Part shown: positions 1 through 64,000 of the stretch, piece after piece
Layout: the number at the start of each line of letters is the position of its first letter
How positions within the stretch are numbered: position 1 is the first letter of the stretch
From: Bacteroidales bacterium UBA1223
Lineage (GTDB): Bacteria; Bacteroidota; Bacteroidia; Bacteroidales; P3
Assembly (NCBI GenBank): GCA_002309155.1
Contig: DBXB01000025.1
Coordinates: forward strand, 19,589 to 83,588
Direction of reading: 5' to 3'
Length of the DNA: 64,000 nt
Notes under the pieces: model-generated
Seen by the model: the letters and a program-made list of their open reading frames with translations, nothing else
What the model was told of the DNA's origin: nothing
The model's database searches: none
Position numbers and translations under genes: made by a program

Positions 1-58
1 TTAAATGTGACATGTATTTTGATGGGTAATAGATATATTTAACGAAACAACTATATTA

Positions 59-964
59 TTATTGTTTGACTTTGTTGTTTTGGAGAGCTATTATGATTAC
101 TGCGAGAAGGATGAATGCTATTCCTGCGAAGAGGTTGAGGGTGCAGGGCTCGCTGAAGATGAATATGCCGATAAGTACGGCGGTGAGGGGTTCGAGGGCT
201 CCCAATATGGCGGTGGGAGTCGATCCTATATATTTGGCTGCATATATCATCATTGTCAACGCCAGTATCGCGGGAACAACAGCAAGCCATAGTACATAGA
301 ACCAGCTTACGCCGTTGGAGGGCATCATTATCGACTCTCCTGCAAGTAGTCCGTATGCAAGATTGCCTAATGAGCAATAGATAAGGACGTAGAAGTTGAT
401 CTTAAATGACGACATATTGAGTTTGGCACGGTTCATGACGATGATATAGAGGGCGTAGGTGAGGGCTGATATCAGTACTAAAATGATACCTATAGTGGAG
501 AGAGTGGCACCATTGTCGCTCCAGTATAGAAGGAGGACTCCAAGAAAAGAGAGTACTATCGCCAGCACCGTCGACCATGAGGGTTTTTCATGGAAGAAGA
601 GTGCCATTATGATTGCGGTCATTACCGGGTAAACGAAAAGAATGGTCGACGCCACGCCTGCCGCCATCTTATGGAAGCTGAGGTAGAGTGTCAGAGACGA
701 GGCCACGAAAAGAAGTCCTAGGGAAGAGAGGGCTAAGAACTCTTTGAGGGTGACACGCAGGCTTTCTTTACGGAAGAACATGACCACGGCAATGATGATC
801 CATGCAAGCGAGAACCGCATCACCAGAACATTGCTTGTTGACATGCCCTGTTCGTACAGTTTCAACGCTCCCAATGGATTTGTTCCGTAGCATATTGCCG
901 CGCCGATGCCGCAGATTATACCGAATATTTTCTTGTTTCTTGTCATTAGTTGTTTGTCAATCAC
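59..964 (-). CDS. EamA/DMT-family membrane transporter
   Basis: 301-aa ORF, about 10 hydrophobic helices in two similar halves, typical of the EamA (drug/metabolite transporter) duplication. Confidence 0.75.
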   Translation of the reverse strand: MIDKQLMTRNKKIFGIICGIGAAICYGTNPLGALKLYEQGMSTSNVLVMRFSLAWIIIAVVMFFRKESLRVTLKEFLALSSLGLLFVASSLTLYLSFHKMAAGVASTILFVYPVMTAIIMALFFHEKPSWSTVLAIVLSFLGVLLLYWSDNGATLSTIGIILVLISALTYALYIIVMNRAKLNMSSFKINFYVLIYCSLGNLAYGLLAGESIMMPSNGVSWFYVLWLAVVPAILALTMMIYAAKYIGSTPTAILGALEPLTAVLIGIFIFSEPCTLNLFAGIAFILLAVIIIALQNNKVKQ

Positions 965-1000
965 TGCGATGTGCTATGCGATGTCACATTCGACAGAATG

Positions 1001-1008
1001 CAAAAGTA
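1001..1008 (-). promoter_or_regulatory. Bacteroidetes-type -7 box (TAnnTTTG) upstream of the EamA gene
   Basis: plus strand CAAAAGTA = minus strand TACTTTTG, about 37 nt upstream of the ATG at 964. Confidence 0.55.
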
Positions 1009-1012
1009 CAAA

Positions 1013-1054
1013 AAATTAAAAGAAAAGGATGCCTGTGCGGGGCATCCTTTTTTA
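1013..1054 (-). terminator. intrinsic terminator after ftsZ (bidirectional hairpin)
   Basis: AGGATGCC(1026-1033)/GGCATCCT(1041-1048) stem flanked by T-runs on both strands, directly downstream of the ftsZ stop. Confidence 0.7.
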
Positions 1055-1079
1055 TGAAGATTTCAAAGATGTATTTCGG

Positions 1080-2870
1080 TTAGTCAAATAGCTTGTCGAG
1101 GAATGAGACTTCCGTGCGGCGGGTTCCATCAGGGTTGATATGGGTGCGGGCTGCGTCGCTCTCGGCTGAATTCTCAGTATGGTAGACTTGTCTGTCAGTG
1201 AGTTGGTCAGCGGGCATCTCTTCGAGTTTTCTGCCACCGTCGGGGTCGGCATGGAGCATGTGGTTTATCTGTTTGATGCGCTCGGCACGTTCCTTGGTCT
1301 TGATGTCGTCGAGGTTGTCAGAGGTGAATGCTCCGCTGGTAAGGGATGTGGCGGGACGTTCCACGGTCTGGGTGAAGACGGTGGGCTCGGTTCTGACAGA
1401 AGAGTTAGACTCTGGAACATCGGGTGACATCATGGCCTCGGTGGGGGTGATGATAAAATCAGGAGTCTTGTTCTCTTCGTGGCGAGTCTGCTCAGCGATC
1501 TCGCGTGAGATGACACGGATGTCGTTGATATGACTGTTGTCAGAGGTGATCATGACGGGATCTTCGGCCTGTTGAGACATTTCGGACTCTTCGAGTTCAT
1601 CCTCTTCGATGGGGGCATCAAGTGACAGATACCTCTTGTCGCCGATGACTGTTGCGGGAAGAATGTTGAACGGGTCGCTGTTGTCGACGGGCTGTGGTTT
1701 CTCAGACTCAGCAGGGCTGTCAGTGACTTTATCCTCTACAGGTTTCTCAGGTATGGTAGGTTTTGTGTCAGTATCGATTGGTTTTGTGGTACTGTCGAGG
1801 GAGATTGTTCTAGGACCTGATTTTTTCACGAAGCCCGTTGCCACCAAAGTAATACGGAGTTCGTCGTCGAGAGTGTCGTCGTCGCCGTCGCCCCAGATAA
1901 TGTTGGTGTCGGGATCGCCGGTAAGTTTGGTGATGTAGTCGGTAACCTCTCCGAGCTCGTCCATGGTTATCTGATGGTTCTTGTTGTAGGAGAAGTAGAG
2001 CAACATCTGTTTTGTGCCACGAATGTCGTTGTCGTTCAAGAGTACGGAGGTCGTTGCCTCGACGATGGCGTCGTGAGCACGGTTCTCGCCCTTGCCGACA
2101 CCTGCGCCCATGAGTGCGGTACCGCTGTTCTCCATCACGGTATTGACATCGCGGAAGTCGACGTTTACGTGACCGGAGACGGTGATGATTTCTGCGATGC
2201 CCTTGGCTGCGGTGAGGAGGATATCGTCAGCACGGCTGAATGCCTCGTTAAGTGTGAGGTTTCCGTCTATCTCACGCAGTTTGTCATTGTTGATGACGAG
2301 GATGGCGTCGACGATTCCTTCAAGTTCCTTGATACCGGCTTCGGCTTGGCGTTTGCGGGTGCTTCCCTCAAAAGAGAAAGGCATTGTCACGATAGCGACA
2401 ACGAGGATGCGCGGTACGTCGACGTCGTTGAGTTCGATGTCCTTTGCTATTTTAGCAATGACAGGTGCGGCACCGGTTCCAGTTCCTCCACCCATACCAG
2501 CGGTGATGAATACCATCTGAGTGTTGTCGGAGAGAGCCGTTCTGATTTCCTCTTCATGTTCGAGGGCGGCTTTTTTTGCACGCTCAGGAATGTTGCCGGC
2601 TCCGAGTTTGCCGAGCTCGATTTTGTTGGGGACAGGACTTGCCGACAATGCCTTGGCATCGGTGTTGCAGACGATGAAATCCACGCCGTGGATGCCGTGG
2701 CGGAACATGTGGTTGACAGCGTTACCACCGCCACCGCCTACACCGATGACCTTGATTTTGGTAGGTTGTTCGGCTTTGCGTTCGAATTGAACTGAGGAGG
2801 AACCGGTGAGATACTCGTTGTTCATTACGTCCTGTTCGTCGTTATTAAAGGAAATTGTGCTATCTTCCAT
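1080..2870 (-). CDS. ftsZ: cell division protein FtsZ with long acidic disordered C-terminal linker
   Basis: tubulin signature 'GVGGGGGNAVNHM' and 'GMGGGTGTGAAPV'; last gene of the dcw cluster. Confidence 0.97.
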   Translation of the reverse strand: MEDSTISFNNDEQDVMNNEYLTGSSSVQFERKAEQPTKIKVIGVGGGGGNAVNHMFRHGIHGVDFIVCNTDAKALSASPVPNKIELGKLGAGNIPERAKKAALEHEEEIRTALSDNTQMVFITAGMGGGTGTGAAPVIAKIAKDIELNDVDVPRILVVAIVTMPFSFEGSTRKRQAEAGIKELEGIVDAILVINNDKLREIDGNLTLNEAFSRADDILLTAAKGIAEIITVSGHVNVDFRDVNTVMENSGTALMGAGVGKGENRAHDAIVEATTSVLLNDNDIRGTKQMLLYFSYNKNHQITMDELGEVTDYITKLTGDPDTNIIWGDGDDDTLDDELRITLVATGFVKKSGPRTISLDSTTKPIDTDTKPTIPEKPVEDKVTDSPAESEKPQPVDNSDPFNILPATVIGDKRYLSLDAPIEEDELEESEMSQQAEDPVMITSDNSHINDIRVISREIAEQTRHEENKTPDFIITPTEAMMSPDVPESNSSVRTEPTVFTQTVERPATSLTSGAFTSDNLDDIKTKERAERIKQINHMLHADPDGGRKLEEMPADQLTDRQVYHTENSAESDAARTHINPDGTRRTEVSFLDKLFD

Positions 2871-3026
2871 ATTACTTATTTCTATTCAGATGATTGATTA
2901 TGTGTTTTTTACTGGTAAGGGGTGGTGCTTGTAAACGTTTGTAAAATTACTGATTTCTATTCAGTTCTCCCGTTTTGCGAGATGCTTGTTTTCAACATAT
3001 TTATCAACTTTTTGTGAAGTCAAGAA

Positions 3027-4517
3027 TCAGATATCGCGTTGTTCTTGTCCTTCGTTGCTTATGTTGCTGTCGTTAAATACCTTGTTGAAATACTTCTCTA
3101 CTGTTTTGGAAATCATTTTTACGAATCCACCTCGTCTGCCCTCATCGGTACCTGGTGTGGTATTAGTGGTAGTGTCGGTGTGAGGTGTGTCTCTGTGTTC
3201 GGTTTCAGTTGTGGTAGTCTCTGTGATAGGAGGCAGGTCGTCGAAGACGTTGGAAGGTATTGTCTGTTCGGGTTCTTCTTCGTGCTTAGGTTCTTGACGG
3301 TTGCGATTTGGAGTGCCTGAGTCTGACATTTCCATCTCGTGACGGCGCTCTTCATCGAGTTCCATGAAGCCATAGATAACGAGACCGATACCTGTTGCGT
3401 ACATGGTGTTGATGATTTCAGGCTCGCTGTCAAGTGCAAGGTGTTCATTGGGGAGGCCTATACGGGTGTCAATCTTGGTATTGAACTCGGTGAGTTCCTT
3501 TATATGACGGAGCATTGCGCCACCACCGGTCAGCACGAGTCCTGCGATGAGTTTATCCTTCAGATGCGATTCCTTTATCTCGAAGTCAATCTGATCGATG
3601 ATGACCTGAGTACGTTCCTTGATTATCTCGGCCAGAGTACGCATGCTGATCTCTCGTGGAGGCTGGGTGCGCAGACCTGGGATAGAGATGATGTCATTTT
3701 CCTTGACATTCTGTGGCAGGCAAGATCCGAATCGTGTTTTAAGATTCTCAGCCTGGCTGCGCAGAATCTTGCAGTCTTCCTTGATGCTGTTGGTGATATA
3801 GTTACCTGCAACGGCGAGTACTGAGGTATGGCGGATGATGCCCTCGCTGAAGATAGCTATGTCAGTGGTGCCGCCACCGATGTCGACCAAAGCGACGCCT
3901 GCGTCTCTGTCGGCCTGATCAAGTACGGCGCATGCTGAGGCGATAGGCTCCAACACCACGTTCTTTATCGTGAGACCGGCACGCTCGACGCTGTCATAAA
4001 TGTTGAGCAAGTTCATCGTGTTGCCGGTGACGATATGGAATGATGATTTAAGTTGCTTGCCAGCTACACCTACGGGACGTACGTCGACACCCAGTTCCTC
4101 TCCATCAACCACGAAGTTCTGGGGGAAGATATGGATGATGTCCTCGCCGGGGTTGAGGTTGATGTTGTGTTGTTCGTCGATAAGACGGTCGACGTCCTCC
4201 TGCAGGATATACTTGTGATCAGGGGGAATCATCACCGTACCCATGGTCTCGATGCTCTTGATGTGCTGTCCGGCTATTCCGACATAGACCTCTTTAACTT
4301 CGATGCCAGCCTGCTCTTGAGCCATCTCGACTGCCGTGGTGATTGATTTGGCGGTGTCTTTGATGTTTTTCACCACACCGCGTTCGACACCTTTTGATTC
4401 GGTTTTGCCGAATCCGATAATCTTGATTTTGCCATCCTCGTTACGCTTTCCGATGAAGCAAGCGATTTTGGTGGTGCCGATGTCAAGACCTACAATAGTT
4501 TCATTTCCGATGTTCAT
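3027..4517 (-). CDS. ftsA: cell division protein FtsA
   Basis: actin-fold phosphate loops 'VGLDIGTTKIA' and 'VDIGGGTTDIA'; sits between ftsQ and ftsZ; Thr-rich C-terminal tail. Confidence 0.95.
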   Translation of the reverse strand: MNIGNETIVGLDIGTTKIACFIGKRNEDGKIKIIGFGKTESKGVERGVVKNIKDTAKSITTAVEMAQEQAGIEVKEVYVGIAGQHIKSIETMGTVMIPPDHKYILQEDVDRLIDEQHNINLNPGEDIIHIFPQNFVVDGEELGVDVRPVGVAGKQLKSSFHIVTGNTMNLLNIYDSVERAGLTIKNVVLEPIASACAVLDQADRDAGVALVDIGGGTTDIAIFSEGIIRHTSVLAVAGNYITNSIKEDCKILRSQAENLKTRFGSCLPQNVKENDIISIPGLRTQPPREISMRTLAEIIKERTQVIIDQIDFEIKESHLKDKLIAGLVLTGGGAMLRHIKELTEFNTKIDTRIGLPNEHLALDSEPEIINTMYATGIGLVIYGFMELDEERRHEMEMSDSGTPNRNRQEPKHEEEPEQTIPSNVFDDLPPITETTTTETEHRDTPHTDTTTNTTPGTDEGRRGGFVKMISKTVEKYFNKVFNDSNISNEGQEQRDI

Positions 4518-4566
4518 GATGATATATGTTTTAAATTTAATTACTCAAGTTTCGTGGGCTAAATTT

Positions 4567-4696
4567 GGAGTTAAGGGGAGTTGCTCACTGTATTTATTTA
4601 ATTTTTTATGGTGTTCGCAGCCTTCGGCAAAGGGGAGTTAAGGGACAATAGCACCGGATGGCCCATTTGTTTTACTTTGTTTTTTAGTCGTTACTT
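4567..4696. repeat. intergenic element copy A (GGAGTTAAG 9-mers plus ~65-nt conserved core)
   Basis: AGGGGAGTTAAGGGACAATAGCACCGGATGGCCCATTTGT...TTTACT..TTTTTAGTCGTTACT at 4631-4696; near-identical copy at 10101-10143 plus 10177-10203. Confidence 0.85.
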
Positions 4697-4727
4697 TCTT
4701 TATTTTTTTTAGTCGTTACTAAATATA

Positions 4728-5504
4728 TTATTTCCTAGAGCAGACTACTTGATTGTTGAATTTCAAGTTTATTGTTGAGTAGGTGTCCCAACCCACTTGG
4801 TTTATGCCTTGGTCGAGAAATGCCCACATATTCTCAAATTTTTTGTCGAGTTGACTGGTGTCTCCGACGATGACTGTGAGGTTGCCCAGTTTGGGGACAA
4901 GGAATAAATCGCCTTTGTCTTCCACACTTATCTGATCGAAGATATCACCATACTGGGGGTTGTCGTAGAGGAAAGAGGCGAGAGTCCAAATCTTGCGTAG
5001 CGTGAATGGTTGTTTGTGCAGAGAGGTGTCGGACAGATTTAGTAGATGAATGTTCCTGCAGTGAGGTTCCTCAAAACCGCAGCTGCCTACGATGACATGG
5101 CTGTAATGCGACGCTGTCAGAGGCATATAAGTTCCCTGACGGGATATATAAAACTCGTTGTCCTGATAGAACATCCTCACCACAGGGTCTCTCAAAGTGA
5201 CAGAAACCTGGAGTTTCCCTCCCATCGACATATGGGCTTTGGCTGTCAGCACGTAAGGGTTTCCGCTCAATAACTCAACGATGCCTTTAGTGTCAACTTC
5301 TTTGATGTCGGTCTGTTCCAATCCGGGGTAGTGTCCGAGTATAAGATTCTCAATCTCCCCGTCGTCCAGGAGGTTGTTCTTACAGCCGTCGCTGATGGAA
5401 ATCTCAATGCCTCTCATTGTCGAGTTCCGGCGCACGATATGGAAGGTGACAACTATGGCTGTCAGCAGGACTGTGATGATGATATTTCTGACAAAGGGTT
5501 TCAA
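4728..5504 (-). CDS. ftsQ: cell division protein FtsQ-like (single N-terminal TM, POTRA-type periplasmic part)
   Basis: 258 aa, N-terminal TM 'IIITVLLTAIVVTF', position between murC and ftsA in the dcw cluster. Confidence 0.75.
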   Translation of the reverse strand: MKPFVRNIIITVLLTAIVVTFHIVRRNSTMRGIEISISDGCKNNLLDDGEIENLILGHYPGLEQTDIKEVDTKGIVELLSGNPYVLTAKAHMSMGGKLQVSVTLRDPVVRMFYQDNEFYISRQGTYMPLTASHYSHVIVGSCGFEEPHCRNIHLLNLSDTSLHKQPFTLRKIWTLASFLYDNPQYGDIFDQISVEDKGDLFLVPKLGNLTVIVGDTSQLDKKFENMWAFLDQGINQVGWDTYSTINLKFNNQVVCSRK

Positions 5505-5510
5505 CTCTTT

Positions 5511-5590
5511 TGAAAAGGTTTAAAGGGTTTAAAAGGTTTAAAGGGTTTAAAGGGTTTGAAAGGTTTGAAGGATTTAAAGGGTTTGAAAGA
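5511..5590. repeat. tandem array of about 12-13-bp GGTTTAAAGGG units (TTTAAA palindromes)
   Basis: aaaaggtttaaagggtttaaaaggtttaaagggtttaaagggtttgaaaggtttgaaggatttaaagggtttgaaag between murC stop and ftsQ start. Confidence 0.9.
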
Positions 5591-5636
5591 GGTGTTTTTC
5601 AGTTAGTTACCTTTGTAAATCGTTATACTTTTTAAA

Positions 5637-7067
5637 TTATTGCTTAAGTCTGTTCTCCAGTACCGGCACAAGTCTGTCGATGTCGCCGGCACCCATTGTG
5701 AGTACAACGTCAGGGTATAGTGCTTCGACGAGATCCCCGACCTCTTCGGGACTGCAGAGATATTTGTTCATGGTGTCGATTTTCCTTAGAATCATACCCG
5801 ATGAAACTCCGGGAATGGGTTTCTCGCGGGCAGGGTAGAGCGGAATCAGGATGATTTCGTCGAGGGGTGCCAGTGCCTCCGCGAATTGGTCGGCGAGGTC
5901 TCTCGTGCGACTGTAGAGGTGCGGTTGGAAGATACCCACTATTCTTTTACCGGGGTAGAGGTATTTCACAGATTCGATTGTTGCGGAAATCTCCCGTGGG
6001 TGATGAGCGTAGTCGTCGATATAGACAATGTCTTTCTGCTTGACACGGAAATCGAAGCGTCGACGGATGCCGGCGAAAGTCCGCAGTCCGTTGCGCAGTT
6101 GGTACTCGTCGACACCACAGAGCAACGAAATCGCCGAGGCTGCTACGGCGTTCTCGACATTATAGAGGCAGGACGACTGTAGCTCCATGTCGAACAGGAC
6201 TTTCTGTGGGGTGCGCAAATCGAAGTATATGTTTCCGTTATAGTTGCGGACATTGATGGCGTAGTAGTCTGGCTCGATGGAACGTGCTGAGTAAGTCAAT
6301 ACATTATGCTCTTCTGAGATATGGAGCTCACGTGGAGAGTATTCTGATGTCGACGTGTGGTTGTCAATCTCGTGCGAATGGTGGGAGTAGTGTTCATGCT
6401 CATGTTCGTGATGGTGTCCCACAACGCCTTCTTTGACTATTATGGCACCTTCGGGCATGGTCTGGTTGGCGAACTGTTCAAATGCCTGCAGGAGGTTCTC
6501 ATGAGTCCCGTAAATGTCCAGATGGTCAGGGTCTGTAGCTGTTATGACGCTGTAGAGAGGGTGCAGTTGGAGGAAGGAACGGTCGTATTCGTCGGCTTCG
6601 ACAACTATGTATTCGCTTTTGTCGTTTACCAGTAGATTGCTGTCCAGGTTTTTCGAGATGCCACCAAGGAATGCCGAACAACCCACACCGCTTTTGTCAA
6701 GGATGTGTGCGATCATGGCGGTGGTTGTGGTCTTACCGTGACTGCCTGCGACAGCTATGCATTTCTTGCCCTTGGTCAGTTCTCCCAGCACTTGTGAACG
6801 TTTTTTGAAGGGTATGTTCTTGTTTTGAAGGAATATAAACTCTTTTGTGTCTTGAGGTACTGCGGGAGTATAAATCACTAGGTCGATATCGTCGGGTATA
6901 AGAGAGGGGTCGTCAGTGTAATGTATAGCCATGCCCTCGCTCTCCAACTGTTTGGTGAGGGGGGACTCGGTACGGTCATATCCGCTTACGATATGTCCGC
7001 ACTGCTTGAAGTAGCGTGCCAGAGCACTCATTCCGATGCCACCGATGCCTAGAAAATAGTAATTCAT
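5637..7067 (-). CDS. murC: UDP-N-acetylmuramate--L-alanine ligase MurC (with His-rich insertion)
   Basis: 'FLGIGGIGMSALA' Rossmann start, Mur ligase P-loop 'AGSHGKTTTTAM'; dcw position. Confidence 0.95.
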   Translation of the reverse strand: MNYYFLGIGGIGMSALARYFKQCGHIVSGYDRTESPLTKQLESEGMAIHYTDDPSLIPDDIDLVIYTPAVPQDTKEFIFLQNKNIPFKKRSQVLGELTKGKKCIAVAGSHGKTTTTAMIAHILDKSGVGCSAFLGGISKNLDSNLLVNDKSEYIVVEADEYDRSFLQLHPLYSVITATDPDHLDIYGTHENLLQAFEQFANQTMPEGAIIVKEGVVGHHHEHEHEHYSHHSHEIDNHTSTSEYSPRELHISEEHNVLTYSARSIEPDYYAINVRNYNGNIYFDLRTPQKVLFDMELQSSCLYNVENAVAASAISLLCGVDEYQLRNGLRTFAGIRRRFDFRVKQKDIVYIDDYAHHPREISATIESVKYLYPGKRIVGIFQPHLYSRTRDLADQFAEALAPLDEIILIPLYPAREKPIPGVSSGMILRKIDTMNKYLCSPEEVGDLVEALYPDVVLTMGAGDIDRLVPVLENRLKQ

Positions 7068-7069
7068 GA

Positions 7070-8182
7070 TTAATTCTGTTGTTCTTTTATGTTAAGGAGC
7101 TTCTCGATTTCATCGACTATACGGTCTGCCGCCTGTGGACGTCCCATCTGTCGTATGCTGTTGCTCATCTGTCTCTGTGCTGTGGGGTTGTCGACGAGAT
7201 CGATTACCGTCTGGACACCTGTGGCGTAGCATTCGTCGTCGCGGACCATGACCGCTGCACCTTTGCTTACGAGAGCCATTGCATTTTTTGTCTGGTGATC
7301 TTCGGCCACGTTGGGTGAAGGTATGAGAATGGTGGGTTTGCCAACGATGCAGAGCTCAGATATTGCTATAGCGCCGGCACGAGAGATGACCAGGTCGGCG
7401 GCGGCGTAAGCCTTTTCCATGTTGCTGATGAATTTGTGGACTTTGACCCACTCTTCCAGACCTTCTCTCTCCACACGGCGGACAGCGTCGTCGTACATCC
7501 ACTTACCCGTCTGCCAGATTAGTTGTATGTTGTTCTCCCTGAAGAGCGACATGTGGTCAAGAATCATCATATTGATGGATTTGGCGCCGAGACTGCCACC
7601 CACGGAGAGCACAGTGTGACGGTTGCCATTGAGTCCGAAAAAGTCCAGACCCTCGCTCTTGCTCACGGTGCTTTGCTCTATGACTTCTCTGACAGGGTTG
7701 CCGGTGATTACTATCTTATCTGCGGGGAAATATTTCTCCAGACCTTCGTAAGCCACGCAGATGCATTTTGCGTTCTTGGCGAGAATCTTGTTGGTGAGGC
7801 CGGGAAATGAATTCTGCTCTTGGAGCATGGTGGGGAACCCCATTTGGGCAGCCTTCTTCAGGGTGGGGGCACTGGCATATCCACCGACACCAATGACAAT
7901 GTCAGGATTAAAGTCGCGCAAGATTTTCTTGACCTTGTGCTGACTCTTCAGGATTTTAAAGGGCAGGAGCAGATTTTTGGGCGATAAGTTGCGCTGTAGT
8001 CCAGCGATGGGCAGAGATTCGATTTTGTATCCGGCCGCAGGTACTTTCTCCATTTCCATACGTCCCTCAGCCCCAATAAAGAGGATTTCAGCCTCGGGGT
8101 AACGAGACTGTATGGCATTGGCTATCGCAATGGCCGGGAATATGTGTCCACCTGTTCCTCCTCCGCTGATTATTGCTTTCAT
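7070..8182 (-). CDS. murG: undecaprenyldiphospho-muramoylpentapeptide beta-N-acetylglucosaminyltransferase MurG
   Basis: N-terminal 'ISGGGTGGHIFPAIA' motif; dcw position. Confidence 0.95.
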   Translation of the reverse strand: MKAIISGGGTGGHIFPAIAIANAIQSRYPEAEILFIGAEGRMEMEKVPAAGYKIESLPIAGLQRNLSPKNLLLPFKILKSQHKVKKILRDFNPDIVIGVGGYASAPTLKKAAQMGFPTMLQEQNSFPGLTNKILAKNAKCICVAYEGLEKYFPADKIVITGNPVREVIEQSTVSKSEGLDFFGLNGNRHTVLSVGGSLGAKSINMMILDHMSLFRENNIQLIWQTGKWMYDDAVRRVEREGLEEWVKVHKFISNMEKAYAAADLVISRAGAIAISELCIVGKPTILIPSPNVAEDHQTKNAMALVSKGAAVMVRDDECYATGVQTVIDLVDNPTAQRQMSNSIRQMGRPQAADRIVDEIEKLLNIKEQQN

Positions 8183-8225
8183 TAGTAATGGTTTAATGTT
8201 GTTAAAGAGTTAAAATGGTGATGGT

Positions 8226-9446
8226 TTATATGCCAAGATTATTTTCAGGTTGTTGGGGGACCTCGTTGTTCTTTGTGTTTTTGTTGACATCATACGCTAC
8301 GGACTGAATGACTCCGAGGGCGAGTCCCATGCAGAGGTATGCCGATCCTCCAGAACTGATGAATGGCAGGTTCTGACCGGTGACGGGGAACGCACCTACA
8401 GAAACTCCCATGTGGATGGCGGCTTGCACAAAAATCAGTGTCCCGAGTCCGACAACCGACATTCTGCCGAAGTCGCCACGACAGCTCCATGCTATCTTGA
8501 GACATCTGATATATAGATAAATATAGAGAATTAGCACGATTAGGGCACCGGCAATTCCCGATTCCTCGACTATGATACAGTATATCATGTCGTTGTTGGC
8601 CTGGGTCATCAGACGTGCCTGAACAGTTGAGCCCACACCTACTCCGACGTATCTTCCTGTAGCCACAGCCATCCGCATCATATCCTCTTGTGTGACCTTA
8701 GTCTCGTCATATTCTTTTTCATCGCCGTTAACCCATTTCTCAACACGACTCTCCCAAGTGCCGAAACGGGCGAACATACGTATATTTGTGGTACTTCCGA
8801 TGATAATAAATATTACTCCGAGTCCTATTATTCCCAATATCGTCTTTCTCCAATAACTCACCTTCATCGGCGAGAGACGTAACATGGCGAAGCAGACGAA
8901 GAAGATAATCAGAGTGGTCGACATATTGTCGGCAATGATAAGAAACAATACCAGGAATATCGGAATTAGGATTTTGATGAATACTGTCCGCCCGTCGTCG
9001 AGATGATCCCGTTCACGGGCTAGCAGGCGGGCGAGATAGACGACCATCACCACCTTGGCAAGTTCTGAGGGCTGGAACTGATGAATGACGGGTAGTTTAA
9101 GCCATCTGCTCATGCCGGAACCCGCTTCGTTCTCCTGTCCTACGAATAGTACGATGACCAGCAGCACGACGGTTATGATGTATCCAAACCATGAGGCGGT
9201 GGAATATTTACGATAGTCGAAGTTGGACATAAGAATAACAACCACAAAGGTGGCGAGGACCGACGCCAGATGTCGTATAAACACCATCAGAGGCGCCCTG
9301 CCTGTGGAAGCCGCCATATAGCCGATAGAGCTGTACACCGAGATGAGCGAGATGATTGCCAGGATGGTGAAGATCACCCAGATGGCGCGGTCGCCCTTGA
9401 ACGGGTTGAGCAGTTTGCTTGTGATATTGCTATTCTTCAGAGACAT
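8226..9446 (-). CDS. ftsW: SEDS-family lipid II flippase / peptidoglycan polymerase FtsW
   Basis: 406 aa polytopic membrane protein of FtsW/RodA type located between the murD slot and murG. Confidence 0.88.
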   Translation of the reverse strand: MSLKNSNITSKLLNPFKGDRAIWVIFTILAIISLISVYSSIGYMAASTGRAPLMVFIRHLASVLATFVVVILMSNFDYRKYSTASWFGYIITVVLLVIVLFVGQENEAGSGMSRWLKLPVIHQFQPSELAKVVMVVYLARLLARERDHLDDGRTVFIKILIPIFLVLFLIIADNMSTTLIIFFVCFAMLRLSPMKVSYWRKTILGIIGLGVIFIIIGSTTNIRMFARFGTWESRVEKWVNGDEKEYDETKVTQEDMMRMAVATGRYVGVGVGSTVQARLMTQANNDMIYCIIVEESGIAGALIVLILYIYLYIRCLKIAWSCRGDFGRMSVVGLGTLIFVQAAIHMGVSVGAFPVTGQNLPFISSGGSAYLCMGLALGVIQSVAYDVNKNTKNNEVPQQPENNLGI

Positions 9447-9449
9447 TGT

Positions 9450-9995
9450 TTAAATTTCGTTCACTTCGTGTTGGAAAGATTCGCCTTGTATTTCGAACGA
9501 CACGCCGTTTTCTAATGCAGGAGAGAATAATATTTTTACATCCTCCATGTTGCTGTAGAAAGCAGCGTTGACGGCTTCACGCATTGTGTCGACGGAAACT
9601 ATGTATCTCACTGTTTCTCCGAACACGTTCTTGTATACGGTGCTGTCGCCGAGACAAATTATCATTTTGACTTTGCGGTCTGCCAGATTGCGCAGACGTT
9701 TGAGGTCGTTGAGACGCTGATTGTTCATCGATGCTCCGTTGGCGATCCAGATCACCGAGCTGTCGATAGTCTCAAGAGCGTACCATGTGGATAGTGGTGT
9801 ACGTGAGGCGGCGTCGTCTATAAAAGAGATGCCCTTGATACGTGCCACAAATTCCAGTTTGTGACGCATCTCGTCGATGAGACTGAAACATTCCCGGAGT
9901 TGTGTGCTTCTTAATTTCTTCAGCTTTGAGCTGTCGATGCCTGCAAGTCCTGTGTGGACTTTCTCGCGGCCTTGTGTTGCTAATGCTTCGTACAT
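9450..9995 (-). CDS. MurD C-terminal-domain-only protein (truncated, degenerate murD remnant)
   Basis: 181 aa aligns by eye to E. coli MurD residues ~300-438 ('HKLEFV..GISFIDD', 'ILFSPA'); no N-terminal or ATP-binding central domain; only 256 nt of repeat-filled non-coding DNA upstream. Confidence 0.7.
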   Translation of the reverse strand: MYEALATQGREKVHTGLAGIDSSKLKKLRSTQLRECFSLIDEMRHKLEFVARIKGISFIDDAASRTPLSTWYALETIDSSVIWIANGASMNNQRLNDLKRLRNLADRKVKMIICLGDSTVYKNVFGETVRYIVSVDTMREAVNAAFYSNMEDVKILFSPALENGVSFEIQGESFQHEVNEI

Positions 9996-10080
9996 GTATT
10001 TTTGGGAGAGTTTAAGGGATTATTATGATTTGTTTTATTTCTCGTGTTTTTAGAGATGGTAAAATATTAAAGTGAAATGA

Positions 10081-10222
10081 GGGGGAGTTAAGGGGAGTTA
10101 AGGGGAGTTAAGGGACAATAGCAACGGATGGCACCATTTGTCCTTTAACTTCTATAACTTCTTTTAACTTCCCATTGTTTTACTATATTTTTTAATCGTT
10201 ACTTAAAGGGTTTAAAGGGTTG
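10081..10222. repeat. intergenic element copy B (3x GGAGTTAAG tandem, conserved core, TTTAAA units)
   Basis: gggggagttaaggggagttaaggggagttaagggacaatagcaacggatggcaccatttgtcc ... gttttactatattttttaatcgttacttaaagggtttaaagggttg. Confidence 0.85.
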
Positions 10223-10251
10223 TCTAATCACTTTTCACTAATCACTTAATG

Positions 10252-11520
10252 TTATCTTAGTTTGAATGTTGCCAGAGTGAGTATGGCGAGAAGAATAGAG
10301 ATGATGTAAAAGCGTGTGACAATCTTCTCTTCCGGCATTTTCTTTTCCTGGTAGTGGTGGTGTAGGGGAGTCATGAGGAACACTCTTTTTGAGATGGGGA
10401 CATCAATGTTGATGGGAAGATGATGTTTGCGGCGGTAAATCTTGCATCCGGCGCGCTGAATGATGACTGACAGACTTTCCATAAGCATAGTGCCGCAGAG
10501 AAGAGGCAGCAGAAGTTCTTTTCGAATCAGTAGCGCGAAAACGGCTATGATGCCTCCGATAGTAAGAGAACCGGTGTCGCCCATGAAAATCTCCGCGGGA
10601 TGAGTGTTGAACCAAAGGAAACCTATGGTGGCACCGACAAAGGCAGTGATGAATACCGCCAGTTCGCCGATTCCGGGTAGGTACATCATGTTAAGATAGT
10701 TGGCAAAGATTACGTTGCCGGATATCCATGCCAATAGCGCCAGAGTGACTCCGATAATGGCTGACGTACCGGTACAGAGTCCGTCGATACCGTCGGTTAG
10801 ATTGGCACTGTTGGATGTTGCGGTGACGACGAGGATGACGAGTATTACATATACCACCCAGACCCATTTCTTAGCCCAGTCGCCCATCCAAGTGATGACT
10901 TTGGAATAATCCAGTTCATGATTTTTCACAAAGGGGATGGTGGTCTTTGTCGTTTTTACATAACTGTCTTGATACGAGGCGGTCTGGTCGGTATTTTCGA
11001 TGGTTGTCCCTGCGTCGGCATAGAGCCCTGAAGTATTCCGTTCCTTGGTGACTATGTCAGGATGGTACATAATCAGCAGACCTACGGAGAGACCGAGAAT
11101 AACCTGGCCGACGACTTTGTATTTGCCGTTCAGACCTTTCTTGTTTTTCTTGAACACCTTGATGTAATCATCCAAGAATCCAAGAAGTCCAAGCCAGATT
11201 GTCGTGCCAAGCATGATAAGCACATAGATGTTCAAGAATTTGGAGAAGAGCAGGGTCGGTATGACGATGGCGGCAATGATGAGCAATCCTCCCATTGTCG
11301 GGGTCCCTTCCTTCTCTTTCTGTCCTTCAAGTCCGAGGTCTCTGACGGTCTCGCCTATCTGTTGCTTGCGGAGCCATTTGATGAAAGGTTTGCCGAAGAA
11401 CAGCATGATAAGGAGGGATGTCCCAGCCGATGCCGCTGCGCGGAACGAGATATATTGGAAGACTCCGGCTCCGGGGAAGTCGAATTCATTGTCAAGCCAA
11501 GAAAACAGATAATACAACAT
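10252..11520 (-). CDS. mraY: phospho-N-acetylmuramoyl-pentapeptide transferase MraY
   Basis: 422-aa polytopic protein, 'NLTDGIDGL' and 'FMGDTGSL' MraY motifs; dcw position. Confidence 0.95.
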   Translation of the reverse strand: MLYYLFSWLDNEFDFPGAGVFQYISFRAAASAGTSLLIMLFFGKPFIKWLRKQQIGETVRDLGLEGQKEKEGTPTMGGLLIIAAIVIPTLLFSKFLNIYVLIMLGTTIWLGLLGFLDDYIKVFKKNKKGLNGKYKVVGQVILGLSVGLLIMYHPDIVTKERNTSGLYADAGTTIENTDQTASYQDSYVKTTKTTIPFVKNHELDYSKVITWMGDWAKKWVWVVYVILVILVVTATSNSANLTDGIDGLCTGTSAIIGVTLALLAWISGNVIFANYLNMMYLPGIGELAVFITAFVGATIGFLWFNTHPAEIFMGDTGSLTIGGIIAVFALLIRKELLLPLLCGTMLMESLSVIIQRAGCKIYRRKHHLPINIDVPISKRVFLMTPLHHHYQEKKMPEEKIVTRFYIISILLAILTLATFKLR

Positions 11521-11536
11521 TGTGCTACTTTTTTAT

Positions 11537-11592
11537 AACTTTTAAACTTTTAAAACCCTTTAAACCTTTTAATCCTTTTAAACCTTTTTAAT
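11537..11592. repeat. TTTAAA-palindrome array overlapping the murE 3' end
   Basis: aacttttaaacttttaaaaccctttaaaccttttaatccttttaaaccttttt. Confidence 0.8.
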
Positions 11593-13053
11593 CTTCAGTT
11601 CGCGTTCCACCTCTTCGGTGTCATCGAAGTGATGGCGTACACCGTTGATTTCTTGATAGGTCTCGTGTCCTTTTCCGGCGATGAGGATGATGTCGCCGTC
11701 ATTGGCGATGAGTACGGCAGTCTTTATTGCCTGTCTGCGGTCGGTGATGCGTACTGTTGTGGAGAGCTCTTCTGGAGACAGGCCTGCTTCCATGGCGTCG
11801 AGTATCGACTCGGGTTTCTCGGTTCGAGGGTTGTCGGAGGTGAGAATCAGGTGGTCGCATCCGTCAGCGGCGATCTTTGCCATGACGGGACGTTTCAATG
11901 GGTCGCGGTCTCCACCACATCCCACAACGACTATCAGACTGTGACGGCGGTCGCGGACTTCATTGATGGTGTCGATGACATTCTGGAGAGCGTCGGGAGT
12001 ATGCGCATAGTCGACAATGGCTGTGATGCCTCCGATGTTTAGATATTGGAAGCGTCCGGGTGCCGCATGCAGTTGCGATGCAGTGGTGAGTACCTTGTCG
12101 CGGTCGAATCCGCAAAGTAGTGCGGTGGCGACGATGGCGGTGATGTTGTATGCGTTGAATCGTCCTACCAGAGGAGTCCAAAACTCCGTTCCGTTGAATT
12201 CCAGCTGTTGACCGTTGATAGTGCTCTCGATTATCTTGCAGCGATAGTCCGCCACGGTCTGAAGGCTGTAAGTCTTGACAGTGGCCTTGCAGTTCTGGAC
12301 CATCACTTTCCCGTTTTTGTCATCGATGTTGGTCAAGGCGAAGGCATCCTCGGGAAGGTTGTCGAAAAGAGTCTTCTTGGCGGCAATGTAGTTCGCCATG
12401 GTTTTATGGAAGTCGAGATGGTCGTGGGTGATATTGCTGAAGATGGCGCCGGCAAACCGAAGTCCTGCGATTCTGTTCTGTACTATGGCGTGCGAGCTTA
12501 CCTCCATGAAACAATATTCGCATCCTTTGGCAACCATCATGGAGAGCAGTCTGTTCAGTTCTATGGCGTCAGGGGTGGTATGGGTTGCCGCAAGTTCCTC
12601 TTCATCGATGCGGTTTACTATTGTAGATATCAAACCAGCGTGCAACCCCATCAGTCTTGTCATGCGATGCAGCAAGGTAACCGTGGTTGTTTTGCCATTG
12701 GTGCCTGTGATGCCTATGAGTTTGAGGTGCTCCGAGGGGTTGCCGTAGAAGTTGGAAGCCACCTTGCCCAGTGCCGAATCTGAATTTTCCACAACGATAA
12801 AGACGGTCTCCTTGGGTTGATTGTCTGGAAGAGTCTGACAAAGTATGACGGATGCTCCATGTTCGATGGCTATTCCGATATAGTTGTGCCCGTCGACATG
12901 CACCCCCTTCTGGGCGACGAACATAGATCCCTCTTTCACGTTCCGAGAGTCGAAAGTGATGTGCTGTACATCGATCTTGTCAATCGAAGAGAGTTCCTTG
13001 CCTTGGAGGAAGGCCTTGTACTCTATGCCTGTCAATATGTCGAGGAGATTCAT
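11578..13053 (-). CDS. murE: UDP-N-acetylmuramoyl-L-alanyl-D-glutamate--2,6-diaminopimelate ligase MurE
   Basis: P-loop 'GITGTNGKTTT', meso-DAP-type 'LTSDNPRTE' (DNPR) motif. Confidence 0.95.
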   Translation of the reverse strand: MNLLDILTGIEYKAFLQGKELSSIDKIDVQHITFDSRNVKEGSMFVAQKGVHVDGHNYIGIAIEHGASVILCQTLPDNQPKETVFIVVENSDSALGKVASNFYGNPSEHLKLIGITGTNGKTTTVTLLHRMTRLMGLHAGLISTIVNRIDEEELAATHTTPDAIELNRLLSMMVAKGCEYCFMEVSSHAIVQNRIAGLRFAGAIFSNITHDHLDFHKTMANYIAAKKTLFDNLPEDAFALTNIDDKNGKVMVQNCKATVKTYSLQTVADYRCKIIESTINGQQLEFNGTEFWTPLVGRFNAYNITAIVATALLCGFDRDKVLTTASQLHAAPGRFQYLNIGGITAIVDYAHTPDALQNVIDTINEVRDRRHSLIVVVGCGGDRDPLKRPVMAKIAADGCDHLILTSDNPRTEKPESILDAMEAGLSPEELSTTVRITDRRQAIKTAVLIANDGDIILIAGKGHETYQEINGVRHHFDDTEEVERELKIKKV

Positions 13054-13084
13054 GTCTGTGTTTGTTTTCGAGAGGTTGTTATTG

Positions 13085-15340
13085 TTATTTTGCCGCTTTG
13101 AGTTTCAGGTGAACTTTAGTGTTCTTGGTGATGGGAGTCCGGGCTTTTGGCTCTTGTGAGACCACCTTGCCGTACCCTTCGAAGGAGGCGTCGATACCCA
13201 TGCTTCGGCAGAGTAGCAGAGCGTCCTTGACAGTCATGCCGTAGCAGTTGGGCACCTGTCCGCGGGGTGGTGTATAGTCGATATATGCCGCCGGCAGGTC
13301 GGGGGTCTCTTCGTTATTGCTGTAAGTGCACCATAATGTCTGCATGCTTATCTTGCCGATATTAAGACCAAGGCGCTTGTAGATCTGTCTGACTTCTGCC
13401 TGTGGCGCTTTGGATACCGATGGGAGCAATTCCTCATCCTTGTTGGATCCTGCTTTGCGTTTTTCGGCAAGAATCTTCACTGTCGGACGACAGTCCAGTT
13501 CTTTGTCGAGCGATACCACGCAGTCTGCGATGTCCTGGAAGACAGGAGCCGCGTCACGTCCGAAACGAGTGATGTCGCGAAGCATGACCAGGCAGGTGTA
13601 TTTAGGATTGTCGGCGGGGAAGAATCCCACGAAAGTGGCGTTACTGGTATTGGCTCCCGGCGAAGTCTCTGCCGTTCCGGTCTTACCGGCGATGCTGTAG
13701 GTGTCGTTCTTTATGTTGTCGCCGGTTCCTCCCTCAACAACCCCTACCAGCATGTCACGCAGTGTCGTTGCGGTCTCAGGCGAGCAAATCTGTTCGTTGA
13801 TGACCTCCACGGGAAGATATTCGAGAGTGCCTTTGTTGATGATGGCTTTGCAGAAACGAGGTTTCACCATACGTCCTTTGTTGGCAAGGGCGTTGTAGAA
13901 TGTCGCCATTCTCAACGGTGATACGGCGCAGGTGTATCCGTAGCAGAATCTGAGGAAGTCGTTGTCATAAGTCAGTTTGTTGGTCCTGCAATTGTATTCA
14001 GTTCCGACAAGGTCTATATTCAGTTTCTGGAATGGGAAGATAGATGCTACGTTGTTGAAGAGTTCGTTGCGACGGTTGTTGTAGAAGCGCCAGCCCAGTT
14101 CAGAGAAGGTCACGTTGGATGATATTGCAACGGCTTTCCATAGGGGGTACATGTCGTTCTTCTGGCCACCATGGTCTATGACATCCTTGCTGTTGGCGCT
14201 GAATTTTTTTCTTCCGACAGGGACCAACATTGCTGTGTCGAGACTTAATGAGGCGTCGTTGAACATGGCTGTCAGAATGACGGGTTTGAATATTGAGCCC
14301 GGCTCGTAGATGTCGGAGATGGGCACGCTGCGGTATGGCATTTCCGCATAGTTGCCCAGACTGTCACGTATAAGACTTGCGCAGACGAGAACATCGCCAG
14401 TGGCCGCCTCAATGAGTATGGCGCATCCTGCGGAGCTGTTGTAAGTCCTCAAGGTGTGTTCAAGAGAGTAGTGGGCGATGTCTTGCAGACGGGTGTCGAT
14501 GGTTGCGACGATGTCTTGACCGTTGATTACAGGATGTCCGGGGATTGAGTCGGTGCGAACACTGTCGCTTTCGGAGGCATAGATGGTGCTGCCTTGTCCG
14601 ACGGGAATCCAGGAACCTCTTGTGAGACGGCGGCAGAGTACCAGTCCGTCCTGACCGCGGAGTATGGAATCATAATAGCCTTCGAGACCGTTATATTTCT
14701 CTTTCAGATAACTCTCGTTGAATCCTATGACACTCTCAGCCATATTGCCATAGGTCTTGAACCGGGAGTAATGGATCACCGATTTGCCGTCGACGTACTT
14801 CACCACGCCACGGTTCCATCCTTTGTATCTGCATATGCGGCTCCAGTAGGAGTAGGGCACATGTCTCTTGACAAGGACGCATCCTCTCGGTTTCTCCGCC
14901 GTGCGGTAGTTGTGGATTCTTCTCTTGAAACTTGCCGCCGATGAATCGGGGAATGCCTCGTGCAGGACAAGGCAGACGCTGTCGAGGTACTTATTATAGT
15001 TTTCGTCTGAGATCTGTGTGCGGTAGATTGTTCTGCCGGTGCTGTCGGTCTTTATGTTACCGTTCTTGTCTTTTTCGGGTACTCGGCTGAAATCCAGATA
15101 TAAGTCACATTCAGGCACCGTGGTGGCGAGGATTTTGCCGTCAGAGGAGTAGATGTTGCCGCGCTGGGCTTTCTTCTCTATATAGTTCTTGGTGAATTTT
15201 TCGGCGCGCTTACGCCAGGTGTCACCGTCTATCATGCTGACTTTGACAAGCGACCATAGTATAGCAAGCGTGAATCCCACCACGAGGATCAGGAACAGGA
15301 TGCCGATTTTGGCTTTGGATGATAGACCTTCTTGTTTCAT
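13085..15340 (-). CDS. ftsI: division transpeptidase FtsI/PBP3-like penicillin-binding protein with C-terminal PASTA domain
   Basis: SxxK 'GSIFKP', SxN 'SSN', 'GKTGTA'; N-terminal TM; PASTA-like tail 'YGMTVKDALLLCRSMGI'. Confidence 0.9.
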   Translation of the reverse strand: MKQEGLSSKAKIGILFLILVVGFTLAILWSLVKVSMIDGDTWRKRAEKFTKNYIEKKAQRGNIYSSDGKILATTVPECDLYLDFSRVPEKDKNGNIKTDSTGRTIYRTQISDENYNKYLDSVCLVLHEAFPDSSAASFKRRIHNYRTAEKPRGCVLVKRHVPYSYWSRICRYKGWNRGVVKYVDGKSVIHYSRFKTYGNMAESVIGFNESYLKEKYNGLEGYYDSILRGQDGLVLCRRLTRGSWIPVGQGSTIYASESDSVRTDSIPGHPVINGQDIVATIDTRLQDIAHYSLEHTLRTYNSSAGCAILIEAATGDVLVCASLIRDSLGNYAEMPYRSVPISDIYEPGSIFKPVILTAMFNDASLSLDTAMLVPVGRKKFSANSKDVIDHGGQKNDMYPLWKAVAISSNVTFSELGWRFYNNRRNELFNNVASIFPFQKLNIDLVGTEYNCRTNKLTYDNDFLRFCYGYTCAVSPLRMATFYNALANKGRMVKPRFCKAIINKGTLEYLPVEVINEQICSPETATTLRDMLVGVVEGGTGDNIKNDTYSIAGKTGTAETSPGANTSNATFVGFFPADNPKYTCLVMLRDITRFGRDAAPVFQDIADCVVSLDKELDCRPTVKILAEKRKAGSNKDEELLPSVSKAPQAEVRQIYKRLGLNIGKISMQTLWCTYSNNEETPDLPAAYIDYTPPRGQVPNCYGMTVKDALLLCRSMGIDASFEGYGKVVSQEPKARTPITKNTKVHLKLKAAK

Positions 15341-15400
15341 TTTTGCCTGCTAGTTTATATAATGTATATTATTCTATGTTATAAGTAGTATATGGTGAGT

Positions 15401-15727
15401 TTACTTTTCGGATTCAATTTTCAGTTCGTATGGCGGACCGGCGACCAGGCCGATGCCGAGAGTGTCGAGTTCTTTGTCAATGCGTGAGATTCTGATGGAT
15501 TCCTGGTATTGTTTCTGCATTTGAACCCTTTGTTCGTGCATATAGCTCAACTCTTTCTGCAAGTTCTCTTTTTCTTTGTTGAGGTTCTCTACCTGATAAC
15601 GCATCGAGACCATGATAAGGCAGAGTACGAGGATGATGAACAGAAGGAACAGCTGGTTGGTGAAGAATTCCGATTCTAGTACGTCACCTCCGAGAATCTG
15701 GAGGAATTTCTTGTTTCCCTTTTTCAT
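15401..15727 (-). CDS. ftsL: FtsL-like small bitopic division protein
   Basis: 108 aa, one TM plus coiled-coil, 4-nt overlap with the rsmH stop, between rsmH and ftsI. Confidence 0.6.
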   Translation of the reverse strand: MKKGNKKFLQILGGDVLESEFFTNQLFLLFIILVLCLIMVSMRYQVENLNKEKENLQKELSYMHEQRVQMQKQYQESIRISRIDKELDTLGIGLVAGPPYELKIESEK

Positions 15728-16668
15728 AGTTCACCTCCTTTCTTTTCCGCCACTCTGAGTTTTGCGCTGCGAGAGCGGGAGTTCGTCTGCAGTTCGTTCT
15801 CAGTGGGAGTGATTGGTTTGCGTGATACAGTCTTGAGTGGGGCGATTAAATTGCCGTAGAAGTCTTTGTTTACTTCGCCTTCGAAGTTGCCATATCTGAA
15901 GAAGTTCTTCACCAGACGGTCTTCGAGGGAGTGATAGGAGATGATGCAGATGCGTCCTTCGTCGTTGAGCAGTTCTGTGGCTTGGGAGAGCATCTGTCTC
16001 AAGGCCTCAAGTTCACCATTCACCTCTATGCGGAGGGCTTGGAAGATCATTGCCAGATATTTGTTTTCCTTGTTCCGGGGCAGAAGATGTTCGACGCAGT
16101 GGCGTAGCTGGCCTGTTGTGGTTATGGGTTCGAGAGCGCGATGCTGGGTGATGGCGTGTGCAAGTTGTGCCGCGTTAGGCAGTTCGCCATAAAGTCGCAG
16201 GATATTTGCCAGACTCTTCTCGTCAGAGTTGTTGACGATCACCGATGCGTCTGTCTGTTGCCTGCGGTCCATACGTAGGTCCAGAGGACCGTCGAAACGA
16301 GTCGAGAACCCCCTCTCCGCGGTGTCGATTTGATGGCTGCTGATTCCCAGATCCGCCAGCAATCCGTCGAAGCGACGCACGCCGTGAAGGCGGAGGAAAT
16401 TCTTCAGGAACATGAAGTTCTCCTGGATGAGGGTAAAGCGAGGATCTTCGATGCCGTTCTTTGCGGCGTCGCTGTCACGGTCAAAAGCATAGAGTCTGCC
16501 ATTCTCATTGAGACGGGAGAGGATGGCTCGGGAATGGCCACCGCCACCGAATGTCACGTCAACATAGATGCCGTCAGGACGGATATTCAGACCGTCGAGG
16601 CATTCGTCGAGCAACACCGGAAGGTGGTAGGAGGACGGTTGGGCACTATGATTGGGACTCTGAGACAT
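15724..16668 (-). CDS. rsmH: 16S rRNA (cytosine1402-N4)-methyltransferase RsmH
   Basis: 'HLPVLLDE', 'DVTFGGGGHS' motifs; follows mraZ. Confidence 0.95.
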   Translation of the reverse strand: MSQSPNHSAQPSSYHLPVLLDECLDGLNIRPDGIYVDVTFGGGGHSRAILSRLNENGRLYAFDRDSDAAKNGIEDPRFTLIQENFMFLKNFLRLHGVRRFDGLLADLGISSHQIDTAERGFSTRFDGPLDLRMDRRQQTDASVIVNNSDEKSLANILRLYGELPNAAQLAHAITQHRALEPITTTGQLRHCVEHLLPRNKENKYLAMIFQALRIEVNGELEALRQMLSQATELLNDEGRICIISYHSLEDRLVKNFFRYGNFEGEVNKDFYGNLIAPLKTVSRKPITPTENELQTNSRSRSAKLRVAEKKGGEL

Positions 16669-17122
16669 TGCTATTGCGTCGCACTTTACCCAGTCGCTCG
16701 TCTATTCGTTGCGAGTAGCTGGCGTTGTTTTCATTGTCACGGCAATAGGTGTCATAATCCCAGATCTCAAGACAATCGCCTGTGGATTGCAGTACGATTT
16801 CTTTCGAAGTTTTGAACAGCTGTCTCATCTCGTTGGGGATGACGAGACGGTCGTTGTTGTCCATCTCGACGATTTTGCCGCGAGTGAGTTTGCGACGCAG
16901 ATAACGGTCTTCTGCAGAGTAGGGGTTTAGTTCGCTTTTGAGAAATTCGACTTCAGCTCGAAAACTTTCGTATGTCCATAATTCCAGACACTCGGCATCG
17001 ACACTTGGTCTGAATACAAAGCGCATATCCTCGTCCTCAAGTTGGCGTTTTAAGCCAATTGGGAACTTGAATCGCCCATTGTTATCGAGCTTACAGTACT
17101 CTAAACCAAGTAGTGACACCAT
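16646..17122 (-). CDS. mraZ: transcriptional regulator MraZ
   Basis: two SpoVT/AbrB-like halves with 'DNNGRFKFP' and 'DNNDRLVIP'; first gene of the dcw cluster. Confidence 0.9.
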   Translation of the reverse strand: MVSLLGLEYCKLDNNGRFKFPIGLKRQLEDEDMRFVFRPSVDAECLELWTYESFRAEVEFLKSELNPYSAEDRYLRRKLTRGKIVEMDNNDRLVIPNEMRQLFKTSKEIVLQSTGDCLEIWDYDTYCRDNENNASYSQRIDERLGKVRRNSNVSESQS

Positions 17123-17446
17123 TATTGCCTATTTATTTTCGAACTGTAAAGTTATGACAAATTTTCCAATAAATCCCATTTTATTTCAAAAAAGAACTAT
17201 TTTTTCCAAAAAATTCCTTTTGCATTTGTTTATTACGTGAAAAATGACAAAAAGTTTCATTTCCGGCAGACAAAAGCGGAAGTGAAGAAAATAAAGCCTG
17301 TTTGGTGATTTTCTGAGTGGCTGGGAAAGGGTTTTCAAGTCCGAAATTTTCGCCTTTTTGTTGTTGAAAACTTTTTTTGAGAACAACGTGGTGGTGGACG
17401 TCCATTTTTTTCCAATCCCGACATTTCATAAATCTAAAAAATAGTG

Positions 17447-17454
17447 TAAATTTG
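17447..17454 (+). promoter_or_regulatory. -7 box TAAATTTG upstream of the S46 peptidase gene
   Basis: matches TAnnTTTG, 82 nt upstream of the ATG at 17536. Confidence 0.5.
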
Positions 17455-17535
17455 CAAACAGAGAATGATATGTGTTGGCAAGTTCAAGATATTGATAAAT
17501 AGTAAGTTGTATTAATCATAATAATTTTTCGAAAA

Positions 17536-19707
17536 ATGAAAATCAAAACATTGTTATTGTCCGCACTTATGGTGCTGACGCTTCCATCCCTGTCGCATGC
17601 CGACGAGGGTATGTGGTTGCTTTCACTTATCGGCAAGAACTATGCTGATATGCAGAAGGCCGGTTTCAAGTTGACCGCCGAGGACATCTATAGCATAAAC
17701 CAGAATTGCATCAAGGATGCCATTGTGGGACTTGGCAACGAAGGGTCTCCATTTTGGCATTTCTGCACTGGTGAGATCATCTCCAACCAAGGTCTGATGT
17801 CGACAAACCATCACTGCGGTTATGGTAAACTCCAAGAGCATTCCACTGTTGAGCATGACTATCTGCGTGATGGATTCTGGGCATATTCAAAGAAAGATGA
17901 GCTCCCGAACCCCGGACTTACAGCCTCTATCCTGGTTCGTATGGAGGATGTAACCGATGAGGTCAAAGCCGCCTTGTCAGACGATATGAGTGAATCGGAG
18001 AGAGCCCGTGCCATTCAGGAGGTATGTAGCCGTATTGAAAAGAAAGCTGTTGATGGCACCATATACAATGCTCAGGTTAAGTCGATGTTTAACGGTAATC
18101 AGTTCTTCCTCTTTGTCCATATCATCTACAAGGATGTCCGACTGGTCGGCGCACCCCCGTCGTCGATGGGAAAATTTGGAGGCGATACCGATAACTGGTC
18201 GTGGCCCCGTCATACATGCGATTTCTCCATGTTCCGCATCTACACTGCTCCCGACGGTACTCCCGCTGAGTATTCCGATGCCAATATTCCCCTGGTCCCC
18301 AAGCATTATCTGCCAGTAAGCAACAGAGAACTTAAGGACGGCGATTTCGCAATGGTCATGGGCTTCCCCGGAACCACCAACCACTTCCTCACTTCCTATG
18401 GACTGGAAGAGACGATGAATATCACGAACAAGCTCCGTTATGAGATTCGCACCGTCAAGATTAATGTGCTTCGTGAGGAGATGGCCGCAAGCCAGGAGAC
18501 AAAGATTAAATATGCCAGCAAGTATGCCAGCTGCTCCAACTACTGGAAATACAGCAATGAGCAGAATAAAGCCCTCAAGAACCTGAACACCATGGCTCTC
18601 AAGAAGGATATAGAGCGTACCTACTCAATTTGGGCAAAAGACAAAGACCCCAAATATGCCGCCGCTCTGTCCCAAATAGCTGAAGGATATGCCGCCCGTG
18701 CTCCCTACCAGGAGGCTCTCATGTATTACTCTGAAGGTCTGCTCCAAGGTCCAGAGTTGTTGCTTCAGTCCGTCAGGGTGTATAGCACTCTGCAATCCAT
18801 GAATGATCCTCGTTATGCTGAAATGAAGGACGGAATGATAGAAGCCATCTATGCCGATGCCGAGGAATTCTACAAAGATTACGATATGAATACCGAGAAG
18901 AAGCTTATGGCTGAGATGATGAAGTATGTCTACAAGCATTTGGAGATGAAATATATGCCTGATTTCCTTGTCAATGCCGATAAGAAATTCAAAGGTGACT
19001 TCAGTAAATATGTTGAAGACATGTTCTCCAAGACAGTCTTTGCAAGCAAGGAGAGTTTTATGAAATTCATGCAGAAACCTGAACTGAAGAAGTTGGAGAA
19101 AGATCCCCTGACGAAGGCCGCTAATGAGACATATCAGAAATATGTGGAAATCCGCAGGATGATTCCTAAAGAGTCTTCCGACAATCTGCAGAGAGGTATC
19201 CGCAATTTCACCGATGGCATTCTGCAAATCAACAAAAACACCAAGTTGATGAGTCCTGACGCCAACTCTACCATCCGTCTTACTTATGGCAATGTCAAGG
19301 CATACGATCCGAAGGATGCCGTCTCCTACAGCTATTATACCACCCTCAAGGGTGTGATGGAGAAAGAGGACCCCACCAGCAGTGAGTTTATGGTTCCCAA
19401 GCATCTCAAAGACCTCTATGAGGCACGTGATTTCGGTCCCTATGCCAACAGCAAGGGAGAGCTGGTGACCTGCTTTGTTACCAACAATGATATCACTGGA
19501 GGAAACTCCGGAAGTCCTGTTCTCGACGCCGAGGGCAACCTTATCGGTCTTGCTTTTGACGGCAACAGCGAGGCAATGTCAGGCGACATTGACTTTGAGG
19601 AGAACCTGCAGCGTTGCATCTGTCTGGATTCACGCTACATGCTCTTTGTCATTGACAAATATGCCAATGCGCAGAACCTTATCCAAGAGATGGATATAGT
19701 CAGATAG
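17536..19707 (+). CDS. S46-family dipeptidyl-peptidase (DPP7/DPP11 family), secreted
   Basis: signal peptide then the family-typical mature N-terminus 'DEGMWL'; catalytic Ser motif 'GGNSGSPV'. Confidence 0.9.
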   Translation: MKIKTLLLSALMVLTLPSLSHADEGMWLLSLIGKNYADMQKAGFKLTAEDIYSINQNCIKDAIVGLGNEGSPFWHFCTGEIISNQGLMSTNHHCGYGKLQEHSTVEHDYLRDGFWAYSKKDELPNPGLTASILVRMEDVTDEVKAALSDDMSESERARAIQEVCSRIEKKAVDGTIYNAQVKSMFNGNQFFLFVHIIYKDVRLVGAPPSSMGKFGGDTDNWSWPRHTCDFSMFRIYTAPDGTPAEYSDANIPLVPKHYLPVSNRELKDGDFAMVMGFPGTTNHFLTSYGLEETMNITNKLRYEIRTVKINVLREEMAASQETKIKYASKYASCSNYWKYSNEQNKALKNLNTMALKKDIERTYSIWAKDKDPKYAAALSQIAEGYAARAPYQEALMYYSEGLLQGPELLLQSVRVYSTLQSMNDPRYAEMKDGMIEAIYADAEEFYKDYDMNTEKKLMAEMMKYVYKHLEMKYMPDFLVNADKKFKGDFSKYVEDMFSKTVFASKESFMKFMQKPELKKLEKDPLTKAANETYQKYVEIRRMIPKESSDNLQRGIRNFTDGILQINKNTKLMSPDANSTIRLTYGNVKAYDPKDAVSYSYYTTLKGVMEKEDPTSSEFMVPKHLKDLYEARDFGPYANSKGELVTCFVTNNDITGGNSGSPVLDAEGNLIGLAFDGNSEAMSGDIDFEENLQRCICLDSRYMLFVIDKYANAQNLIQEMDIVR

Positions 19708-20533
19708 TTCGGAGTTCCCAGAATGCCACGGCGGCGGCAGCCGCCACATTCAAAGAGTCTACACCACGTCGCATGGGAATCATGGCGGCGTAGTCACAAG
19801 AGGCGATGGTTTCCTTTGCGAGGCCATCGCCTTCTGTTCCCATTATTATTGCCATTCGTGGGATTTCTTTCAGCCTCTTGTCGTCGATATCCATGGCTTT
19901 GTCCGACAAGGCAAGAGCCACGGTGCAGAATCCCAGTTGTTTCAGTTTGTCGATATATGAAGCCGATTTGCCATCTTGTGGCAGGTAGGTCCAAGGCATC
20001 TGGAATACTGTACCCATGCTTACCCTTACGCTTCGGCGATTCAGAGGGTCGCAGCAGGTCGTGGTAAGCAGCAATGCCTCTATCCCCAGGGCTGTCGCCG
20101 CCCTGAAGATGGCGCCGGTGTTTGTAGAGTTGACAACACCGTCGAGCACTGCCACACGTTTTCTACCCTCGCACAACATCTCAGGCGTAGGCAGCTGGGG
20201 GCGGTGCATGGCGCAGAGAAAACCCCTTGTCAGTTCGTAGCCTGTCAGCGATGCCAGGAGTTCACGGTCGCCGGTATATACTGGAGTGTCCCTGAGAGAT
20301 TCAGACGATGTCAGCGATTCAAGTTCGGCGAGTTGTGTGTCGACAATTCTCTGCTCCGCCAAAAAAGAGATAGGTTTGTATCCATTTTTCAGGGCCACCA
20401 GTACCACCTTCAGACTTTCGGCTATGAAGATACCCATTTCTGGTTCCAGCTTATTGCGTATCTGTGATTCTGTAAGTCGCAAATAGACATCAAGTTCAGG
20501 GCTTTCCAGACTATCAATTTTAATGATTTTCAT
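19700..20533 (-). CDS. TrmH/SpoU-family RNA 2'-O-methyltransferase
   Basis: SPOUT motifs 'VLDGVVNSTNTGAIFR', 'IIMGTEGDGL', 'IPMRRGVDSLNVAAA'. Confidence 0.85.
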   Translation of the reverse strand: MKIIKIDSLESPELDVYLRLTESQIRNKLEPEMGIFIAESLKVVLVALKNGYKPISFLAEQRIVDTQLAELESLTSSESLRDTPVYTGDRELLASLTGYELTRGFLCAMHRPQLPTPEMLCEGRKRVAVLDGVVNSTNTGAIFRAATALGIEALLLTTTCCDPLNRRSVRVSMGTVFQMPWTYLPQDGKSASYIDKLKQLGFCTVALALSDKAMDIDDKRLKEIPRMAIIMGTEGDGLAKETIASCDYAAMIPMRRGVDSLNVAAAAAVAFWELRTI

Positions 20534-20538
20534 GATTG

Positions 20539-20546
20539 CAAAGATA
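20539..20546 (-). promoter_or_regulatory. -7 box (TATCTTTG on minus strand) only 5 nt from the trmH-like ATG, implying a leaderless or near-leaderless mRNA
   Basis: plus strand CAAAGATA at 20539-20546; ATG complement at 20531-20533. Confidence 0.45.
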
Positions 20547-20771
20547 ATGTATTGTTTTATTTGGGCGAAACATCTCTCATGGAAAAGATTGTTTTCGTTG
20601 AGACCGGAATGCTAATTCTTGATTTTTTAAGTGAATTCAAGTGGCTAAACAAGTATTGTAAGATGGTTGTCGTGGAAAATGAGTGTAACTGTAATGTGTT
20701 TTAATACAGTGGATTTGCAGGTGGATATAATTGGTTTTAAAAAATTATTTTGTCGGTTTGTGAAAATGTAG

Positions 20772-20779
20772 TACTTTTG
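20772..20779 (+). promoter_or_regulatory. -7 box TACTTTTG for tRNA-Cys
   Basis: TAnnTTTG match 21 nt upstream of tRNA position 1. Confidence 0.6.
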
Positions 20780-20800
20780 CAAAGTCTTTAGTGACGAAAA

Positions 20801-20871
20801 GGTCGTTTGGCCGAGGGGCTAGGCACAGGTCTGCAAAACCTGCTACTCCGGTTCAAATCCGGAAGCGACCT
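20801..20871 (+). tRNA. tRNA-Cys (anticodon GCA)
   Basis: hand-folded cloverleaf: 7-bp acceptor (one G-U), 5-bp anticodon stem CAGGT/ACCTG with loop CTGCAAA, T-arm TCCGG-TTCAAAT-CCGGA, U discriminator; no encoded CCA. Confidence 0.9.
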
Positions 20872-20879
20872 CAGGATGT

Positions 20880-20909
20880 GGACTCGACAAGACTGTCGAG
20901 TCCTTTTTT
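20880..20909 (+). terminator. intrinsic terminator after tRNA-Cys
   Basis: GGACTCGACA-agac-TGTCGAGTCC followed by TTTTTT. Confidence 0.85.
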
Positions 20910-21153
20910 ATTAGAACTTTTCAGAATAGAGTTATTGATATTTTTTTGTAACAATTTGATAAATAACCTATAATAATTCGATAAACGGTAGTGTTGGAGT
21001 GTAACCAGATCCTCCCCTAAGTTAGAGGGTGAAGAAAGAGCCAGTGGCTCTTTCGATAGCGAAGCGGAGAAAAGGGGACCCGAAGGGTGGAGGAGTGTGT
21101 TTTAATTCGACATCTTTATCACTTTTTTTCACGATTACTAAAATAATTTAGAT

Positions 21154-21636
21154 ATGAAGCGTTTCTTAGCATTGCTTGTTTCATCGTTGCTGTTCGGACT
21201 GATGGAAGTCGCGGCGCAGACTCCTGTTGTTGTCACCCTTACTGACAACTCCTCGCAGCAATACACTATCGACTATACAGGTGGCTTGTATTTCGATGCC
21301 GGCACACTGTTTGTCAAAAGCACAGCCTCTGCTGACGCTGAGACAGTAGGTACATTTGAGTCGATATCAAAGATTGTTTTTCCAAGCAATACCGATGTGG
21401 ACGTTGTTGCGGAAGACAGCCATTCCCCAGTAATCTATCCCAATCCAGCTTCGACGCATTTCTTTGTTAGGGGGATTGGTGATGAGAATAGTGTCATGAC
21501 AATCTATTCGGCTGTGGGACAAAGGATGATGGAGGTGACATGCAGTGATGGCTCCGCCGTCGATGTATCATCTTTGCCCCGAGGATTGTACGTGGTGTCT
21601 GTTGCCAACAAGAATATGCTGTTATCAATTAGGTAG
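21154..21636 (+). CDS. small secreted protein with T9SS type-A C-terminal sorting domain
   Basis: signal peptide 'LLVSSLLFGLMEVAAQ'; C-terminal 'IYPNPAS..FFV....MTIYSAVGQ......LPRGLYVV' pattern typical of Por/T9SS CTDs. Confidence 0.75.
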   Translation: MKRFLALLVSSLLFGLMEVAAQTPVVVTLTDNSSQQYTIDYTGGLYFDAGTLFVKSTASADAETVGTFESISKIVFPSNTDVDVVAEDSHSPVIYPNPASTHFFVRGIGDENSVMTIYSAVGQRMMEVTCSDGSAVDVSSLPRGLYVVSVANKNMLLSIR

Positions 21637-21643
21637 AAGAATC

Positions 21644-24148
21644 ATGAAGAATAGAATATTTGCTCTCTTTCTGTTAGTCGTTTGTTCGGTCAGCCTCTCT
21701 GCCCAGCAGCGAGTCATAAAGGTATTCGGCGGAGGTGCAGTGCTTTTCCAGAAGCCGACCGCTGAAATGGACAGTATCAAATCGGATGGCTCGACACTTT
21801 TCTTCCATTATGATGGTGGTAGTCTGTCGTTTCTCAGAAGTGACGTTGACAGTGTGACCTTTGCCGACATCCAGGATGTGGGGGGAGACACTGCCGATGT
21901 CGACACTACGTCGATGGTTACAGTAGAGTGGAACAACGGTAATGTGACAGTGACCAATCCCTATGCCAATCAAGGTCTGACGATAATGATAAACGGAGAG
22001 ACTGTCGTGGCAAGTTCTTCGGCAGGAATAGCCGACATAGTATATCGGTTGAAAGGCAGTTCCACGAATGGCTCTTTCGCAATCTCGACCGATAAAAAGT
22101 TTGTGTTGTTGCTTGACGGACTTAACCTTGCAAGCTCTGTAGGACCAGCCATATTTGTTGCCTCTGACTATCGTTGCCTGGTACATCTGGCAGATGGGAC
22201 AGTCAACAGTCTCGCTGACGGACCGTCAAATAATGGCAAGGGAGCCCTTCAGAGTGTGGGTCGTTTTGTGATACAGGGAGGTGGTACCTTGAATGTCGTT
22301 GGAAATGTTAAACACGGCATCCAAAGCAGTGGCTCGACGACAATCACGTCGGGAGTCCTGAATATTCTCGGCGCCGTGAAGGACGGAATGAATGTGGATA
22401 ACTTTATCATGCAGGGAGGCACGGTGAATGTTGTCTCGTCAGGAGACGGCATTGACGGTGACCAAGGGTATATAGATATTAGTGGTGGAGAACTGACAAT
22501 CACTTGCAGTGGCGATGACGCAAAGGGTTTAGGGTGTGATAGCTCGTTGAATGTCAGTGGCGGAGAGATAACCGTTACAGTGACTGGTTCCCAATCAAAG
22601 GCTATCAAGACTAAGGAGAACATGACTGTCAGCGGTGGCAGCATAGAGGTGCATGCTGACGGCACTGTGTTTATGGAGGAATCGGGTAGTGGATTTGATC
22701 CTTCGTTCTGCACAGGTATCAAGGTGAACGGAGTTCTTAGAGTATTCGATGGGTCGCTCGATGTTAGTTGTTCCTCATCGAATTCGGGAGGTAAGGCAAT
22801 ATCGTGCGATGGAGACATATTCATCTCTGGAGGTACAATAAGCCTTACAGCCACAGGCGGTTGTGTCAAGTATCTTGATCCCACAGGGGTCTATACCAGC
22901 TATAGCTCCACTTGTCTGAAGAGTGATGCGAATATCACCGTTTCAGGAGGTCAGTTGACGGCGGTGGCTGGCGGACGTGCCATATCTGCCGATGGCAACT
23001 ATACTCAGACTGGAGGAAACGTGATCACTTCGACCAACGCCGTAGGATTCACCACTACAGGCAGTGGCACATCGTGCACCGACGGTTTTGCGTCGGCATG
23101 TTTGAAGAGTGATGGCCATATCCAGATGTTGCAAGGTTCATTCAGTGGTACAAGCACTGGTAAAGGAGGCAGAGGAATTGTGGGCGACAGCACGCTGACG
23201 ATAGGTACTATTGGTGCCGCCGACAGCCTGCTTCATATTTATGTCACCACCAGTGGTGCACCCGTGAACGCCTCATCTGGCGGTGGCTGGCCCGGTGGAG
23301 GCGGCGGTTCTAGCGATTATTGGAAAGGACTTCCTAAGGGCATAAAAATACAAGACACTATCAGAATCTACAGCGGAGTTCTGCAGTCCTACTGTTCCCA
23401 GACCAGTGGCTCCACCACGGGCGAAGCCCTGGAGAGCAAGTCTGCCATCATAATTGACGGCGGCGTTGTGGAGACAAATGCATACGATGACGCCATCAAT
23501 GCAGGCACTTATCTAGAGATAAACAATGGCAAAGTCTGGGCATACTCAAGAGGCAATGACGCTATAGACTGCAATGGCACAACGATCTATATCAATGGCG
23601 GTACAATCGTCTGTCGTGGAAGTGAGACTGGATTTGACGATAACGCCGACCGTGGTGGACACATGTATGTCACAGGAGGTACTATTGTAGCCGTAGGAGG
23701 CAATATGGGAGCGATAGAAGGAACGCCCACGGTCACCAATCAGAAATATCTTGTCCTCAGTAGTAGCAGTGGCGGTGGCTGGCCTGGCGGCGGTGGTGGC
23801 GGTTCCACACTCGCAACTAACGGCTTCTGTGTTAAGAATAACGATGCCACCGAAGAAATTCTTACCTTCAAATGGACCAATGTCAGTGGTAATGGATTCC
23901 AGATGTCGGCTTCATTGCCCGAAGCTGATCCACGGGATAATAACATGGTCTGCAAGCTCCCCGCCGATATTGTCGGAGGAGGTTCGAAAGCAGTGTCGGG
24001 CATTTTTATCACAACTCCCGACGTCCAGAGCGGTACCTATCGTTATTACACCTCTCCCACAATAACAGGTGGCACCAACTGGCACGGCATCTATGACGGA
24101 GCCACCGTGACCACCTCTGGCAACGGCACCACTACCACGGCGAGATGA
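21644..24148 (+). CDS. secreted beta-helix, carbohydrate-binding-domain (Cthe_2159-like) protein
   Basis: start moved to 'MKNRIFALFLLVVCSVSLSAQQ' (signal peptide); repetitive 'GG.I.V..SGDDGID / NAYDDAINAG / GNDAIDCNG' turns typical of the parallel beta-helix family; two GGGWPGGGGG linkers. Confidence 0.55.
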   Translation: MKNRIFALFLLVVCSVSLSAQQRVIKVFGGGAVLFQKPTAEMDSIKSDGSTLFFHYDGGSLSFLRSDVDSVTFADIQDVGGDTADVDTTSMVTVEWNNGNVTVTNPYANQGLTIMINGETVVASSSAGIADIVYRLKGSSTNGSFAISTDKKFVLLLDGLNLASSVGPAIFVASDYRCLVHLADGTVNSLADGPSNNGKGALQSVGRFVIQGGGTLNVVGNVKHGIQSSGSTTITSGVLNILGAVKDGMNVDNFIMQGGTVNVVSSGDGIDGDQGYIDISGGELTITCSGDDAKGLGCDSSLNVSGGEITVTVTGSQSKAIKTKENMTVSGGSIEVHADGTVFMEESGSGFDPSFCTGIKVNGVLRVFDGSLDVSCSSSNSGGKAISCDGDIFISGGTISLTATGGCVKYLDPTGVYTSYSSTCLKSDANITVSGGQLTAVAGGRAISADGNYTQTGGNVITSTNAVGFTTTGSGTSCTDGFASACLKSDGHIQMLQGSFSGTSTGKGGRGIVGDSTLTIGTIGAADSLLHIYVTTSGAPVNASSGGGWPGGGGGSSDYWKGLPKGIKIQDTIRIYSGVLQSYCSQTSGSTTGEALESKSAIIIDGGVVETNAYDDAINAGTYLEINNGKVWAYSRGNDAIDCNGTTIYINGGTIVCRGSETGFDDNADRGGHMYVTGGTIVAVGGNMGAIEGTPTVTNQKYLVLSSSSGGGWPGGGGGGSTLATNGFCVKNNDATEEILTFKWTNVSGNGFQMSASLPEADPRDNNMVCKLPADIVGGGSKAVSGIFITTPDVQSGTYRYYTSPTITGGTNWHGIYDGATVTTSGNGTTTTAR

Positions 24149-24227
24149 TGGAGTAAGCCCCTCTTCTCAGTCCGTTGAAAATACGTTGTCGGGTTAAACC
24201 TAACAAACAAAGTTTTTTTTGTTGAAT

Positions 24228-24260
24228 TTTGTCGCAAAAATTGTGTATTTTTGCGACAAA
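24228..24260. repeat. perfect 13-bp-arm inverted repeat downstream of the beta-helix gene
   Basis: TTTGTCGCAAAAA-ttgtgt-ATTTTTGCGACAAA. Confidence 0.8.
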
Positions 24261-24429
24261 ATATAAATGGCATAATATACCTCTTACATCTTTTTCGCTT
24301 CATATTTTCACTTTAGCGGTGCTCTAGGCCATTCTCTGCGGTCAGGTAGCCCTCTTACATAATACATTATCAGTCGTCTGATATGCTTGATTTTATAAAG
24401 TTTCTTTTAATTTTGTCAAAATAAATTAG

Positions 24430-24437
24430 TATCTTTG
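24430..24437 (+). promoter_or_regulatory. -7 box TATCTTTG, candidate promoter of the R-M gene with ~320-nt leader
   Basis: TAnnTTTG match in AT-rich spacer; no credible ORF before 24758. Confidence 0.45.
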
Positions 24438-24757
24438 CAGTTCGAAAATATAATAATTGTAATCTGCCAAAGGCTGCGAATACCTTTGAATATTAATATA
24501 TGAAATAAGCAACGAAAACAACATAGAATAAGAATAATAGAATAACGATAAATACATAATTTAGAAGCGTTTTTGCTTTTCAAACTACTCCGAAATCGCC
24601 AAATTTCATAGTACTGTAGAAGAAAGCAGAAATGCTCGCGGGTATCCGTGAGCTTTCTTGTTTACAGTACAGGCTTTGGCGAGCCTCGGGGTAGAACAGA
24701 AAGTTTCACGGATTTCTTTTTAGTATTTTTTTTATTTGAATAAACACCCATTGCCCC

Positions 24758-27049
24758 ATGGATAGCCATATTAAACGTCTTCCCCGCATAGACATTATTG
24801 ACACAATTGGACGCCAATATCATACTAGTAATATAGAGAATGGCGAGTACAGTTATCAAAGAGATTTTGACCGACATCTGACAGGTCACTTCAAACTTGA
24901 TATCCGTTTTTTTGATGAAAATAATAAAATTGCAATTCTTGTTGAGACAAAAGATAAGAAATTCAAGAAAGCCGACATAGATCAACTGTTTGACTATGTT
25001 AATCTAGAAAAAGAATTATCTAATCGTACAAAAATAATAGCAATTCTTGCCGGCACACATGATGGCTCTCTTAGGGTATGGAAGATTGCCAACGGATATG
25101 ACGAGGAGTTATCTGATAAAAAAATAAAGTCATTAGCGGAATATGTCTCATATTTTCAGAAACGTAATCTCAACGACAAAACAAAGGTATTAGAAAATAC
25201 AGCCACTCTCAATAGGATGCTTCATGATAACGGAATACTAGAGGGTTTGCGTAGCCAGTTTGTAGGGACTTGTTTGTTAGCTCTTAAGGAAGGTTTGGTT
25301 TACAAAAATCTAACTACAAGCCAGATTTTGGCTGGAATCAAGGGCACTCTAGGTAAACTACTTCAGAATAGTGTTGATAAAGCCAATAAGATATCTGTAC
25401 TTGACACTAAAGTATTGCAAGATCAAAATGTTCAGAAAATTGATGCGGAAAATTTTTGTAAATTACTTGCTTTTATTGAAGACCAAATTTTACCATATAT
25501 CAATGAAGCAAGTACAGAGGGGCACGATATTTTGAGCTATTTCTTTACAACATTTAATAAATATGTTCAAAAGGGAGATAAGAATCAGGCTTTTACCCCT
25601 AATCACATTGCTCACTTTATGTGTAAAGTGGGGCATATTACGCGTAAAACAAGGGTACTCGACCCTACATGTGGTAGTGGAACATTTCTTGTTCAAGCGA
25701 TGTCACAGGCACTCTCAAAATGTGAAACTGATACTGAACGCGAGAATGTAAAACAACATCAAATCTTCGGAGTAGAGTCGGATGAGAAGGTGTATGGTCT
25801 TTCAACCACAAATATGTTGATACATGGCGATGGTAATTCCAACATATATTGCGGTTCTTGTTTTGAGAAGGAGGCTTTTATTAGAAATGCAGATGTGGAT
25901 TTGATTTTGATGAACCCTCCATATAATGCGAGCAAAAAACAGGTTGATAAGGATTATGCAAAAACCTGGGGGAAATCCACAACAGATCCATCAAAGGGGT
26001 TGTATTTTGTGGAATATGTAGCAAATGCTGTTAATAAAGGAAGGTTAGTAACTCTTTTGCCAATGCAGGCAGCAATAGGAGAGAGTGGTATAATTGCGCA
26101 GATTAAGAAATCAATTTTAGAGCATCATACGCTTGATGCTGTTTTTTCTTTTCCTTCAGAAATGTTTTATCCGGGGGCCAGTGCCGTTGCATGTTGTATG
26201 ATATTTGATTTGGGTAAACCGCATGCAGACAAAGACAATGACACATTTTTTGGATATTATAAGGATGATGGTTTTGAGAAACGTAAAGGTGTTGGGCGAG
26301 TAGACAATAAAGATAAATGGGAAGCTATTGAGGCCCAGTGGATTGATCTATACGAACATCGGACAAACAAACCCGGAATATCCGTCACACATAAAGTCAG
26401 CTATAACAACGAATGGTGTGCAGAAGCATATATGGAAACAGACTACAAGCCACTTTCTGATAATCTTTTCATAAATTCTATGAGGGATTATTCTTCGTTC
26501 TTGATGAAGCATGATGATTATTTAACGCCAAGAGTATATAGCAATCGGTCTCATACAAAAAAAAGTATAAAACTATCTGTGGAAAAGTGGGAATGGATTC
26601 CCATAGAAAAACTTTTTAAAATCAAACCAGGTCATTATTATTATCCCGACGAATATGAAATAGGGGATACACCATATTGTTCAGCTTCCGCAAACAATAA
26701 TGCAGTCACACAGTATATTGATTTACAACCAGACTTTGTTGGAAACCAAATTATGACAGGGAAAGTGGGTTGTACTGCATTCTACCAACCGTCCTCATTT
26801 TCAGCGACGAGCGATGTGAATGTTTTTATAGCAAAAGAGGGTACCCGAATGAATCCTTACATTGGAATGTTTCTTATCACAATTATTAACTTTAGTGAAA
26901 ACTATAAATGGGATTATGGCCGTCAATGCAGAAAAAATGATACAGAGAAAATTAAAATAAAACTTCCTGTCATAGAAGGAACAAAAAACCCAGACTGGCA
27001 ATTCATGGAGGACTACATCAAATCATTGCCTTATTCAAAGAACATTTAA
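24758..27049 (+). CDS. single-polypeptide restriction-modification enzyme (Type IIG-like): N-terminal PD-(D/E)xK nuclease + gamma-class N6-adenine methyltransferase + C-terminal S-subunit-like TRD
   Basis: 'KLDIRFFDENNKIAILVETKDK' (D...ExK; ETK at 24944-24952), motif I 'LDPTCGSGTFLV' (25661-), motif IV 'LMNPPYN' (25913-25924), C-terminal ~200 aa resembling a type I specificity TRD; about 33% G+C by hand count. Confidence 0.78.
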   Translation: MDSHIKRLPRIDIIDTIGRQYHTSNIENGEYSYQRDFDRHLTGHFKLDIRFFDENNKIAILVETKDKKFKKADIDQLFDYVNLEKELSNRTKIIAILAGTHDGSLRVWKIANGYDEELSDKKIKSLAEYVSYFQKRNLNDKTKVLENTATLNRMLHDNGILEGLRSQFVGTCLLALKEGLVYKNLTTSQILAGIKGTLGKLLQNSVDKANKISVLDTKVLQDQNVQKIDAENFCKLLAFIEDQILPYINEASTEGHDILSYFFTTFNKYVQKGDKNQAFTPNHIAHFMCKVGHITRKTRVLDPTCGSGTFLVQAMSQALSKCETDTERENVKQHQIFGVESDEKVYGLSTTNMLIHGDGNSNIYCGSCFEKEAFIRNADVDLILMNPPYNASKKQVDKDYAKTWGKSTTDPSKGLYFVEYVANAVNKGRLVTLLPMQAAIGESGIIAQIKKSILEHHTLDAVFSFPSEMFYPGASAVACCMIFDLGKPHADKDNDTFFGYYKDDGFEKRKGVGRVDNKDKWEAIEAQWIDLYEHRTNKPGISVTHKVSYNNEWCAEAYMETDYKPLSDNLFINSMRDYSSFLMKHDDYLTPRVYSNRSHTKKSIKLSVEKWEWIPIEKLFKIKPGHYYYPDEYEIGDTPYCSASANNNAVTQYIDLQPDFVGNQIMTGKVGCTAFYQPSSFSATSDVNVFIAKEGTRMNPYIGMFLITIINFSENYKWDYGRQCRKNDTEKIKIKLPVIEGTKNPDWQFMEDYIKSLPYSKNI

Positions 27050-27051
27050 CC

Positions 27052-27255
27052 ATGCCTTATAAAAAACGCATACTCATCATATTACTTTTCCTTATTCTCT
27101 TCCTCGCCTGCACTAAAGAACCTGCTCCTGACAACGGTGGTGGTGCATCTTCCTATGACGAGCATCATTGGGATTGGGGCGACAGTAGCAAGGGGCAATA
27201 CAACGATGGTGAGGGAACAATGGACTGGCACCTATCCCACAACAATCCACGTTGA
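27052..27255 (+). CDS. tiny lipoprotein (67 aa), unknown function
   Basis: starts 2 nt after the R-M stop; signal plus lipobox 'LILFLAC'; followed by a terminator. Confidence 0.4.
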   Translation: MPYKKRILIILLFLILFLACTKEPAPDNGGGASSYDEHHWDWGDSSKGQYNDGEGTMDWHLSHNNPR

Positions 27256-27288
27256 CCAGCAATAAAATGTTTTCATAATAGGGAAAGA

Positions 27289-27320
27289 GGGGTAACCTCA
27301 CGAGGTCGCCCCAATTTTTT
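27289..27320 (+). terminator. intrinsic terminator after the R-M/lipoprotein unit
   Basis: GGGGTAACCTC..GAGGTCGCCCC hairpin followed by AATTTTTT. Confidence 0.65.
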
Positions 27321-27589
27321 CACATTATCATCCTAGCGGAGGCCGAACCGCTGTATCTGCACTTCGGAGGCAGACCAACTGTTTCTTTTTACGATTAACG
27401 CCCGATGAGGATAGACTTCGCGATTGTGGCGAAGCGAAAGTTCCTCAAAGGGCGTTTTATAGATTGGTGTGGAGATATGACAAGTTGCAAAAAAATATCA
27501 GCCCCCACCGCATTATTATTAATGATTGAGCATAAAATATTGATAATAAATTACAATATTCTTTAACCGTTATCATTCCACAATATTAC

Positions 27590-27636
27590 AACAAAAAACG
27601 CAAAAACCCTTCGCAGAATCTCATTTTCTGCGGAGG
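27590..27636 (-). terminator. intrinsic terminator after higBA
   Basis: CCTCCGCAGAA-aatgaga-TTCTGCGAAGG on minus strand followed by GTTTTTGCGTTTTTTG. Confidence 0.75.
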
Positions 27637-27685
27637 TTTAATAGTTCGACTCTCTAAGAGGTCTCGAAAAGTGGAGATGGTCGGA

Positions 27686-28021
27686 TCAGAGCACAGCGGC
27701 TACTAACGTACACATGTCGTCCTCGCGACGTTGGCGCTGCTGCTCCTCCACCTCCCGTTGTGCTATCACCAGGCAGTCGTGTTCGTAGCCGTACTGCATC
27801 TGCATCCACGAATCATACGGTATCCCTAACTCTTTTTCCAACGCCATTGCAAAGGCTACGGTGAAGCTACGCTTCCCCTTGATCAACTCGTTTAGATGAC
27901 TGGGAAGAATGCCAATCTTTGCGGCGAGCTCTTTCTGCTTGATTCCGCGCTCTTTCAACTCCTCATTGAGGATCTCGCCCGGATGTACTGCACGGAACCC
28001 TGTGATTCTATCGTTGTCCAT
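27686..28021 (-). CDS. higA: HigA-family antitoxin (XRE-type HTH)
   Basis: 'HPGEILNEELKERGIKQKELAAKIGILPSHLNELIKGKR' is the canonical HigA/VapI HTH; overlaps the upstream toxin gene by 14 nt. Confidence 0.85.
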   Translation of the reverse strand: MDNDRITGFRAVHPGEILNEELKERGIKQKELAAKIGILPSHLNELIKGKRSFTVAFAMALEKELGIPYDSWMQMQYGYEHDCLVIAQREVEEQQRQRREDDMCTLVAAVL

Positions 28022-28322
28022 AATGCGTATCGTCTATTTCGATTAATGATATTTTAATTCCTTCTTCCAATTCGTGGAACAAGAGTCGTTCTACCCTGCC
28101 GTTAATCACCCTCACAGAACTCATTCCTACATGCTTCAATTGCTCATAATGGAGGTAACTGTAGTGCTTCAAGTCAGAGGCTGTTTTTTGCGCCTGCATG
28201 GTGAAATATACACGGTCAAGTGCGTCGAGAAACTTGCCATCTCGATGATATTTCTTGTACTTCTTGCTCTTATGATTAAGCACAAGGTTTTCTAATTCAA
28301 TGTCTTCAAACGTTACCTTCAT
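28008..28322 (-). CDS. higB: HigB-like (plasmid-maintenance killer / RelE superfamily) toxin
   Basis: 104 aa, toxin-first order; pattern 'F.D..LE.L...........L......A....DL.....L..E.LK....SVR.N...R..F.......I.LIEI.D.HYG' fits the HigB family. Confidence 0.65.
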   Translation of the reverse strand: MKVTFEDIELENLVLNHKSKKYKKYHRDGKFLDALDRVYFTMQAQKTASDLKHYSYLHYEQLKHVGMSSVRVINGRVERLLFHELEEGIKISLIEIDDTHYGQR

Positions 28323-28337
28323 TCAGTTTCTTTTGTG

Positions 28338-28345
28338 CAAAGATA
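28338..28345 (-). promoter_or_regulatory. -7 box (TATCTTTG on minus strand) for higBA
   Basis: plus strand CAAAGATA 16 nt upstream of the higB ATG. Confidence 0.5.
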
Positions 28346-28613
28346 ATAAATAATTCTGAATTATGGGAATTTTTGTCGATAAAAAGAATTCTTATATTGA
28401 GTGTGCTGATTCATTTCCTCTTTCCCCGACCAACTCCAAGCAAATATCACCCTATGTGAATCTTGCGAACAAGGAAATCCAAGGTGACTTTGATGTAACG
28501 ATTTCAGAGCTGTGCTCATGTTCTTCGGTTCAATACAAGAACTTTTATGTTTTTTCAGAAATGGCGTTCACATGCAATAAGAATTTGGAAATGTCGTTAT
28601 TATAAATTGTATA

Positions 28614-30683
28614 GTGACTTATATTTTTATGAAAATAAGAGGATTTGTTTGCCTACTGGCTATAATGATGCTTTTTGCTTGCGGTGAGCGGGAGACGGGG
28701 ATTAACGGACTGTCACGCTCTAAGGTCGATGCACTGAACAAGCAGTCGTTCAGGCTCCGCACTCAGGACAGCAAGCTCTCTGAGCAATACGGCAGGATGG
28801 CGTTGAAGTATATCTCCGACAGTCTGCCGGGGTATAACGACGGCAAACTCAGGGCGTGGAATAATATCGCTAACTCCTATCTTCACAGGGCAAAGCATGA
28901 CTCGGTGATGATTTATATCGATTCGGTGCTTTCGTTTAAGGGCAAAGCCGCTAATTTGGAGGTGGAACAGACATTGGCTAAACTGCTGGAGGCACGATTG
29001 AGACAGAGAAAATGCGATATAGCCGGATCATATCAGATACTTTATGACGTGGAGAATTCCAAAATACTCGACAGGCGGGAGCAGTCAATGCTGTACAATC
29101 TTGCCAAAAGCGAGTTCTATATCACCACAACGACCCTCAACTACCACTATCGCAGTAAGTCGCAATATCAACAGGCAGAACTGCTCACAAAGATGGAGGA
29201 GCTTAGGAACGAACTATATTGTGACTATGCTGAGGATATGTCGTTCAACTACGCTATAGCATACGGTTACTATGCCCTTTGCTCAGACACAGTGAATCAG
29301 AAAGAATATCTTCGCAAATCCCTGCAGTACACATACGACAATCTACAACTTCTGGGCGACAGCTTGCGATTCAATACATACGAATTGGCGAATAACTACC
29401 AGATGTTGGGTTTTATGCTCTGGAGTCCCAATATTTCTTCGGAATCATGGGAGTATAATGAACCATTGCTCGAAGAGATTGGTCTCTTTGTCGGCGAAGC
29501 CTTTGGATTCGATGTGACGCAAAGTGACGACCCCGCATTTGCCTTTCTGAGTGAGGCAACGTCACTCTTTTTCCTGCATGACGACCCTTATCAACGGTTA
29601 GGAGCGGTAGTCGCCGCAGGCAGATACAGTATGGCACATGGAGATACTGTGACTGCCCGGTTGTATTTTAATGAGGCGTTGATTGACACCACTATGTTGG
29701 GTGTCGCTCCGAAATTCGAGGCGATGCTCTATGAGGGTTTCCTCACGTCGGGATGTGCCGAGAACACTGACGAGGTGGCGGAATGGACCCGCAAGGAACT
29801 GAAAATCCTCAACGAAATCAAGCAAAACGAGAAGGCGGATTTCCTCCTTCAGCTGGAACTGTCGCAGATAAGACGCAACAATATAGTCTTCCAGACATTC
29901 TCGCTGATATTGATATTGCTTGTTATCGCTCTGCTGGTGACATTATTCCTGTTGCGTCGACGCACCAAGGCGTTACAGCGGGAGACTATGCGTCTTCAGA
30001 ACGCCAAGCAGCAGGATGTGGAGAGAATCGCCAATGTGGAGACCTGCCTGTCCGTGTTGAGGCATGACATAACTCCATTTGTGTCGTACCTGCAGAACGA
30101 GAATCTGCCAGAGGATTTGCGTCGCGACGTGACAGGACAGCTGTTGCGTACCTTTGAGAATATCAAGAGTTGGACAAATCTCTCCATCCCCAGCGGACTG
30201 CAGTTCAGATGCGGCAATGTGAGCTTGCAACAAGTCTTTGACGGAGTCGCCGCCAGTGTCAACAACTACAAGTCAGACCATGTGGAGTTGCGTTTTGATT
30301 CCACCGAATTGACGGTAAAAGGTGACATTCTGTTGCTAGAGATACTGTTGCGTAATCTGGTAAACAATGCCATACAACATACAGAGAAAGGCAGTGTGGT
30401 AGTCTCGGCAAACAGAGACACGGAGGATGGCCGTTTCGCAATAGTGTCGGTAAGAGATACAGGCGAGGGGATGTCGCAAGAGGAGCTGGACAATCTGTTT
30501 AGGGCCGACAAGAAGATAAAGAGGCAGTCACATCAGAATGGTTATGGGACGGGATTCGGACTCATTCTCTGCCGTTATATCATCAAAAAACATGACGACA
30601 ACACTCAGAGAGGATGCCGTATATGGGCAGAGAGCAAAGAGGGTGAGGGAAGTTGCTTCTATTTCAGAATAGAGTCCTTGTAA
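28614..30683 (+). CDS. TPR-like-repeat sensor histidine kinase (periplasmic/lipoprotein-anchored sensor, 1 TM, HisKA + HATPase)
   Basis: likely start at 28629 ('MKIRGFVCLLAIMMLFAC'); TM 'FSLILILLVIALLVTLFLL'; H-box 'LSVLRHDITPF'; N-box 'LLRNLVNNAIQH'; 'VRDTGEGM'; 'GTGFGLILC'. Confidence 0.85.
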   Translation: MTYIFMKIRGFVCLLAIMMLFACGERETGINGLSRSKVDALNKQSFRLRTQDSKLSEQYGRMALKYISDSLPGYNDGKLRAWNNIANSYLHRAKHDSVMIYIDSVLSFKGKAANLEVEQTLAKLLEARLRQRKCDIAGSYQILYDVENSKILDRREQSMLYNLAKSEFYITTTTLNYHYRSKSQYQQAELLTKMEELRNELYCDYAEDMSFNYAIAYGYYALCSDTVNQKEYLRKSLQYTYDNLQLLGDSLRFNTYELANNYQMLGFMLWSPNISSESWEYNEPLLEEIGLFVGEAFGFDVTQSDDPAFAFLSEATSLFFLHDDPYQRLGAVVAAGRYSMAHGDTVTARLYFNEALIDTTMLGVAPKFEAMLYEGFLTSGCAENTDEVAEWTRKELKILNEIKQNEKADFLLQLELSQIRRNNIVFQTFSLILILLVIALLVTLFLLRRRTKALQRETMRLQNAKQQDVERIANVETCLSVLRHDITPFVSYLQNENLPEDLRRDVTGQLLRTFENIKSWTNLSIPSGLQFRCGNVSLQQVFDGVAASVNNYKSDHVELRFDSTELTVKGDILLLEILLRNLVNNAIQHTEKGSVVVSANRDTEDGRFAIVSVRDTGEGMSQEELDNLFRADKKIKRQSHQNGYGTGFGLILCRYIIKKHDDNTQRGCRIWAESKEGEGSCFYFRIESL

Positions 30684-30701
30684 TTGTAGCCAGATAAGAT
30701 A

Positions 30702-31544
30702 TCAATCTCTTTTCAGGTAGTTGATGCTGTTTGGATCGATGATATGATATTGCAAGGCTTTGGCGATGCGTGCGCCTGATTTGTTTACAATGTTGAATTT
30801 GCGGGACAGCTCTTTCTGTTTCTCCTGAATGGACTTGTCGGTCTCGACCCATTTGGTGAGTTTTGTGGCTATCTCCTGAGCCGTGCATCCCGCCGCCTCG
30901 AGAAGCAGGATTTCCCGTTCCTCTTCGGAGATGGTCTCGTCAAGGGTGTCGTGTTTTTCTTGCTCGAAATAGAGTTCCGCCGCCTCTTTTATGGTCAGCA
31001 TCACAGGATAGTTGAAATAGTATTTCTCACCACGCTCAAGACACGAGATGGCTCGCAGGATGTTCTCGATGGAGAATCCACCCGTGGCGTTCTTGCTCAC
31101 AAAGGCGTTGGCACCCTTGTGAAGAGCCTCGAATACCACGCCACCAATCTCCTTGAGTCTGCGGGTGCGGTCGAATTCAGTCTGCAGAGGGTTGTCGAAA
31201 CGTCCTGAGAGAATGATGATTTTGATGTCTTCGCCGAGGATGTTCTTGTATTGACGGCGTATGCGTTCGGTGATGAAAACTCCTCCTGTGGGTTCCCCTT
31301 GGAATTCCATGTCTACGAGAAGATAGTCGGGACGTTGCCTCTGGGGGTCGTTGAGGGCGGCAAATAGTTGGGGGCCGTTGGCGAAGGTGTCGAGGACCAC
31401 TATTTCTTTCTGCTGGACATGACCGTCGTCGTCAATGCGACAATCCACCATCTCATGGCGGCTGTTCAGTTCATATTTTATGGCTTTGCGGATGATGGGT
31501 TCGTCGTCGACAATGGCAACGGTGATTACGTCGGGGTTTTCCAT
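30702..31544 (-). CDS. response regulator, receiver + LuxR/GerE-type HTH
   Basis: 'VAIVDDEP', phospho-acceptor context 'DYLLVDMEF', 'KIIILSGR', 'AFVSK'; C-terminal 'REILLLEAAGCTAQEIATKL...' HTH. Confidence 0.8.
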   Translation of the reverse strand: MENPDVITVAIVDDEPIIRKAIKYELNSRHEMVDCRIDDDGHVQQKEIVVLDTFANGPQLFAALNDPQRQRPDYLLVDMEFQGEPTGGVFITERIRRQYKNILGEDIKIIILSGRFDNPLQTEFDRTRRLKEIGGVVFEALHKGANAFVSKNATGGFSIENILRAISCLERGEKYYFNYPVMLTIKEAAELYFEQEKHDTLDETISEEEREILLLEAAGCTAQEIATKLTKWVETDKSIQEKQKELSRKFNIVNKSGARIAKALQYHIIDPNSINYLKRD

Positions 31545-31574
31545 GTGATGATGATATGGGGTTGGTGGCGATGA

Positions 31575-32849
31575 TTATCTTTTTCTCCGTCTGCTGTGCA
31601 TTACCAGATAGATGATGAGGAAGGTCAGGATGAGCAAGTAGATACCGATGCGGAAACCTGTCATCTCGTCTCTGAATGCGAAGGCGGCGTTGAGCATTGA
31701 GAACAGATCCCAGATGGTAGAGCAGATGGTGATGATGGCAAGGAGGGTAAGCACACGGTTCATCTTGTCGTCGCTCTCCTTCTCATATACCGCTCCGGCC
31801 TGTGTTACCATGGAGTGCAGGAAGTCGGTGCTTTCTTTCAATTCGAGGCTGCGGTCGATGGCCCTGCCTATCTCTGTTGGCAGAAAATTGTATGAGAAGC
31901 GGTCGAAACAGTATCGGCGTTCAAATAGTAGGATGTCGGCCTCAAGTTGTTTGATGTCGCAGCCCTTGGCACGGAACAGGGAGTTGTAGTGGTAAAGGAA
32001 CGATTGGCGGTATAGCATGTAGATATAAATCATGCCGAAATAGTCGTCAATCCAGATTTTCCGCCTGAAGTCGGGGAGGGGTGAGGAGAGCATAGTGAAG
32101 GTGTCGAACAGCGCCAAGGCGCTCCAGTCGGAGAAGATGGAGATATGTCCGGTCTCCATCACTCGGTTGTAGTAGCTGTCGTCGCCACTGGCGCCCTCTT
32201 CCAGGGGCATTAAACATCCTATGTTGTAAATCATCCTGCGAGTGTCGTCGCTTGGAGGAAGGGGTGAGTCAGTCTCAATGATTTGGAATATCTTCAGCTT
32301 GTTGCCGTTGTGGGTCAGACGTTGGTAATGCGCGGTTCCTTCTGCTTCGGTGTCAATAAGGTTGTAGACCGGAGTTATCGCCATGTCGATAAAGTCGCCA
32401 ATCTTGTCGTGGTTGTAATGACAGATGTCACGCATCAGTTGCAGGGCTTCAGCCGTCTCCGAATAGTCGCACTCTGCCATCTGTATGCTTATTGAGAAGA
32501 TGACTATGCCGAAAGGGGCAATCCAGAGTTGCAGATTGTCGACAGCCACTGTTGTCGTAGAGCCGTCACGAAGAGTGATTGTGGCATCCTTGCCCACCTT
32601 TTTTGAGAAAATCACCATGTGGTCGGGATAGACGCTCTTAGTGTGGCATCTTGTCGATACCGACTCCTTATCGGGATTGTGTAAGAAATCGACAAATTCT
32701 CCGTAATAGTAATTCTTGTTGATGGAAAGAGCGGCGCTGTCGGCGGTGGTTTGCTCCCATCCTTGGCTCTCTGCTTGCGATGCGAGAACTCTCCAGTTGT
32801 CGGAGATGAAATGACCACAAAGATATGCGGTGTTTCTTGCGATTTTCAT
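31575..32849 (-). CDS. hypothetical protein, large cytoplasmic domain + two C-terminal TM helices (CorA-like topology only)
   Basis: 424 aa; TM pair 'VLTLLAIITICSTIWDLFSML' / 'IGIYLLILTFLIIYLVM'; 30 nt upstream of the response regulator gene; no GMN motif. Confidence 0.6.
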   Translation of the reverse strand: MKIARNTAYLCGHFISDNWRVLASQAESQGWEQTTADSAALSINKNYYYGEFVDFLHNPDKESVSTRCHTKSVYPDHMVIFSKKVGKDATITLRDGSTTTVAVDNLQLWIAPFGIVIFSISIQMAECDYSETAEALQLMRDICHYNHDKIGDFIDMAITPVYNLIDTEAEGTAHYQRLTHNGNKLKIFQIIETDSPLPPSDDTRRMIYNIGCLMPLEEGASGDDSYYNRVMETGHISIFSDWSALALFDTFTMLSSPLPDFRRKIWIDDYFGMIYIYMLYRQSFLYHYNSLFRAKGCDIKQLEADILLFERRYCFDRFSYNFLPTEIGRAIDRSLELKESTDFLHSMVTQAGAVYEKESDDKMNRVLTLLAIITICSTIWDLFSMLNAAFAFRDEMTGFRIGIYLLILTFLIIYLVMHSRRRKR

Positions 32850-32957
32850 GGCTGAGGGTAAATGACTTCAGGGTTGTGGGTGATACAACCGTTCTTTGTT
32901 TGAATGATATAACGTGGCAAAATGAATTAAATTATTTTATATATCAACAATTTTATG

Positions 32958-32965
32958 TATCTTTG
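32958..32965 (+). promoter_or_regulatory. -7 box TATCTTTG for the NACHT gene
   Basis: TAnnTTTG match 30 nt upstream of the ATG at 32995. Confidence 0.6.
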
Positions 32966-32994
32966 CACTCTAAAAATTCCTGTGGAGTCTGACA

Positions 32995-35900
32995 ATGATT
33001 ACATTGGTAAATAGTTATGAAGAGTCTCAGAGTGAGGCCTTCCGTAGTTTGGTAGAGTCGTCGGCAGAGGGGCTTCCTTATACCTTGGCGCATCCCCTGA
33101 AGCAGCTCTACTCAACAATCGGGCAGGCTAACTATGCTAAAGCCAAAGATTACCTGCTGGAGTTGTTTGAGCTCTCGGCCCAGTATCTTTCTGTTGTGCT
33201 TCTGTCGTTGCTGCGTGAGCATGTCTCCGGCCAAGACTCTATCAATGCCAAAGAATTGTCAAGACTCGCCTCGGTGGCGCGCAAGATTGACACCAAACGC
33301 CCTCTCTCGTTCGGAGACTGGTGCAATGATATACTGCCTCCTCTCACCGAATCGCTTCTCAAACTTATCCCTCAGTCGCCATTGGCCGCTTCATTGTCCA
33401 GGAGAACCACTTCAAAACACAACCTCTTCGTAGGTGGGAAGAACGAGATTTCCATTGTCTATCTCCGCAACCATTACAAAGGACATGGCACCATGCTCAC
33501 CGACGAGAAGTACCATGAGTTGTTGGTCGGCGCTGAGCCCAGACTTATGCAGCTCCTTGAGGCGTTGTCGCCTCTTTGGGGTTGCACCAATCTGCATCAA
33601 GATTCGCATTTCTGGGTAGAGGGTTCTCTTGGTGTATCCAAAATAGATCTGTTCCCGTTGGTTTTCGCCGACAGCCGTGACTATGTCTATCTTTTCCAGT
33701 CGCTCAACGACGAGAAGGCATACTATGTCTCAGCCAACGAACAGGCGGAAGCCCTGCTCACTGCTGATAACAATCCGTCTATCGACGCTTTTTTCCAAGT
33801 CTTTGAACCCTCCTTCGATGTCGCCAAGCGACGTAACTGGACTGAGTGGACGTCGGTGCTCTCGACTGCCAGCAACCGATTTTTGCAAGGTGTTTACCGA
33901 GAGAAAAAATACAACCGTGAATTGTTCGTCGACAGGGGAGGATTGTCTACATTGCTGGGTGATTTCCTTGGCTCAGACGATACCTTCTTCCCGTTGCCGG
34001 GCGAGGCGGGTCAGGGAAAGACCAACCAGTTGTGCTTCTGGTGTGAACAGTTGCTTGCCGACAAGCAATATCTAAGCGACGGTTCGAAAGATGTGCGACC
34101 GGCGTCGGTATTGCTCTTCTCTGGCTCTGACGTGTCGGGGACCAACCTGGATGCATTCTTGCACGACATCCTCAATGTCTCTGGACGAAAAAGTCTCTCC
34201 AAGGTACTTGAAGAGATGCACCAGGCGGCAGAGGAAGCCCACTCTCAGTTGCTGATAATGGTAGATGCTCTCAATGAGTGTGAGAATTACAAGTTGGTTG
34301 CCGAAGATGGTATGGGCGGGAATAAGAGCGAGGCGGCCGCTGTCGCGTTGTTCAAAGACATGATCGCTGTTTTCGCAGGTCAGAGCTTTCCCTGCTTCAA
34401 GATTCTCTTTACCTGTCGCAACTATACGTGGAAACAACTTCTGCAACCCGAAATATCGTTGTTCGTAAAGAGCAATCCTCAGTGCGCCGTTAGTCTTTTT
34501 ACTCCTGATGAAAACGGCAATGCAGTGGTGCGGGGCTTCACCGACGACGAACTCCGTGATGCTTATGCCATATATAGCGATGTGTATAGCATACATACCC
34601 CTTTCAGTCAGGTCGCCCGTTCTCTGGCTTTGAGACTCAAAGATCCGTTGGTGTTGAAGATCGCTTGCACCAATTATCTTGGTGCCACGTTGCCAGAAAC
34701 CACAGGATGTCTCACTTCGCTGGCATTGTGGGATGGCCTTTATGCCAATATTCGCAACGCTTATGCTGGAAGCAAACAGATAGAGATTCTAGATGCTGTT
34801 AGTGACGCTATACTGAAGAATTACCTTGACGGAAAATCATCCAACAGTGTCAATATTTCAGAGTTGAGGTTGGCGTTCGACGACGAGAGCCATCCGATGC
34901 ACAGGCTGTCCAGACTGGTGTATGTGCGGAAAAACGGCGATACGTCCAAGTTCTCCATCTCCGTGGCTTTTGCCGAGCTGGTTAACCGACCTGAACGTCC
35001 GGTGCTCCGCTACACACAAGACGACAGAATACAGTTTGTCTATGAACGTTTTCTGGAGTATATGCTCTCCAGACTCTTGCTGGAGCGTTTCGGTGCTGCG
35101 GTGGATGACGTGACTGTGGCTTCGTTCATGAAAGAGGTAAACTCCGACGAGGTGATGCTGGGCGCTATGCGGAACGTCCTCATAAAGTTATATGCCGATT
35201 CAGGTGACAGCGGTCTGCTGGTCTCCTTGATTGCCAGACATAGTGAGGATTTCCTGATGATGACACTCCTGACGGATGTGATGAATGTGTTGGTGCGAGA
35301 GAATTACGAGGAGGAACTGTTTTCTATTGAAGAAGCATTGTCTGAGCAGACAGGCATAGACGATTTCGATGAGAAGGTTATCGGCGAGTTCAACAGTCTA
35401 TCTAAGAAAATAGATACCAACCAGGCGACATCAGAGATAATCTCCAGGTTCAACCAACTGCATGCCCACCTGAAGCCCATGCTGAATCTGCGTACCATGG
35501 CAATACAGACTCTGTTGGGCGGAATATTTCTTACCGACTGGTTCAACGAGGATTTGTATCATAAAGACCCGTTCAGTCTCCTTTGGACTTTGACCGACGA
35601 TCCTTTGGTGGAGGTCAAAGACGCTGTCTGCTTGCAGTCTTACTATGTGTCATATCAGCATTACACATTAGGAGGCACACCTATCGATAGAAATCTGTCG
35701 GAGTATATTGCCTCACGTATGTACGACTGGCTCGATTCGCATTCGGTGGTTACCATGATTGCCAGTGGAAGGAAACGACGCCGGATGGTTACATTTCTCG
35801 AGACCGCGACACGTCTGCTGGTGATGCAGATTATCGATGTCATGTTGTCTGAGGACTCTTCTCAGCAGTATCGTATTCCCTTGATGCTTGACCGTCTGCG

Positions 35901-37125
35901 TAGCACTGTGCGGCATTTGACGCTGAACCACACCCTCGTGAGACTGGTTCTTCCTGCATTGAATATTGTTATGCGCCGTCAGCTTACCTTCCAGAAGGAT
36001 TATGTCAACAACGCCATTGAGTACCAGCGTTTCTGGACGGCATTGCCACAGCGGACATCTGCCAATGGTGAATGGTCAAAGTCCGATTTGCCGGAAATCA
36101 TGCGGTATATCTTTCAGTATTCGAGATATTACTCGCAGGGAAAATCGGAGGAGGCTCCCGATTTCAAATCAGCCATCGACCGCATCTGGGCAGCATACCA
36201 GACCGGCGACAGTCTCTCGTATTTCGTCATAGAACGTCTCATTGTCATCAATGGTGTATGCTCATGGGAGTCGATACGTCCTCTGATGCAAAGACTCGAC
36301 GACGGGAGTCTGTCCAAGACCCGATGGTGGGACTACACCCAGATGTCGATAATTTACGACCTTTACCAGCTGGGCATGAAGATGCCCCAGATGCCTGACG
36401 AGCTGATGGAGATGTTTGGACGTTGGTGTGTCGACTGGACCCGCAGATTGAGAGGACTCTTCGTCGCTCCCAACAGTGCCATAGCTAACCCTCGCCAGAA
36501 ATACAAACGTAATGTGATGACCTGGTATGCCATGGTATATGCATACCGAAATGGCGATGTGCGTCGAGAACCCTACAAGTCGGTGCCTCTTTTCTATCAA
36601 CTCCTTGACGAGGCTGTCGACAACCGTGATGGCGAACTGTTGGTCCATTTGGTGGAGAATATCTCTGAGCTTGTCGCAGACTCGGGCTATGTACAAACCG
36701 CCTTGGATCTGCTCTCACATCTTATGCATCGTATCGACAACGAGTCGATGCTCGTCGATATGTCTCTTCAGGAAACCTTGCCTTCCCAGCTGGCACTCCT
36801 GCTCAGCACTGCGAAGTCGTATGCCCCCGATGCGGTAAACGCTTTTATCGCCAATGAGATGATTCACCTGCCATTCCCGGGAGTGGAGAAATACCGTGAC
36901 GAGATACTTAATTACACTCCTTGCGGAGAGAAACTCTCTGACGTGCTGACACACAGGTTCGGTAATTTCATCATCTTCGGACTTATCCATCAGGAGGAGA
37001 TCGACAGATTCTGCTACGATGTGTCACAGCAACTCGACAAGACCAAAGACTTCACGCAGTGGTTTGCCATCGTTGTGCGTATGCTGCTACGTGATTTGTT
37101 GAAGATAAACATAAAAGTATCGTGA
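32995..37125 (+). CDS. NACHT/STAND-class P-loop NTPase, NLR-like (helical N-domain, NTPase, ~850-aa helical C-terminal region)
   Basis: Walker A 'PGEAGQGKT' (nt 34000-), Walker B 'LLIMVDALNE' (D424 at 34264), 'ILFTCRNYTW' sensor-1-like; no TM; N-domain 'YLRNHYKGH' (Rx5H). Confidence 0.75.
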   Translation: MITLVNSYEESQSEAFRSLVESSAEGLPYTLAHPLKQLYSTIGQANYAKAKDYLLELFELSAQYLSVVLLSLLREHVSGQDSINAKELSRLASVARKIDTKRPLSFGDWCNDILPPLTESLLKLIPQSPLAASLSRRTTSKHNLFVGGKNEISIVYLRNHYKGHGTMLTDEKYHELLVGAEPRLMQLLEALSPLWGCTNLHQDSHFWVEGSLGVSKIDLFPLVFADSRDYVYLFQSLNDEKAYYVSANEQAEALLTADNNPSIDAFFQVFEPSFDVAKRRNWTEWTSVLSTASNRFLQGVYREKKYNRELFVDRGGLSTLLGDFLGSDDTFFPLPGEAGQGKTNQLCFWCEQLLADKQYLSDGSKDVRPASVLLFSGSDVSGTNLDAFLHDILNVSGRKSLSKVLEEMHQAAEEAHSQLLIMVDALNECENYKLVAEDGMGGNKSEAAAVALFKDMIAVFAGQSFPCFKILFTCRNYTWKQLLQPEISLFVKSNPQCAVSLFTPDENGNAVVRGFTDDELRDAYAIYSDVYSIHTPFSQVARSLALRLKDPLVLKIACTNYLGATLPETTGCLTSLALWDGLYANIRNAYAGSKQIEILDAVSDAILKNYLDGKSSNSVNISELRLAFDDESHPMHRLSRLVYVRKNGDTSKFSISVAFAELVNRPERPVLRYTQDDRIQFVYERFLEYMLSRLLLERFGAAVDDVTVASFMKEVNSDEVMLGAMRNVLIKLYADSGDSGLLVSLIARHSEDFLMMTLLTDVMNVLVRENYEEELFSIEEALSEQTGIDDFDEKVIGEFNSLSKKIDTNQATSEIISRFNQLHAHLKPMLNLRTMAIQTLLGGIFLTDWFNEDLYHKDPFSLLWTLTDDPLVEVKDAVCLQSYYVSYQHYTLGGTPIDRNLSEYIASRMYDWLDSHSVVTMIASGRKRRRMVTFLETATRLLVMQIIDVMLSEDSSQQYRIPLMLDRLRSTVRHLTLNHTLVRLVLPALNIVMRRQLTFQKDYVNNAIEYQRFWTALPQRTSANGEWSKSDLPEIMRYIFQYSRYYSQGKSEEAPDFKSAIDRIWAAYQTGDSLSYFVIERLIVINGVCSWESIRPLMQRLDDGSLSKTRWWDYTQMSIIYDLYQLGMKMPQMPDELMEMFGRWCVDWTRRLRGLFVAPNSAIANPRQKYKRNVMTWYAMVYAYRNGDVRREPYKSVPLFYQLLDEAVDNRDGELLVHLVENISELVADSGYVQTALDLLSHLMHRIDNESMLVDMSLQETLPSQLALLLSTAKSYAPDAVNAFIANEMIHLPFPGVEKYRDEILNYTPCGEKLSDVLTHRFGNFIIFGLIHQEEIDRFCYDVSQQLDKTKDFTQWFAIVVRMLLRDLLKINIKVS

Positions 37126-37934
37126 AAATAATTTCTAATCTAAACAGTATTAAACATCTACACTTATCTCTAACCATTATTACCCTGCTCTCCGTTATGA
37201 CACTCTCATGCTCTTCTTCCGCACATGAAACATCACCATCACGCAAGCCTCTCATTGTGGCTCATCGTGGCGGTGCTGATCTTGGCATGGAGAATAGCCT
37301 GTCGTGTATAGAAAAGGGTATTGCCACCGGTGCCGATATGGTGGAGATTGACGTGCATCTCACCAGTGACGGACAGGTAGTGGTATGTCACGACCCAACT
37401 ATTGACCGTACAACTAACGGAGAGGGGAAGATAGAAGAAATGACCCTGAGTCAGATACGTTCATATCGACTGGTCGACAAGAACGGCGCCCCTTCTGACG
37501 AGACAATCCCTACTCTTCAGGAGGTACTCCAGTTGATCCATGGTCGCTGCGGTCTGCTGCTGGAGATAAAGAAGAAAAAGGATCAGTATGTGGGTATAGA
37601 GCGGAAAGTGGTCGACTTACTGGAGGAATACGACATGATGTCACATACGGTAATTCAATCCTTCAACGATCCGGTGCTTGAGGAAATCCATCGCCTCAAA
37701 CCTGACATCAGGATAGAACGGTTGAGTTTCGTGCCTCCCCGGAATCTTGACAAATATCCAGATGTGGCATCATTCAACACCTGTTCATGGTTCACCAGGA
37801 AAGCCTTTGTCAACCGTGCGCATCGTCATGGTAAAGAGGTGAAGATATGGACTGTCAATAAATTGGGGAGGGCTTCGCGCCTTCCAGCTGATGGCTTTAT
37901 CACCAATAACCCAGAGCTCTTCAAGTCCAGATAA
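37122..37934 (+). CDS. glycerophosphodiester phosphodiesterase (lipoprotein)
   Basis: 'IVAHRGG', 'ENS', 'MVEIDVHLTSDGQVVVCHD'; lipobox 'VMTLSC'; GTG start overlaps the NACHT stop (GTGA). Confidence 0.88.
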   Translation: MKIISNLNSIKHLHLSLTIITLLSVMTLSCSSSAHETSPSRKPLIVAHRGGADLGMENSLSCIEKGIATGADMVEIDVHLTSDGQVVVCHDPTIDRTTNGEGKIEEMTLSQIRSYRLVDKNGAPSDETIPTLQEVLQLIHGRCGLLLEIKKKKDQYVGIERKVVDLLEEYDMMSHTVIQSFNDPVLEEIHRLKPDIRIERLSFVPPRNLDKYPDVASFNTCSWFTRKAFVNRAHRHGKEVKIWTVNKLGRASRLPADGFITNNPELFKSR

Positions 37935-38008
37935 ATATTGTCTAGCTTCAAAGACTGAAACTATTATCAATATCTAACGTATCAAATAATTAACAAAATC
38001 CTTCTCCC

Positions 38009-39574
38009 ATGCGTTACGAAGTTGATTTCCTTGTTATCGGTTCCGGAATCGCCGGACTCAGTTTCGCCCTCAAAGTAGCTCCTTACGGCAAAGTGTGCAT
38101 CCTTTCCAAAGGGGAAGCCTCCGAAGGATCCACCAAATACGCCCAAGGCGGCATCGCCGCTGTGATGTACGACACCGACAGCTTTGACAAACACATAGCC
38201 GACACCCTCGTTGCAGGCGACGGTATCTGTGACCGCGAAGTGGTCGAAATGACCATCCGCGAAGCACCAGAACGCATCAAGGAACTGGTGCAATACGGCG
38301 TCAACTTCGACAAAGGAAGCGGAGGCCGTTTCGACCTCCACCGCGAAGGAGGCCACTCGGAGTTCCGCATCCTTCACCACAAGGACAACACCGGAGCTGA
38401 AATCGAACGCGGACTGCTGCAAGCCATCCACGACCACCCCAATATCGAACTCAAGGAACACCAATTCGCCATCGACCTCATCACCCAGCACCATCTGGGT
38501 CAGCGGGTTACCAAACACACACCCGATATCGACTGCTACGGCGTCTATGCCCTCAACTGCAAGACCAACGAAATCGACACCTACCTCTCCAAAATGACCC
38601 TCCTCGCCACCGGCGGCATGGGCAACGTCTACACTACCACCACCACGCCGCTCATCTCCACCGGCGACGGCGTAGCCATGGTACACCGTGCCCGTGGTGT
38701 ACTGAAAGACTTGGAATTCATGCAGTTCCATCCTACAAGCCTTTACAATCCCGCCGAAAAACCGGCATTCCTCATCACCGAGGCCATGCGCGGCGCAGGG
38801 GCCATCCTCAAAGACCGCAACGGCAAGGAATTCATGCAGAAGTACGACAAGCGCTTATCGCTTGCACCGCGCGATATCGTGGCACGCGCCATCGACAACG
38901 AGATGAAACTGGCGGGCGTGGAATACCTGTATCTCGATGCTCGCGGCATCGGCAAGAACGAGCTTATCAACGGTTTCCCCACCATCTACGCCAAATGTCT
39001 GGAACTGGGCATCAATATCACCAAGGAGATGATTCCTGTCCGGCCCGCCGCCCACTACCAGTGCGGTGGCGTCAAAGTCGACAAACGCGGCCAGTCGAGC
39101 ATCCACCATCTCTATGCCGCGGGCGAGTGCTCCTGTACCGGATTGCACGGTGGCAACCGCCTGGCCAGCAACTCACTGCTCGAAGCTGTCGTCTACGCCC
39201 ACAACGCCGCCATGGACGCCATCGAGAAGGTCAACACCACCCACCTCTGCCAGAAGGTGCCCGACTGGAACGCCGAAGGCATGGTGCTCAACGAGGAGAT
39301 GGTGCTCATCACCCAGACCAAGAAAGAGCTGCAGGAAATCATGACCAACTATGTCGGCATCGTGCGCAGCGACTTGCGTCTGCGGAGGGCATTCGACCGA
39401 CTGAACCTGATTTTCCGCGAAACCGAGGAGCTCTACAACCGCAGCGTACTCACCGAGGAGCTCTCCGAACTGCGCAACCTCATAGCCTGTGCCTATCTGA
39501 TTATCAAACAGGCTATGGCCCGTCGCGAAAACGTCGGACTACATTACTCCATCGACCTTGTAGTCAACAAATAG
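38009..39574 (+). CDS. nadB: L-aspartate oxidase
   Basis: FAD motif 'FLVIGSGIAGLSFA', 'HREGGHS', 'HYQCGGV' typical of NadB/succinate dehydrogenase flavoprotein family; 521 aa. Confidence 0.93.
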   Translation: MRYEVDFLVIGSGIAGLSFALKVAPYGKVCILSKGEASEGSTKYAQGGIAAVMYDTDSFDKHIADTLVAGDGICDREVVEMTIREAPERIKELVQYGVNFDKGSGGRFDLHREGGHSEFRILHHKDNTGAEIERGLLQAIHDHPNIELKEHQFAIDLITQHHLGQRVTKHTPDIDCYGVYALNCKTNEIDTYLSKMTLLATGGMGNVYTTTTTPLISTGDGVAMVHRARGVLKDLEFMQFHPTSLYNPAEKPAFLITEAMRGAGAILKDRNGKEFMQKYDKRLSLAPRDIVARAIDNEMKLAGVEYLYLDARGIGKNELINGFPTIYAKCLELGINITKEMIPVRPAAHYQCGGVKVDKRGQSSIHHLYAAGECSCTGLHGGNRLASNSLLEAVVYAHNAAMDAIEKVNTTHLCQKVPDWNAEGMVLNEEMVLITQTKKELQEIMTNYVGIVRSDLRLRRAFDRLNLIFRETEELYNRSVLTEELSELRNLIACAYLIIKQAMARRENVGLHYSIDLVVNK

Positions 39575-39638
39575 AAACAACTATTTTCATTTCTGTGTAA
39601 ATTCTATTCTTGTTTTGTTACCTATTGTCCGAGAAACA

Positions 39639-41129
39639 ATGAAATCAATCATGAAAACAAGAATAGCGATAATGACCTTACTGCTTTTCTGTGTTGGCAG
39701 TACAAATGTCGTTGCTCAAACCACAGACACCGCCTCGTCGGTCGACACGGTCTATATTCCTGCCGACCTGCCTGACTGCATGAGGACGCTCGACGCAATA
39801 CTGTCTGACACTACAAAAAATCAGATTTTCAATACTACCAGAGCTGATTTCGGTGGACTTGCTCATTTCTCTCTCGGCTTGTGGATACGCAACAACTGGG
39901 GTCTTTGGAGAGGCTCACAGCTTCAGACCTATTTCCTCGACAACGGCATACGCCACCCCGATGACATGTCGGGTCTTATCCTCGACTGCTATTGGCAACA
40001 CCTGCATGGTCACTCACCAAACTACCGGCGTCTTCTGCGAAAGGAAAGCCGCGCCGAACAGAAATGGATACGTAAAATACAAGAATCCGAACGCCAAGAG
40101 AGTCTCAAATACCAGGAATGGGGATTTCTGGAAAACTATGAACAACCTTTCGACGACTCGACACGTACAATTGAAAGCAGCACTGCCCCGCTAAACCTTC
40201 CGCTGAAAGACAATGTGACAGGTGCCGAAGTGCGATTACGCCTTACCAGGGAAGACACTATCGGCCATACGGAAACCGACTGTCTGAAACACAATATTCA
40301 TCGCGAGGCACACTGGACTCCACGACCCGACCAGCATGTCCGCCGCATTGTCCAAGGGGTATATGGACGTGAACCCTACGGACCTGTAAAACAGATTACA
40401 ATAACAGAAAGCAAGGGGTATATCAGTCAATTGGATTTCAATCCTGACGGAACATTGGCACGCTATCTCTCCAAAGGAAAGAAAAAAACATGCAGTGAGT
40501 TTGTTTACGACGACAAAAAGCTTTCCGCCGTCAAACATCTTGTCAACGACACTCTTAGAAAAGTCGCTAGCTACAGCTATTTTGGCCACGGGCACTGCCA
40601 TGTGACAATCGTCAAATACCTATCGGACAACGGCACCGACACGACGTTTTACGACTATTGGTTCTCCGCGGAAGGCCAGCCCCTGCGACTCTGCGGCGAA
40701 AACGACTACCTGTTTCAATACGACAGCACGGGAAGGTTGGTGAACGAACTGTCGTATCAGGAGGGGCGTCTTTCAAACTGGCTATCCTATGTCTATGACG
40801 ACAGTCAGAATGTATATTATGAAATAAACAAGAATGTCTTCGAATCAATTGTTTATGCAGTTGTCCGCAATCCTATGGGTGATGTGTTAGGCGAGTGCTT
40901 CATTGAGAGACTCGACATTTTCGACCACGAAAAGACAGCCTATTCGTACAGCTACGACAAATACGGCAACTGGACAAAGTCCTATATATTGGGAAAGCTG
41001 GATGAAAAATGCAAGATAAAATACTACCGGAAATCCCAGTACAAATCCCCCTCTTATCCTTCCTCACAGGCAGGTGTATTCCCTAAACCGGGAGCTTGGA
41101 TACTCCTACACTTCGACGACATCTGGTAG
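39639..41129 (+). CDS. secreted hypothetical protein with YD/RHS-like repeats in the C-terminal half
   Basis: ATG at 39639 gives signal peptide 'MKSIMKTRIAIMTLLLFCVGSTNVVAQ'; 'YDSTGRLVNELSY', 'YSYDKYGNWTKSY' YD-type repeats. Confidence 0.55.
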   Translation: MKSIMKTRIAIMTLLLFCVGSTNVVAQTTDTASSVDTVYIPADLPDCMRTLDAILSDTTKNQIFNTTRADFGGLAHFSLGLWIRNNWGLWRGSQLQTYFLDNGIRHPDDMSGLILDCYWQHLHGHSPNYRRLLRKESRAEQKWIRKIQESERQESLKYQEWGFLENYEQPFDDSTRTIESSTAPLNLPLKDNVTGAEVRLRLTREDTIGHTETDCLKHNIHREAHWTPRPDQHVRRIVQGVYGREPYGPVKQITITESKGYISQLDFNPDGTLARYLSKGKKKTCSEFVYDDKKLSAVKHLVNDTLRKVASYSYFGHGHCHVTIVKYLSDNGTDTTFYDYWFSAEGQPLRLCGENDYLFQYDSTGRLVNELSYQEGRLSNWLSYVYDDSQNVYYEINKNVFESIVYAVVRNPMGDVLGECFIERLDIFDHEKTAYSYSYDKYGNWTKSYILGKLDEKCKIKYYRKSQYKSPSYPSSQAGVFPKPGAWILLHFDDIW

Positions 41130-41144
41130 TCCTGACTGATTACC

Positions 41145-42329
41145 TCAACGCTCCAGTGCCGCAGCCATGCGGTCAAGCGCCTCGAGCAGCATAGAGCGCG
41201 GACAGCCGATATTCATGCGGAACCAGCCTTCGTAATCGGTACCGCCGAAGGTGGTGCCGTCGTTCAGCGCCAACCGTGCTTTGTTGACCAGCAAATCAGC
41301 CAATTCTTTGTGCGACCTACCATAGGCCGACAAATCCAGCCATGCCAGATAGGAGGCTTCGGGGAGCACTGCCTGAACCCGCGGTAGCCGCTGTGCCAGA
41401 AAGTCTCGCAGGCAGTCGACATTCGACTGCAGATAGTCGAGCATCTGCAACCGCCATTCCTCGCCATTGGCAAAAGCCGCCTCGGCGCCGACAAAAGCAA
41501 AGATGTTGCCACCGGCGACACCCATAGCATCCAGCCAACCAAAGAAACGGTCCCTCAATACAGGATCGGCTATATAGCAGGTGGAACTGCCTAATCCGGC
41601 GATATTGAAAGTCTTGCTTGGTGCCATGAATGTCAGACTATTGGTTTTTGCATTCTGGCATACGGTGCTGTAACTGACGTGGTTGTGTCCAGGCAGGGTC
41701 AGGTCGGCGTGAATCTCATCAGAGATGACAATTACTCCGTACTTGTGACAGATGTCTGCCACTCTTGTAAGAACTTCCTTGCCCCAGACGGTTCCAGCAG
41801 GGTTGTGAGGATTTGAGAGGATAAGCATCTTGCAGTCACCTGCAAGTCGTTCAAAATTGTCGAAATCAATGACGAACCGTCCTTCTTCAATCTTCAGTGG
41901 ACTGCATACAACCTCGCGTTGGCAGGCTTTGGGAAGGTTGAGGAAGGGGGGATAGACAGGAGTCGTCACCAGTATCTTGTCACCGGGCATCGTCAGACTA
42001 AGCAGAGCGTATGCAATTCCCGCCACGATGCCGGGAATGAAATGAATCTCTTTAGATGAGGCACAGATGCCATAATGACTTTCAAGCCAATCGAGTACAG
42101 ATTTCTGATAGCTCTCAGGGGCGATGCCATATCCGAGGACTTCGTGATTGCAACGTTCTTTTATGGCGTCGAGAACAAAGTCGGGGGATCGAAAATCCAT
42201 GTCGGCAACCCACATGGGCAGAAGGTCTTCACGTCCGTAAAAATGAGTCAGGGCATCGTATTTGACACAGTCAGTGCCGTGTCTTTCTATTGCTTCGTCA
42301 AAATTGTACTGTTTCTTCATTGTTGTCAT
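41145..42329 (-). CDS. PatB/MalY-family PLP-dependent C-S lyase (aminotransferase class I/II fold)
   Basis: 394 aa; 'LSNPHNPAG', PLP-lysine context 'APSKTFNIAG'. Confidence 0.85.
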   Translation of the reverse strand: MTTMKKQYNFDEAIERHGTDCVKYDALTHFYGREDLLPMWVADMDFRSPDFVLDAIKERCNHEVLGYGIAPESYQKSVLDWLESHYGICASSKEIHFIPGIVAGIAYALLSLTMPGDKILVTTPVYPPFLNLPKACQREVVCSPLKIEEGRFVIDFDNFERLAGDCKMLILSNPHNPAGTVWGKEVLTRVADICHKYGVIVISDEIHADLTLPGHNHVSYSTVCQNAKTNSLTFMAPSKTFNIAGLGSSTCYIADPVLRDRFFGWLDAMGVAGGNIFAFVGAEAAFANGEEWRLQMLDYLQSNVDCLRDFLAQRLPRVQAVLPEASYLAWLDLSAYGRSHKELADLLVNKARLALNDGTTFGGTDYEGWFRMNIGCPRSMLLEALDRMAAALER

Positions 42330-42483
42330 TATTGAGAGATTGCTCCCTAATAACTGTAATGACAGATAATTATTGTGTTATTAATGGTTTGAAAATGATA
42401 AATCTAGTGGTCGAATCGTTATGGTCGGCGACATGTGGGAAGAAAAAATAATGCGTTTTATGAAATAAAACAAAAATAATCTG

Positions 42484-42491
42484 TATCTTTG
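42484..42491 (+). promoter_or_regulatory. -7 box TATCTTTG for the atpE operon
   Basis: TAnnTTTG match 95 nt upstream of the atpE ATG. Confidence 0.55.
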
Positions 42492-42573
42492 CATACTTGT
42501 TATGACTGATTGTTTGGGAATACAGTTTGCTGTTTCCCTTAGAGTTAGTATGCATCTTATTAAAAACATATAA

Positions 42574-42846
<273 letters not shown>

Positions 42847-42929
42847 AATGTTCGGTTTGATGCCTGAGGCGATGGGCCAAAGGCATCAAACCTTTTCTAA
42901 GATTACGTAGAAACTAATCAATACCTAAT

Positions 42930-43427
42930 ATGAACAATCCGTTAGTTAGTCCTGGCCTGGGTGTTATTTTCTGGATGATCGTCGCTTTCGGCATCTTGGC
43001 ATTTATCCTCATGAAATGGGGATGGCCGGTGATTTTGAAATCGCTCGATGAGAGGGAGAAAGCTATAAGCGACTCGCTTGAGGCCGCCGACAAGATGAAG
43101 AAGGAGATGGAAAACCTTCAGGTGAAGAATGAAGAGCTTTTGAAAGAGGCAAAAGTGCAGCGTGACGAGATACTGCGTAATGCCCGTCTTGCAGGTGAGC
43201 AGATTGTCGAGGATGCGCGTGCCAAGGCGACTGTCGAGGCTGACAGAATTGTAGAAAATGCCAGAGAGAATATCAACTATGAGAAACTCAAGGCAATGCA
43301 CGACCTCAAGAACCAGATAGCCAATCTCTCGATAGAAATTGCCGAGAAACTTATCAAGAGCGAGCTTGAGGACAAGCAGAAAGCTACGGAGTTTGTTGCC
43401 AAAGAGTTGGAAGACGCACAGTTCTAA
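42930..43427 (+). CDS. atpF: F0F1 ATP synthase subunit b
   Basis: 165 aa, one N-terminal TM then long charged helix; operon position. Confidence 0.9.
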   Translation: MNNPLVSPGLGVIFWMIVAFGILAFILMKWGWPVILKSLDEREKAISDSLEAADKMKKEMENLQVKNEELLKEAKVQRDEILRNARLAGEQIVEDARAKATVEADRIVENARENINYEKLKAMHDLKNQIANLSIEIAEKLIKSELEDKQKATEFVAKELEDAQF

Positions 43428-43442
43428 CCAAGATTATTCGAC

Positions 43443-44000
43443 GTGGAAGACTACAGAATAAATATCAATTACGCCAAGGCTCTTTTTATGGTCGCCACCG
43501 ACGAGAACCAACTCGACGCAGTGAATGACGATATGCGGTTGGTGCATTCGGTATGTGCCGACAATCACATATTGAATGTGGTTTTTGCCAATCCTTTCAT
43601 TCAGGAAGGGAAGAAGATTGCTATATTGAAAGATATTTTTGATGATAAGATATCGAAAATCAGTATGCTGTTTATCTCTTTTGTGGTGAAGAAACGCCGC
43701 ACCGTGAATCTGAAGGGCATCTCCAATGCTTTTGTGGAACTGTATCGTAAAGAGAAAAACGTTGTTCTCTCTCATCTGGTAACCGCCACAGAGGTCGACG
43801 AGTCTGCCCGTCGGTCGGTGATTGATAAAATTGCTGAATATACTGGTAAGGTCGTTGAGTTAGAGTCGGAAGTGAATCCGGAAATCCTTGGTGGTTTTGG
43901 AATAACATTCGACAATAATATGTATGATGACAGTATCAGCACAGCCATCAACAAACTGAGAAAAGAGTTTAGCAAGAATGTGTATGAGAGTAAACTGTAA
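43443..44000 (+). CDS. atpH: F0F1 ATP synthase subunit delta (OSCP)
   Basis: 185 aa, 'P.ILGGF.I..D...YD.S' C-terminal signature; GTG start. Confidence 0.88.
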   Translation: MEDYRININYAKALFMVATDENQLDAVNDDMRLVHSVCADNHILNVVFANPFIQEGKKIAILKDIFDDKISKISMLFISFVVKKRRTVNLKGISNAFVELYRKEKNVVLSHLVTATEVDESARRSVIDKIAEYTGKVVELESEVNPEILGGFGITFDNNMYDDSISTAINKLRKEFSKNVYESKL

Positions 44001-44056
44001 CGAATTAATAATATCCCTAACTATATATCCCCTTTAACCTTTATAATCCCTAATTT

Positions 44057-45637
44057 ATGTCAGAGATAAAACCTGCCGAAGTATCGGCGATATTAAAGAA
44101 ACAACTTGCTGAAGTAGACCTCGATGTGGCGTTGGAAGAAATCGGCACCGTACTTACCGTCGGTGACGGCATCGCCCGCGTTTATGGTCTTAACAATGCC
44201 CAGTCGGGTGAGTTGGTGGAATTCGCAACCGGGGAACAAGGTATTGTCCAGAACTTGGAGGAGGATAATGTGGGTATAGTCATGCTGGCAGAGTCCAACA
44301 CCATCAATGAGGGCGACACCGTGAAACGTACCAAACGTATCGCTTCGGTAAAAGTCGGTGAGAAACTTGTGGGTAGAGTCATCAACACCATTGGTGAGCC
44401 TATTGATGGCAAAGGTCCTATTGAGGGAGAGTTGTATGATATGCCAATCGAACGTAAAGCCCCTGGCGTTATATTCCGTCAGCCTGTCGAGCAGCCGCTC
44501 CAGACTGGTATCAAGGCTATAGACTCGATGATACCCATTGGAAGAGGCCAGCGTGAGCTTATTATCGGCGACCGTCAGACGGGTAAGACAGCCATTGCTA
44601 TAGACACTATCATCAACCAGAAGAATTTCTACGATGCCGGCGACCCTGTATACTGTATCTATGTCGCCTGCGGACAGAAAGGCTCGACTGTTGCCAACTT
44701 GGTAAAGAACCTGGAGGAGAAGGGCGCCATGGATTATACCATTGTCGTTGCCGCCACAGCATCCGACCCCGCCGCTATGCAGTTCTACGCTCCCTTTGCC
44801 GGAGCCGCTATTGGCGAGTATTTCCGTGACACAGGTCGCAACGCGCTTGTCATTTACGACGACCTCAGCAAGCAGGCTGTAGCTTATCGTGAAGTCTCAC
44901 TTCTGCTCCGTCGCCCGCCCGGACGTGAGGCTTATCCCGGAGATGTCTTCTATCTCCATTCGCGTCTGCTTGAACGTGCCGCCCGCATTATCCAAAGCGA
45001 CGAGATAGCAAGTCAGATGAACGACCTTCCGGTGGCTTTGAAAGACAAGGTGAAAGGTGGTGGTTCACTCACTGCGTTGCCTATCATCGAGACTCAAGCC
45101 GGTGACGTGTCGGCGTATATCCCGACAAACGTTATCTCCATCACCGATGGACAGATATTCCTTGAGACAAACCTCTTCAACTCTGGAGTACGTCCCGCCA
45201 TCAATGTCGGTATCTCGGTCTCTCGAGTGGGTGGTAAGGCTCAGATTAAGTCCATGAAGAAGATTGCCGGTACACTTAAACTCGACCAGGCTCAGTATCG
45301 TGAACTTGAGGCTTTCTCCAAATTCGGCAGTGACCTTGACGCCGCTACCAAGGCGGTGCTTGACAAGGGTGTGCGAAATGTGGAGATATTGAAACAACCT
45401 CAGTATACCCCTATGCCTGTTGAAGAGCAGGTCGCCATCATCTTCTGCGGTACCAATGGTCTGATCCAGAAAGTTCCCGTGGATAAGGTTCATAATTTCG
45501 AAACAGAGTACCTCTTCTATCTACGCCAGAATCACTCCCAACTGTTGTCCAACCTTAAGAGTGGAAAGCTTCTCGACGAGGATTTGGCAACCATGCGTAA
45601 AGTCGCGGCGGATTTGAGCGCCAAGTATTCTAAATAG
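44057..45637 (+). CDS. atpA: F0F1 ATP synthase subunit alpha
   Basis: Walker A '[11 protein letters not shown]', '[27 protein letters not shown]'. Confidence 0.98.
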
Positions 45638-45685
45638 TTCTTGAATTTCGAAGTTCATTATTGATGAATTCTTAATCGTAACTCA

Positions 45686-46561
45686 ATGGCCAATTTAAAG
45701 GAAGTTCGAACCCGCATTGCCTCGGTGAGCAGCACTCAGCAAATCACCTCTGCCATGAAGATGGTATCTGCCGCCAAATTCCGCAGGGCACAGATAGCCA
45801 TTCTCGGAATGCGTCCTTACGCTTCTCAGCTGAATGAGATAATGAGTGATATCGATGTCGAGGACGGCGTGATGACCCCATATCATGAAACGCGACAGCC
45901 CGATAAAGTGTTGTTAGTGGTCGTGACTTCAAACAAAGGTCTTTGCGGTGCATTTAACTCCAACGTCATCAAGCAAGCGTCAGCTCGCCTTGAGTATTAT
46001 AGAACCTCGGGATGTGAGAGCGTGCGTTTGATTACCATCGGAAAGCGTGGAACAGAGTTTTTCTCCAAGCAGAAAGATCTGGTTCTAAAATCGTATGACG
46101 CCATTCTCGATGCACCTGCATTTGATGAAGTGTCGGCTATATGCGAGAGTCTTATGTCTTCATTCTGCGACAAGGAGTATGACCGTATAGAGCTGGTGTA
46201 TAACCAATTCAAAAACTCGCTCACACAAATCCTCTCTACCGAGCAGTTCTTGCCTATAGTGACTAAATCGTCAAACTCTGCGTCAACTGCCAAGACCCGT
46301 CATGACTATATCTACGAGCCCGACAAGGTGACAATCCTCAAGGAGATGGTGCCTATGACGTTGCGGTCTCAGTTCTACCGAGTCATACTCGATTCGTTGG
46401 CGGCAGAGCATGGCGCCCGTATGACAGCTATGCAGAAGGCTACGGATAATGCAACGGAGTTGCTTAAGGATTTGAAATTGAGCTATAACAAAGCGCGTCA
46501 GGCGGCTATCACCAACGAGATTATCGAGATAGTTAGTGGCTCTGAGGCATTGAAAGGATAA
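45686..46561 (+). CDS. atpG: F0F1 ATP synthase subunit gamma
   Basis: 'KEVRTRIASVSSTQQITSAMKMVSAAK' N-terminus and 'ITNEIIEIVSG' C-terminus. Confidence 0.96.
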   Translation: MANLKEVRTRIASVSSTQQITSAMKMVSAAKFRRAQIAILGMRPYASQLNEIMSDIDVEDGVMTPYHETRQPDKVLLVVVTSNKGLCGAFNSNVIKQASARLEYYRTSGCESVRLITIGKRGTEFFSKQKDLVLKSYDAILDAPAFDEVSAICESLMSSFCDKEYDRIELVYNQFKNSLTQILSTEQFLPIVTKSSNSASTAKTRHDYIYEPDKVTILKEMVPMTLRSQFYRVILDSLAAEHGARMTAMQKATDNATELLKDLKLSYNKARQAAITNEIIEIVSGSEALKG

Positions 46562-46579
46562 TTGTATTTTATTGATAAT

Positions 46580-47887
46580 ATGGATAAAAAACAGAATTAC
46601 ACAATTCCAATCATCGTGATGATTTTCATCTTCGCGATGATTTCTTTTGTTACCAATATGGCCGCTCCATTCGGCAATATCTGGAAGAACAGTTATGAGT
46701 GGTCCGGTATGCTTGGCAATATGATGAATTTCCTGGCTTACCTTATTATGGGTATTCCCGCCGGAAAGCTGTTGTCGAAGATTGGTTACAAGAAAACTGC
46801 ACTGATAGCCATGGGTATTGGATTTGCCGGTGTGCTTATCCAATATTTGTCCAGCCTGTGGGGGGCTAATGTTGACACCTTCACTGTTGGAGGACAGCCG
46901 GTCAAGCTCAATTTCTTGATTTATCTTACGGGGGCTTTTGTTTGTGGATTCTGTGTCTGCATGCTTAACACTGTCGTTAACCCCATGCTTAACCTGCTGG
47001 GTGGTGGCGGCAACCGTGGCAACCAGCTTATTCAGACAGGAGGAACGCTGAATTCCCTTACAGGAACTCTGACTCCCTTGCTGGTCGGCGCACTGATCGG
47101 ACAGGTCACTGACCGTACCTCGATGAGCGACGTGTCCCCGTTGCTGTTCATCGCTATGGGTGTGTTTGCCATCGCTTTCCTGATTATCTTTTTTGTGAAT
47201 ATCCCCGAACCAAATCTTGGCCGTAACAGTAATGTGTCGGGAGAGAAGAGCAAATACAGCGCATGGAGTTTCCGCCATCTGGTTCTCGGTGTTGTGGCTA
47301 TTTTCTTCTATGTTGGCATAGAGGTTGGTATTCCCGGCGAATTGAATTTCTATCTTACCGACGATCCTCTCTGTGGTGCCGCCATAGGTGGAGCTGTCGC
47401 AGCCATGTATTGGTTGCTCATGATGGTCGGCCGTGCCGCTAGTACGGCAATAAGTGGCAAGGTCTCAACCCGTGCCCAGCTGATAACAGTATCGGTGACA
47501 GCCATAGTCTTTGTCCTTGTCGCCATCATACTTCCGAGCGATATCAGAGTCTCGATGCCCGGTTACAGTGTCGCCGATGGATTCTCGATGTTCCAGGTGC
47601 CTCTGAGCGCACTATTCCTTGTCCTCTGCGGACTCTGCACCTCATTGATGTGGGGCGGTATTTTCAACCTCTCTGTCGAAGGATTGGGTAAATACACTGA
47701 GCAGGCGTCAGGAATATTTATGATGATGGTCGTCGGTGGTGGCGTGATGCCTCTTATTCAGAATGCAATAGGCAAGAGCGTCGGATATATCGCAAGCTAT
47801 TGGCTTGTGGTTGCCATGCTCGTCTATATACTATTTTATGCTCTGGTGGGATCCAAGAATGTCAATAAAGATATCCCTACAGAGTAA
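46580..47887 (+). CDS. MFS sugar transporter (glucose/galactose or fucose permease-like)
   Basis: ATG at 46580; 12 TM; N-terminal 'FAMISFVTNMAAPFGNIWK' resembles the GluP/FucP subfamily. Confidence 0.7.
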   Translation: MDKKQNYTIPIIVMIFIFAMISFVTNMAAPFGNIWKNSYEWSGMLGNMMNFLAYLIMGIPAGKLLSKIGYKKTALIAMGIGFAGVLIQYLSSLWGANVDTFTVGGQPVKLNFLIYLTGAFVCGFCVCMLNTVVNPMLNLLGGGGNRGNQLIQTGGTLNSLTGTLTPLLVGALIGQVTDRTSMSDVSPLLFIAMGVFAIAFLIIFFVNIPEPNLGRNSNVSGEKSKYSAWSFRHLVLGVVAIFFYVGIEVGIPGELNFYLTDDPLCGAAIGGAVAAMYWLLMMVGRAASTAISGKVSTRAQLITVSVTAIVFVLVAIILPSDIRVSMPGYSVADGFSMFQVPLSALFLVLCGLCTSLMWGGIFNLSVEGLGKYTEQASGIFMMMVVGGGVMPLIQNAIGKSVGYIASYWLVVAMLVYILFYALVGSKNVNKDIPTE

Positions 47888-47934
47888 TTATTAACACAGG
47901 GGTCCTTGCTAAACCCCCTTTAACAAAACAAGAA

Positions 47935-48645
47935 ATGAGTAACCGTAAGTTACAGGTCAGTTACCTGTTTTTAGTCCTTGTCGCACTTTTCTGTGTGTGT
48001 CTGGTGGCATCCAACCTCTTCGCCGCCAAGCCTTTTACCTTCGGACACCTTTCCTTTACAGGTGCCATACTTATTTTCCCATTGAGCTACATCATCAATG
48101 ATGTGGTTGCCGAGGTGTGGGGATTCCGAAAAGCCAGGGCGCTTATATGGCTTGCCTTTGGATTGAATTTCTTCTTTGTGATTGCAGGCTTCATTGTGGA
48201 TATTATTCCTGGGGCTCCATGGTGGGAAGAGACTGCGTCGAGTGGATTCCATGCTGTCTTTGGACTTGCTCCCCGTGTTGCGGGAGCGTCGTTTCTGGCT
48301 TTCATCGTCGGTTCATATGTCAATGCTATGGTCATTTCGAAGATGAAGGTGCGTCAGAAGGGGCGTTTCTTTGTCGTAAGAGCGGTGGTCAGCAGCCTCT
48401 TTGGGGAGCTGTGCGATTCGATGATATTCTTCCCGATAGCACTGGCCGGAGTTGTTATCCCTTGGAGTCAGATGCCTACATTTGTCCTGTGGCAGGTGTT
48501 GCTGAAGACTGCGTATGAAATAGTTATCCTCCCGATAACAGTCCGTGTTGTGAGATGGGTGAAGAAATATGAGGGCGTTGATGTTTATGACGTTAATATA
48601 AAGTATACGCTCTGGCCTGAAAGAATGAAAAGCCAAAACAACTAA
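47935..48645 (+). CDS. yhhQ: queuosine-precursor transporter (YhhQ/DUF165 family)
   Basis: 236-aa membrane protein, '[21 protein letters not shown]'; adjacent to queF. Confidence 0.8.
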
Positions 48646-48653
48646 AACGTACC

Positions 48654-49112
48654 ATGAATAGACAGTCAGATAATTTGCAGGCTCTGGGCAATCGGAGCGA
48701 ATATTCAACAGATTACAATCCCAAGGTCCTCGAAACATTTGAGAATCTTCATCAGGAAAATGATTATTGGGTCGAGTTCCTCTGTCCGGAATTCACCACG
48801 CTGTGCCCTATCACAGGTCAGCCTGATTTTGCCGAGATAGTGATACGATATATACCGGATAAGAGAATGGTGGAGAGCAAGAGCCTGAAACTCTATCTTT
48901 TCTCATTCCGTAATCATGGTGATTTCCATGAGGATTGTGTCAATATCATCATGAAAGATTTGATCAAGCTTATGGACCCTCGTTATATCGAAGTCTTAGG
49001 ACGTTTCGTTCCCCGTGGTGGTATAGCCATTCATCCCTATGCCAACTATGGTCGTCCGGGTACAAAGTATGAGGAGATGGCATTGCACCGCATGTCAAAC
49101 TACAAGCTTTAG
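48654..49112 (+). CDS. queF: NADPH-dependent 7-cyano-7-deazaguanine (preQ0) reductase, type I
   Basis: '[20 protein letters not shown]', '[20 protein letters not shown]' QueF motifs. Confidence 0.93.
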
Positions 49113-49127
49113 GAAGAATTAGAATCC

Positions 49128-49622
49128 TCAGACAAACAATTCTTTGATGACGAAGATTATGGCGAAGACGCCATAGGCGAGCTTCAATCCTGTGCCTGTA
49201 AGGAACCCCAGGAAGGCTCCCCATGCCGCGCGGAGGGCATCCTGACGTTGTTTCCCTGAAATAAGTTCACCGACAAGAGCACCGATAAAGGGCCAGAAGA
49301 TAACTCCGATGAGTCCTTGAGGGCCGAAGGGTAGTCCAATGATGGAGATGACGAGGCCGATATTGCAGCCCCAAACTCCATATTTGCTGCCTCCGTGTCG
49401 CTTGGTGCTCCAAGAGGGTACCACATAGTCGAGTATAGTGATGACTATGGCGGCGATGGCAGTGCCAATAAGAAAACCAGTACTGAACTGAGCCGCGTCG
49501 CTCAGGTGAATAAGCAATAGGGCCAGCCAGCTGAACGGAGGTCCTGGTAGTCCCGGAATTATCGACCCCAATATGCCGACCAGAGCGGCCAAGACAGCAA
49601 GTATGATGATGACGGTATTCAT
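49128..49622 (-). CDS. DUF456-family membrane protein
   Basis: 164 aa, 4 TM, 'GSIIPGLPGPPFSWLALLL' N-terminus typical of DUF456. Confidence 0.7.
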   Translation of the reverse strand: MNTVIIILAVLAALVGILGSIIPGLPGPPFSWLALLLIHLSDAAQFSTGFLIGTAIAAIVITILDYVVPSWSTKRHGGSKYGVWGCNIGLVISIIGLPFGPQGLIGVIFWPFIGALVGELISGKQRQDALRAAWGAFLGFLTGTGLKLAYGVFAIIFVIKELFV

Positions 49623-49750
49623 GCTAGAGGTTGGTTTGTTATAGAAACTTGATTGTGCTTCTTTTATTGTGAAGTGCCGATTATTTCCTCTTTGGGAGTA
49701 TCGGTGTCATACACCTCTGCTCGGAACCGATTGGGCTGTCCATAACCTTG

Positions 49751-49784
49751 TATATATAAAAATGGGGCGTCAGTATGACGCCCC
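49751..49784 (-). terminator. intrinsic terminator closing the 13-gene minus-strand gene array
   Basis: GGGGCGTCA-tac-TGACGCCCC followed on the minus strand by ATTTTTATATATA. Confidence 0.75.
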
Positions 49785-49912
49785 TGGAACAGTTGCTTTG
49801 GGATATACACATTAATAGAGCCTGTTCCGCTGCTTTCTTCTGTTCTTGATGTGTATATTGCTAAAAAAGTGAATATGAGTTTCTATGGTTGTTTTATTGG
49901 TTTAATGGTTTA

Positions 49913-50185
49913 TCAACTGAGTAATTCCATGATATTTCTCGCATCACTCTTCTTGAACCCTTGGGCTCTGATAGTTCGTCCGCCGGTGGTCTCTATCACG
50001 ATGTCGGCGAAGAGGAGCCCCGAGCCGATATGCACGCTGGCAATATTGGCTCGAGTAACTACAGACTTCCGGTAACCAATAAGTGTCCCTTTGTAATAGA
50101 TTACCTGAAAGTCGTCTATTTCCAGTCTGTCGGGAAAGATGGAATTGTCGTTACCTGATATTCTGCTAGCTACAAAAGCGTTCAT
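49913..50185 (-). CDS. small bacterial PH (bPH)-like domain protein
   Basis: 90 aa; 'V..ANIASVHIGSGLLFADIVIETTGG..I.A.GF.KSDA..I' resembles the bPH_2/YdbS-type fold signature. Confidence 0.55.
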   Translation of the reverse strand: MNAFVASRISGNDNSIFPDRLEIDDFQVIYYKGTLIGYRKSVVTRANIASVHIGSGLLFADIVIETTGGRTIRAQGFKKSDARNIMELLS

Positions 50186-50186
50186 G

Positions 50187-50459
50187 TTATGAGAGTTTAG
50201 AGATTTCTATGGAATAATAGATTAGTTTTGCGAGATGAATGATAAAGGCTATTGCGGCAGTGAGAAGGCCTAGAGTGAAGAATGAGAACAACTTTAGTAC
50301 GAATCCTATACCTTCATGTTCCATAAATGAAGTGCCTTCGAAGATGTTTGTCATCCAGAGGGGTCTCACACTTTCCATGATGAGGACAGCCAGCCCTAAT
50401 GTGCAGACCACTATTAGGGATGACTTCCTCTTCTCGCGTAGTTCGTCAACGTAGCTCAT
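50187..50459 (-). CDS. small 2-TM membrane protein
   Basis: 90 aa; two hydrophobic helices; 1-nt gaps to both neighbours. Confidence 0.5.
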   Translation of the reverse strand: MSYVDELREKRKSSLIVVCTLGLAVLIMESVRPLWMTNIFEGTSFMEHEGIGFVLKLFSFFTLGLLTAAIAFIIHLAKLIYYSIEISKLS

Positions 50460-50460
50460 A

Positions 50461-50667
50461 TTACCAGTCGATTTTCTTTCCGAGATTACCTTGGCAGAAC
50501 TGAATGGCCAAAGCTACGTCTGTGCAGTCTGACAGGATATGCAGGATGTAGTGACCGTCATAATAACCGGTTTCGTAGGCTGCTAATCCGCCACAATTTT
50601 GATAAATCTGATCTGCTGCTTTTTCCCTGTCTTCATAGGTCGGGAAGCTCCATGTTGATACTTTCAT
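50461..50667 (-). CDS. small soluble hypothetical protein (68 aa)
   Basis: ORF packed 1 nt from the next gene; no recognisable motif. Confidence 0.45.
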   Translation of the reverse strand: MKVSTWSFPTYEDREKAADQIYQNCGGLAAYETGYYDGHYILHILSDCTDVALAIQFCQGNLGKKIDW

Positions 50668-50777
50668 GATTGTTTGGTATTAAATGGTTGATAATTAGGT
50701 GAATTAAAGATTTCTGTATTTGAATGCGTTATGGTTTTAATGTTTGGGATGGTGATGTTGGGTTAGTTGATGCTCTC

Positions 50778-51923
50778 TTATTTCAGTCCGAGAGTGAATT
50801 CTGCGACTACTTTCGAGCGTCGGACGCTGTAAATTGCAAGGGAGTCGCCCTCATTAACCGGCACGGGGGTTCGGGCAATGGCAGTACCGTTAATCATGAA
50901 TTGGTTGGCTGATCCATCAGGGATGCTTAGTGACAGTCCACCGTCCTCGGATGAGACTTGGAGTACGTTCTCATCGTGGGATATGTAACGGTATATCTGA
51001 TTGCCCATATCGTCGAGAATCTCCGGGAAGCAAATCTTGAAGAGACGGCGGTTGGCAGCAGTTCCGTTGGGAATAATCATCTGTTTGTCGCCGTGCTTCA
51101 GAATTACCAGTGTCAGTTTTGACACCGATTTGCCATTGAGGGTGGAGAGTATAGTGTCGAGAGAGGGGCGATTCTTGGGCGAGGGGTCGAGGCACTTAAC
51201 TATCATATCGTTGACGGCAGGGGTGACGTCTTCGGGATTCAGATCTATGGGTTCTTTGTATTGCTTTCGTTCCACCCATTTTGACCATTTGTCGAACGTT
51301 CCGTCAAAAAGGTGTTGATAGGGGTTGGCGCCGGTCAGTAGAATGGTTAGGACTATTCCCAGGGTGAAGATGTCAGATTGTTCGCTGATTTTGTCATCAG
51401 GACAGCGGTAGCCGTCAGTACCGATGCTGGCTTTCACGGCCTTACCGTCGGGAACTGACCAGTCGAAGTCGGTGAGGACAATCTTCACGGGAGCATCAGA
51501 GACTACCATAACCTGTTCGGGTTTCAGGTCGTGGTGGATGATGCCCTGACCATGAATAAGTTGTACGCATCCCACGAGCTGTTTGGCAACCTCAAGGCGG
51601 CTCTCGTAGTCGAGATGGGTATCCATCCACTCCGACAGGTTCACGCCTGGCAACAATTTCTTTACTTGGTAGAAGAGTCCGTCGACCACGAATTGTTCAA
51701 CGATGGTCTCGATACTGTCACCAAGACTGTTGAGACGAGGAACCATGATTTTCTGATTCTCTAAGAATTGTTTGAATTCGGGACTCATCTCGGTAGGGTC
51801 GCTGTAGGCTTTGAAGAAGTACTTTTTGCCACCTTTCTCAGCGATATAGCTGTCGCAGTAACTACCGATATTTATCTTCTCAAGGATTTGATATCCATTG
51901 ATTGTTTCTCCAGTTCGGATCAT
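50778..51923 (-). CDS. Hanks-type Ser/Thr protein kinase with C-terminal FHA-like domain
   Basis: 'KKYFFKAY' (VAIK Lys), 'IIHHDLKPEQVMV', 'LTDFDWS', 'SDIFTLGIVL', 'PKNRPS'; C-terminus 'ISHDENVLQV...IPDGSANQFMINGTAI...VNEGDSLAI'. Confidence 0.8.
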   Translation of the reverse strand: MIRTGETINGYQILEKINIGSYCDSYIAEKGGKKYFFKAYSDPTEMSPEFKQFLENQKIMVPRLNSLGDSIETIVEQFVVDGLFYQVKKLLPGVNLSEWMDTHLDYESRLEVAKQLVGCVQLIHGQGIIHHDLKPEQVMVVSDAPVKIVLTDFDWSVPDGKAVKASIGTDGYRCPDDKISEQSDIFTLGIVLTILLTGANPYQHLFDGTFDKWSKWVERKQYKEPIDLNPEDVTPAVNDMIVKCLDPSPKNRPSLDTILSTLNGKSVSKLTLVILKHGDKQMIIPNGTAANRRLFKICFPEILDDMGNQIYRYISHDENVLQVSSEDGGLSLSIPDGSANQFMINGTAIARTPVPVNEGDSLAIYSVRRSKVVAEFTLGLK

Positions 51924-51987
51924 GATGGTTTAGTTTTTTATATTATTCTGGTTTTGATTGAGATAATGTTTGGTTGTGGTTTTGCTG

Positions 51988-53208
51988 TTAGGATTCGGCA
52001 TTATTGCCGTTCATTTTTATGAATTCGTCATTTAGATGAAGGTCGTCAAACGGTGGCTGTATTGTCACGGGGTTGTCATAGTAGAAGAGGGTAGGGGCTA
52101 AGACCAGACGGTAGTAGATACTCTCGAACCGGGGTTCTCCGTCGTTATTGATGATGGCGAACGAGGGGTTGGTTACGTAAGAGTATCCTGTATCAGGATT
52201 GGTATTCCCTCCCGTGCTGAAAATGGTGTACAGACGACCGTCGTAGAAGGATTCTACTCCGTTTGTCACAGGTTCATGACTGCGGAGGATCATATCGATG
52301 TTGTTGATTTCGCTGAATTTGTCGAAGTGAGATGGTCCGAACTCGAAGCGGGTGTCGGTGGTCTGAATGACATTCATGTGACGAGGATCGCTCCATATCA
52401 TGTTGGAGAGGATGCGGTTGCGGATGATGTCGTCACAAATCAGTTCACCAGTCTCGTCGGACACGAGGCACTGGTCAAAGTATTCTTCGCGTGGAAGTCC
52501 GCCGTGGACCAGAAGGATGTTGTTTTTTCTGGTTTTGAGCAGTAAGTAGGAAGGCAGATAGGAGAAGTAGTCGGCGAAACTGTCGAGGAATTCGGTGTCA
52601 TTGCAGTATTCGTTCAGCAGGGGGCAGGAATTGGCAGGGATGACGCGAGAGATGAGCATGCCCTCAACGCTTCCCACGAGTTCGTGGTTGCCTTTCAACA
52701 GTATGCAGCGGTCTCCAAGGATGGTCTTCAGGGTGAAGAGAAGCTTTAGGTATTCAAAAAGGATAGCTCCACGGTCCAGGTAGTCGCCAAGGAAAATGAA
52801 ACGGGCGTTGTTGAGATAATCATAATCCTTGGAGAGGCTGAGCTTCGAGAAAATCGTTGCCAGCGAGTTGTAGTCGCAGTGAGTGTCGCCGATCACAACG
52901 ATACGATTGTCCTCGTCTGACTGGCTGATGTCGAGAAGTCTGTAATAGTCTTGCTTGGGATTGTTGGTGAAGAATTCCTTCGCAAAAGTGATGAAGTCGG
53001 GAAGGTCTTCTTCGTTGATATCCTTACGGCACTCGGTCAAGGCGGTCAGTATCTGCTCGCGGCAGTCAGGCTCCTGTTCGTCGGATGACGGAGTAGTGTG
53101 AACCGTGGAGGGGGCTCTCTTCAGCAGGTCTATTAGTTGTTTCCACAAATTTTCCATGGTGTTCTGGTTGTTTAGGGTTAAAAAGGGCATGGCCAATAGG
53201 ACGACCAT
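51988..53208 (-). CDS. PPP-family (calcineurin-like) Ser/Thr protein phosphatase with ~100-aa N-terminal extension
   Basis: 'VVIGDTHCD', 'FIFLGDYLDRG', 'LLKGNHE', 'LLVHGG', 'LRSHE'; alternative start 'MENLWKQ' at 53157. Confidence 0.85.
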   Translation of the reverse strand: MVVLLAMPFLTLNNQNTMENLWKQLIDLLKRAPSTVHTTPSSDEQEPDCREQILTALTECRKDINEEDLPDFITFAKEFFTNNPKQDYYRLLDISQSDEDNRIVVIGDTHCDYNSLATIFSKLSLSKDYDYLNNARFIFLGDYLDRGAILFEYLKLLFTLKTILGDRCILLKGNHELVGSVEGMLISRVIPANSCPLLNEYCNDTEFLDSFADYFSYLPSYLLLKTRKNNILLVHGGLPREEYFDQCLVSDETGELICDDIIRNRILSNMIWSDPRHMNVIQTTDTRFEFGPSHFDKFSEINNIDMILRSHEPVTNGVESFYDGRLYTIFSTGGNTNPDTGYSYVTNPSFAIINNDGEPRFESIYYRLVLAPTLFYYDNPVTIQPPFDDLHLNDEFIKMNGNNAES

Positions 53209-53230
53209 GCCCCTTGCTAAAAAAAGGAGG

Positions 53231-53893
53231 TTAGATGGTTACGCTTTTGTCGACGGAAGAGGCAGAGACAGTCTTTCCGAGAGCTTCGAGGAGAGTCTCG
53301 AAATTGGTGCTGCTGTTGAGGTCAACGCCAAGGGTGATGTTGGATTTGGGGACAACCTTGAGCTGCTGGTACAAGGGATCGTCGGGAGCGAAGATGAAGA
53401 GTTGGATACGCTCGGCCTGGAGCTGCTGCTTCAGATAGTCGATGTCGCCACTCACGCCGAGTTCCGACGTGGTGTGACTGTTGACATTCTTGGTGCCGGC
53501 GTCGGTGAAGAGGACCACGACCTTGTGACAGCCTTTGCGCCATTTGCTGGTGCGGACGGCGTACCAGATAGCGTCGAGGGCGGACTCCTCGTAGTCGCCA
53601 CCGCCAGTGGCTGTCAGTTCGGTGAGTTGGGTGTTGGCGAAGACGTGTTCGTCATTGGTGAAGTCGAAGGTGTTGATGATGGGCTCGGAGTCGACTTCGA
53701 AGTCACGATAGCCCATGGCGCGGACACGCCAGTCGAGGGTTACATTCGGGGTTCCGTTGAAACCCTTGACGAGAGATTCGACATTGTGCTTGACATTGTT
53801 GATGCAAGGAGACATTGAACCTGTGCAGTCAAAGCAGAATACTACGTCGGCAACGCCGCGAACTTTGATGTCTTTTGAAGATTGGGTAATCAT
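53231..53893 (-). CDS. von Willebrand factor type A (vWA/TerY-like) protein with intact MIDAS
   Basis: 'VVFCFDCTGSMS' (DxTxS), 'TATGGGDYEE', 'VVVLFTDAGT'. Confidence 0.85.
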   Translation of the reverse strand: MITQSSKDIKVRGVADVVFCFDCTGSMSPCINNVKHNVESLVKGFNGTPNVTLDWRVRAMGYRDFEVDSEPIINTFDFTNDEHVFANTQLTELTATGGGDYEESALDAIWYAVRTSKWRKGCHKVVVLFTDAGTKNVNSHTTSELGVSGDIDYLKQQLQAERIQLFIFAPDDPLYQQLKVVPKSNITLGVDLNSSTNFETLLEALGKTVSASSVDKSVTI

Positions 53894-53980
53894 AGTTTTT
53901 GAAAAATTTAGATGGTTAATAATTAATTTGAATTAAAAAGTTTTTCATTGTTTGGTAGATTGGCTCCGGTTGAGGCAACG

Positions 53981-54043
53981 GGTTTTGGTGATTGATGGTT
54001 TTGGTGATTGATGGTTTTGAGGTTGATGGGTTTGGTGGTTGAT
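53981..54043. repeat. 4 x 16-bp tandem repeat in the leader of the vWA operon
   Basis: ggttttggtgattgat ggttttggtgattgat ggttttgaggttgat gggtttggtggttgat. Confidence 0.9.
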
Positions 54044-54142
54044 GGTTGGCTGTTTTTCTTTATTTGGTCTTCGATGTTGGGTTGAGGCAGAGAGTTGTGC
54101 TTTCGGTTATGGATTTTTTCTGGTTGTTTTTCGAACTTTGAC

Positions 54143-54191
54143 GATGCAAAGGTACGGTGGATTTCAAAAATTGATTTTTTTCTGACGTCAG
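54143..54191 (-). promoter_or_regulatory. operator/promoter module copy 1: CTGACGTCAGA palindrome, N25, GTACCTTTGCATC (-7 box)
   Basis: -7 box complement at 54147-54154; palindrome at 54181-54191; same architecture and spacing as 54963-55011. Confidence 0.6.
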
Positions 54192-54199
54192 CTTTTTTG

Positions 54200-54943
54200 T
54201 CAACGCTTCACGGGATAGCGGTGCATATTGATGATCATCTTTTCCCATCCCAGTTTGTCTTTGCGGGCTTTCATAATTCTCAGACCTTCTCCGTAGATGG
54301 GATCGCTGTTTTTTATCAAATTGTCTGCAATGTTGTCGCCGACTTTTGATGCTGACAGCTTCATCATGTGGTAAGCGATAAGTTCGCAGAACCCTTCGTC
54401 TTCCTGTTGGGTGAGTCGTTTGTCGAGGTCGTTCTCGTTAATCCATACATGTCCCAGCTCGTGTGACAGGACTTCTATGAAAATGATCTTGGGCATCCCG
54501 TCTTGAAGCAAGATGGTGTGGTACATCTTCCCGTTGCGGTATACGGTTTGCGCCAGACCGATTGGTCTGGAGGTCCTGGATACTCTTTCCTTCAACACTT
54601 TTGCTGGTGCTAAACGAATTGAAATGTTGTGCGGGTCGAGGTTGATTCCTATCTCGGCGAGTTTTTTCAGGATATAGTTGAGGTGCTCCCGCAACAGATC
54701 AGGAGTCTTGGCACTCATCGACACCACGCTAGTCGAGAGACAAGAACTGCAGTATCTGCTGTCTGGGTCTATGCGCTGATTCTCAGATGTGACGTCTCTC
54801 TTGGAGAGCAGTCGTCCACAGCAGTGGCAATACCCCCTATAGTGCTTGCTACAGATGGCATTGCCCCATATGTCTTTGTAATAATGGCCGTTGATAGGCT
54901 GGTTGCATTCTATGCATTCGGGATGGTGACTGGAAAAAAACAT
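54200..54943 (-). CDS. LIM-like zinc-finger + DA1-like zinc metallopeptidase
   Basis: N-terminal 'CIECNQPINGHYYKDIWGNAICSKHYRGYCHCCG...YCSSC'; 'VLSHELGHVW' HExxH and downstream 'EDEGFCELIAY'. Confidence 0.72.
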   Translation of the reverse strand: MFFSSHHPECIECNQPINGHYYKDIWGNAICSKHYRGYCHCCGRLLSKRDVTSENQRIDPDSRYCSSCLSTSVVSMSAKTPDLLREHLNYILKKLAEIGINLDPHNISIRLAPAKVLKERVSRTSRPIGLAQTVYRNGKMYHTILLQDGMPKIIFIEVLSHELGHVWINENDLDKRLTQQEDEGFCELIAYHMMKLSASKVGDNIADNLIKNSDPIYGEGLRIMKARKDKLGWEKMIINMHRYPVKR

Positions 54944-54962
54944 GGCTTGTTGTATTCTTGAT

Positions 54963-55011
54963 GATGCAAAAGTACAACAAGCCGAGATTGTGTCGATTAT
55001 TCTGACGTCAG
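54963..55011 (-). promoter_or_regulatory. operator/promoter module copy 2: CTGACGTCAGA palindrome, N25, GTACTTTTGCATC (-7 box)
   Basis: -7 box complement at 54967-54974, 24 nt upstream of the peptidase ATG; palindrome at 55001-55011. Confidence 0.65.
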
Positions 55012-55020
55012 AAAGAGGAA

Positions 55021-56808
55021 CTATTCAAGGAAAGCCTTGTCTTTGCCTATATTGTTGAGGAGTAGTCCCACGAACATACAGAGGAAAGAAAGGGCTAAGA
55101 TACGGGGTGCGTAATCGAAAAGGAATGGGTTGTGAGTAAGAAAAGCACCACTGCAGTCATGTTTCAAATTGTATCCGAAAATCATAAGTTCCGCAAGTCC
55201 GATAAAATACGAATATACGAAAGTGATTCCTATAATGGTGATGGATCTTGTCAGTGTATTTTTCCTTGGATTTGATGGACTGTTGTTTTTTATGGTTCGG
55301 TATACAAAAGACCAAGTGAAGACAAATAACAAAACACAAAGAAACGCTATTACTGCGGTCCATCCCCAAGAGGCATTGCCGGCATATTCAAGGAAATAGT
55401 AGGTGTTGCTCTCACATACTAGAGGCAACCATGCTGCGGCAAGGGCGGCCGCAAGTTTTACGAACCAGAGTTTGTTGTAAGGCTCGATCTCTATGGATTT
55501 GTGGATTTTCTTTTCAGATTGTTCGGACAGTGTTTCTTTTCGAAGAGAGTTTAGGAACTTTCTTCTGAAATAATAACGACTTCTACGGTTGAACAGTTGA
55601 ATTGCGAATAATATAAAAATCGCGAACGCCGCTATCCAACATAATGTGAACATTAAGAATGTGGGTCGATGAACGGAAATCGTCCACTTGATAATGGAAA
55701 ATGAAAAAATCAGTAGGGTCGGTATTATAATGAATGCGAACTGTGACCAATCACGCCCCCTACTGCCATTACGCACCATGCCTATTCCTCGCAGATCGTT
55801 CTCTGAGAAATACCATTCAGTGGCTTGTTTTTTAGTTTCAAGCAGAGTGCCGGTCAGCCTTTTGTCAATCAATGATAATCGTTGTGATGCCAGTTCGATA
55901 CAGGCTAGATTGTTGTATGTGCCTGTTGCAATATCGTGTCTGAATACATCGTCCATCTCTAGGTTTGACGATTTGTATCTGTTCTTTATGTCTTGTTTGA
56001 ACCATTTGTTGTCATCAAAAAGGGTGTCTGATTTCGAGATGATGTCGACCCAGCGTTGCTCAGCCTCTGCCAGTTCACGTAGTAAAAATATATTATTTTT
56101 GACTATTATGTCAGTCTTTTCTTGGGCACTATTCTTGATGTCGCAAGAAGAATGCGACGAGAATAACTTTTTCAAAACACACTTTTCATCTTTGTCTTCC
56201 TGGATATTCTCATTTTCATCTTTGTCTTCCTGGATATTCTCATTTGCATATTTACGTTGGTAATAGTATTCGGCTTTCGCAACGATAGCATGATAGAGTG
56301 GATTCCGGTGCAGATTTGAATAAATGGTATTGAAGTGGGGCGAGTTGCGGAACACTTCCGTGTGTTCCATGTCGAACATGAAATCCAGAATGATTTTTCG
56401 GATAATGGGAATGTTTTTTCCTTCTGTAAATTGTTCCAGGTTTGAGTAGTATAAACCACCTACTTTGCTGTCCACTTCATGGGGAATGTATTTGTCGATC
56501 TTTTCTGCTTGATATTCCGTGCTATATGATTCAGTGATGACCTTTGTGAGGCGGTCTCTTGTCATGTCGTCAGTCGAGGTCTCAAGTTTTAGAATTGGTC
56601 CGAGACTGTGAACATCGTCAATGTCATAATGTATATAGAAATAGGCACCGTCTTTTCTAAATGAGCAGAATATTGGATAACGTGGGGAACCGGGATTGTT
56701 CTCATAATCATTGTCTCCAACTTTAACTGGTTTATAGTTGAAGACAGTGATGCCGAGTCCCAGGTCTGACGACTCATGGTCTAGGGCAAAGAAATATCCG
56801 TAGTTCAT
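55021..56808 (-). CDS. hypothetical protein: ~370-aa soluble N-terminal region + ~6 TM helices
   Basis: 595 aa; start overlaps upstream stop by 4 nt; TM helices from 'FAFIIIPTLLIFSFSII' onward; in-frame 30-bp duplication. Confidence 0.7.
   Translation of the reverse strand: MNYGYFFALDHESSDLGLGITVFNYKPVKVGDNDYENNPGSPRYPIFCSFRKDGAYFYIHYDIDDVHSLGPILKLETSTDDMTRDRLTKVITESYSTEYQAEKIDKYIPHEVDSKVGGLYYSNLEQFTEGKNIPIIRKIILDFMFDMEHTEVFRNSPHFNTIYSNLHRNPLYHAIVAKAEYYYQRKYANENIQEDKDENENIQEDKDEKCVLKKLFSSHSSCDIKNSAQEKTDIIVKNNIFLLRELAEAEQRWVDIISKSDTLFDDNKWFKQDIKNRYKSSNLEMDDVFRHDIATGTYNNLACIELASQRLSLIDKRLTGTLLETKKQATEWYFSENDLRGIGMVRNGSRGRDWSQFAFIIIPTLLIFSFSIIKWTISVHRPTFLMFTLCWIAAFAIFILFAIQLFNRRSRYYFRRKFLNSLRKETLSEQSEKKIHKSIEIEPYNKLWFVKLAAALAAAWLPLVCESNTYYFLEYAGNASWGWTAVIAFLCVLLFVFTWSFVYRTIKNNSPSNPRKNTLTRSITIIGITFVYSYFIGLAELMIFGYNLKHDCSGAFLTHNPFLFDYAPRILALSFLCMFVGLLLNNIGKDKAFLE
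56183..56242. repeat. perfect 30-bp tandem duplication inside the 595-aa gene
   Basis: ttttcatctttgtcttcctggatattctca x2, encoding NENIQEDKDE twice. Confidence 0.95.
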
Positions 56809-58601
56809 AGTTTCGAAAGAGTTGTGATGTAATCAGAGATTAATACAGACGGTCCTTTGTGGTCTTTCGGGTTTTCTCCATAAACTTTTCCTTCCGCTTT
56901 TTTTAATCTATCAGAGATGAAAGTGTATTCTTCTTTCATTTCCGGCACCTGTCGGATATCACCAAAGGCGATAAGATATATCAAATTCTGTAGATGTTCC
57001 CAGAAATGATTTCTATATTCTTCTTTGTCGGGAAAGAGAGATTCGATCAACACATCGTTATCATCTTTAATTTTGTTGTAAAGAGTTCGGAGTCGTAGAA
57101 GGTCATCGAATTTCTTCACACAGCGAGTATGGATGGAGGAATCATTACAGAACAACTCTTCCAAAAACTCCACCAGACACATGGGTCTTGCTTCCCCCTC
57201 ATCAGTTATGGAAAGTGATTCGTAACGCATCCGCATCATGTCGTGCAGGTTGTACAGAAAGAGGTAAGGAGTGTTTGTGGGACAAGCGCCAATGCTGATT
57301 TGGTAATATTTATTGTTCAGTGAAATCTGCTCTTCATGTAGACGCTCGTATATGGCGGCCCAGTATGGTGAGGTGAACATAAAGTAGAGTTGATCGTTGG
57401 GGCCGAAAAGGTTGTTAGTCAGTTTTTTCTTGACGTCATTGTACAGAATGCGTTCGTCGCAAACAATTAGTAGTGGGTTACCATCGGTATCTGTATCTTT
57501 GGCAATATATTTGTAAATGTTGAATATATAGGGATACATTTTCTCCTGTTCCTCAAGGGTTTTATCGATGATGGGGGAGTGGTCGCTATTTTCGGAAGTA
57601 TTCAACTGTTCGAGTAATTTAGACAGTATGTCTATGATTTCTAATAAGTGATATCCGTATTCACGTTGTTTTGATTCGTTGAAGTCGAGTAGATAATCCA
57701 AAAGTATTATGCTGTACTGTTTTTTCTCATCATACAATTTACTGAATGCGTTTTTGATGTTATTGACGCTCTCTATTGTTATGTTGCCACTGACATCTAT
57801 GCGTTCAAGGTCTTTTCTTATTATCTCTTCTTTGTTGATGTTTGAACAATTTTTATTCAGATCTTGCATTTTCTTATCACCCGTGCAGTCATCCAATAGG
57901 AGCATATTCCAATCTTTGCCAAAATCGAAACCGACTCTTTTTATCTCTTCTTGTTCTAGCAATTCTTTGTCTTCCCGTTCCGAATGGAAAACGAATGGTG
58001 ACACCCCTTCGTTATGATTGCCTATCAGATAGGATTGTTCTACAAGGCGTCCTTGAAGCTCGGCGTATTCCACAGCTGTCATAAGATTATACAAACCGAC
58101 ACTGTCATTTCGAGTAATCTCACTAAGAGCATATTTGAACTGTTCTATTGTGAAATTCGATATGTTTCCATTATCATCAAATAGAATTGGAACATAGTAA
58201 TTCCAAATACTGCTTTCCATGACATGTCGGTAACGGCGTAGTTGGCACTTAAGATTAAAAGAATCTTTTATTTCATCATCTGTGACGTGCTCACCGATTC
58301 TGTCCATACAATCTAAGAAAGTGAGATGTATAATAGGTCGGGAGGGACCATAGTCAGGACCTGTAAATGCCTTGCGTTGACAGAAATCATAATATGAACC
58401 GTCAATAAGATAATCTACCCTATGATAAGCTAATAAAAAATCAATTGATGATGCGCTATTTATTCCAATATAAATGTTTGACTTGTTTATCTCGTCGATA
58501 AACATGTCTATTGTGAAAGAGTTTGTCTTATCAAGGGCGACTAAGTAATTGTTGGTGAACCATGCTGTAGTCTTAAAACAATCGCCTTGTCTATGTTTCA
58601 T
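56805..58601 (-). CDS. hypothetical protein with central receiver (REC)-like module
   Basis: 598 aa; 'WNMLLLDDCTG' (acidic pair) and 'YSIILLDYLLD' (Asp302, nt 57696-57698) fit REC beta1/beta3; flanking domains unrecognised. Confidence 0.6.
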   Translation of the reverse strand: MKHRQGDCFKTTAWFTNNYLVALDKTNSFTIDMFIDEINKSNIYIGINSASSIDFLLAYHRVDYLIDGSYYDFCQRKAFTGPDYGPSRPIIHLTFLDCMDRIGEHVTDDEIKDSFNLKCQLRRYRHVMESSIWNYYVPILFDDNGNISNFTIEQFKYALSEITRNDSVGLYNLMTAVEYAELQGRLVEQSYLIGNHNEGVSPFVFHSEREDKELLEQEEIKRVGFDFGKDWNMLLLDDCTGDKKMQDLNKNCSNINKEEIIRKDLERIDVSGNITIESVNNIKNAFSKLYDEKKQYSIILLDYLLDFNESKQREYGYHLLEIIDILSKLLEQLNTSENSDHSPIIDKTLEEQEKMYPYIFNIYKYIAKDTDTDGNPLLIVCDERILYNDVKKKLTNNLFGPNDQLYFMFTSPYWAAIYERLHEEQISLNNKYYQISIGACPTNTPYLFLYNLHDMMRMRYESLSITDEGEARPMCLVEFLEELFCNDSSIHTRCVKKFDDLLRLRTLYNKIKDDNDVLIESLFPDKEEYRNHFWEHLQNLIYLIAFGDIRQVPEMKEEYTFISDRLKKAEGKVYGENPKDHKGPSVLISDYITTLSKL

Positions 58602-58621
58602 GTTTTTTCAAATTTGAATGG

Positions 58622-59320
58622 TTATTTAATGCTGAGAGATTGTTTGATGGCTAAAAACTTTTCGTATAAATTGGTGTGGTTGTTATCATCTTCGACTGAT
58701 TTGATTTTTGCCAGAATGGGGTGAAATGATTTGCTAAGTAGTGAATCATAGATTCTGTATCTTCCCCTTACATGCTGGAAAATATAGATATTATTGAAGA
58801 GTGGTAGTTGATTTTGCCATCCAACTTCTTTGGTTTCATTGTTGTACCGCACAACGACATCATTGTTGTAACCAAGTTCTTTGTCGTGTAGGTATAGGGT
58901 GAATTCTCCAGCAGAAGTGCTTATTCCACAAGTGTTTAGAATTTGGTTTATGCTATTTCCAAGCTTATTAAAATCAATGCTAGTTCCATTCAAAAAATTA
59001 ACAGGCACTTTTATTTTATCTAGACATAATGCGATGAGTTGGTAATCGTTGTCTTTATAAAGGTGTATTTTACAATCTGTCAATTGTCCGAGTATCTTTT
59101 TGTCTTTTTTAATGGTTTTGGAAATATTGAGTGTGTCTACCCAATTTATATTATAATCATTATTAATTCTGTCCTGGATTTCGCAGGAACAAGAATCGAA
59201 TAATATCTTGACTTGATCGGTCTCTAAGAGTCCATATAAAACATCCGAAGAATCCTTCTCTTCCCAAGATTCATAACTGTTCAATGTCTCTGTTCTTGTG
59301 ATGGCTATTATGGTATTCAT
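58622..59320 (-). CDS. hypothetical protein (232 aa)
   Basis: ORF in operon context (20- and 30-nt gaps); same AT-rich composition as neighbours; no motif recognised. Confidence 0.6.
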   Translation of the reverse strand: MNTIIAITRTETLNSYESWEEKDSSDVLYGLLETDQVKILFDSCSCEIQDRINNDYNINWVDTLNISKTIKKDKKILGQLTDCKIHLYKDNDYQLIALCLDKIKVPVNFLNGTSIDFNKLGNSINQILNTCGISTSAGEFTLYLHDKELGYNNDVVVRYNNETKEVGWQNQLPLFNNIYIFQHVRGRYRIYDSLLSKSFHPILAKIKSVEDDNNHTNLYEKFLAIKQSLSIK

Positions 59321-59350
59321 TGTTCAAAGGTTATGATGGTTTGATGTTAA

Positions 59351-62300
59351 TTATTGACGTTTTTCGCTGTATACGGTGTAGAGTAATTCTGATAGTGTGT
59401 ATTTGCAGTCTCGGACGGCGTAGTCGAGTGCCGAGAGTGGTATGAACGGTATTTGTTGGGGCATTACCTTGGAGGATGGAATGGAGCGACCCGAGTGGAT
59501 GACAACATTACCTAGATTTTCACGTCCAAAGAATGAACGAAATTCATCGGTTATTGCTGTTTTTTCTTCATCCGTTGTAATACTATAAGCCCCATAAATT
59601 TTGTCTAGTATTCCCTGATGTATGCAAATGAAATCGAATTTCTCTTTAAAACCTGCAACGGTATCATTAATTTTAAACTTGCCATTGTTCTTCACTATTT
59701 TTGCAATGGTGTTTTCTTCCGTGGGGTGGAGTATCTTTTCAGCCGACTCATTGTTCTTCACTATTTTTGCAATGGTGTTTACTTCATGTTTCTCTAACCG
59801 TCCCAATGTGTCTGTGACCGGTCTGTCGTATCCCAATATGTCAATATGGTTTATTTCATTATTCCGGTCCTTTACAATGTCTATGTCAAAGAAGCAGATT
59901 CCTTTGTCTTGATACTGTTCTATGACGCTATAATCCTGCTTTTTTGTTATCGCTTCTGTGCCGTAGATTAAATGATATATTTGATTGATTTTTTCTTCTT
60001 CTGTATTGTCTTTCTGGACGATATCAGAAACTTTATCAGATATTAAAAGGCTTTTCTCAATGTTTTTAATAATCAGACAAATGTATTTGTTATAAAAATC
60101 AGTATTCCATTCTTGATAGTCTTTATTGTATTTTTCAACCCATGTTTTTATTTCATTTCTTTTATGAGAATCTTGTTCCTGTTGTGACTCATTATGTTTC
60201 CCATACATGGTGCTGAAGATACGTTCGTCGACAATGGCAACCTTTGTCAGAGATGCTGCTATATGTTTATATAACCAGATGTCGCTATAAGGTGTATGGC
60301 GTAGAAGTCGGTCTGTCGAGTTTGAACCTGTTATGCTCTCCACAAACAGGGCTTTCTCAAGATATTTACTGTAGTTGTTTTCGTTGTTTCGTCCGGCATA
60401 ATGGGTTGAGAAAACGCAGGTGCCATCGTAACAATCAGCAGGAGCGTTTGCATTGTCTCGAATTATTATAGTATTGTCGCCTCTTTCGCCATAAAATTCT
60501 TTCGCTTGGTTATCAAGAATAGTCAAGCAAGGTATGGTTGGGAATCGACTTCTCAACCATTCCTTATAATAGGACGATGCTGTTGCTCCGTCAATCTTCG
60601 ATGTCAATGGATTGTTCTCTAACGATTTTACAGTATATAACCTGCATGGAACATATTTGCTGATATTATTGACAATAGATGAATTGTCTGTTACAATTAA
60701 ATCATAACGAGACAATCTGTTGTCAATTACTATTTTCTTCAGAGACGTTTCGTCGGTGTTATTGACAATTATATAAATATAACCCTCATTGTTTCCCTCG
60801 CCTTTGTGAGATTTTGAATCTGATGCATCTTTATTATAGTGGATGAAGGCAATTTTTTTTGGTTTTGGCAAGGCTATGATATATTCAATTGCTTCTTGAT
60901 TGCTAAAATCAGATTCATTCGTAGTCTCTCCAGGGAGAGGAGTCAATTCTGTGGCTCGAACTTTGACTGCAGGAGGTAATGTGCTTGGTATATCGGTGTC
61001 CAATTTGTACTTTCTCAACCATGCTGCTGACAGTCGTATCTCTTTAAGTCCTTTGTAGTTCTCGTTTGGAGTTCCATCATCATTTATGTATCTTTCTCCT
61101 AATTTTTTGGATAGATTGTTCGCTTCTCCTTTTTGATTCGGCATATTGCAGATTATGGAGAGATAATATAGGTCTTTGGCATTGTTCTTATATACCTCTT
61201 CCTTTATCAATCTGTCGTTATCACCAAGGAGGTTCAATTTTAGAGACAGTATGCGTTGACCGTATCTTGAGCGAGGATAGCAATGCTTTGCGGCATTGCG
61301 TATAATGTTTTCAAAAATTGAGAATAATGCCTGTCGTCCCATAATTCCTCCAGGAATGTCAATATTTATTTTCCGTAGATGGTCTAGTCCGTTGCCTCTC
61401 ACTCCGTCAAAATCGTCAAATTGGATGATAATCTGATCGCTTGATGTATATCCTTCAGAAAAAGCAATATAGTCAAGCAATAGGTTCTGTGGTTTTGATA
61501 GAGTATCAGCATTTTTGTGACGATTATAATGTAGGTCAGGCTTTAGCTCATCATATACAGCGTCTTTGATGTTTATTGTAGTTGGTGCTGGAATATAATC
61601 GGTTGCCATTGTGGCAATGTAGTCTTGTCTCTCTTGCAGGTAACCAAGGAAGCGACTTAACCCGACTAGAAATGGTAGTTGCGGTTGTTTTATTCCATTA
61701 TACTTGTCATACTTTTGAAATATGGTATCCGAACTATAGTCCCCTAATACAAGTCCGCCTTCAACAATCTGCTTTGGAGAAGAGAGTTGCTGTCGAATAA
61801 AGTACATCACGTGGCTACCCAAATTGTGGCTCATATTGCGAGACATAATAGATGCTTTAACGGATTTTTCAGTCTCGCGTTCGATTTTTTCTCTGTTTAG
61901 GGCCTCGTTAAAGTCATCATCAATTTTTCTAAGAGATAAGATGATGTCACGAATTTGGATAAGATTATTTTTCTCGTGGTGCTTTCTGTTAACTTCTTTA
62001 ATGAAATATTTATAGACTTTTTCGGCCGATTCGTCAGCTTCTATCATAAGTGTTCCCCATGATTCGTACTTCAGAGTACCTATGTTAAAGCAAGAAAACG
62101 ATTTTGGAATGGTAGGATCTTTTTGTTCCGGGGCAGTATCACGTATATACTTTGGGAATTCATCCTTACTAGTGTCTGTGTAGTCTTTGCTTAAGATGCA
62201 TTTAATAAACTGGTTGTAATATATTTCCCCTTGGCTCATCACTTTTTTGTCATCTATGTATTGACGAGATCCATAATATGTTAATACGTTATTCTCCGAG

Positions 62301-62848
62301 TCCAGTTCATATTGAATGTCGGTCTTAGCGTTTATTTCGTTAAAACTACGATGAATGGTGTATATTTCATGTTCTTCAATCTTCCCATCCTTCACTATTT
62401 GTGCACAGAACTGACTGTATTTTCCATATAGATAGTATGCCCAACTATCACAATCCGTGACTTTGGTATAATAACCTTTATCTGTTGTCAAAGAATAGAT
62501 ATCACGACTGTTAGGATTATTTTTTGTCTCCATCTTTAGGATTACTTTCCATCTCTTTTTTTTGATGATTCTGTAAATCGTCCTTGATGCGAGTTTAAAT
62601 AACTTATCGTATATACCATCTTTATTGTTGATAAACTCTGTTAGTCCTATTTTGGGTTTTATTGTTGTGGCGCTTTTCTCGTATATCTCACTGGCTGTTG
62701 TGCTTGAGCAGTCCATGAAAAAAAAGTGTAAAAAAATGTCATATCTTCTTTTTGAAGAAGAGGTGAGTTTACTCCGACGTTCTAGAAAATTCTCAAACCA
62801 TGCAAGAGGGTCGCTATATCTAAGTCTTTTTCTGTTCAATGAGTCCAT
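59351..62848 (-). CDS. large cytoplasmic histidine-kinase-like (HisKA-like + GHKL ATPase-like) protein with C-terminal receiver-like modules
   Basis: 1165 aa, no TM; 'SIMSRNMSHNLGSHVMYF' (His341 at 61826-61828), N-box 'ALFSIFENIIRNAAKH', 'NYKGLKEIRLSAAWL'; later 'YDLIVTDNS', 'KVAIVDERIF', 'FDFICIHQGIL', 'VVIHSGRS'. Confidence 0.6.
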   Translation of the reverse strand: MDSLNRKRLRYSDPLAWFENFLERRSKLTSSSKRRYDIFLHFFFMDCSSTTASEIYEKSATTIKPKIGLTEFINNKDGIYDKLFKLASRTIYRIIKKKRWKVILKMETKNNPNSRDIYSLTTDKGYYTKVTDCDSWAYYLYGKYSQFCAQIVKDGKIEEHEIYTIHRSFNEINAKTDIQYELDSENNVLTYYGSRQYIDDKKVMSQGEIYYNQFIKCILSKDYTDTSKDEFPKYIRDTAPEQKDPTIPKSFSCFNIGTLKYESWGTLMIEADESAEKVYKYFIKEVNRKHHEKNNLIQIRDIILSLRKIDDDFNEALNREKIERETEKSVKASIMSRNMSHNLGSHVMYFIRQQLSSPKQIVEGGLVLGDYSSDTIFQKYDKYNGIKQPQLPFLVGLSRFLGYLQERQDYIATMATDYIPAPTTINIKDAVYDELKPDLHYNRHKNADTLSKPQNLLLDYIAFSEGYTSSDQIIIQFDDFDGVRGNGLDHLRKINIDIPGGIMGRQALFSIFENIIRNAAKHCYPRSRYGQRILSLKLNLLGDNDRLIKEEVYKNNAKDLYYLSIICNMPNQKGEANNLSKKLGERYINDDGTPNENYKGLKEIRLSAAWLRKYKLDTDIPSTLPPAVKVRATELTPLPGETTNESDFSNQEAIEYIIALPKPKKIAFIHYNKDASDSKSHKGEGNNEGYIYIIVNNTDETSLKKIVIDNRLSRYDLIVTDNSSIVNNISKYVPCRLYTVKSLENNPLTSKIDGATASSYYKEWLRSRFPTIPCLTILDNQAKEFYGERGDNTIIIRDNANAPADCYDGTCVFSTHYAGRNNENNYSKYLEKALFVESITGSNSTDRLLRHTPYSDIWLYKHIAASLTKVAIVDERIFSTMYGKHNESQQEQDSHKRNEIKTWVEKYNKDYQEWNTDFYNKYICLIIKNIEKSLLISDKVSDIVQKDNTEEEKINQIYHLIYGTEAITKKQDYSVIEQYQDKGICFFDIDIVKDRNNEINHIDILGYDRPVTDTLGRLEKHEVNTIAKIVKNNESAEKILHPTEENTIAKIVKNNGKFKINDTVAGFKEKFDFICIHQGILDKIYGAYSITTDEEKTAITDEFRSFFGRENLGNVVIHSGRSIPSSKVMPQQIPFIPLSALDYAVRDCKYTLSELLYTVYSEKRQ
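59684..59780. repeat. 31-bp repeat with 66-bp period inside the 1165-aa gene
   Basis: attgttcttcactatttttgcaatggtgttt at 59684-59714 and 59750-59780, encoding NTIAKIVKNN twice. Confidence 0.9.
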
Positions 62849-62868
62849 GTATGATGTGTAATTTTGTG

Positions 62869-63516
62869 TTATTTACAAATAATTATATGGTAATCAAATT
62901 GCTTCGATTTGCCAGGCATGGTGAAATCGCCCTCTTTGATTATTTTTTTCAGACCTGCTGATCGCAAGCTCTCTTTTACATATTCTGGGTTATACATTAT
63001 GACGTTGTGCTGTTTTGAGAAGTAGCTTTCGCGTTCGGTGCAGGTAACCCCAGGAATGTCGGTCTTTAGGAATGTCAAGAAAAGAAGTCCTGTGTCAGGA
63101 ACCAAGATATTGTGGAGTTTCTCGATGAATAGGGGTTCGTCATTGGGGAGGATGTGGTGCAGGAGGAGCTTACAGAAAACGACATCGAATTTTGATTCGT
63201 CAGACATATCGAATAGGTCGATGGCCTTGAAGCATGCTTTGGCTTTTCTTCCTCGACGTGATGCTCTTTTGATGACCTCTTCCGACACGTCTATTCCTGT
63301 CACTTGGCTGAACCCGGCCTGCATCAAGTGAAGGCATAGACGCCCGCTTCCGCATCCAACGTCGATGATTCTTGACGACTTGTCCAATGTATCAAGGAAT
63401 TCGTTTAACATTGGGTCAAACCCACCTCTCATCCACGGAAGGTTGTACAATCCGTTGTAGTGGCGGGAATAGATCTGATCCCAGTCGCCTTTATATGAGT
63501 AACTGTCATTCTTCAA
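62869..63516 (-). CDS. class I SAM-dependent methyltransferase
   Basis: motif I 'IIDVGCGSGRL', 'GIDVSEE', 'FDVVFCKLLLHHI'. Confidence 0.85.
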   Translation of the reverse strand: MKNDSYSYKGDWDQIYSRHYNGLYNLPWMRGGFDPMLNEFLDTLDKSSRIIDVGCGSGRLCLHLMQAGFSQVTGIDVSEEVIKRASRRGRKAKACFKAIDLFDMSDESKFDVVFCKLLLHHILPNDEPLFIEKLHNILVPDTGLLFLTFLKTDIPGVTCTERESYFSKQHNVIMYNPEYVKESLRSAGLKKIIKEGDFTMPGKSKQFDYHIIICK

Positions 63517-64000
63517 TGGAGACGGGTATTGATTGATTGTTGCTGCGTTTGTAAATGGCTATAGGGCTGTGGACGAATTTTGTGTCTGTCATGGTGATTC
63601 TTCCACGAATACTGTTGTAGTCGATGGCTTTCAAGAGATCATCGACAGATGTGCTGTTTTTCTTCGCTTCAGTGATGACAGTTGCAAGATATTGGCAGAT
63701 GGTGTATCCGAAAACAGCGGGGTAGTTTGGGTCGCGCTGGTTGCGTTTGTAAAATTCGTCGTAGAACATGCGAGACTCATCGTTGTAGTCTTTGTGGAAA
63801 TATGAACTTGCGAAGATGATATTGTCCTGGTCCTTTTCGTTGATGCCTTCCCACACCTCGGGTGCGTCAAAGGAGCCAACGCCTAAAATGAGTATTTCTT
63901 TGTTCCTCTCTCTGATCTGGTTTACGGCGTTGATAAGGTCGCGGTTGCGGGCGATGACGAAAACAAACTGTACATCCTTTGTCAGCCTTTTGGCAAGGAA
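63506..64000 (-). CDS. periplasmic-binding-protein type-1-like protein, 5'-truncated by the window edge
   Basis: reading frame stays open from 63856 to 64000 ('...FVFVIARNRDLINAVNQIRERNKEILILGVGSFDAPEVWEG...'); the GTG at 63856 in the ORF track is internal; alpha/beta pattern resembles LivK/ANF-receptor-type binding proteins. Confidence 0.5.
   Translation of the reverse strand, partial: FLAKRLTKDVQFVFVIARNRDLINAVNQIRERNKEILILGVGSFDAPEVWEGINEKDQDNIIFASSYFHKDYNDESRMFYDEFYKRNQRDPNYPAVFGYTICQYLATVITEAKKNSTSVDDLLKAIDYNSIRGRITMTDTKFVHSPIAIYKRSNNQSIPVSIEE

Follow-up and report, generated by a model that had tools for sequence, protein, structure and literature searches.

The NLR-like proteins of bacteria are known for the most part as sensors encoded by a single gene. 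The window analyzed here, a 64,000-nucleotide stretch of DNA from Bacteroidales bacterium UBA1223, encodes a large protein of this kind, and the question that the locus raises is whether this protein works by itself or together with its neighbors, and to what end. The features of the locus are given in Table 1.

Table 1. Features of the STAND locus, in coordinates of the window
Feature	Position	Strand	Description
CorA-like partner gene	31575..32849	-	424 aa; divergent from the STAND gene
Putative promoter element TATCTTTG	32959..32966	+	Fits Bacteroides -7 consensus TAnnTTTG; ~29 nt 5' of the STAND ATG
STAND NTPase gene (HEPN-like/NACHT/helical-repeat)	32995..37125	+	1376 aa; ATG start, no internal stops
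HEPN-like helical bundle	33022..33585	+	Residues ~10-197; AF2 pLDDT mostly >90
N-domain motif E59	33169-33171	+
N-domain motif S105-F-G-D-W109		+
N-domain motif R158-N-x4-H164	33466-33486	+
Beta-rich subdomain and helical linker	33586..33984	+	Residues 198-256 and 260-325; AF2 model, little covered by fold searches
NACHT-type NOD module	33985..35043	+	Residues ~331-683; NBD, helical domain, winged helix
Walker A	34000-34023	+
Walker B	34249-34278	+
R475 codon	34417-34419	+
C-terminal all-helical repeat region	35044..37122	+	Residues ~684-1376; from secondary structure of the model
GDPD (glycerophosphodiester phosphodiesterase) gene	37122..37934	+	270 aa; signal peptide and lipobox (...LSVMTLSC...)

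The NACHT/STAND NTPase

The initial annotation had described an NLR-like protein with an effector-NTPase-sensor layout, and this description is supported by the NTPase fold and the helical-repeat C terminus. Translation reproduces the full reading frame with every quoted motif in place. Walker A, GEAGQGKT (residues 336-343, including K342), conforms to the GxxxxGK[ST] pattern of STAND/NACHT proteins; Walker B, LLIMVDALNE (residues 419-428), has the hhhhD core (D424) and the second acidic position (E428) of a DxxDE-like motif, the usual D before this E being replaced by N427; and FTCRNYTW (residues 472-479) places R475 at the sensor-1 arginine ("TSR") position, after the next strand (residues 149-155 of the structure model). 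Across 32 full-length homologs (40-68% identity), G336, A338-T343, D424, A425, N427, E428, and F472-R475 are invariant in the NTPase, as are R158, N159, Y161, G163, and H164 in the N-domain; judging from this alignment, the invariant motif residues are under selection.

The Pfam NACHT model (PF05729) matches the protein weakly (16.7 bits against a cut-off of 26.7, E = 0.0067), and its precomputed matches are found on more than 20 of the 120 homologs listed. The structure model of residues 320-1376 (pLDDT 82.9) has the NBD-helical-winged helix fold of NLRs: the best Foldseek match is Avs4 (8dgf, E = 5.8e-6), followed by NLRC4, NLRP2/3/9, NOD2, and Avs3, all with probability 1.00. We conclude that the gene product is a real NLR-like (NACHT/STAND) NTPase whose Walker A, Walker B, and sensor-arginine motifs are all intact. 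As first stated, it has no TM segment (the highest 19-residue Kyte-Doolittle mean is 1.54). The C-terminal region, originally given as about 850 helical residues, is indeed helical, but that span takes in the helical and winged-helix domains of the NACHT module, and the pure repeats begin only after these. The repeats, presumed to form a sensor or partner-binding domain, are conserved to the same degree as the NTPase (per-segment mean pairwise identity of 0.46-0.56); conservation is uniform over all parts of the protein, with no fast-evolving sensor.

The tripartite layout, with an N-terminal effector, a central NACHT/STAND NTPase, and C-terminal helical repeats, is shared with Avs/bNACHT proteins, and Avs4, Avs3, and animal NLRs are the nearest structural matches. 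Gao et al. reportedly described Avs proteins in 2022 as bacterial NLR-related proteins, with structures of Avs4 (8dgf) and Avs3 (8dgc). However, the protein falls outside every named Avs type, and it differs from Avs/bNACHT proteins, which are mostly encoded by single genes, in being tied to two partner genes and in that its C terminus is not fast-evolving. The PADLOC check proposed at the outset returned weak Avs2 matches over the P-loop region only (~100 residues); Avs2 (AVAST type 2) was rejected, with NF041813 scoring 23.4 bits against a cut-off of 1000 and covering residues 334-430 only.

The HEPN-like N-terminal domain

In the AF2 model of the N-terminal region (pLDDT 89.7), a helical bundle is followed by a beta-rich subdomain and further helices, which corrects the earlier view of the region as all-helical. 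The HEPN RNase signature that the initial annotation had read in it stands as far as the motif is concerned: R158-N159-x4-H164 fits Rx4-6H with a polar residue after the R. These three residues are invariant in 41 members of the STAND family, and R, N, and H are likewise present in all 30 distant copies of the domain that are fused to other proteins; among these copies, the position of E59 is E or D in 29 and the +4 position is K or R in 14. In the model, helix 154-161 ends in the motif, which extends into the beginning of the loop preceding helix 170-190, and E59 lies within helix 47-79, which is the placement of motif and acidic residue described in the survey of HEPN domains (PMC3710099).

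The best natural matches of the domain in VIA-align are HEPN domains, with Z-scores of 6-7.7 that fall, by the structure tool's own note, in the range that is often reached by chance among helical bundles; they include Roquin (4txa, Z 7.7 over 130 residues), Csm6 (6tug, Z 6.3), AF_0298 (2hsb, Z 6.2 over 118 of 126 residues), and 1jog (Z 6.2), as well as HI0074, SO_3166, sacsin, and AbiA. The Foldseek comparison originally suggested for recognizing an HEPN bundle gave no match in PDB or BFVD, a PDB profile search with the domain gave none, and the Pfam HEPN models matched neither the STAND protein nor 10 distant copies. A profile-profile comparison with hhalign, in which Swt1 was the one HEPN family included, yielded probabilities of 0.1% and 6%, the short aligned piece being the R..H motif. 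With no named HEPN family connected to the domain at the profile level, we refer to it as HEPN-like.

Copies of this domain recur at the N terminus of other NACHT/NPHP3_N-TPR proteins, at the C terminus of methylase-TRD proteins that match PADLOC mad2 and Specificity_I, and after FHA, a pattern that marks it as a likely mobile conflict-type module. The strict invariance of R, N, and H in every context suggests catalysis rather than binding, and motif and model together indicate that the domain is probably an HEPN-like RNase. It resembles the RNases of the HEPN superfamily (Csm6, RNase L/Ire1 KEN, Swt1, AbiD/F, and HEPN-MNT toxins; Anantharaman et al. 2013) in its motif, in an insert between helices 2 and 3, and in its fusion to STAND and restriction-modification components, whereas the extra invariant S-F-G-x-W loop and the G before H (GHG) set it apart, as does the missing profile link. 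Kibby et al. (preprint) list HEPN among the effector classes of NACHT proteins in bacteria, and fusions of HEPN to NACHT form a recognized class of bacterial NLRs (same preprint; PMC3710099). The R-N-x4-H domain of ~170 residues defined here is covered by no Pfam model; since it is common to NACHT-TPR, methylase-TRD (restriction-modification-like), and FHA proteins, its activity would inform several uncharacterized systems.

Partner genes and distribution of the cassette

The divergent gene encodes a protein with a large cytoplasmic N-domain and two C-terminal TM helices (residues ~366-386 and ~400-420). The CRISPR-type CorA models of PADLOC match it with E-values of 2.5e-4 and 5.8e-3, and match a variant of this partner (c20) with 8.8e-13 and 1.2e-10; hhalign relates the window protein to this variant with a probability of 70% (E = 4e-5), and an ESM-Atlas CorA-like cluster scores 0.95 against it. 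Matches to CorA-like models combined with two C-terminal TM helices are the features of a CRISPR-associated CorA-like membrane effector. Membership in the CorA Mg2+ channel family (PF01544) was rejected, as the Pfam match is below the cut-off (13.8 bits against 27, E = 0.036) and the GMN selectivity motif is absent, the sequence there being ...FSMLNAAF.... The similarity to CorA is confined to the stalk and TM part and does not cover the ligand-binding N-domain; thus, the cytoplasmic N-domain has no sequence relationship to that of CorA.

The downstream gene encodes a GDPD (PF03009, 123.4 bits against a cut-off of 23.6, E = 2.2e-35; nearest solved structure 2pz0, E = 1.7e-34) with the catalytic HRG, E-x-D-x-H, and HD motifs. 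By these features it is, like GlpQ, an ordinary, catalytically intact member of its family that carries an export signal. Its GTG start and the TGA stop of the STAND gene overlap by 4 nt, and the junction is overlapping in 42 of 66 STAND-GDPD pairs. Most GDPD copies have an export signal or a membrane anchor; 5 of 66 lack any export signal, so the compartment of this enzyme is not constant.

Although the initial annotation had treated the STAND gene as stand-alone, it belongs, together with the CorA-like and GDPD genes, to a near-obligate cassette of three genes. Among 80 related loci in Bacteroidales, a GDPD gene follows the STAND gene in 75, often with the 4-nt overlap, a two-TM CorA-like gene is nearby in 72, and both are present in 70, with shuffled gene order within the triad and variable outer flanks; one partner is missing in loci L011, L015, L020, L029, and L077. 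This association suggests that the triad is an undescribed three-gene conflict or defense system. Upstream of the STAND gene, TATCTTTG would be the -7 element of its promoter, TAnnTTTG being the -7 consensus of Bacteroides sigma-AB promoters.

The distribution of the triad is accessory and sporadic: no close copies of any of its genes were found in the 24 other congeneric species searched, and the STAND gene occurs in 3 of 400 other genomes of the order (~1% of sampled genomes). Its range is limited to gut and rumen Bacteroidales, and searches of known phages and plasmids turned up no copy. The flanks consist mostly of housekeeping genes, and approximately 8-10 of 124 non-redundant flanking genes match PADLOC models at 1e-8; thus, the cassette is not reliably located in defense islands.

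Possible roles of the three-gene cassette

We assign a probability of about one half to the reading in which the STAND protein serves as both sensor and switch in a conflict system of three genes, most likely one directed against phages or MGEs; the defense role of the triad, as well as the role of GDPD, is what we infer. The helical-repeat region would bind the trigger, which may be either a conserved protein of the invader or an alteration in the system's own partners. NTP-dependent oligomerization through the NACHT module would then pair the N-terminal HEPN-like domains, completing composite R-N-x4-H sites at which RNA could be cut, with growth arrest as the outcome. At the membrane, the CorA-like protein may serve as a co-effector or docking partner that the activated STAND protein gates, and GDPD, presumably coupled to the STAND protein in translation, may act on an envelope phosphodiester substrate, for which a surface or lipid head group and a phosphodiester signal are candidates. 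The role of GDPD is the least understood step of this proposal. Several observations weigh against the proposal: GDPD is mostly exported or membrane-anchored and thus hard for a cytoplasmic sensor to regulate, and its compartment varies; the STAND protein has no fast-evolving sensor part; the N-domain has no profile link to HEPN families and its structural matches are in the chance range; and the cassette is neither reliably placed in defense islands nor seen on known phages or plasmids.

An unlikely alternative is that the membrane protein is the effector and that the HEPN-like head is a ligand- or nucleotide-binding or adaptor domain and not a nuclease, with the STAND protein controlling the CorA-like channel directly or via a phosphodiester-containing small molecule degraded by GDPD. 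The parallel is type III CRISPR, where Cas10 produces SAM-AMP, the effector is CorA, and the signal is reset by NrN; Chi et al. are said to have described this CorA/NrN module in Bacteroides fragilis in 2023. On the one hand, the triad likewise encodes, in the same bacterial order, a two-TM CorA-like protein beside a phosphodiesterase within a sensing system, its near-obligate composition and the matches to CRISPR-derived CorA models are in line with this alternative, CorA in type III CRISPR is accompanied by a phosphodiesterase that degrades the signal and in some cases is fused to the HEPN protein Csm6-2 (PMC11229360), and many HEPN-fold domains are non-catalytic binders (PMC3710099). On the other hand, the invariant R, N, and H of the head suggest catalysis, the triad lacks Cas10 or any known signal synthase (profile searches detected no nucleotide-synthesizing domain in the STAND protein), and the resemblance to CorA stops short of the ligand-binding domain. 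Moreover, in place of a cytoplasmic NrN, DEDD, or lyase, the triad has a GDPD; being mostly exported, this enzyme would have no access to a cytoplasmic signal.

It is also improbable that the triad has no immune role and is an accessory module of envelope, lipid, or cation homeostasis, in which the STAND protein, as an NTP-driven switch, relays a cytoplasmic cue both to a cation channel of the CorA-like type and to a glycerophosphodiesterase in the periplasm, for example in scavenging or remodeling glycerophosphodiesters. CorA-family proteins are cation channels, and the GlpQ-like GDPD, the uniform conservation of the STAND protein, and the mostly housekeeping flanks with few defense matches would all suit such a module. 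However, the CorA-like partner lacks the GMN cation-selectivity motif, and profile searches found no DNA-binding or other regulatory output domain in the STAND protein. The lack of any close copy in the 24 congeners searched, the rarity within the order, the sharing of the head with restriction-modification-type fusions and other NACHT-TPR proteins, and the structural kinship with immune NLRs and Avs also argue against homeostasis.

We give little credence to the farthest-reaching version of the conflict-system reading, a new NLR immune pathway in which a cytoplasmic STAND protein acts across the membrane: once activated, it would gate a CRISPR-type CorA-like channel and, together with an exported GDPD, produce or remove an extracytoplasmic phosphodiester signal or surface structure. 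In such a pathway the HEPN-like head would represent an effector family that is both new and widely fused, and the triad would be the STAND-driven equivalent of the circuit formed by Cas10, SAM-AMP, CorA, and NrN. That the STAND protein is a self-sufficient Avs-like protein whose neighbors are passengers without a functional link is very unlikely, for although characterized bacterial NACHT/Avs proteins mostly act alone (Kibby et al. preprint) and a few loci lack one partner, both partners persist in 70 of 80 loci despite differing flanks and rearranged order, and most STAND-GDPD junctions overlap.

The near-constant company of a CorA-like membrane protein and an envelope phosphodiesterase in this STAND family would mean that bacterial NLR signaling can be wired to membrane and extracytoplasmic components. 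Phage defense in Bacteroidales is far less explored than that in E. coli. An intact copy of the cassette is present in a cultured human-gut member of this order, Phocaeicola plebeius DSM 17135, which makes the system directly testable.

The NTPase module and its relatives

The reading frame of the STAND gene is uninterrupted, and every motif quoted in the initial annotation was found in the translation at the residues assigned to it there (see the table). The maximal mean hydrophobicity over 19 residues is 1.54; therefore, the protein has no transmembrane helix, as had been proposed. A search of 5.8 billion proteins identified 269 relatives. The best 120 of them are all full length (~1275-1400 aa) and share 38-68% identity with the query, apart from one near-identical copy at 99%; metagenomes of the gut or rumen account for almost all of them, and the small number with a named source are Bacteroidales. 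In 32 diverse members of the family, the residues of Walker A, Walker B and FTCR are invariant, as are R158, N159, Y161, G163 and H164. Conservation is even along the protein, with a mean pairwise identity of 0.46-0.56 for each segment, including the C-terminus.

The Pfam NACHT model matches the protein weakly (E 0.0067, under the cut-off), and precomputed PF05729 matches are present on many of its homologues. The AlphaFold2 (AF2) model of residues 320-1376 (pLDDT 82.9) consists of an alpha/beta nucleotide-binding domain, a helical and winged-helix part, and helical repeats. In a Foldseek search of the PDB with this model, the top match was Avs4 (8dgf, E 5.8e-6), followed by NLRC4, NLRP2/3/9, NOD2 and Avs3, every one with a probability of 1.00. 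Because of these matches, the STAND/NACHT assignment made in the initial annotation is secure, and the protein is an NTPase of the NLR type whose catalytic motifs are intact. The annotation's description of the C-terminal region as helical holds from approximately residue 684, where unbroken helical repeats are predicted to begin, but the region before it includes the winged-helix part. PADLOC and NCBIfam models of Avs2 also match the protein weakly; however, these matches are confined to ~100 P-loop residues, and we rejected membership of Avs2. The protein does not belong to Avs2 or to any other named Avs type.

Features of the STAND gene, its product and the surrounding genes (nucleotide positions in the window unless residues are named)
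Feature	Position	Strand	Basis or remark
Type IIG restriction-methylase-TRD fusion, 763 aa	24758-27049	+	PADLOC REase_MTase_IIG, E 1.9e-51
Two small overlapping genes, 111 and 104 aa	27686-28322	-	First matches HTH antitoxin-like PADLOC models PDC-M64C and PD-Lambda-2_B
Histidine-kinase gene	28614-30683	+	Convergent with response-regulator gene
Response-regulator gene	30702-31544	-	Directly behind CorA-like gene on minus strand
CorA-like gene	31575-32849	-	Product 424 aa
TATCTTTG box, candidate promoter element	~29 nt 5' of STAND ATG		Fits Bacteroides -7 consensus by sequence
STAND ORF	32995-37125	+	1376 aa
Helical bundle	residues 10-197		AF2 model
VYLRNHYKGHG, R158 to H164	33466-33486		Translation
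Small beta-rich subdomain	residues 198-256		AF2 model
Helices	residues 260-325		AF2 model
Walker A, GEAGQGKT	residues 336-343 (K342)		Translation
Walker B, LLIMVDALNE	residues 419-428		Translation
FTCRNYTW	residues 472-479		Translation
STAND-GDPD overlap, GTGA	37122-37125		4 nt
GDPD gene	37122-37934	+	
504-aa protein	39615-41129	+	N-terminal DUF6794 (E 3.3e-32), remainder without assignment

The N-terminal head domain

The N-terminal region had been described as all helical. In its AF2 model (residues 1-335, pLDDT 89.7, pTM 0.83), this applies to the N-terminal bundle and to the helices preceding the NTPase, but a small beta-rich subdomain lies between them. Foldseek with this model retrieved only spurious FERM rows from the PDB and none from BFVD. 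In a first run of VIA-align, a structure search independent of Foldseek, Z-values reached 6-7 only, and HEPN domains accounted for ~11 of the best 50 rows: Roquin, HI0074 (1jog), 1wwp, Csm6 (three entries), SO_3166, an AMPylated HEPN toxin, 4nqf, sacsin and AbiA were among them. All of the HEPN rows align model residues ~25-195, and most cover nearly the entire target. In a second run, the best natural match was Roquin 4txa (Z 7.7, 130 residues, 3.1 Å), and Roquin-2 (RC3H2) 4z31 (Z 7.4), Csm6 6tug (Z 6.3) and AF_0298 2hsb (Z 6.2, 118/126 residues) were also retrieved; VIA-align itself warns that Z-values at this level are common among helical bundles, and the structural evidence for a HEPN fold is therefore suggestive rather than decisive. 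Sequence profiles gave no informative match for this domain in Pfam (E up to 10) or the PDB, and the ESM Atlas returned unnamed clusters besides one RnlA lead at 0.78. A comparison of the head with HEPN_Swt1 sequences from Bacteroidales genomes by hhalign was not significant (probabilities of 0.1% and 6%), the R..H motif being the sole aligned stretch.

A survey of the HEPN superfamily (PMC3710099) places the motif where one helix ends and the loop to the next begins. It also notes that the usual residue after the motif arginine is N, D or H, that helix 2 of many families holds a further conserved acidic residue, frequently within Ex3[KR], and that helices 2 and 3 are often separated by an insert. 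The head model fits each of these four statements: R158-N159 is placed at the end of helix 154-161 and H164 in the loop preceding helix 170-190, E59 lies within the long helix 47-79, and helices 85-134 form an insert. In a profile built from the first ~200 residues of 41 family members (174 positions), R158, N159 and H164 are invariant. Searching 1.84 billion cluster representatives with this profile yielded 139 matches. In an alignment of 30 remote copies, R, N and H are each present in all 30, as are G107 and W109 of an S-F-G-x-W loop, and G precedes H in 28; the E59 position is occupied by E in 26 and D in 3, and the +4 position by K or R in 14. On the one hand, the R-N-x4-H motif is invariant and HEPN domains are the best natural structural matches; on the other hand, Z does not exceed 7.7 and the HEPN_Swt1 comparison was not significant. 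The HEPN assignment put forward in the initial annotation is supported: we estimate a probability of roughly 0.7 that the head belongs to the HEPN superfamily, as a family so far absent from Pfam. That it is also catalytic is a prediction to which we give about even odds.

Beyond the STAND family, the head profile detected the domain in four contexts, in none of which it is covered by a Pfam model: at the N-terminus of other NACHT/NPHP3_N-TPR proteins (P0196, P0204 and P0209), C-terminal to an FHA domain (P0193), C-terminal to a PCMT methyltransferase (P0218), and in proteins of ~750 aa, where it spans residues ~450-640 and the N-terminal half matches PADLOC methyltransferase (mad2) and/or Type I specificity-subunit models. 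Restriction-modification-like proteins and other NACHT proteins share this head and its HEPN signature. The ~750-aa proteins (P0186, P0191, P0200, P0203 and others), which combine a methyltransferase (PADLOC mad2), a Type I specificity (TRD) region and a C-terminal R-N-x4-H domain, look like an undescribed restriction-modification-linked HEPN-like fusion. An odd match at the C-terminus of P0205, an 895-aa glycoside hydrolase of family 3 (E 3.9e-6), may stem from misassembly or a wrong gene call.

The CorA-like and GDPD partners

We examined 80 loci from GTDB species genomes, counting partners by tblastn. The GDPD gene is present in 75 loci, the CorA-like gene in 72 and both in 70. Most misses are at contig ends; the CorA-like gene is truly missing from L011 and L077, the GDPD gene from L020 and L029, and both from L015. 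The link of the STAND gene to its two partners is near-obligate. The GDPD gene lies downstream on the same strand; among 66 STAND-GDPD pairs, 42 have overlapping reading frames, and in 29 of these the overlap is 4 nt, as in the window. The CorA-like gene is usually upstream and divergent; in some loci it is upstream on the same strand or 3' of the GDPD gene. The three genes thus stay linked although their order varies, and the genes flanking the triad are highly diverse. In the closest species-level relative (L002, a yak rumen MAG, 63% identity), which shares with the window a right-flank gene for an L-aspartate-oxidase-like FAD protein, ORF calling found no GDPD between this gene and the STAND gene, and tblastn found GDPD-like sequence in the locus; the GDPD may be displaced or degraded. 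Upstream of the triad, several loci (L024, L028, L042, L051 and L072) carry FHA/zinc-ribbon, PP2C phosphatase and Ser/Thr kinase-AAA genes together with a ~1100-aa protein. This set and the FHA-fused head copy P0193 hint at a phospho-signalling link.

The CorA-like protein has a large cytoplasmic part followed by two C-terminal transmembrane helices. It matches Pfam CorA weakly (E 0.036), CorA-like clusters in the ESM Atlas at 0.95, and CRISPR-derived CorA models of PADLOC (E 2.5e-4). The latter also match (E 8.8e-13) an alternative partner of ~480 aa, which occurs in four loci, and hhalign relates the two types with a probability of 70% (E 4e-5). The similarity to CorA is limited to the stalk and transmembrane region, and the GMN motif is absent from the partner sequence.

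The GDPD matches its Pfam model (E 2.2e-35) and 2pz0 (E 1.7e-34) and is, as judged from its sequence, a standard, catalytically intact enzyme. In the window it has a predicted signal peptide and lipobox. A hydrophobic signal or anchor occurs in 52 of 66 orthologues, including 6 with a lipobox; another 9 have a short hydrophobic stub, and the remaining 5 have neither. In loci of the L004, L006, L018, L064 and L013 type, the GDPD lacks a signal peptide or has only a stub of 13-16 residues directly N-terminal to the catalytic HRG; these lineages are named Cryptobacteroides or unclassified Bacteroidales. Since the signal peptide is absent or reduced to a stub in some lineages, the GDPD compartment seems to differ among them.

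Proposed mechanism and genomic setting

We propose that binding of a trigger to the helical-repeat region would lead to NTP-dependent oligomerisation of the STAND protein, in which the HEPN-like heads would pair up to form active RNase sites. In Avs and other NLR proteins, effectors are activated by oligomerisation, and the mode proposed for the heads is the same. The CorA-like protein would provide a membrane-level output or anchoring, and the GDPD may act on an envelope phosphodiester. The GDPD step is the weakest, because direct control by the STAND protein is difficult to square with the usual extracytoplasmic location of the enzyme, and the compartment is not constant across the family. 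A rival that still stands is that the CorA-like protein acts as the sole effector beside a non-catalytic head, possibly through a small-molecule link; the Cas10/SAM-AMP/CorA/NrN circuit would be its analogue. Likewise standing is a reading of the cassette as a non-immune envelope or cation module. The data make it unlikely that the neighbours are unrelated passengers.

HEPN-NACHT fusions are already recognised as a class (PMC3710099; Kibby et al. preprint); therefore, the STAND protein alone only adds a new member to a known kind. What is new is the specific R-N-x4-H domain family, unannotated in Pfam, with its range of fusions, and the constant pairing of a bacterial NLR both with a CorA-like protein of the CRISPR type and with a mostly exported GDPD. 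A literature search found no paper on the NLR, CorA-like and GDPD combination.

A search of 24 other species of the genus found neither the STAND gene, which is single-copy in the source MAG (68% complete), nor close copies of the CorA-like and GDPD genes; two congeners have distant CorA-like paralogues (28% identity). Of 400 other genomes sampled evenly across the order, 3 were found to carry the STAND gene, and no copy was found in phage and plasmid collections. The triad is intact in Phocaeicola plebeius DSM 17135. Across loci, only ~8-10 of 124 non-redundant flanking proteins match PADLOC models at E 1e-8, and we therefore do not claim a defence-island context: the triad is a sporadic accessory cassette, not reliably within defence islands.

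In the window, housekeeping genes lie on one side of the triad, and a two-component pair, a toxin-antitoxin-like pair and a Type IIG restriction-modification gene on the other. The two-component genes are probably not part of the triad, because neither is conserved beside it in other loci. The two small genes are probably a toxin-antitoxin pair, given the antitoxin-like PADLOC matches of the first. The stretch that holds the Type IIG gene is low in GC, at 0.37-0.41 versus ~0.49 around it.

Follow-up and report, generated by a model that had tools for sequence, protein, structure and literature searches.

The window, the whole stretch of 64,000 nt that was analyzed, contains four tightly packed genes, here termed A, B, C, and D, which are arranged as follows:

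59351-62848, minus strand: gene A, an ORF of 1165 aa
58622-59320, minus strand: gene B, an ORF of 232 aa for a soluble, fast-evolving protein in a conserved slot between A and C
56805-58601, minus strand: gene C, an ORF of 598 aa for a protein of three domains (AF2 model and profile comparison with the PDB), with the D302 codon at 57696-57698
55021-56808, minus strand: gene D, an ORF of 595 aa for a protein with an N-terminal domain and six predicted transmembrane (TM) helices

These ORFs lie where the first-pass annotation had placed them and with the spacing it gave, namely 30 nt between A and B, 20 nt between B and C, and a 4-nt ATGA stop/start overlap between C and D. None of the four proteins has a significant match among Pfam, NCBIfam, or PADLOC models (5027 PADLOC models in the comparison with known defense systems), which agrees with the earlier statement that none could be assigned end to end to a named family. 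Numerous homologs were found for each of them, hence they are genuine genes and chance ORFs are excluded, and the sequence motifs quoted earlier are all present, with key residues invariant in alignments of 65-68 homologs. TM segments are predicted in none of A, B, and C, as had been stated for A, and the soluble region with about six TM helices that had been described for D was also found.

The block is AT-rich, as first noted, with a G+C content of 37.6% versus 47.5% in positions 1-50000 of the window, and the lowest value among 7.8-kb segments elsewhere in the stretch is 42.7%. The hand-counted 32-35% was too low, as the per-gene values are 34-40%, and the neighboring vWA and peptidase genes have 54% and 48% rather than the claimed ~60% and ~50%. 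The block had been called compositionally foreign on this basis, and its distinct composition is clear while its foreign origin is not, since A-D are poorer in G+C than their flanks in 45 of 45 loci, that is, in every host examined, and a low G+C that is intrinsic to these genes across hosts is by itself no proof of recent foreign origin here.

The gene string does not begin at 62848 and continues upstream past the window edge at 64000. Two more genes are seen there:

62869-63516, minus strand: a class I SAM methyltransferase of the small-molecule type, 215 aa (Pfam Methyltransf_25/11/31/23, E 1e-17)
63506-64000, minus strand: the 3′ part (C-terminal 164 aa) of the gene for a HAAT/LivJ-like lipoprotein solute-binding protein (SBP; Peripla_BP_6)

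Between the methyltransferase start and the SBP stop there is an 11-nt overlap, and 20 nt separate the methyltransferase from the start of A. Its NCBIfam matches are UbiG/CpaM/TehB-like, every one of them below cut-off. The SBP frame is open from the window end at 64000 to its stop at 63506, with the rest of the gene beyond the edge, and the fragment is homologous to Peripla_BP_6 proteins of four other loci (L006, L001, L005, and L016). The four ABC genes 5′ of the SBP are outside the window, and L115, a contig from a strain of the same species, has LivH-LivM-LivG-LivF-PBP directly upstream of A. A-D are thus the distal half of one conserved operon of ~9-10 genes, previously undescribed and widespread in gut Bacteroidota, with the order LivH, LivM - LivG, LivF - lipoprotein SBP - (SAM methyltransferase) - A - B - C - D, which is visible in full in L115 and L006 of the window's lineage.

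The same arrangement is found in dozens of genomes, and in the 113 loci collected A-B-C-D lie nearly always 3′ of an SBP-dependent ABC importer (LivHMGF-type). Where the sequence upstream of A reaches 5.5 kb or more (68 loci), an SBP is present in 61, LivH plus LivM in 60, and an ABC ATPase in 65, and where the sequence downstream of A does so (74 loci), C is present in 65 and D in 67. The earlier view of a self-contained four-gene system does not hold, given the importer directly 5′ of A in 60-65 of 68 loci. The methyltransferase is found in 26 of the 68 (absent in ~60%) and is fused to A in one case (P0118), and in one subgroup C-D are replaced by unrelated proteins (cl8-cl9). The importer has the five-gene set of the HAAT importers LivJ/LivHMGF and UrtABCDE (BPD_transp_2 twice, ABC_tran twice, and Peripla_BP_6), but none of its components scores anywhere near the NCBIfam equivalog cut-offs, the highly diversified SBPs have no more than a remote likeness to LivJ (E 1e-8 to 1e-12), and the transporter is followed by A-D. 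Moreover, the importer family is swapped at the same position in L019 (SBP_bac_3, BPD_transp_1, and ABC_tran) and L023 (NMT1/SsuA-type SBP, BPD_transp_1, and ABC_tran), so that the conserved feature is an SBP importer adjoining A and not a single transporter family.

Protein A, whose family comprises ~2,900 clusters at 50% identity, all of them without annotation, can be divided into four regions:

61970-62848, minus strand: residues 1-293, a hypervariable N-terminal alpha/beta domain (clustering and AF2 model)
60974-61969, minus strand: residues ~294-625, a predicted DHp hairpin and GHKL CA domain (AF2, Foldseek, and motif invariance)
60242-60973, minus strand: residues ~626-869, a predicted beta-rich linker and Rossmann/receiver-like alpha/beta modules (DSSP of the model)
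59351-60241, minus strand: residues 870-1165, a predicted C-terminal receiver-like domain with a ~100-aa helical insertion (DSSP and invariant columns)

The center of A is predicted to fold as a very divergent DHp plus CA core of the histidine-kinase type. In the AF2 model the pLDDT of this region is mostly 80-95, and the top 18 Foldseek ranks are, with the exception of rank 5, taken by histidine-kinase modules or mitochondrial kinase relatives (probabilities 0.94-1.00), with CpxA (4biz/4biu) as the best PDB match (E 9e-5, probability 1.0) and with further matches to the EL346 and BphP histidine kinases, BceS (8g3a_D), LvrB, 5c93, CckA-CA, and PDK/BCK. The H-box reads IMSRNMSH341NLGSH346VM, and the CA domain has an N-box (E513-N514..R517-N518..K521-H522), a G1 position with D/N568-MPN, and a G2-like K599-G600-LKE-R-S. 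In the 65 homologs in which the motifs were measured, H341, H346, E513/N514/R517/N518/K521/H522, and K599/G600/K602/E603/R605/S607/W610 are invariant, so the His341 H-box and GHKL N-box recognized at first inspection are both conserved. The residue following the phospho-His position is an invariant Asn where Glu or Asp is expected, and the G1 position, already described as non-canonical, is occupied by D in 32 of the 65 sequences and by N in 29 (N in the window copy) and lacks the GxG turn. With such an Asn and such a G1 box, A may have weakened or altered ATP binding or autokinase activity, or none. Neither the Pfam HisKA and HATPase_c models nor profile-profile comparison detected the kinase core and, because it is invisible to sequence models, its assignment stands on one AF2 model together with the motifs.

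Receiver-like alpha/beta modules had been proposed to follow the kinase core and are seen in the DSSP pattern of the model. A pseudo-receiver at ~664-720 is aligned weakly by hhalign (664-719) to the REC domain of a canonical hybrid histidine kinase, and the ~626-869 region contains the invariant columns STH816 and G841-NNSTDRLIR850. The DSSP order in residues 870-1165 is beta-alpha-[insert]-beta-alpha-alpha-beta-beta-alpha, a strand pattern that would put D874-E875-R876 after beta1 and S1119 after beta4, with the invariant H1077 taking the place of the acceptor Asp.

Conservation of A in the family is limited to the C-terminal ~72%. In 67 loci the N-terminal regions sort into 28 or more clusters that are unrelated to one another, none of them with a Pfam match, and in the AF2 model the N-terminal alpha/beta domain, which is weakly GAF/phytochrome-like by Foldseek, abuts the DHp helix. 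Residues 1-293 are hence a candidate cytoplasmic ligand-sensing domain. What this region varies with was measured by Mantel tests on de-duplicated loci, where the A N-terminus correlated with the SBP (rho 0.44) and the methyltransferase (rho 0.72) and the latter two with each other (rho 0.78; each p = 0.0005), but the SBP did not correlate with the kinase core (rho -0.02, p = 0.68) and values were low for SBP and LivM (0.15) and for A N-terminus and core (0.08). Whenever two loci had similar A N-termini, which was the case for 44 pairs, their SBPs were similar as well (0 exceptions, Fisher p 6e-54). The SBP, the methyltransferase, and the A N-terminus therefore co-vary as one swappable cassette that is independent of the kinase core. 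As the SBP and the A N-terminus are neighboring DNA, linkage could partly contribute to their co-variation, but the sharp cassette boundaries on both sides argue against it as the cause. A signal peptide and a lipobox Cys mark the SBPs of the family as exported while A is cytoplasmic, so no contact is possible, and the simplest explanation of a functional link would be a ligand common to both.

Protein B follows the A core, and not the A N-terminus, in its similarity (rho 0.52). The slot between A and C is filled by an ORF of 200-395 aa in nearly all loci, but B has no match in the PDB or Pfam, and H145, F181, and H183 are its sole invariant residues in 20 sequences. The AF2 model of C (pLDDT 85, pTM 0.87) has a novel N-terminal alpha/beta domain (1-~225), a receiver-like domain (~229-445), and a novel C-terminal helical bundle (~476-598). 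C is predicted to contain a receiver-like domain with an acidic pair and Asp302, as first proposed, since the top 14 matches of its profile in the PDB are receiver domains with D302 aligned on the acceptor Asp. Taken match by match, the receiver evidence for C is weak (best E 0.011). Similarly, one homolog (P0185) weakly matches cREC_REC (2e-5) and Response_reg (3e-3), and Foldseek gives weak matches to PleD, a BeF3-REC, viral hybrid histidine kinases, and a cREC protein. L234/L235/D238 and D302 are invariant in 65-68 homologs, D237 is present in at least 90%, and S411 is conserved. C440-P441 is found where receivers have K-P, so the conserved Lys is apparently replaced by Cys. No DNA-binding or known output domain was recognized in C.

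Protein D has a conserved N-terminal domain (~1-353) with the motifs RKxxLDFMFD, KAEYYYxR, and AExxW, followed by the TM helices (354-590), and the positive-inside rule places the N-terminal ~350-aa domain in the cytoplasm. Searches of PDB and Pfam gave no relative (a DUF6688 match is sub-threshold), nor does D resemble any known family of efflux or transport proteins. It co-evolves with C (rho 0.79), which together with the stop/start overlap suggests that C and D act jointly. The second ABC ATPase co-evolves with D (rho 0.67) and C (rho 0.56).

The operon resembles classical two-component systems in the layout of A, where a variable sensor-like domain comes first, then a DHp hairpin that bears a conserved His, and then a GHKL CA domain whose N-box is perfect, while C in the same operon has a receiver-like domain with an acidic pair and acceptor Asp. 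It differs from them in that sequence models miss both the kinase and the receiver domains, A has the aberrant H-box and G1 residues and ~540 extra C-terminal residues, among them a receiver-like fold in which His replaces the acceptor Asp, the conserved Lys is Cys in C, which lacks a recognized output domain, and the obligatory partners B and D as well as the ABC importer are hard-wired into the operon.

The purpose of the operon is probably the sensing of an imported small molecule. As a mechanism, we give an even chance to an import-coupled, atypical two-component-like relay, in which the SBP would bind a specific extracellular small molecule that the ABC importer carries inside, where the methyltransferase, in loci that have one, would modify it. 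The hypervariable N-terminus of A would recognize this ligand in the cytoplasm or, alternatively, the loaded or working transporter, and recognition would switch the divergent histidine-kinase core (His341, N-box). The signal would then pass to Asp302 of C, possibly via the C-terminal receiver-like domain of A and B, and C would act on the translationally coupled D as a membrane output with six TM helices and a large cytoplasmic domain. Here we infer the ligand sensing by the A N-terminus, the phosphotransfer, its direction from A to C to D, and the output of D. In physiological terms the relay could serve nutrient or signal sensing, surveillance of competitor metabolites, or defense.

Histidine kinases that read an ABC transporter instead of a ligand include those of BceAB-BceS flux sensing and PstSCAB-PhoU-PhoR. 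In the Bce module the permease is exporter-like and of the FtsX type, the kinase is embedded in the membrane, and the regulator belongs to the OmpR type, and the Pho module has membrane PhoR plus PhoU and PhoB. As in these modules, a histidine kinase without its own extracellular sensor is here tied to an ABC transporter, and the structural matches of A include BceS. In contrast to them, the transporter is an SBP-dependent importer of swappable family, A is soluble with a cassette-swapped N-terminus, and the proposed output is a membrane protein and not a transcription factor. A Bce-like logic underlies a further reading, which we regard as unlikely, that the operon provides surveillance of and protection against a competitor-derived or xenobiotic small molecule. 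The importer would take up a toxic or signaling metabolite, the methyltransferase, in loci that have one, would detoxify or mark it, A would monitor ligand or flux, and C and D would mount a protective response at the membrane, for example efflux or envelope remodeling. The many types of SBP/N-terminus cassette imply many ligand specificities, the methyltransferase is akin to detoxifying small-molecule methyltransferases (TehB/TPMT/UbiG-like, below cut-off), and the island-like flanks, the BceS similarity, and the enrichment in dense gut and rumen communities are in keeping with such a role. However, the deliberate import of a toxin is counter-intuitive, D is unlike known efflux proteins, the methyltransferase is present in just 26 of 68 loci, and the transporter is of the importer type (HAAT/PAAT/NitT), unlike the BceAB-type exporter. 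The sensing mechanism is the same in this reading and in the import-coupled relay, to which the former adds a role in conflict or resistance.

It is equally improbable, in our estimate, that the operon has no role in signaling and that A is a pseudokinase scaffold, with A-D forming a transporter accessory complex that gates, assembles, or channels substrate without phosphotransfer. The degenerate G1 box, the missing catalytic acid beside His341, and the Cys at the receiver Lys position of C would fit such a complex, and a physical contact of D and C with the transporter would agree with their co-evolution with its second ABC ATPase. On the other hand, His341, His346, and the whole N-box of A and Asp237/238/302 of C are invariant despite ~35% identity, which in such highly diverged sequences is hard to explain other than by chemistry at those sites, and no substrate-processing enzyme domain is detectable in A-D.

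The first-pass annotation had instead seen the logic of Detocs, where the three genes DtcA-DtcB-DtcC encode a kinase with TPRs, a receiver that stands alone as a buffer, and a receiver fused to a toxic effector such as a PNP (bioRxiv 10.1101/2023.01.24.525353). In both, the kinase is cytoplasmic and its N-terminal sensor region non-standard, the partner contains a receiver, the output is non-transcriptional, and the genes lie in variable genomic regions. The operon, however, lacks the standalone receiver, the REC-effector fusion, the TPRs, and any HMM match, and has an obligatory ABC importer that is missing from Detocs. The analogy is also mechanistically strained, since an importer with a lipoprotein SBP implies that the input is a small molecule from outside the cell and not a phage sensed inside it. 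An anti-phage or abortive-infection system of Detocs-like logic with new modules, in which A would sense infection through its diversifying N-terminus and phosphorylate C, and C would open or activate D to collapse the membrane, has a low probability. In its favor, A-D are AT-rich in all 45 loci, the A N-terminus and B diversify fast, D is plausible as an abortive-infection effector, and distribution is patchy across phyla, the loci spanning Bacteroidota, Verrucomicrobiota, and a Desulfobulbaceae MAG. The flanks are island-like and enriched in mobile and conflict genes, with VapE-like primases (6 loci), BrxL (2), IetA-like (3) and AriA/GajA/NsnB-like genes (2), PD-T4-6-like models (4), and multi-AAA proteins (15), and integrase and excisionase-like genes are near the Bacteroides uniformis copy. 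This guilt by association is modest and comes from 134 flank ORFs of ~30 de-duplicated loci, where Pkinase is found in 4 of 134 and 4 match PADLOC PD-T4-6 models. Against the defense reading, no PADLOC model matches A-D, the obligatory, conserved, and family-swappable SBP importer points to a small-molecule input from outside the cell that no described phage-sensing logic requires, and the variable A N-terminus co-varies with the SBP and nothing phage-related. Neither C nor D has a recognizable toxic effector domain (nuclease, NADase, PNP, or pore-former), and the phage and plasmid carriage known for many defense systems was not found, with no member of the family in 2.9 M viral contigs, in 50,697 phage records, or in 72,556 plasmids, a result that by itself carries no information about function.

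Adjoining the operon is a possibly associated module of four genes (50778-54943, minus strand):

54200-54943, minus strand: DA1-like Zn-ribbon peptidase (Pfam)
53231-53893, minus strand: vWA gene (Pfam)
51988-53208, minus strand: calcineurin-like phosphoesterase (Metallophos, Pfam)
50778-51923, minus strand: Ser/Thr kinase (Pkinase annotation of the L006 and L115 homologs, phmmer E 1e-261)

A TerY-P-like triad had been noted here and, among these neighbor genes, a vWA protein, a phosphatase, and a Ser/Thr kinase are indeed side by side. The TerY-P triad proper has a PP2C phosphatase while the one here is calcineurin-like, so the triad is merely TerY-P-like, and the peptidase is an addition. 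The same four-gene set flanks the operon in L006 and L115, and its recurrence in the independent and distant lineage L017, where it sits elsewhere, upstream of LivH, suggests a link to the operon.

The block that the first-pass annotation described as a candidate four-gene two-component conflict system is the distal part of a longer operon, which would tie signalling of the two-component type to an ABC importer, a swappable cassette for specificity and a membrane protein as output. Four minus-strand genes, here called A to D, lie at exactly the coordinates first reported for them, with spacings of 30 nt (A-B) and 20 nt (B-C) and a 4-nt ATGA stop/start overlap between C and D. They are preceded by the gene for a SAM methyltransferase (MTase), the start of which overlaps the stop of a solute-binding protein (SBP) gene by 11 nt.

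50778-54943, minus strand: DA1-like Zn-ribbon peptidase, vWA protein, calcineurin-like phosphoesterase and Ser/Thr kinase, directly downstream of D
55021-56808, minus strand: D, 595 aa
56805-58601, minus strand: C, 598 aa
58622-59320, minus strand: B, 232 aa
59351-62848, minus strand: A, 1165 aa
62869-63516, minus strand: MTase, 20 nt upstream of A

An intrinsic-terminator scan gave no minus-strand terminator inside A-D, the sigma-70 and terminator models being uninformative for Bacteroidota. The frame encoding the C terminus of the SBP is open to the window edge, and the 3′ end of the SBP gene is the only part of the importer visible inside the window. On the contig of a same-species strain (L115; C 97% identical, same left-flank genes), and likewise in a 78%-identical relative (L006), the genes for two permeases, two ATPases and the SBP (LivH-LivM-LivG-LivF-SBP) are directly upstream. 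The same arrangement is found at distant homologs of A, where the gene order is two BPD_transp_2, two ABC_tran, Peripla_BP_6, often a SAM MTase, then A, a B slot, C and D. Altogether 113 loci were collected (27 from reference genomes, 80 from metagenomes and the rest from look-ups) and annotated with iterated profiles. Where at least 5.5 kb is available upstream of A, an SBP is present in 61 of 68 loci, both permeases in 60/68, an ABC ATPase in 65/68 and an MTase in 26/68, and where at least 5.5 kb is available downstream, C is present in 65 and D in 67 of 74 loci. The importer genes and the optional MTase therefore precede A in the same operon, and the four-gene boundaries proposed at first cannot be upheld. 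The hosts are Bacteroidota (Bacteroidales, Prevotella, Paludibacteraceae, Tannerellaceae, Chitinophaga, Pedobacter, Prolixibacteraceae), Verrucomicrobiota (Akkermansia, Puniceicoccales) and one Desulfobulbaceae MAG.

By domain content the upstream half is a bona fide HAAT importer, with two BPD_transp_2, two ABC_tran and Peripla_BP_6 (Pfam; L001-L006, L115, L116), and the SBPs of the family carry a signal peptide and a lipobox Cys, which makes them exported lipoproteins and the transporter a genuine importer. The proteins of this half fall below all cut-offs of the specific substrate equivalogs in NCBIfam, which assigns them no substrate class. The importer family is also exchangeable. In a Prolixibacteraceae locus A is preceded by an SBP_bac_3 (polar amino-acid type) SBP, a BPD_transp_1 permease and one ATPase, and a Chitinophaga locus has an NMT1/SsuA-type SBP with BPD_transp_1; hence the conserved element is an SBP-dependent importer beside A-D and no particular transporter. 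At the other end of the operon, six to seven variant loci (L026, L076, L090, L093, L094, L096, L101) keep the importer, A and B and have C-D replaced by an unrelated soluble protein (cl8; 586-995 aa, with Big_2 in one) and a protein with 4-7 TM helices (cl9). The idea that they are divergent forms of C and D found no support (hhalign probability below 5%), although cl9 is also polytopic, so that a distal pair of one soluble and one membrane protein is kept without detectable homology. Proteins with a vWA domain (cl13) often lie near these variant operons. In one Akkermansia locus A has 1794 aa and is followed directly by a 431-aa D, with the Liv genes downstream, and in the Desulfobulbaceae locus C has 1080 aa.

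None of A-D has a significant match among Pfam, NCBIfam and PADLOC models, the lone sub-threshold signal being DUF6688 on the TM region of D. Profile-profile comparison detected no homology among the four proteins, no TM segment was found in A, B or C, and single-sequence and profile searches against PDB sequences returned nothing for A, B and D. The family of A comprises 630 clusters at 90% identity by word-indexed search and, by exhaustive HMM search of 1.84 billion representatives, 2,875 clusters at 50% identity, of which 2,360 reach E<=1e-10, and all source names found for its members are 'hypothetical protein'. Conservation is confined to the C-terminal ~72% of the protein. The AF2 model of A (pLDDT 79, pTM 0.70) has CpxA as its best PDB match in Foldseek (4biz/4biu; E 9e-5, probability 1.0), followed by the EL346 and bacteriophytochrome (BphP) histidine kinases, BceS, LvrB, 5c93 and the CA domain of CckA, and then by mitochondrial PDK and BCK, the matches listed here having probabilities of 0.94-1.00. 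Its predicted core is a DHp hairpin followed by a GHKL alpha/beta sandwich, and the sequence places a conserved, putatively phospho-accepting His on DHp helix 1.

In a 65-sequence alignment of A, the H-box, N-box and G2-like motifs noticed in the first-pass annotation proved to contain invariant residues. These are H341 and H346 of IMSRNMSH341NLGSH346VM (65/65 sequences), which lies within the long helix 294-354, all named residues of the N-box (E513-N514-x-x-R517-N518-x-x-K521-H522), and K599-G600-x-K-E-x-R-x-S-x-x-W, the G2 box itself being just partly recognisable. H341 is followed by an invariant N342 where histidine kinases carry Glu/Asp, and at the G1 position 32 of the 65 sequences have D and 29 have N (N568 in the window protein), followed by M-P-N without the GxG of DxGxG. 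Pfam HisKA and HATPase_c do not match A even at E<=1, the family profile finds nothing among PDB sequences, and hhalign does not align the kinase core with that of a canonical hybrid histidine kinase, so that homology to histidine kinases is visible at the fold level only. A is thus an extreme case within the histidine-kinase superfamily and escapes its sequence models, a point that matters when two-component systems are counted in Bacteroidota. The original description of A as histidine-kinase-like agrees with its fold, its His and its N-box, but not with the sequence models, the missing acidic residue or the G1 box. Given that missing residue and the D or N at G1, kinase activity of A is not to be taken for granted, and the same atypical catalytic set lends weight to the rival view that A is a pseudokinase scaffold devoid of kinase activity, which we nonetheless consider unlikely.

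Past the CA domain, the model of A predicts Rossmann/receiver-like alpha/beta modules and then a C-terminal receiver-like domain with a ~100-aa helical insert. When residues are assigned by pattern, D874-E875 would follow the first strand of this domain and S1119 the fourth, and the invariant His1077 would occupy the Asp position of a receiver. A near-exact internal duplication at ~59700-59830 (residues ~1008-1050; NTIAKIVKNN…ENTIAKIVKNN) partly overlaps a low-confidence AF2 segment (1035-1055) inside the insertion.

Protein C, with homologs in at least 384 clusters, was called receiver-like in the first reading, and the conservation of its acidic pocket and acceptor Asp agrees with this. L234/L235/D238, D302 (LLD302YLL) and S411 are conserved in the family, with D238, D302 and S411 invariant and W231 and D237 each at least 90%. 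An acidic pair after beta1 and an acceptor Asp after beta3 are thereby present, and S411 follows a strand. The 14 best PDB matches of the family profile are all receiver domains (NtrC1, PmrA and others; best E 0.011), and in the alignments with NtrC1 and PmrA D302 falls on the acceptor Asp. Pfam does not match the window's C, and a homolog (P0185) gives sub-cut-off matches to cREC_REC (2e-5) and Response_reg (3e-3). The AF2 model (pLDDT 85, pTM 0.87) has only weak fold matches, all to REC-containing proteins: PleD (E 0.03), BeF3-REC (probability 0.69), viral hybrid kinases (one at E 9e-3, probability 1.0) and a cREC protein. The conserved REC Lys is apparently replaced, an invariant C440-P441, placed by strand pattern, standing where receivers carry K-P after strand 5. 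Neither of the outer domains, an alpha/beta domain at the N terminus and a helical bundle at the C terminus, has a fold match, and Pfam finds no DNA-binding domain in C.

B is extremely divergent, with just H145, F181 and H183 invariant, and no relatives with a solved structure were found. D, for which a word-based search recovered 12 homologs, has six TM helices (6-8 across the family) after a ~350-aa domain that is cytoplasmic by the positive-inside rule and has conserved RKxxLDFMFD, KAEYYYxR and AExxW motifs, and it has no informative match to known families. The operon thereby adds four new protein families, made up of B, the cytoplasmic domain of D and the two domains of C that flank its receiver-like part. 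Inside gene D, a 30-nt tandem repeat at 56183-56253 (2.4 copies, 95% matches) encodes a duplicated ENIQEDKDEN in the cytoplasmic domain, possibly a slippage-prone, length-variable linker.

The variable part of A does not evolve with its kinase core. Across 67 loci its N-termini form at least 28 clusters without relation to one another, range from 169 to 895 aa and have no Pfam match in these loci bar one methyltransferase fusion. A mirror-tree (pairwise-similarity) analysis, with loci de-duplicated by kinase-core similarity and Mantel permutations, gave a rho of 0.44 between the A N-terminus and the SBP, 0.72 between the A N-terminus and the MTase and 0.78 between the SBP and the MTase (all p=0.0005). 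The corresponding values are 0.08 for the A N-terminus and the kinase core, -0.02 (p=0.68) for the SBP and the kinase core, 0.15 for the SBP and LivM and 0.14 for the SBP and the adjacent ATPase. Among locus pairs with similar A N-termini, the SBPs are similar too in 44/44 (Fisher p 6e-54). The contiguous SBP-(MTase)-A N-terminus segment is thus exchanged as one cassette, bounded by the ATPase/SBP junction and by the sensor/DHp junction inside gene A, while the permeases, ATPases, kinase core, B, C and D co-evolve as a backbone (core with B 0.52, with C 0.51 and with D 0.62; C with D 0.79; D with the second ATPase 0.67). Since an exported SBP cannot touch a cytoplasmic domain of A, the simplest functional reason for joint exchange would be a shared ligand. 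A pairing of the hypervariable B with the hypervariable N-terminus of A was considered and rejected (rho 0.04, partial 0.01), B following the core of A (0.51-0.52).

The operon may well function as an import-coupled, atypical two-component-like relay, the likeliest of the readings considered and one in which we place about as much belief as doubt. Its architecture and conservation, the folds, invariant residues and topology of its proteins and the behaviour of the cassette come from the data, whereas ligand sensing, phosphotransfer, the sequence of steps and what D does are inferred. The SBP and importer would deliver a specific small molecule, methylated where an MTase is present, and the cassette-encoded N-terminus of A would sense either this ligand or the transporter at work. 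Sensing would switch the divergent kinase core (His341, N-box), and the signal would pass to Asp302 of C, perhaps through the receiver-like tail of A and B, and C would act on the translationally coupled D as the membrane output. If this mechanism is true, it represents a new signal-transduction architecture in which cytoplasmic sensing is hard-wired to a dedicated SBP importer, ligand specificity is swapped as a DNA cassette over two or three genes that ends inside the kinase gene, and output goes to a membrane protein rather than to a transcription factor.

A wider and more tentative proposal, which we think possible but doubtful, is that such operons form an 'import-gated' class of signalling or conflict systems, very widespread and so far unrecognised. 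The cassette would consist of an extracellular binding protein, an optional modifying MTase and the matching cytoplasmic sensor domain, and would program a common, highly derived kinase-receiver relay that drives a dedicated membrane effector and not transcription. Gut Bacteroidota would in that case possess a modular set of receptors that covers dozens of small molecules outside the cell, be they competitor, host or phage-induced signals, and leads to an output that bypasses transcription and possibly decides cell fate. That the same sensing mechanism serves surveillance for competitors or xenobiotics is rather improbable. No prior description of the operon was found in the searchable literature. 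The A family alone, with ~2,900 clusters at 50% identity, is without a Pfam, NCBIfam or PADLOC model, and the operon is strictly conserved in dominant gut genera (Bacteroides uniformis, B. fragilis; also Prevotella and Akkermansia). The operon has thousands of unannotated representatives among dominant gut bacteria and is experimentally tractable in B. uniformis.

In its logic the operon most resembles a two-component system coupled to a transporter, as in Bce or Pho, and it is a member of no named family. Bce-type modules combine a BceAB FtsX-type permease/ATPase, an intramembrane-sensing kinase with 2 TM segments and an OmpR-type regulator, whereas here the transporter is SBP-dependent with BPD_transp_2 permeases, A has no TM segment and C has no DNA-binding match. 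Detocs, to which the first-pass annotation likened the block, consists of the kinase DtcA, the standalone receiver DtcB and the receiver-effector protein DtcC, and is detected by HMMs of all three (bioRxiv 10.1101/2023.01.24.525353). The present operon has neither a standalone receiver nor a REC-PNP or REC-effector fusion, and no model of PADLOC 2.0.0, a set that perhaps does not include those for Detocs, matches A-D at E<=1.

A Detocs-like anti-phage role is accordingly a reading we give little chance, because no defence model and no detectable toxic effector domain is found on A-D, and the obligatory SBP importer, with a variable domain that co-varies with the SBP, points to an extracellular small-molecule input. 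The family is also absent from IMG/VR (2.9 M viral contigs), INPHARED (50,697 phage records) and PLSDB (72,556 plasmids). What speaks for defence is the AT-richness of A-D, the fast diversification of the A N-terminus and B, and flanks that differ from one lineage to the next and show an enrichment of mobile and conflict genes. These include multi-AAA ATPases at 15 loci, a BT4734/VapE-like primase cluster (9) and an LRR_5 BspA-like cluster (9). On 134 flank ORFs from ~30 de-duplicated loci, Pfam identified VapE-like primases (6), LRR_5 (5), Pkinase (4), Metallophos (3), vWA (3) and BrxL (2), and PADLOC at E<=1e-10 identified PD-T4-6-like (4), IetA (3), BrxL (2) and AriA/GajA/NsnB (2). In the Bacteroides uniformis copy (L116), the region 7-9 kb downstream of D holds three excisionase-like (HTH_17) genes and a tyrosine integrase, and in this species the operon may be carried by an integrative element or adjoin one. 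Were the operon defensive or competitive after all, it would to our knowledge be the first conflict system triggered via an ABC importer.

Base composition does not speak for recent acquisition. The block is AT-rich, as first noted, with 37.6% G+C against 47.5% in the first 50 kb of the window, where no 7.8-kb segment is below 42.7%, but the hand counts were a few points off, A-D having 34-40% per gene, the vWA gene 54% and the peptidase gene 48%. Across 45 loci the operon is bimodal in all hosts, with means of 44.8% for permease/ATPase genes and 46.2% for flanks, and of 35.3% for SBP/MTase and 36.1% for A-D, ~10 points lower. A-D are ~10 points under their flanks in 45/45 loci whatever the host, the Liv genes are host-like, and the window's SBP and MTase are exceptionally host-like (44-45%). 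Low G+C as a sign of recent transfer was thus rejected: A-D are AT-rich in every host examined, and their AT-richness is no evidence of recent acquisition.

Several further features of the flanks were observed. In L116 the excisionase and integrase genes (20175-21815) are preceded by those for an NtrC-type regulator and a canonical hybrid histidine kinase. Fifteen loci have, on one side of the operon or the other, a protein of ~1000 aa that carries three P-loop/AAA modules (AAA, AAA_lid_6, weak nSTAND3; for example L096 770-3868 and L001 21742-23954), and a 374-aa protein (cl1) recurs in 14. The four-gene module downstream of D has equivalents in L006 (18101-22277) and in the distantly related L017 (3-4580), where the same four gene types and a second vWA gene lie upstream of LivH. 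A Ser/Thr kinase also stands directly before LivH at three loci or more, L011 and L057 among them, and four flank ORFs that match the PADLOC PD-T4-6 and mad6 models are most likely these kinases. TerY-P triads consist of a vWA protein, a PP2C phosphatase and a Ser/Thr kinase; the window's neighbours include vWA and Pkinase, but their phosphatase is calcineurin-like (Metallophos) and not PP2C, and the set is therefore TerY-P-like only. These kinase and phosphatase neighbours may form a module linked to the operon in function, or a defence system next to it.

In the same-species strain, L115 (ENA ERZ28573591 scaffold_987), gene C was called as two pieces of 119 and 425 aa, and no vWA or phosphoesterase gene was called between the DA1-like gene and the kinase (9381-11278 and 13883-16205). 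Frameshifts, pseudogenisation or errors of assembly could account for this, and should it be real, the distal genes would be dispensable in that strain. Elsewhere in the window, a second AT-rich stretch at 24001-28000 (36.9-41.1% G+C against ~48% around it) holds a 763-aa plus-strand ORF (24758-27049). With a tRNA-Cys gene (20801-20872) a few kb upstream of it, this stretch may be another acquired or fast-evolving segment.
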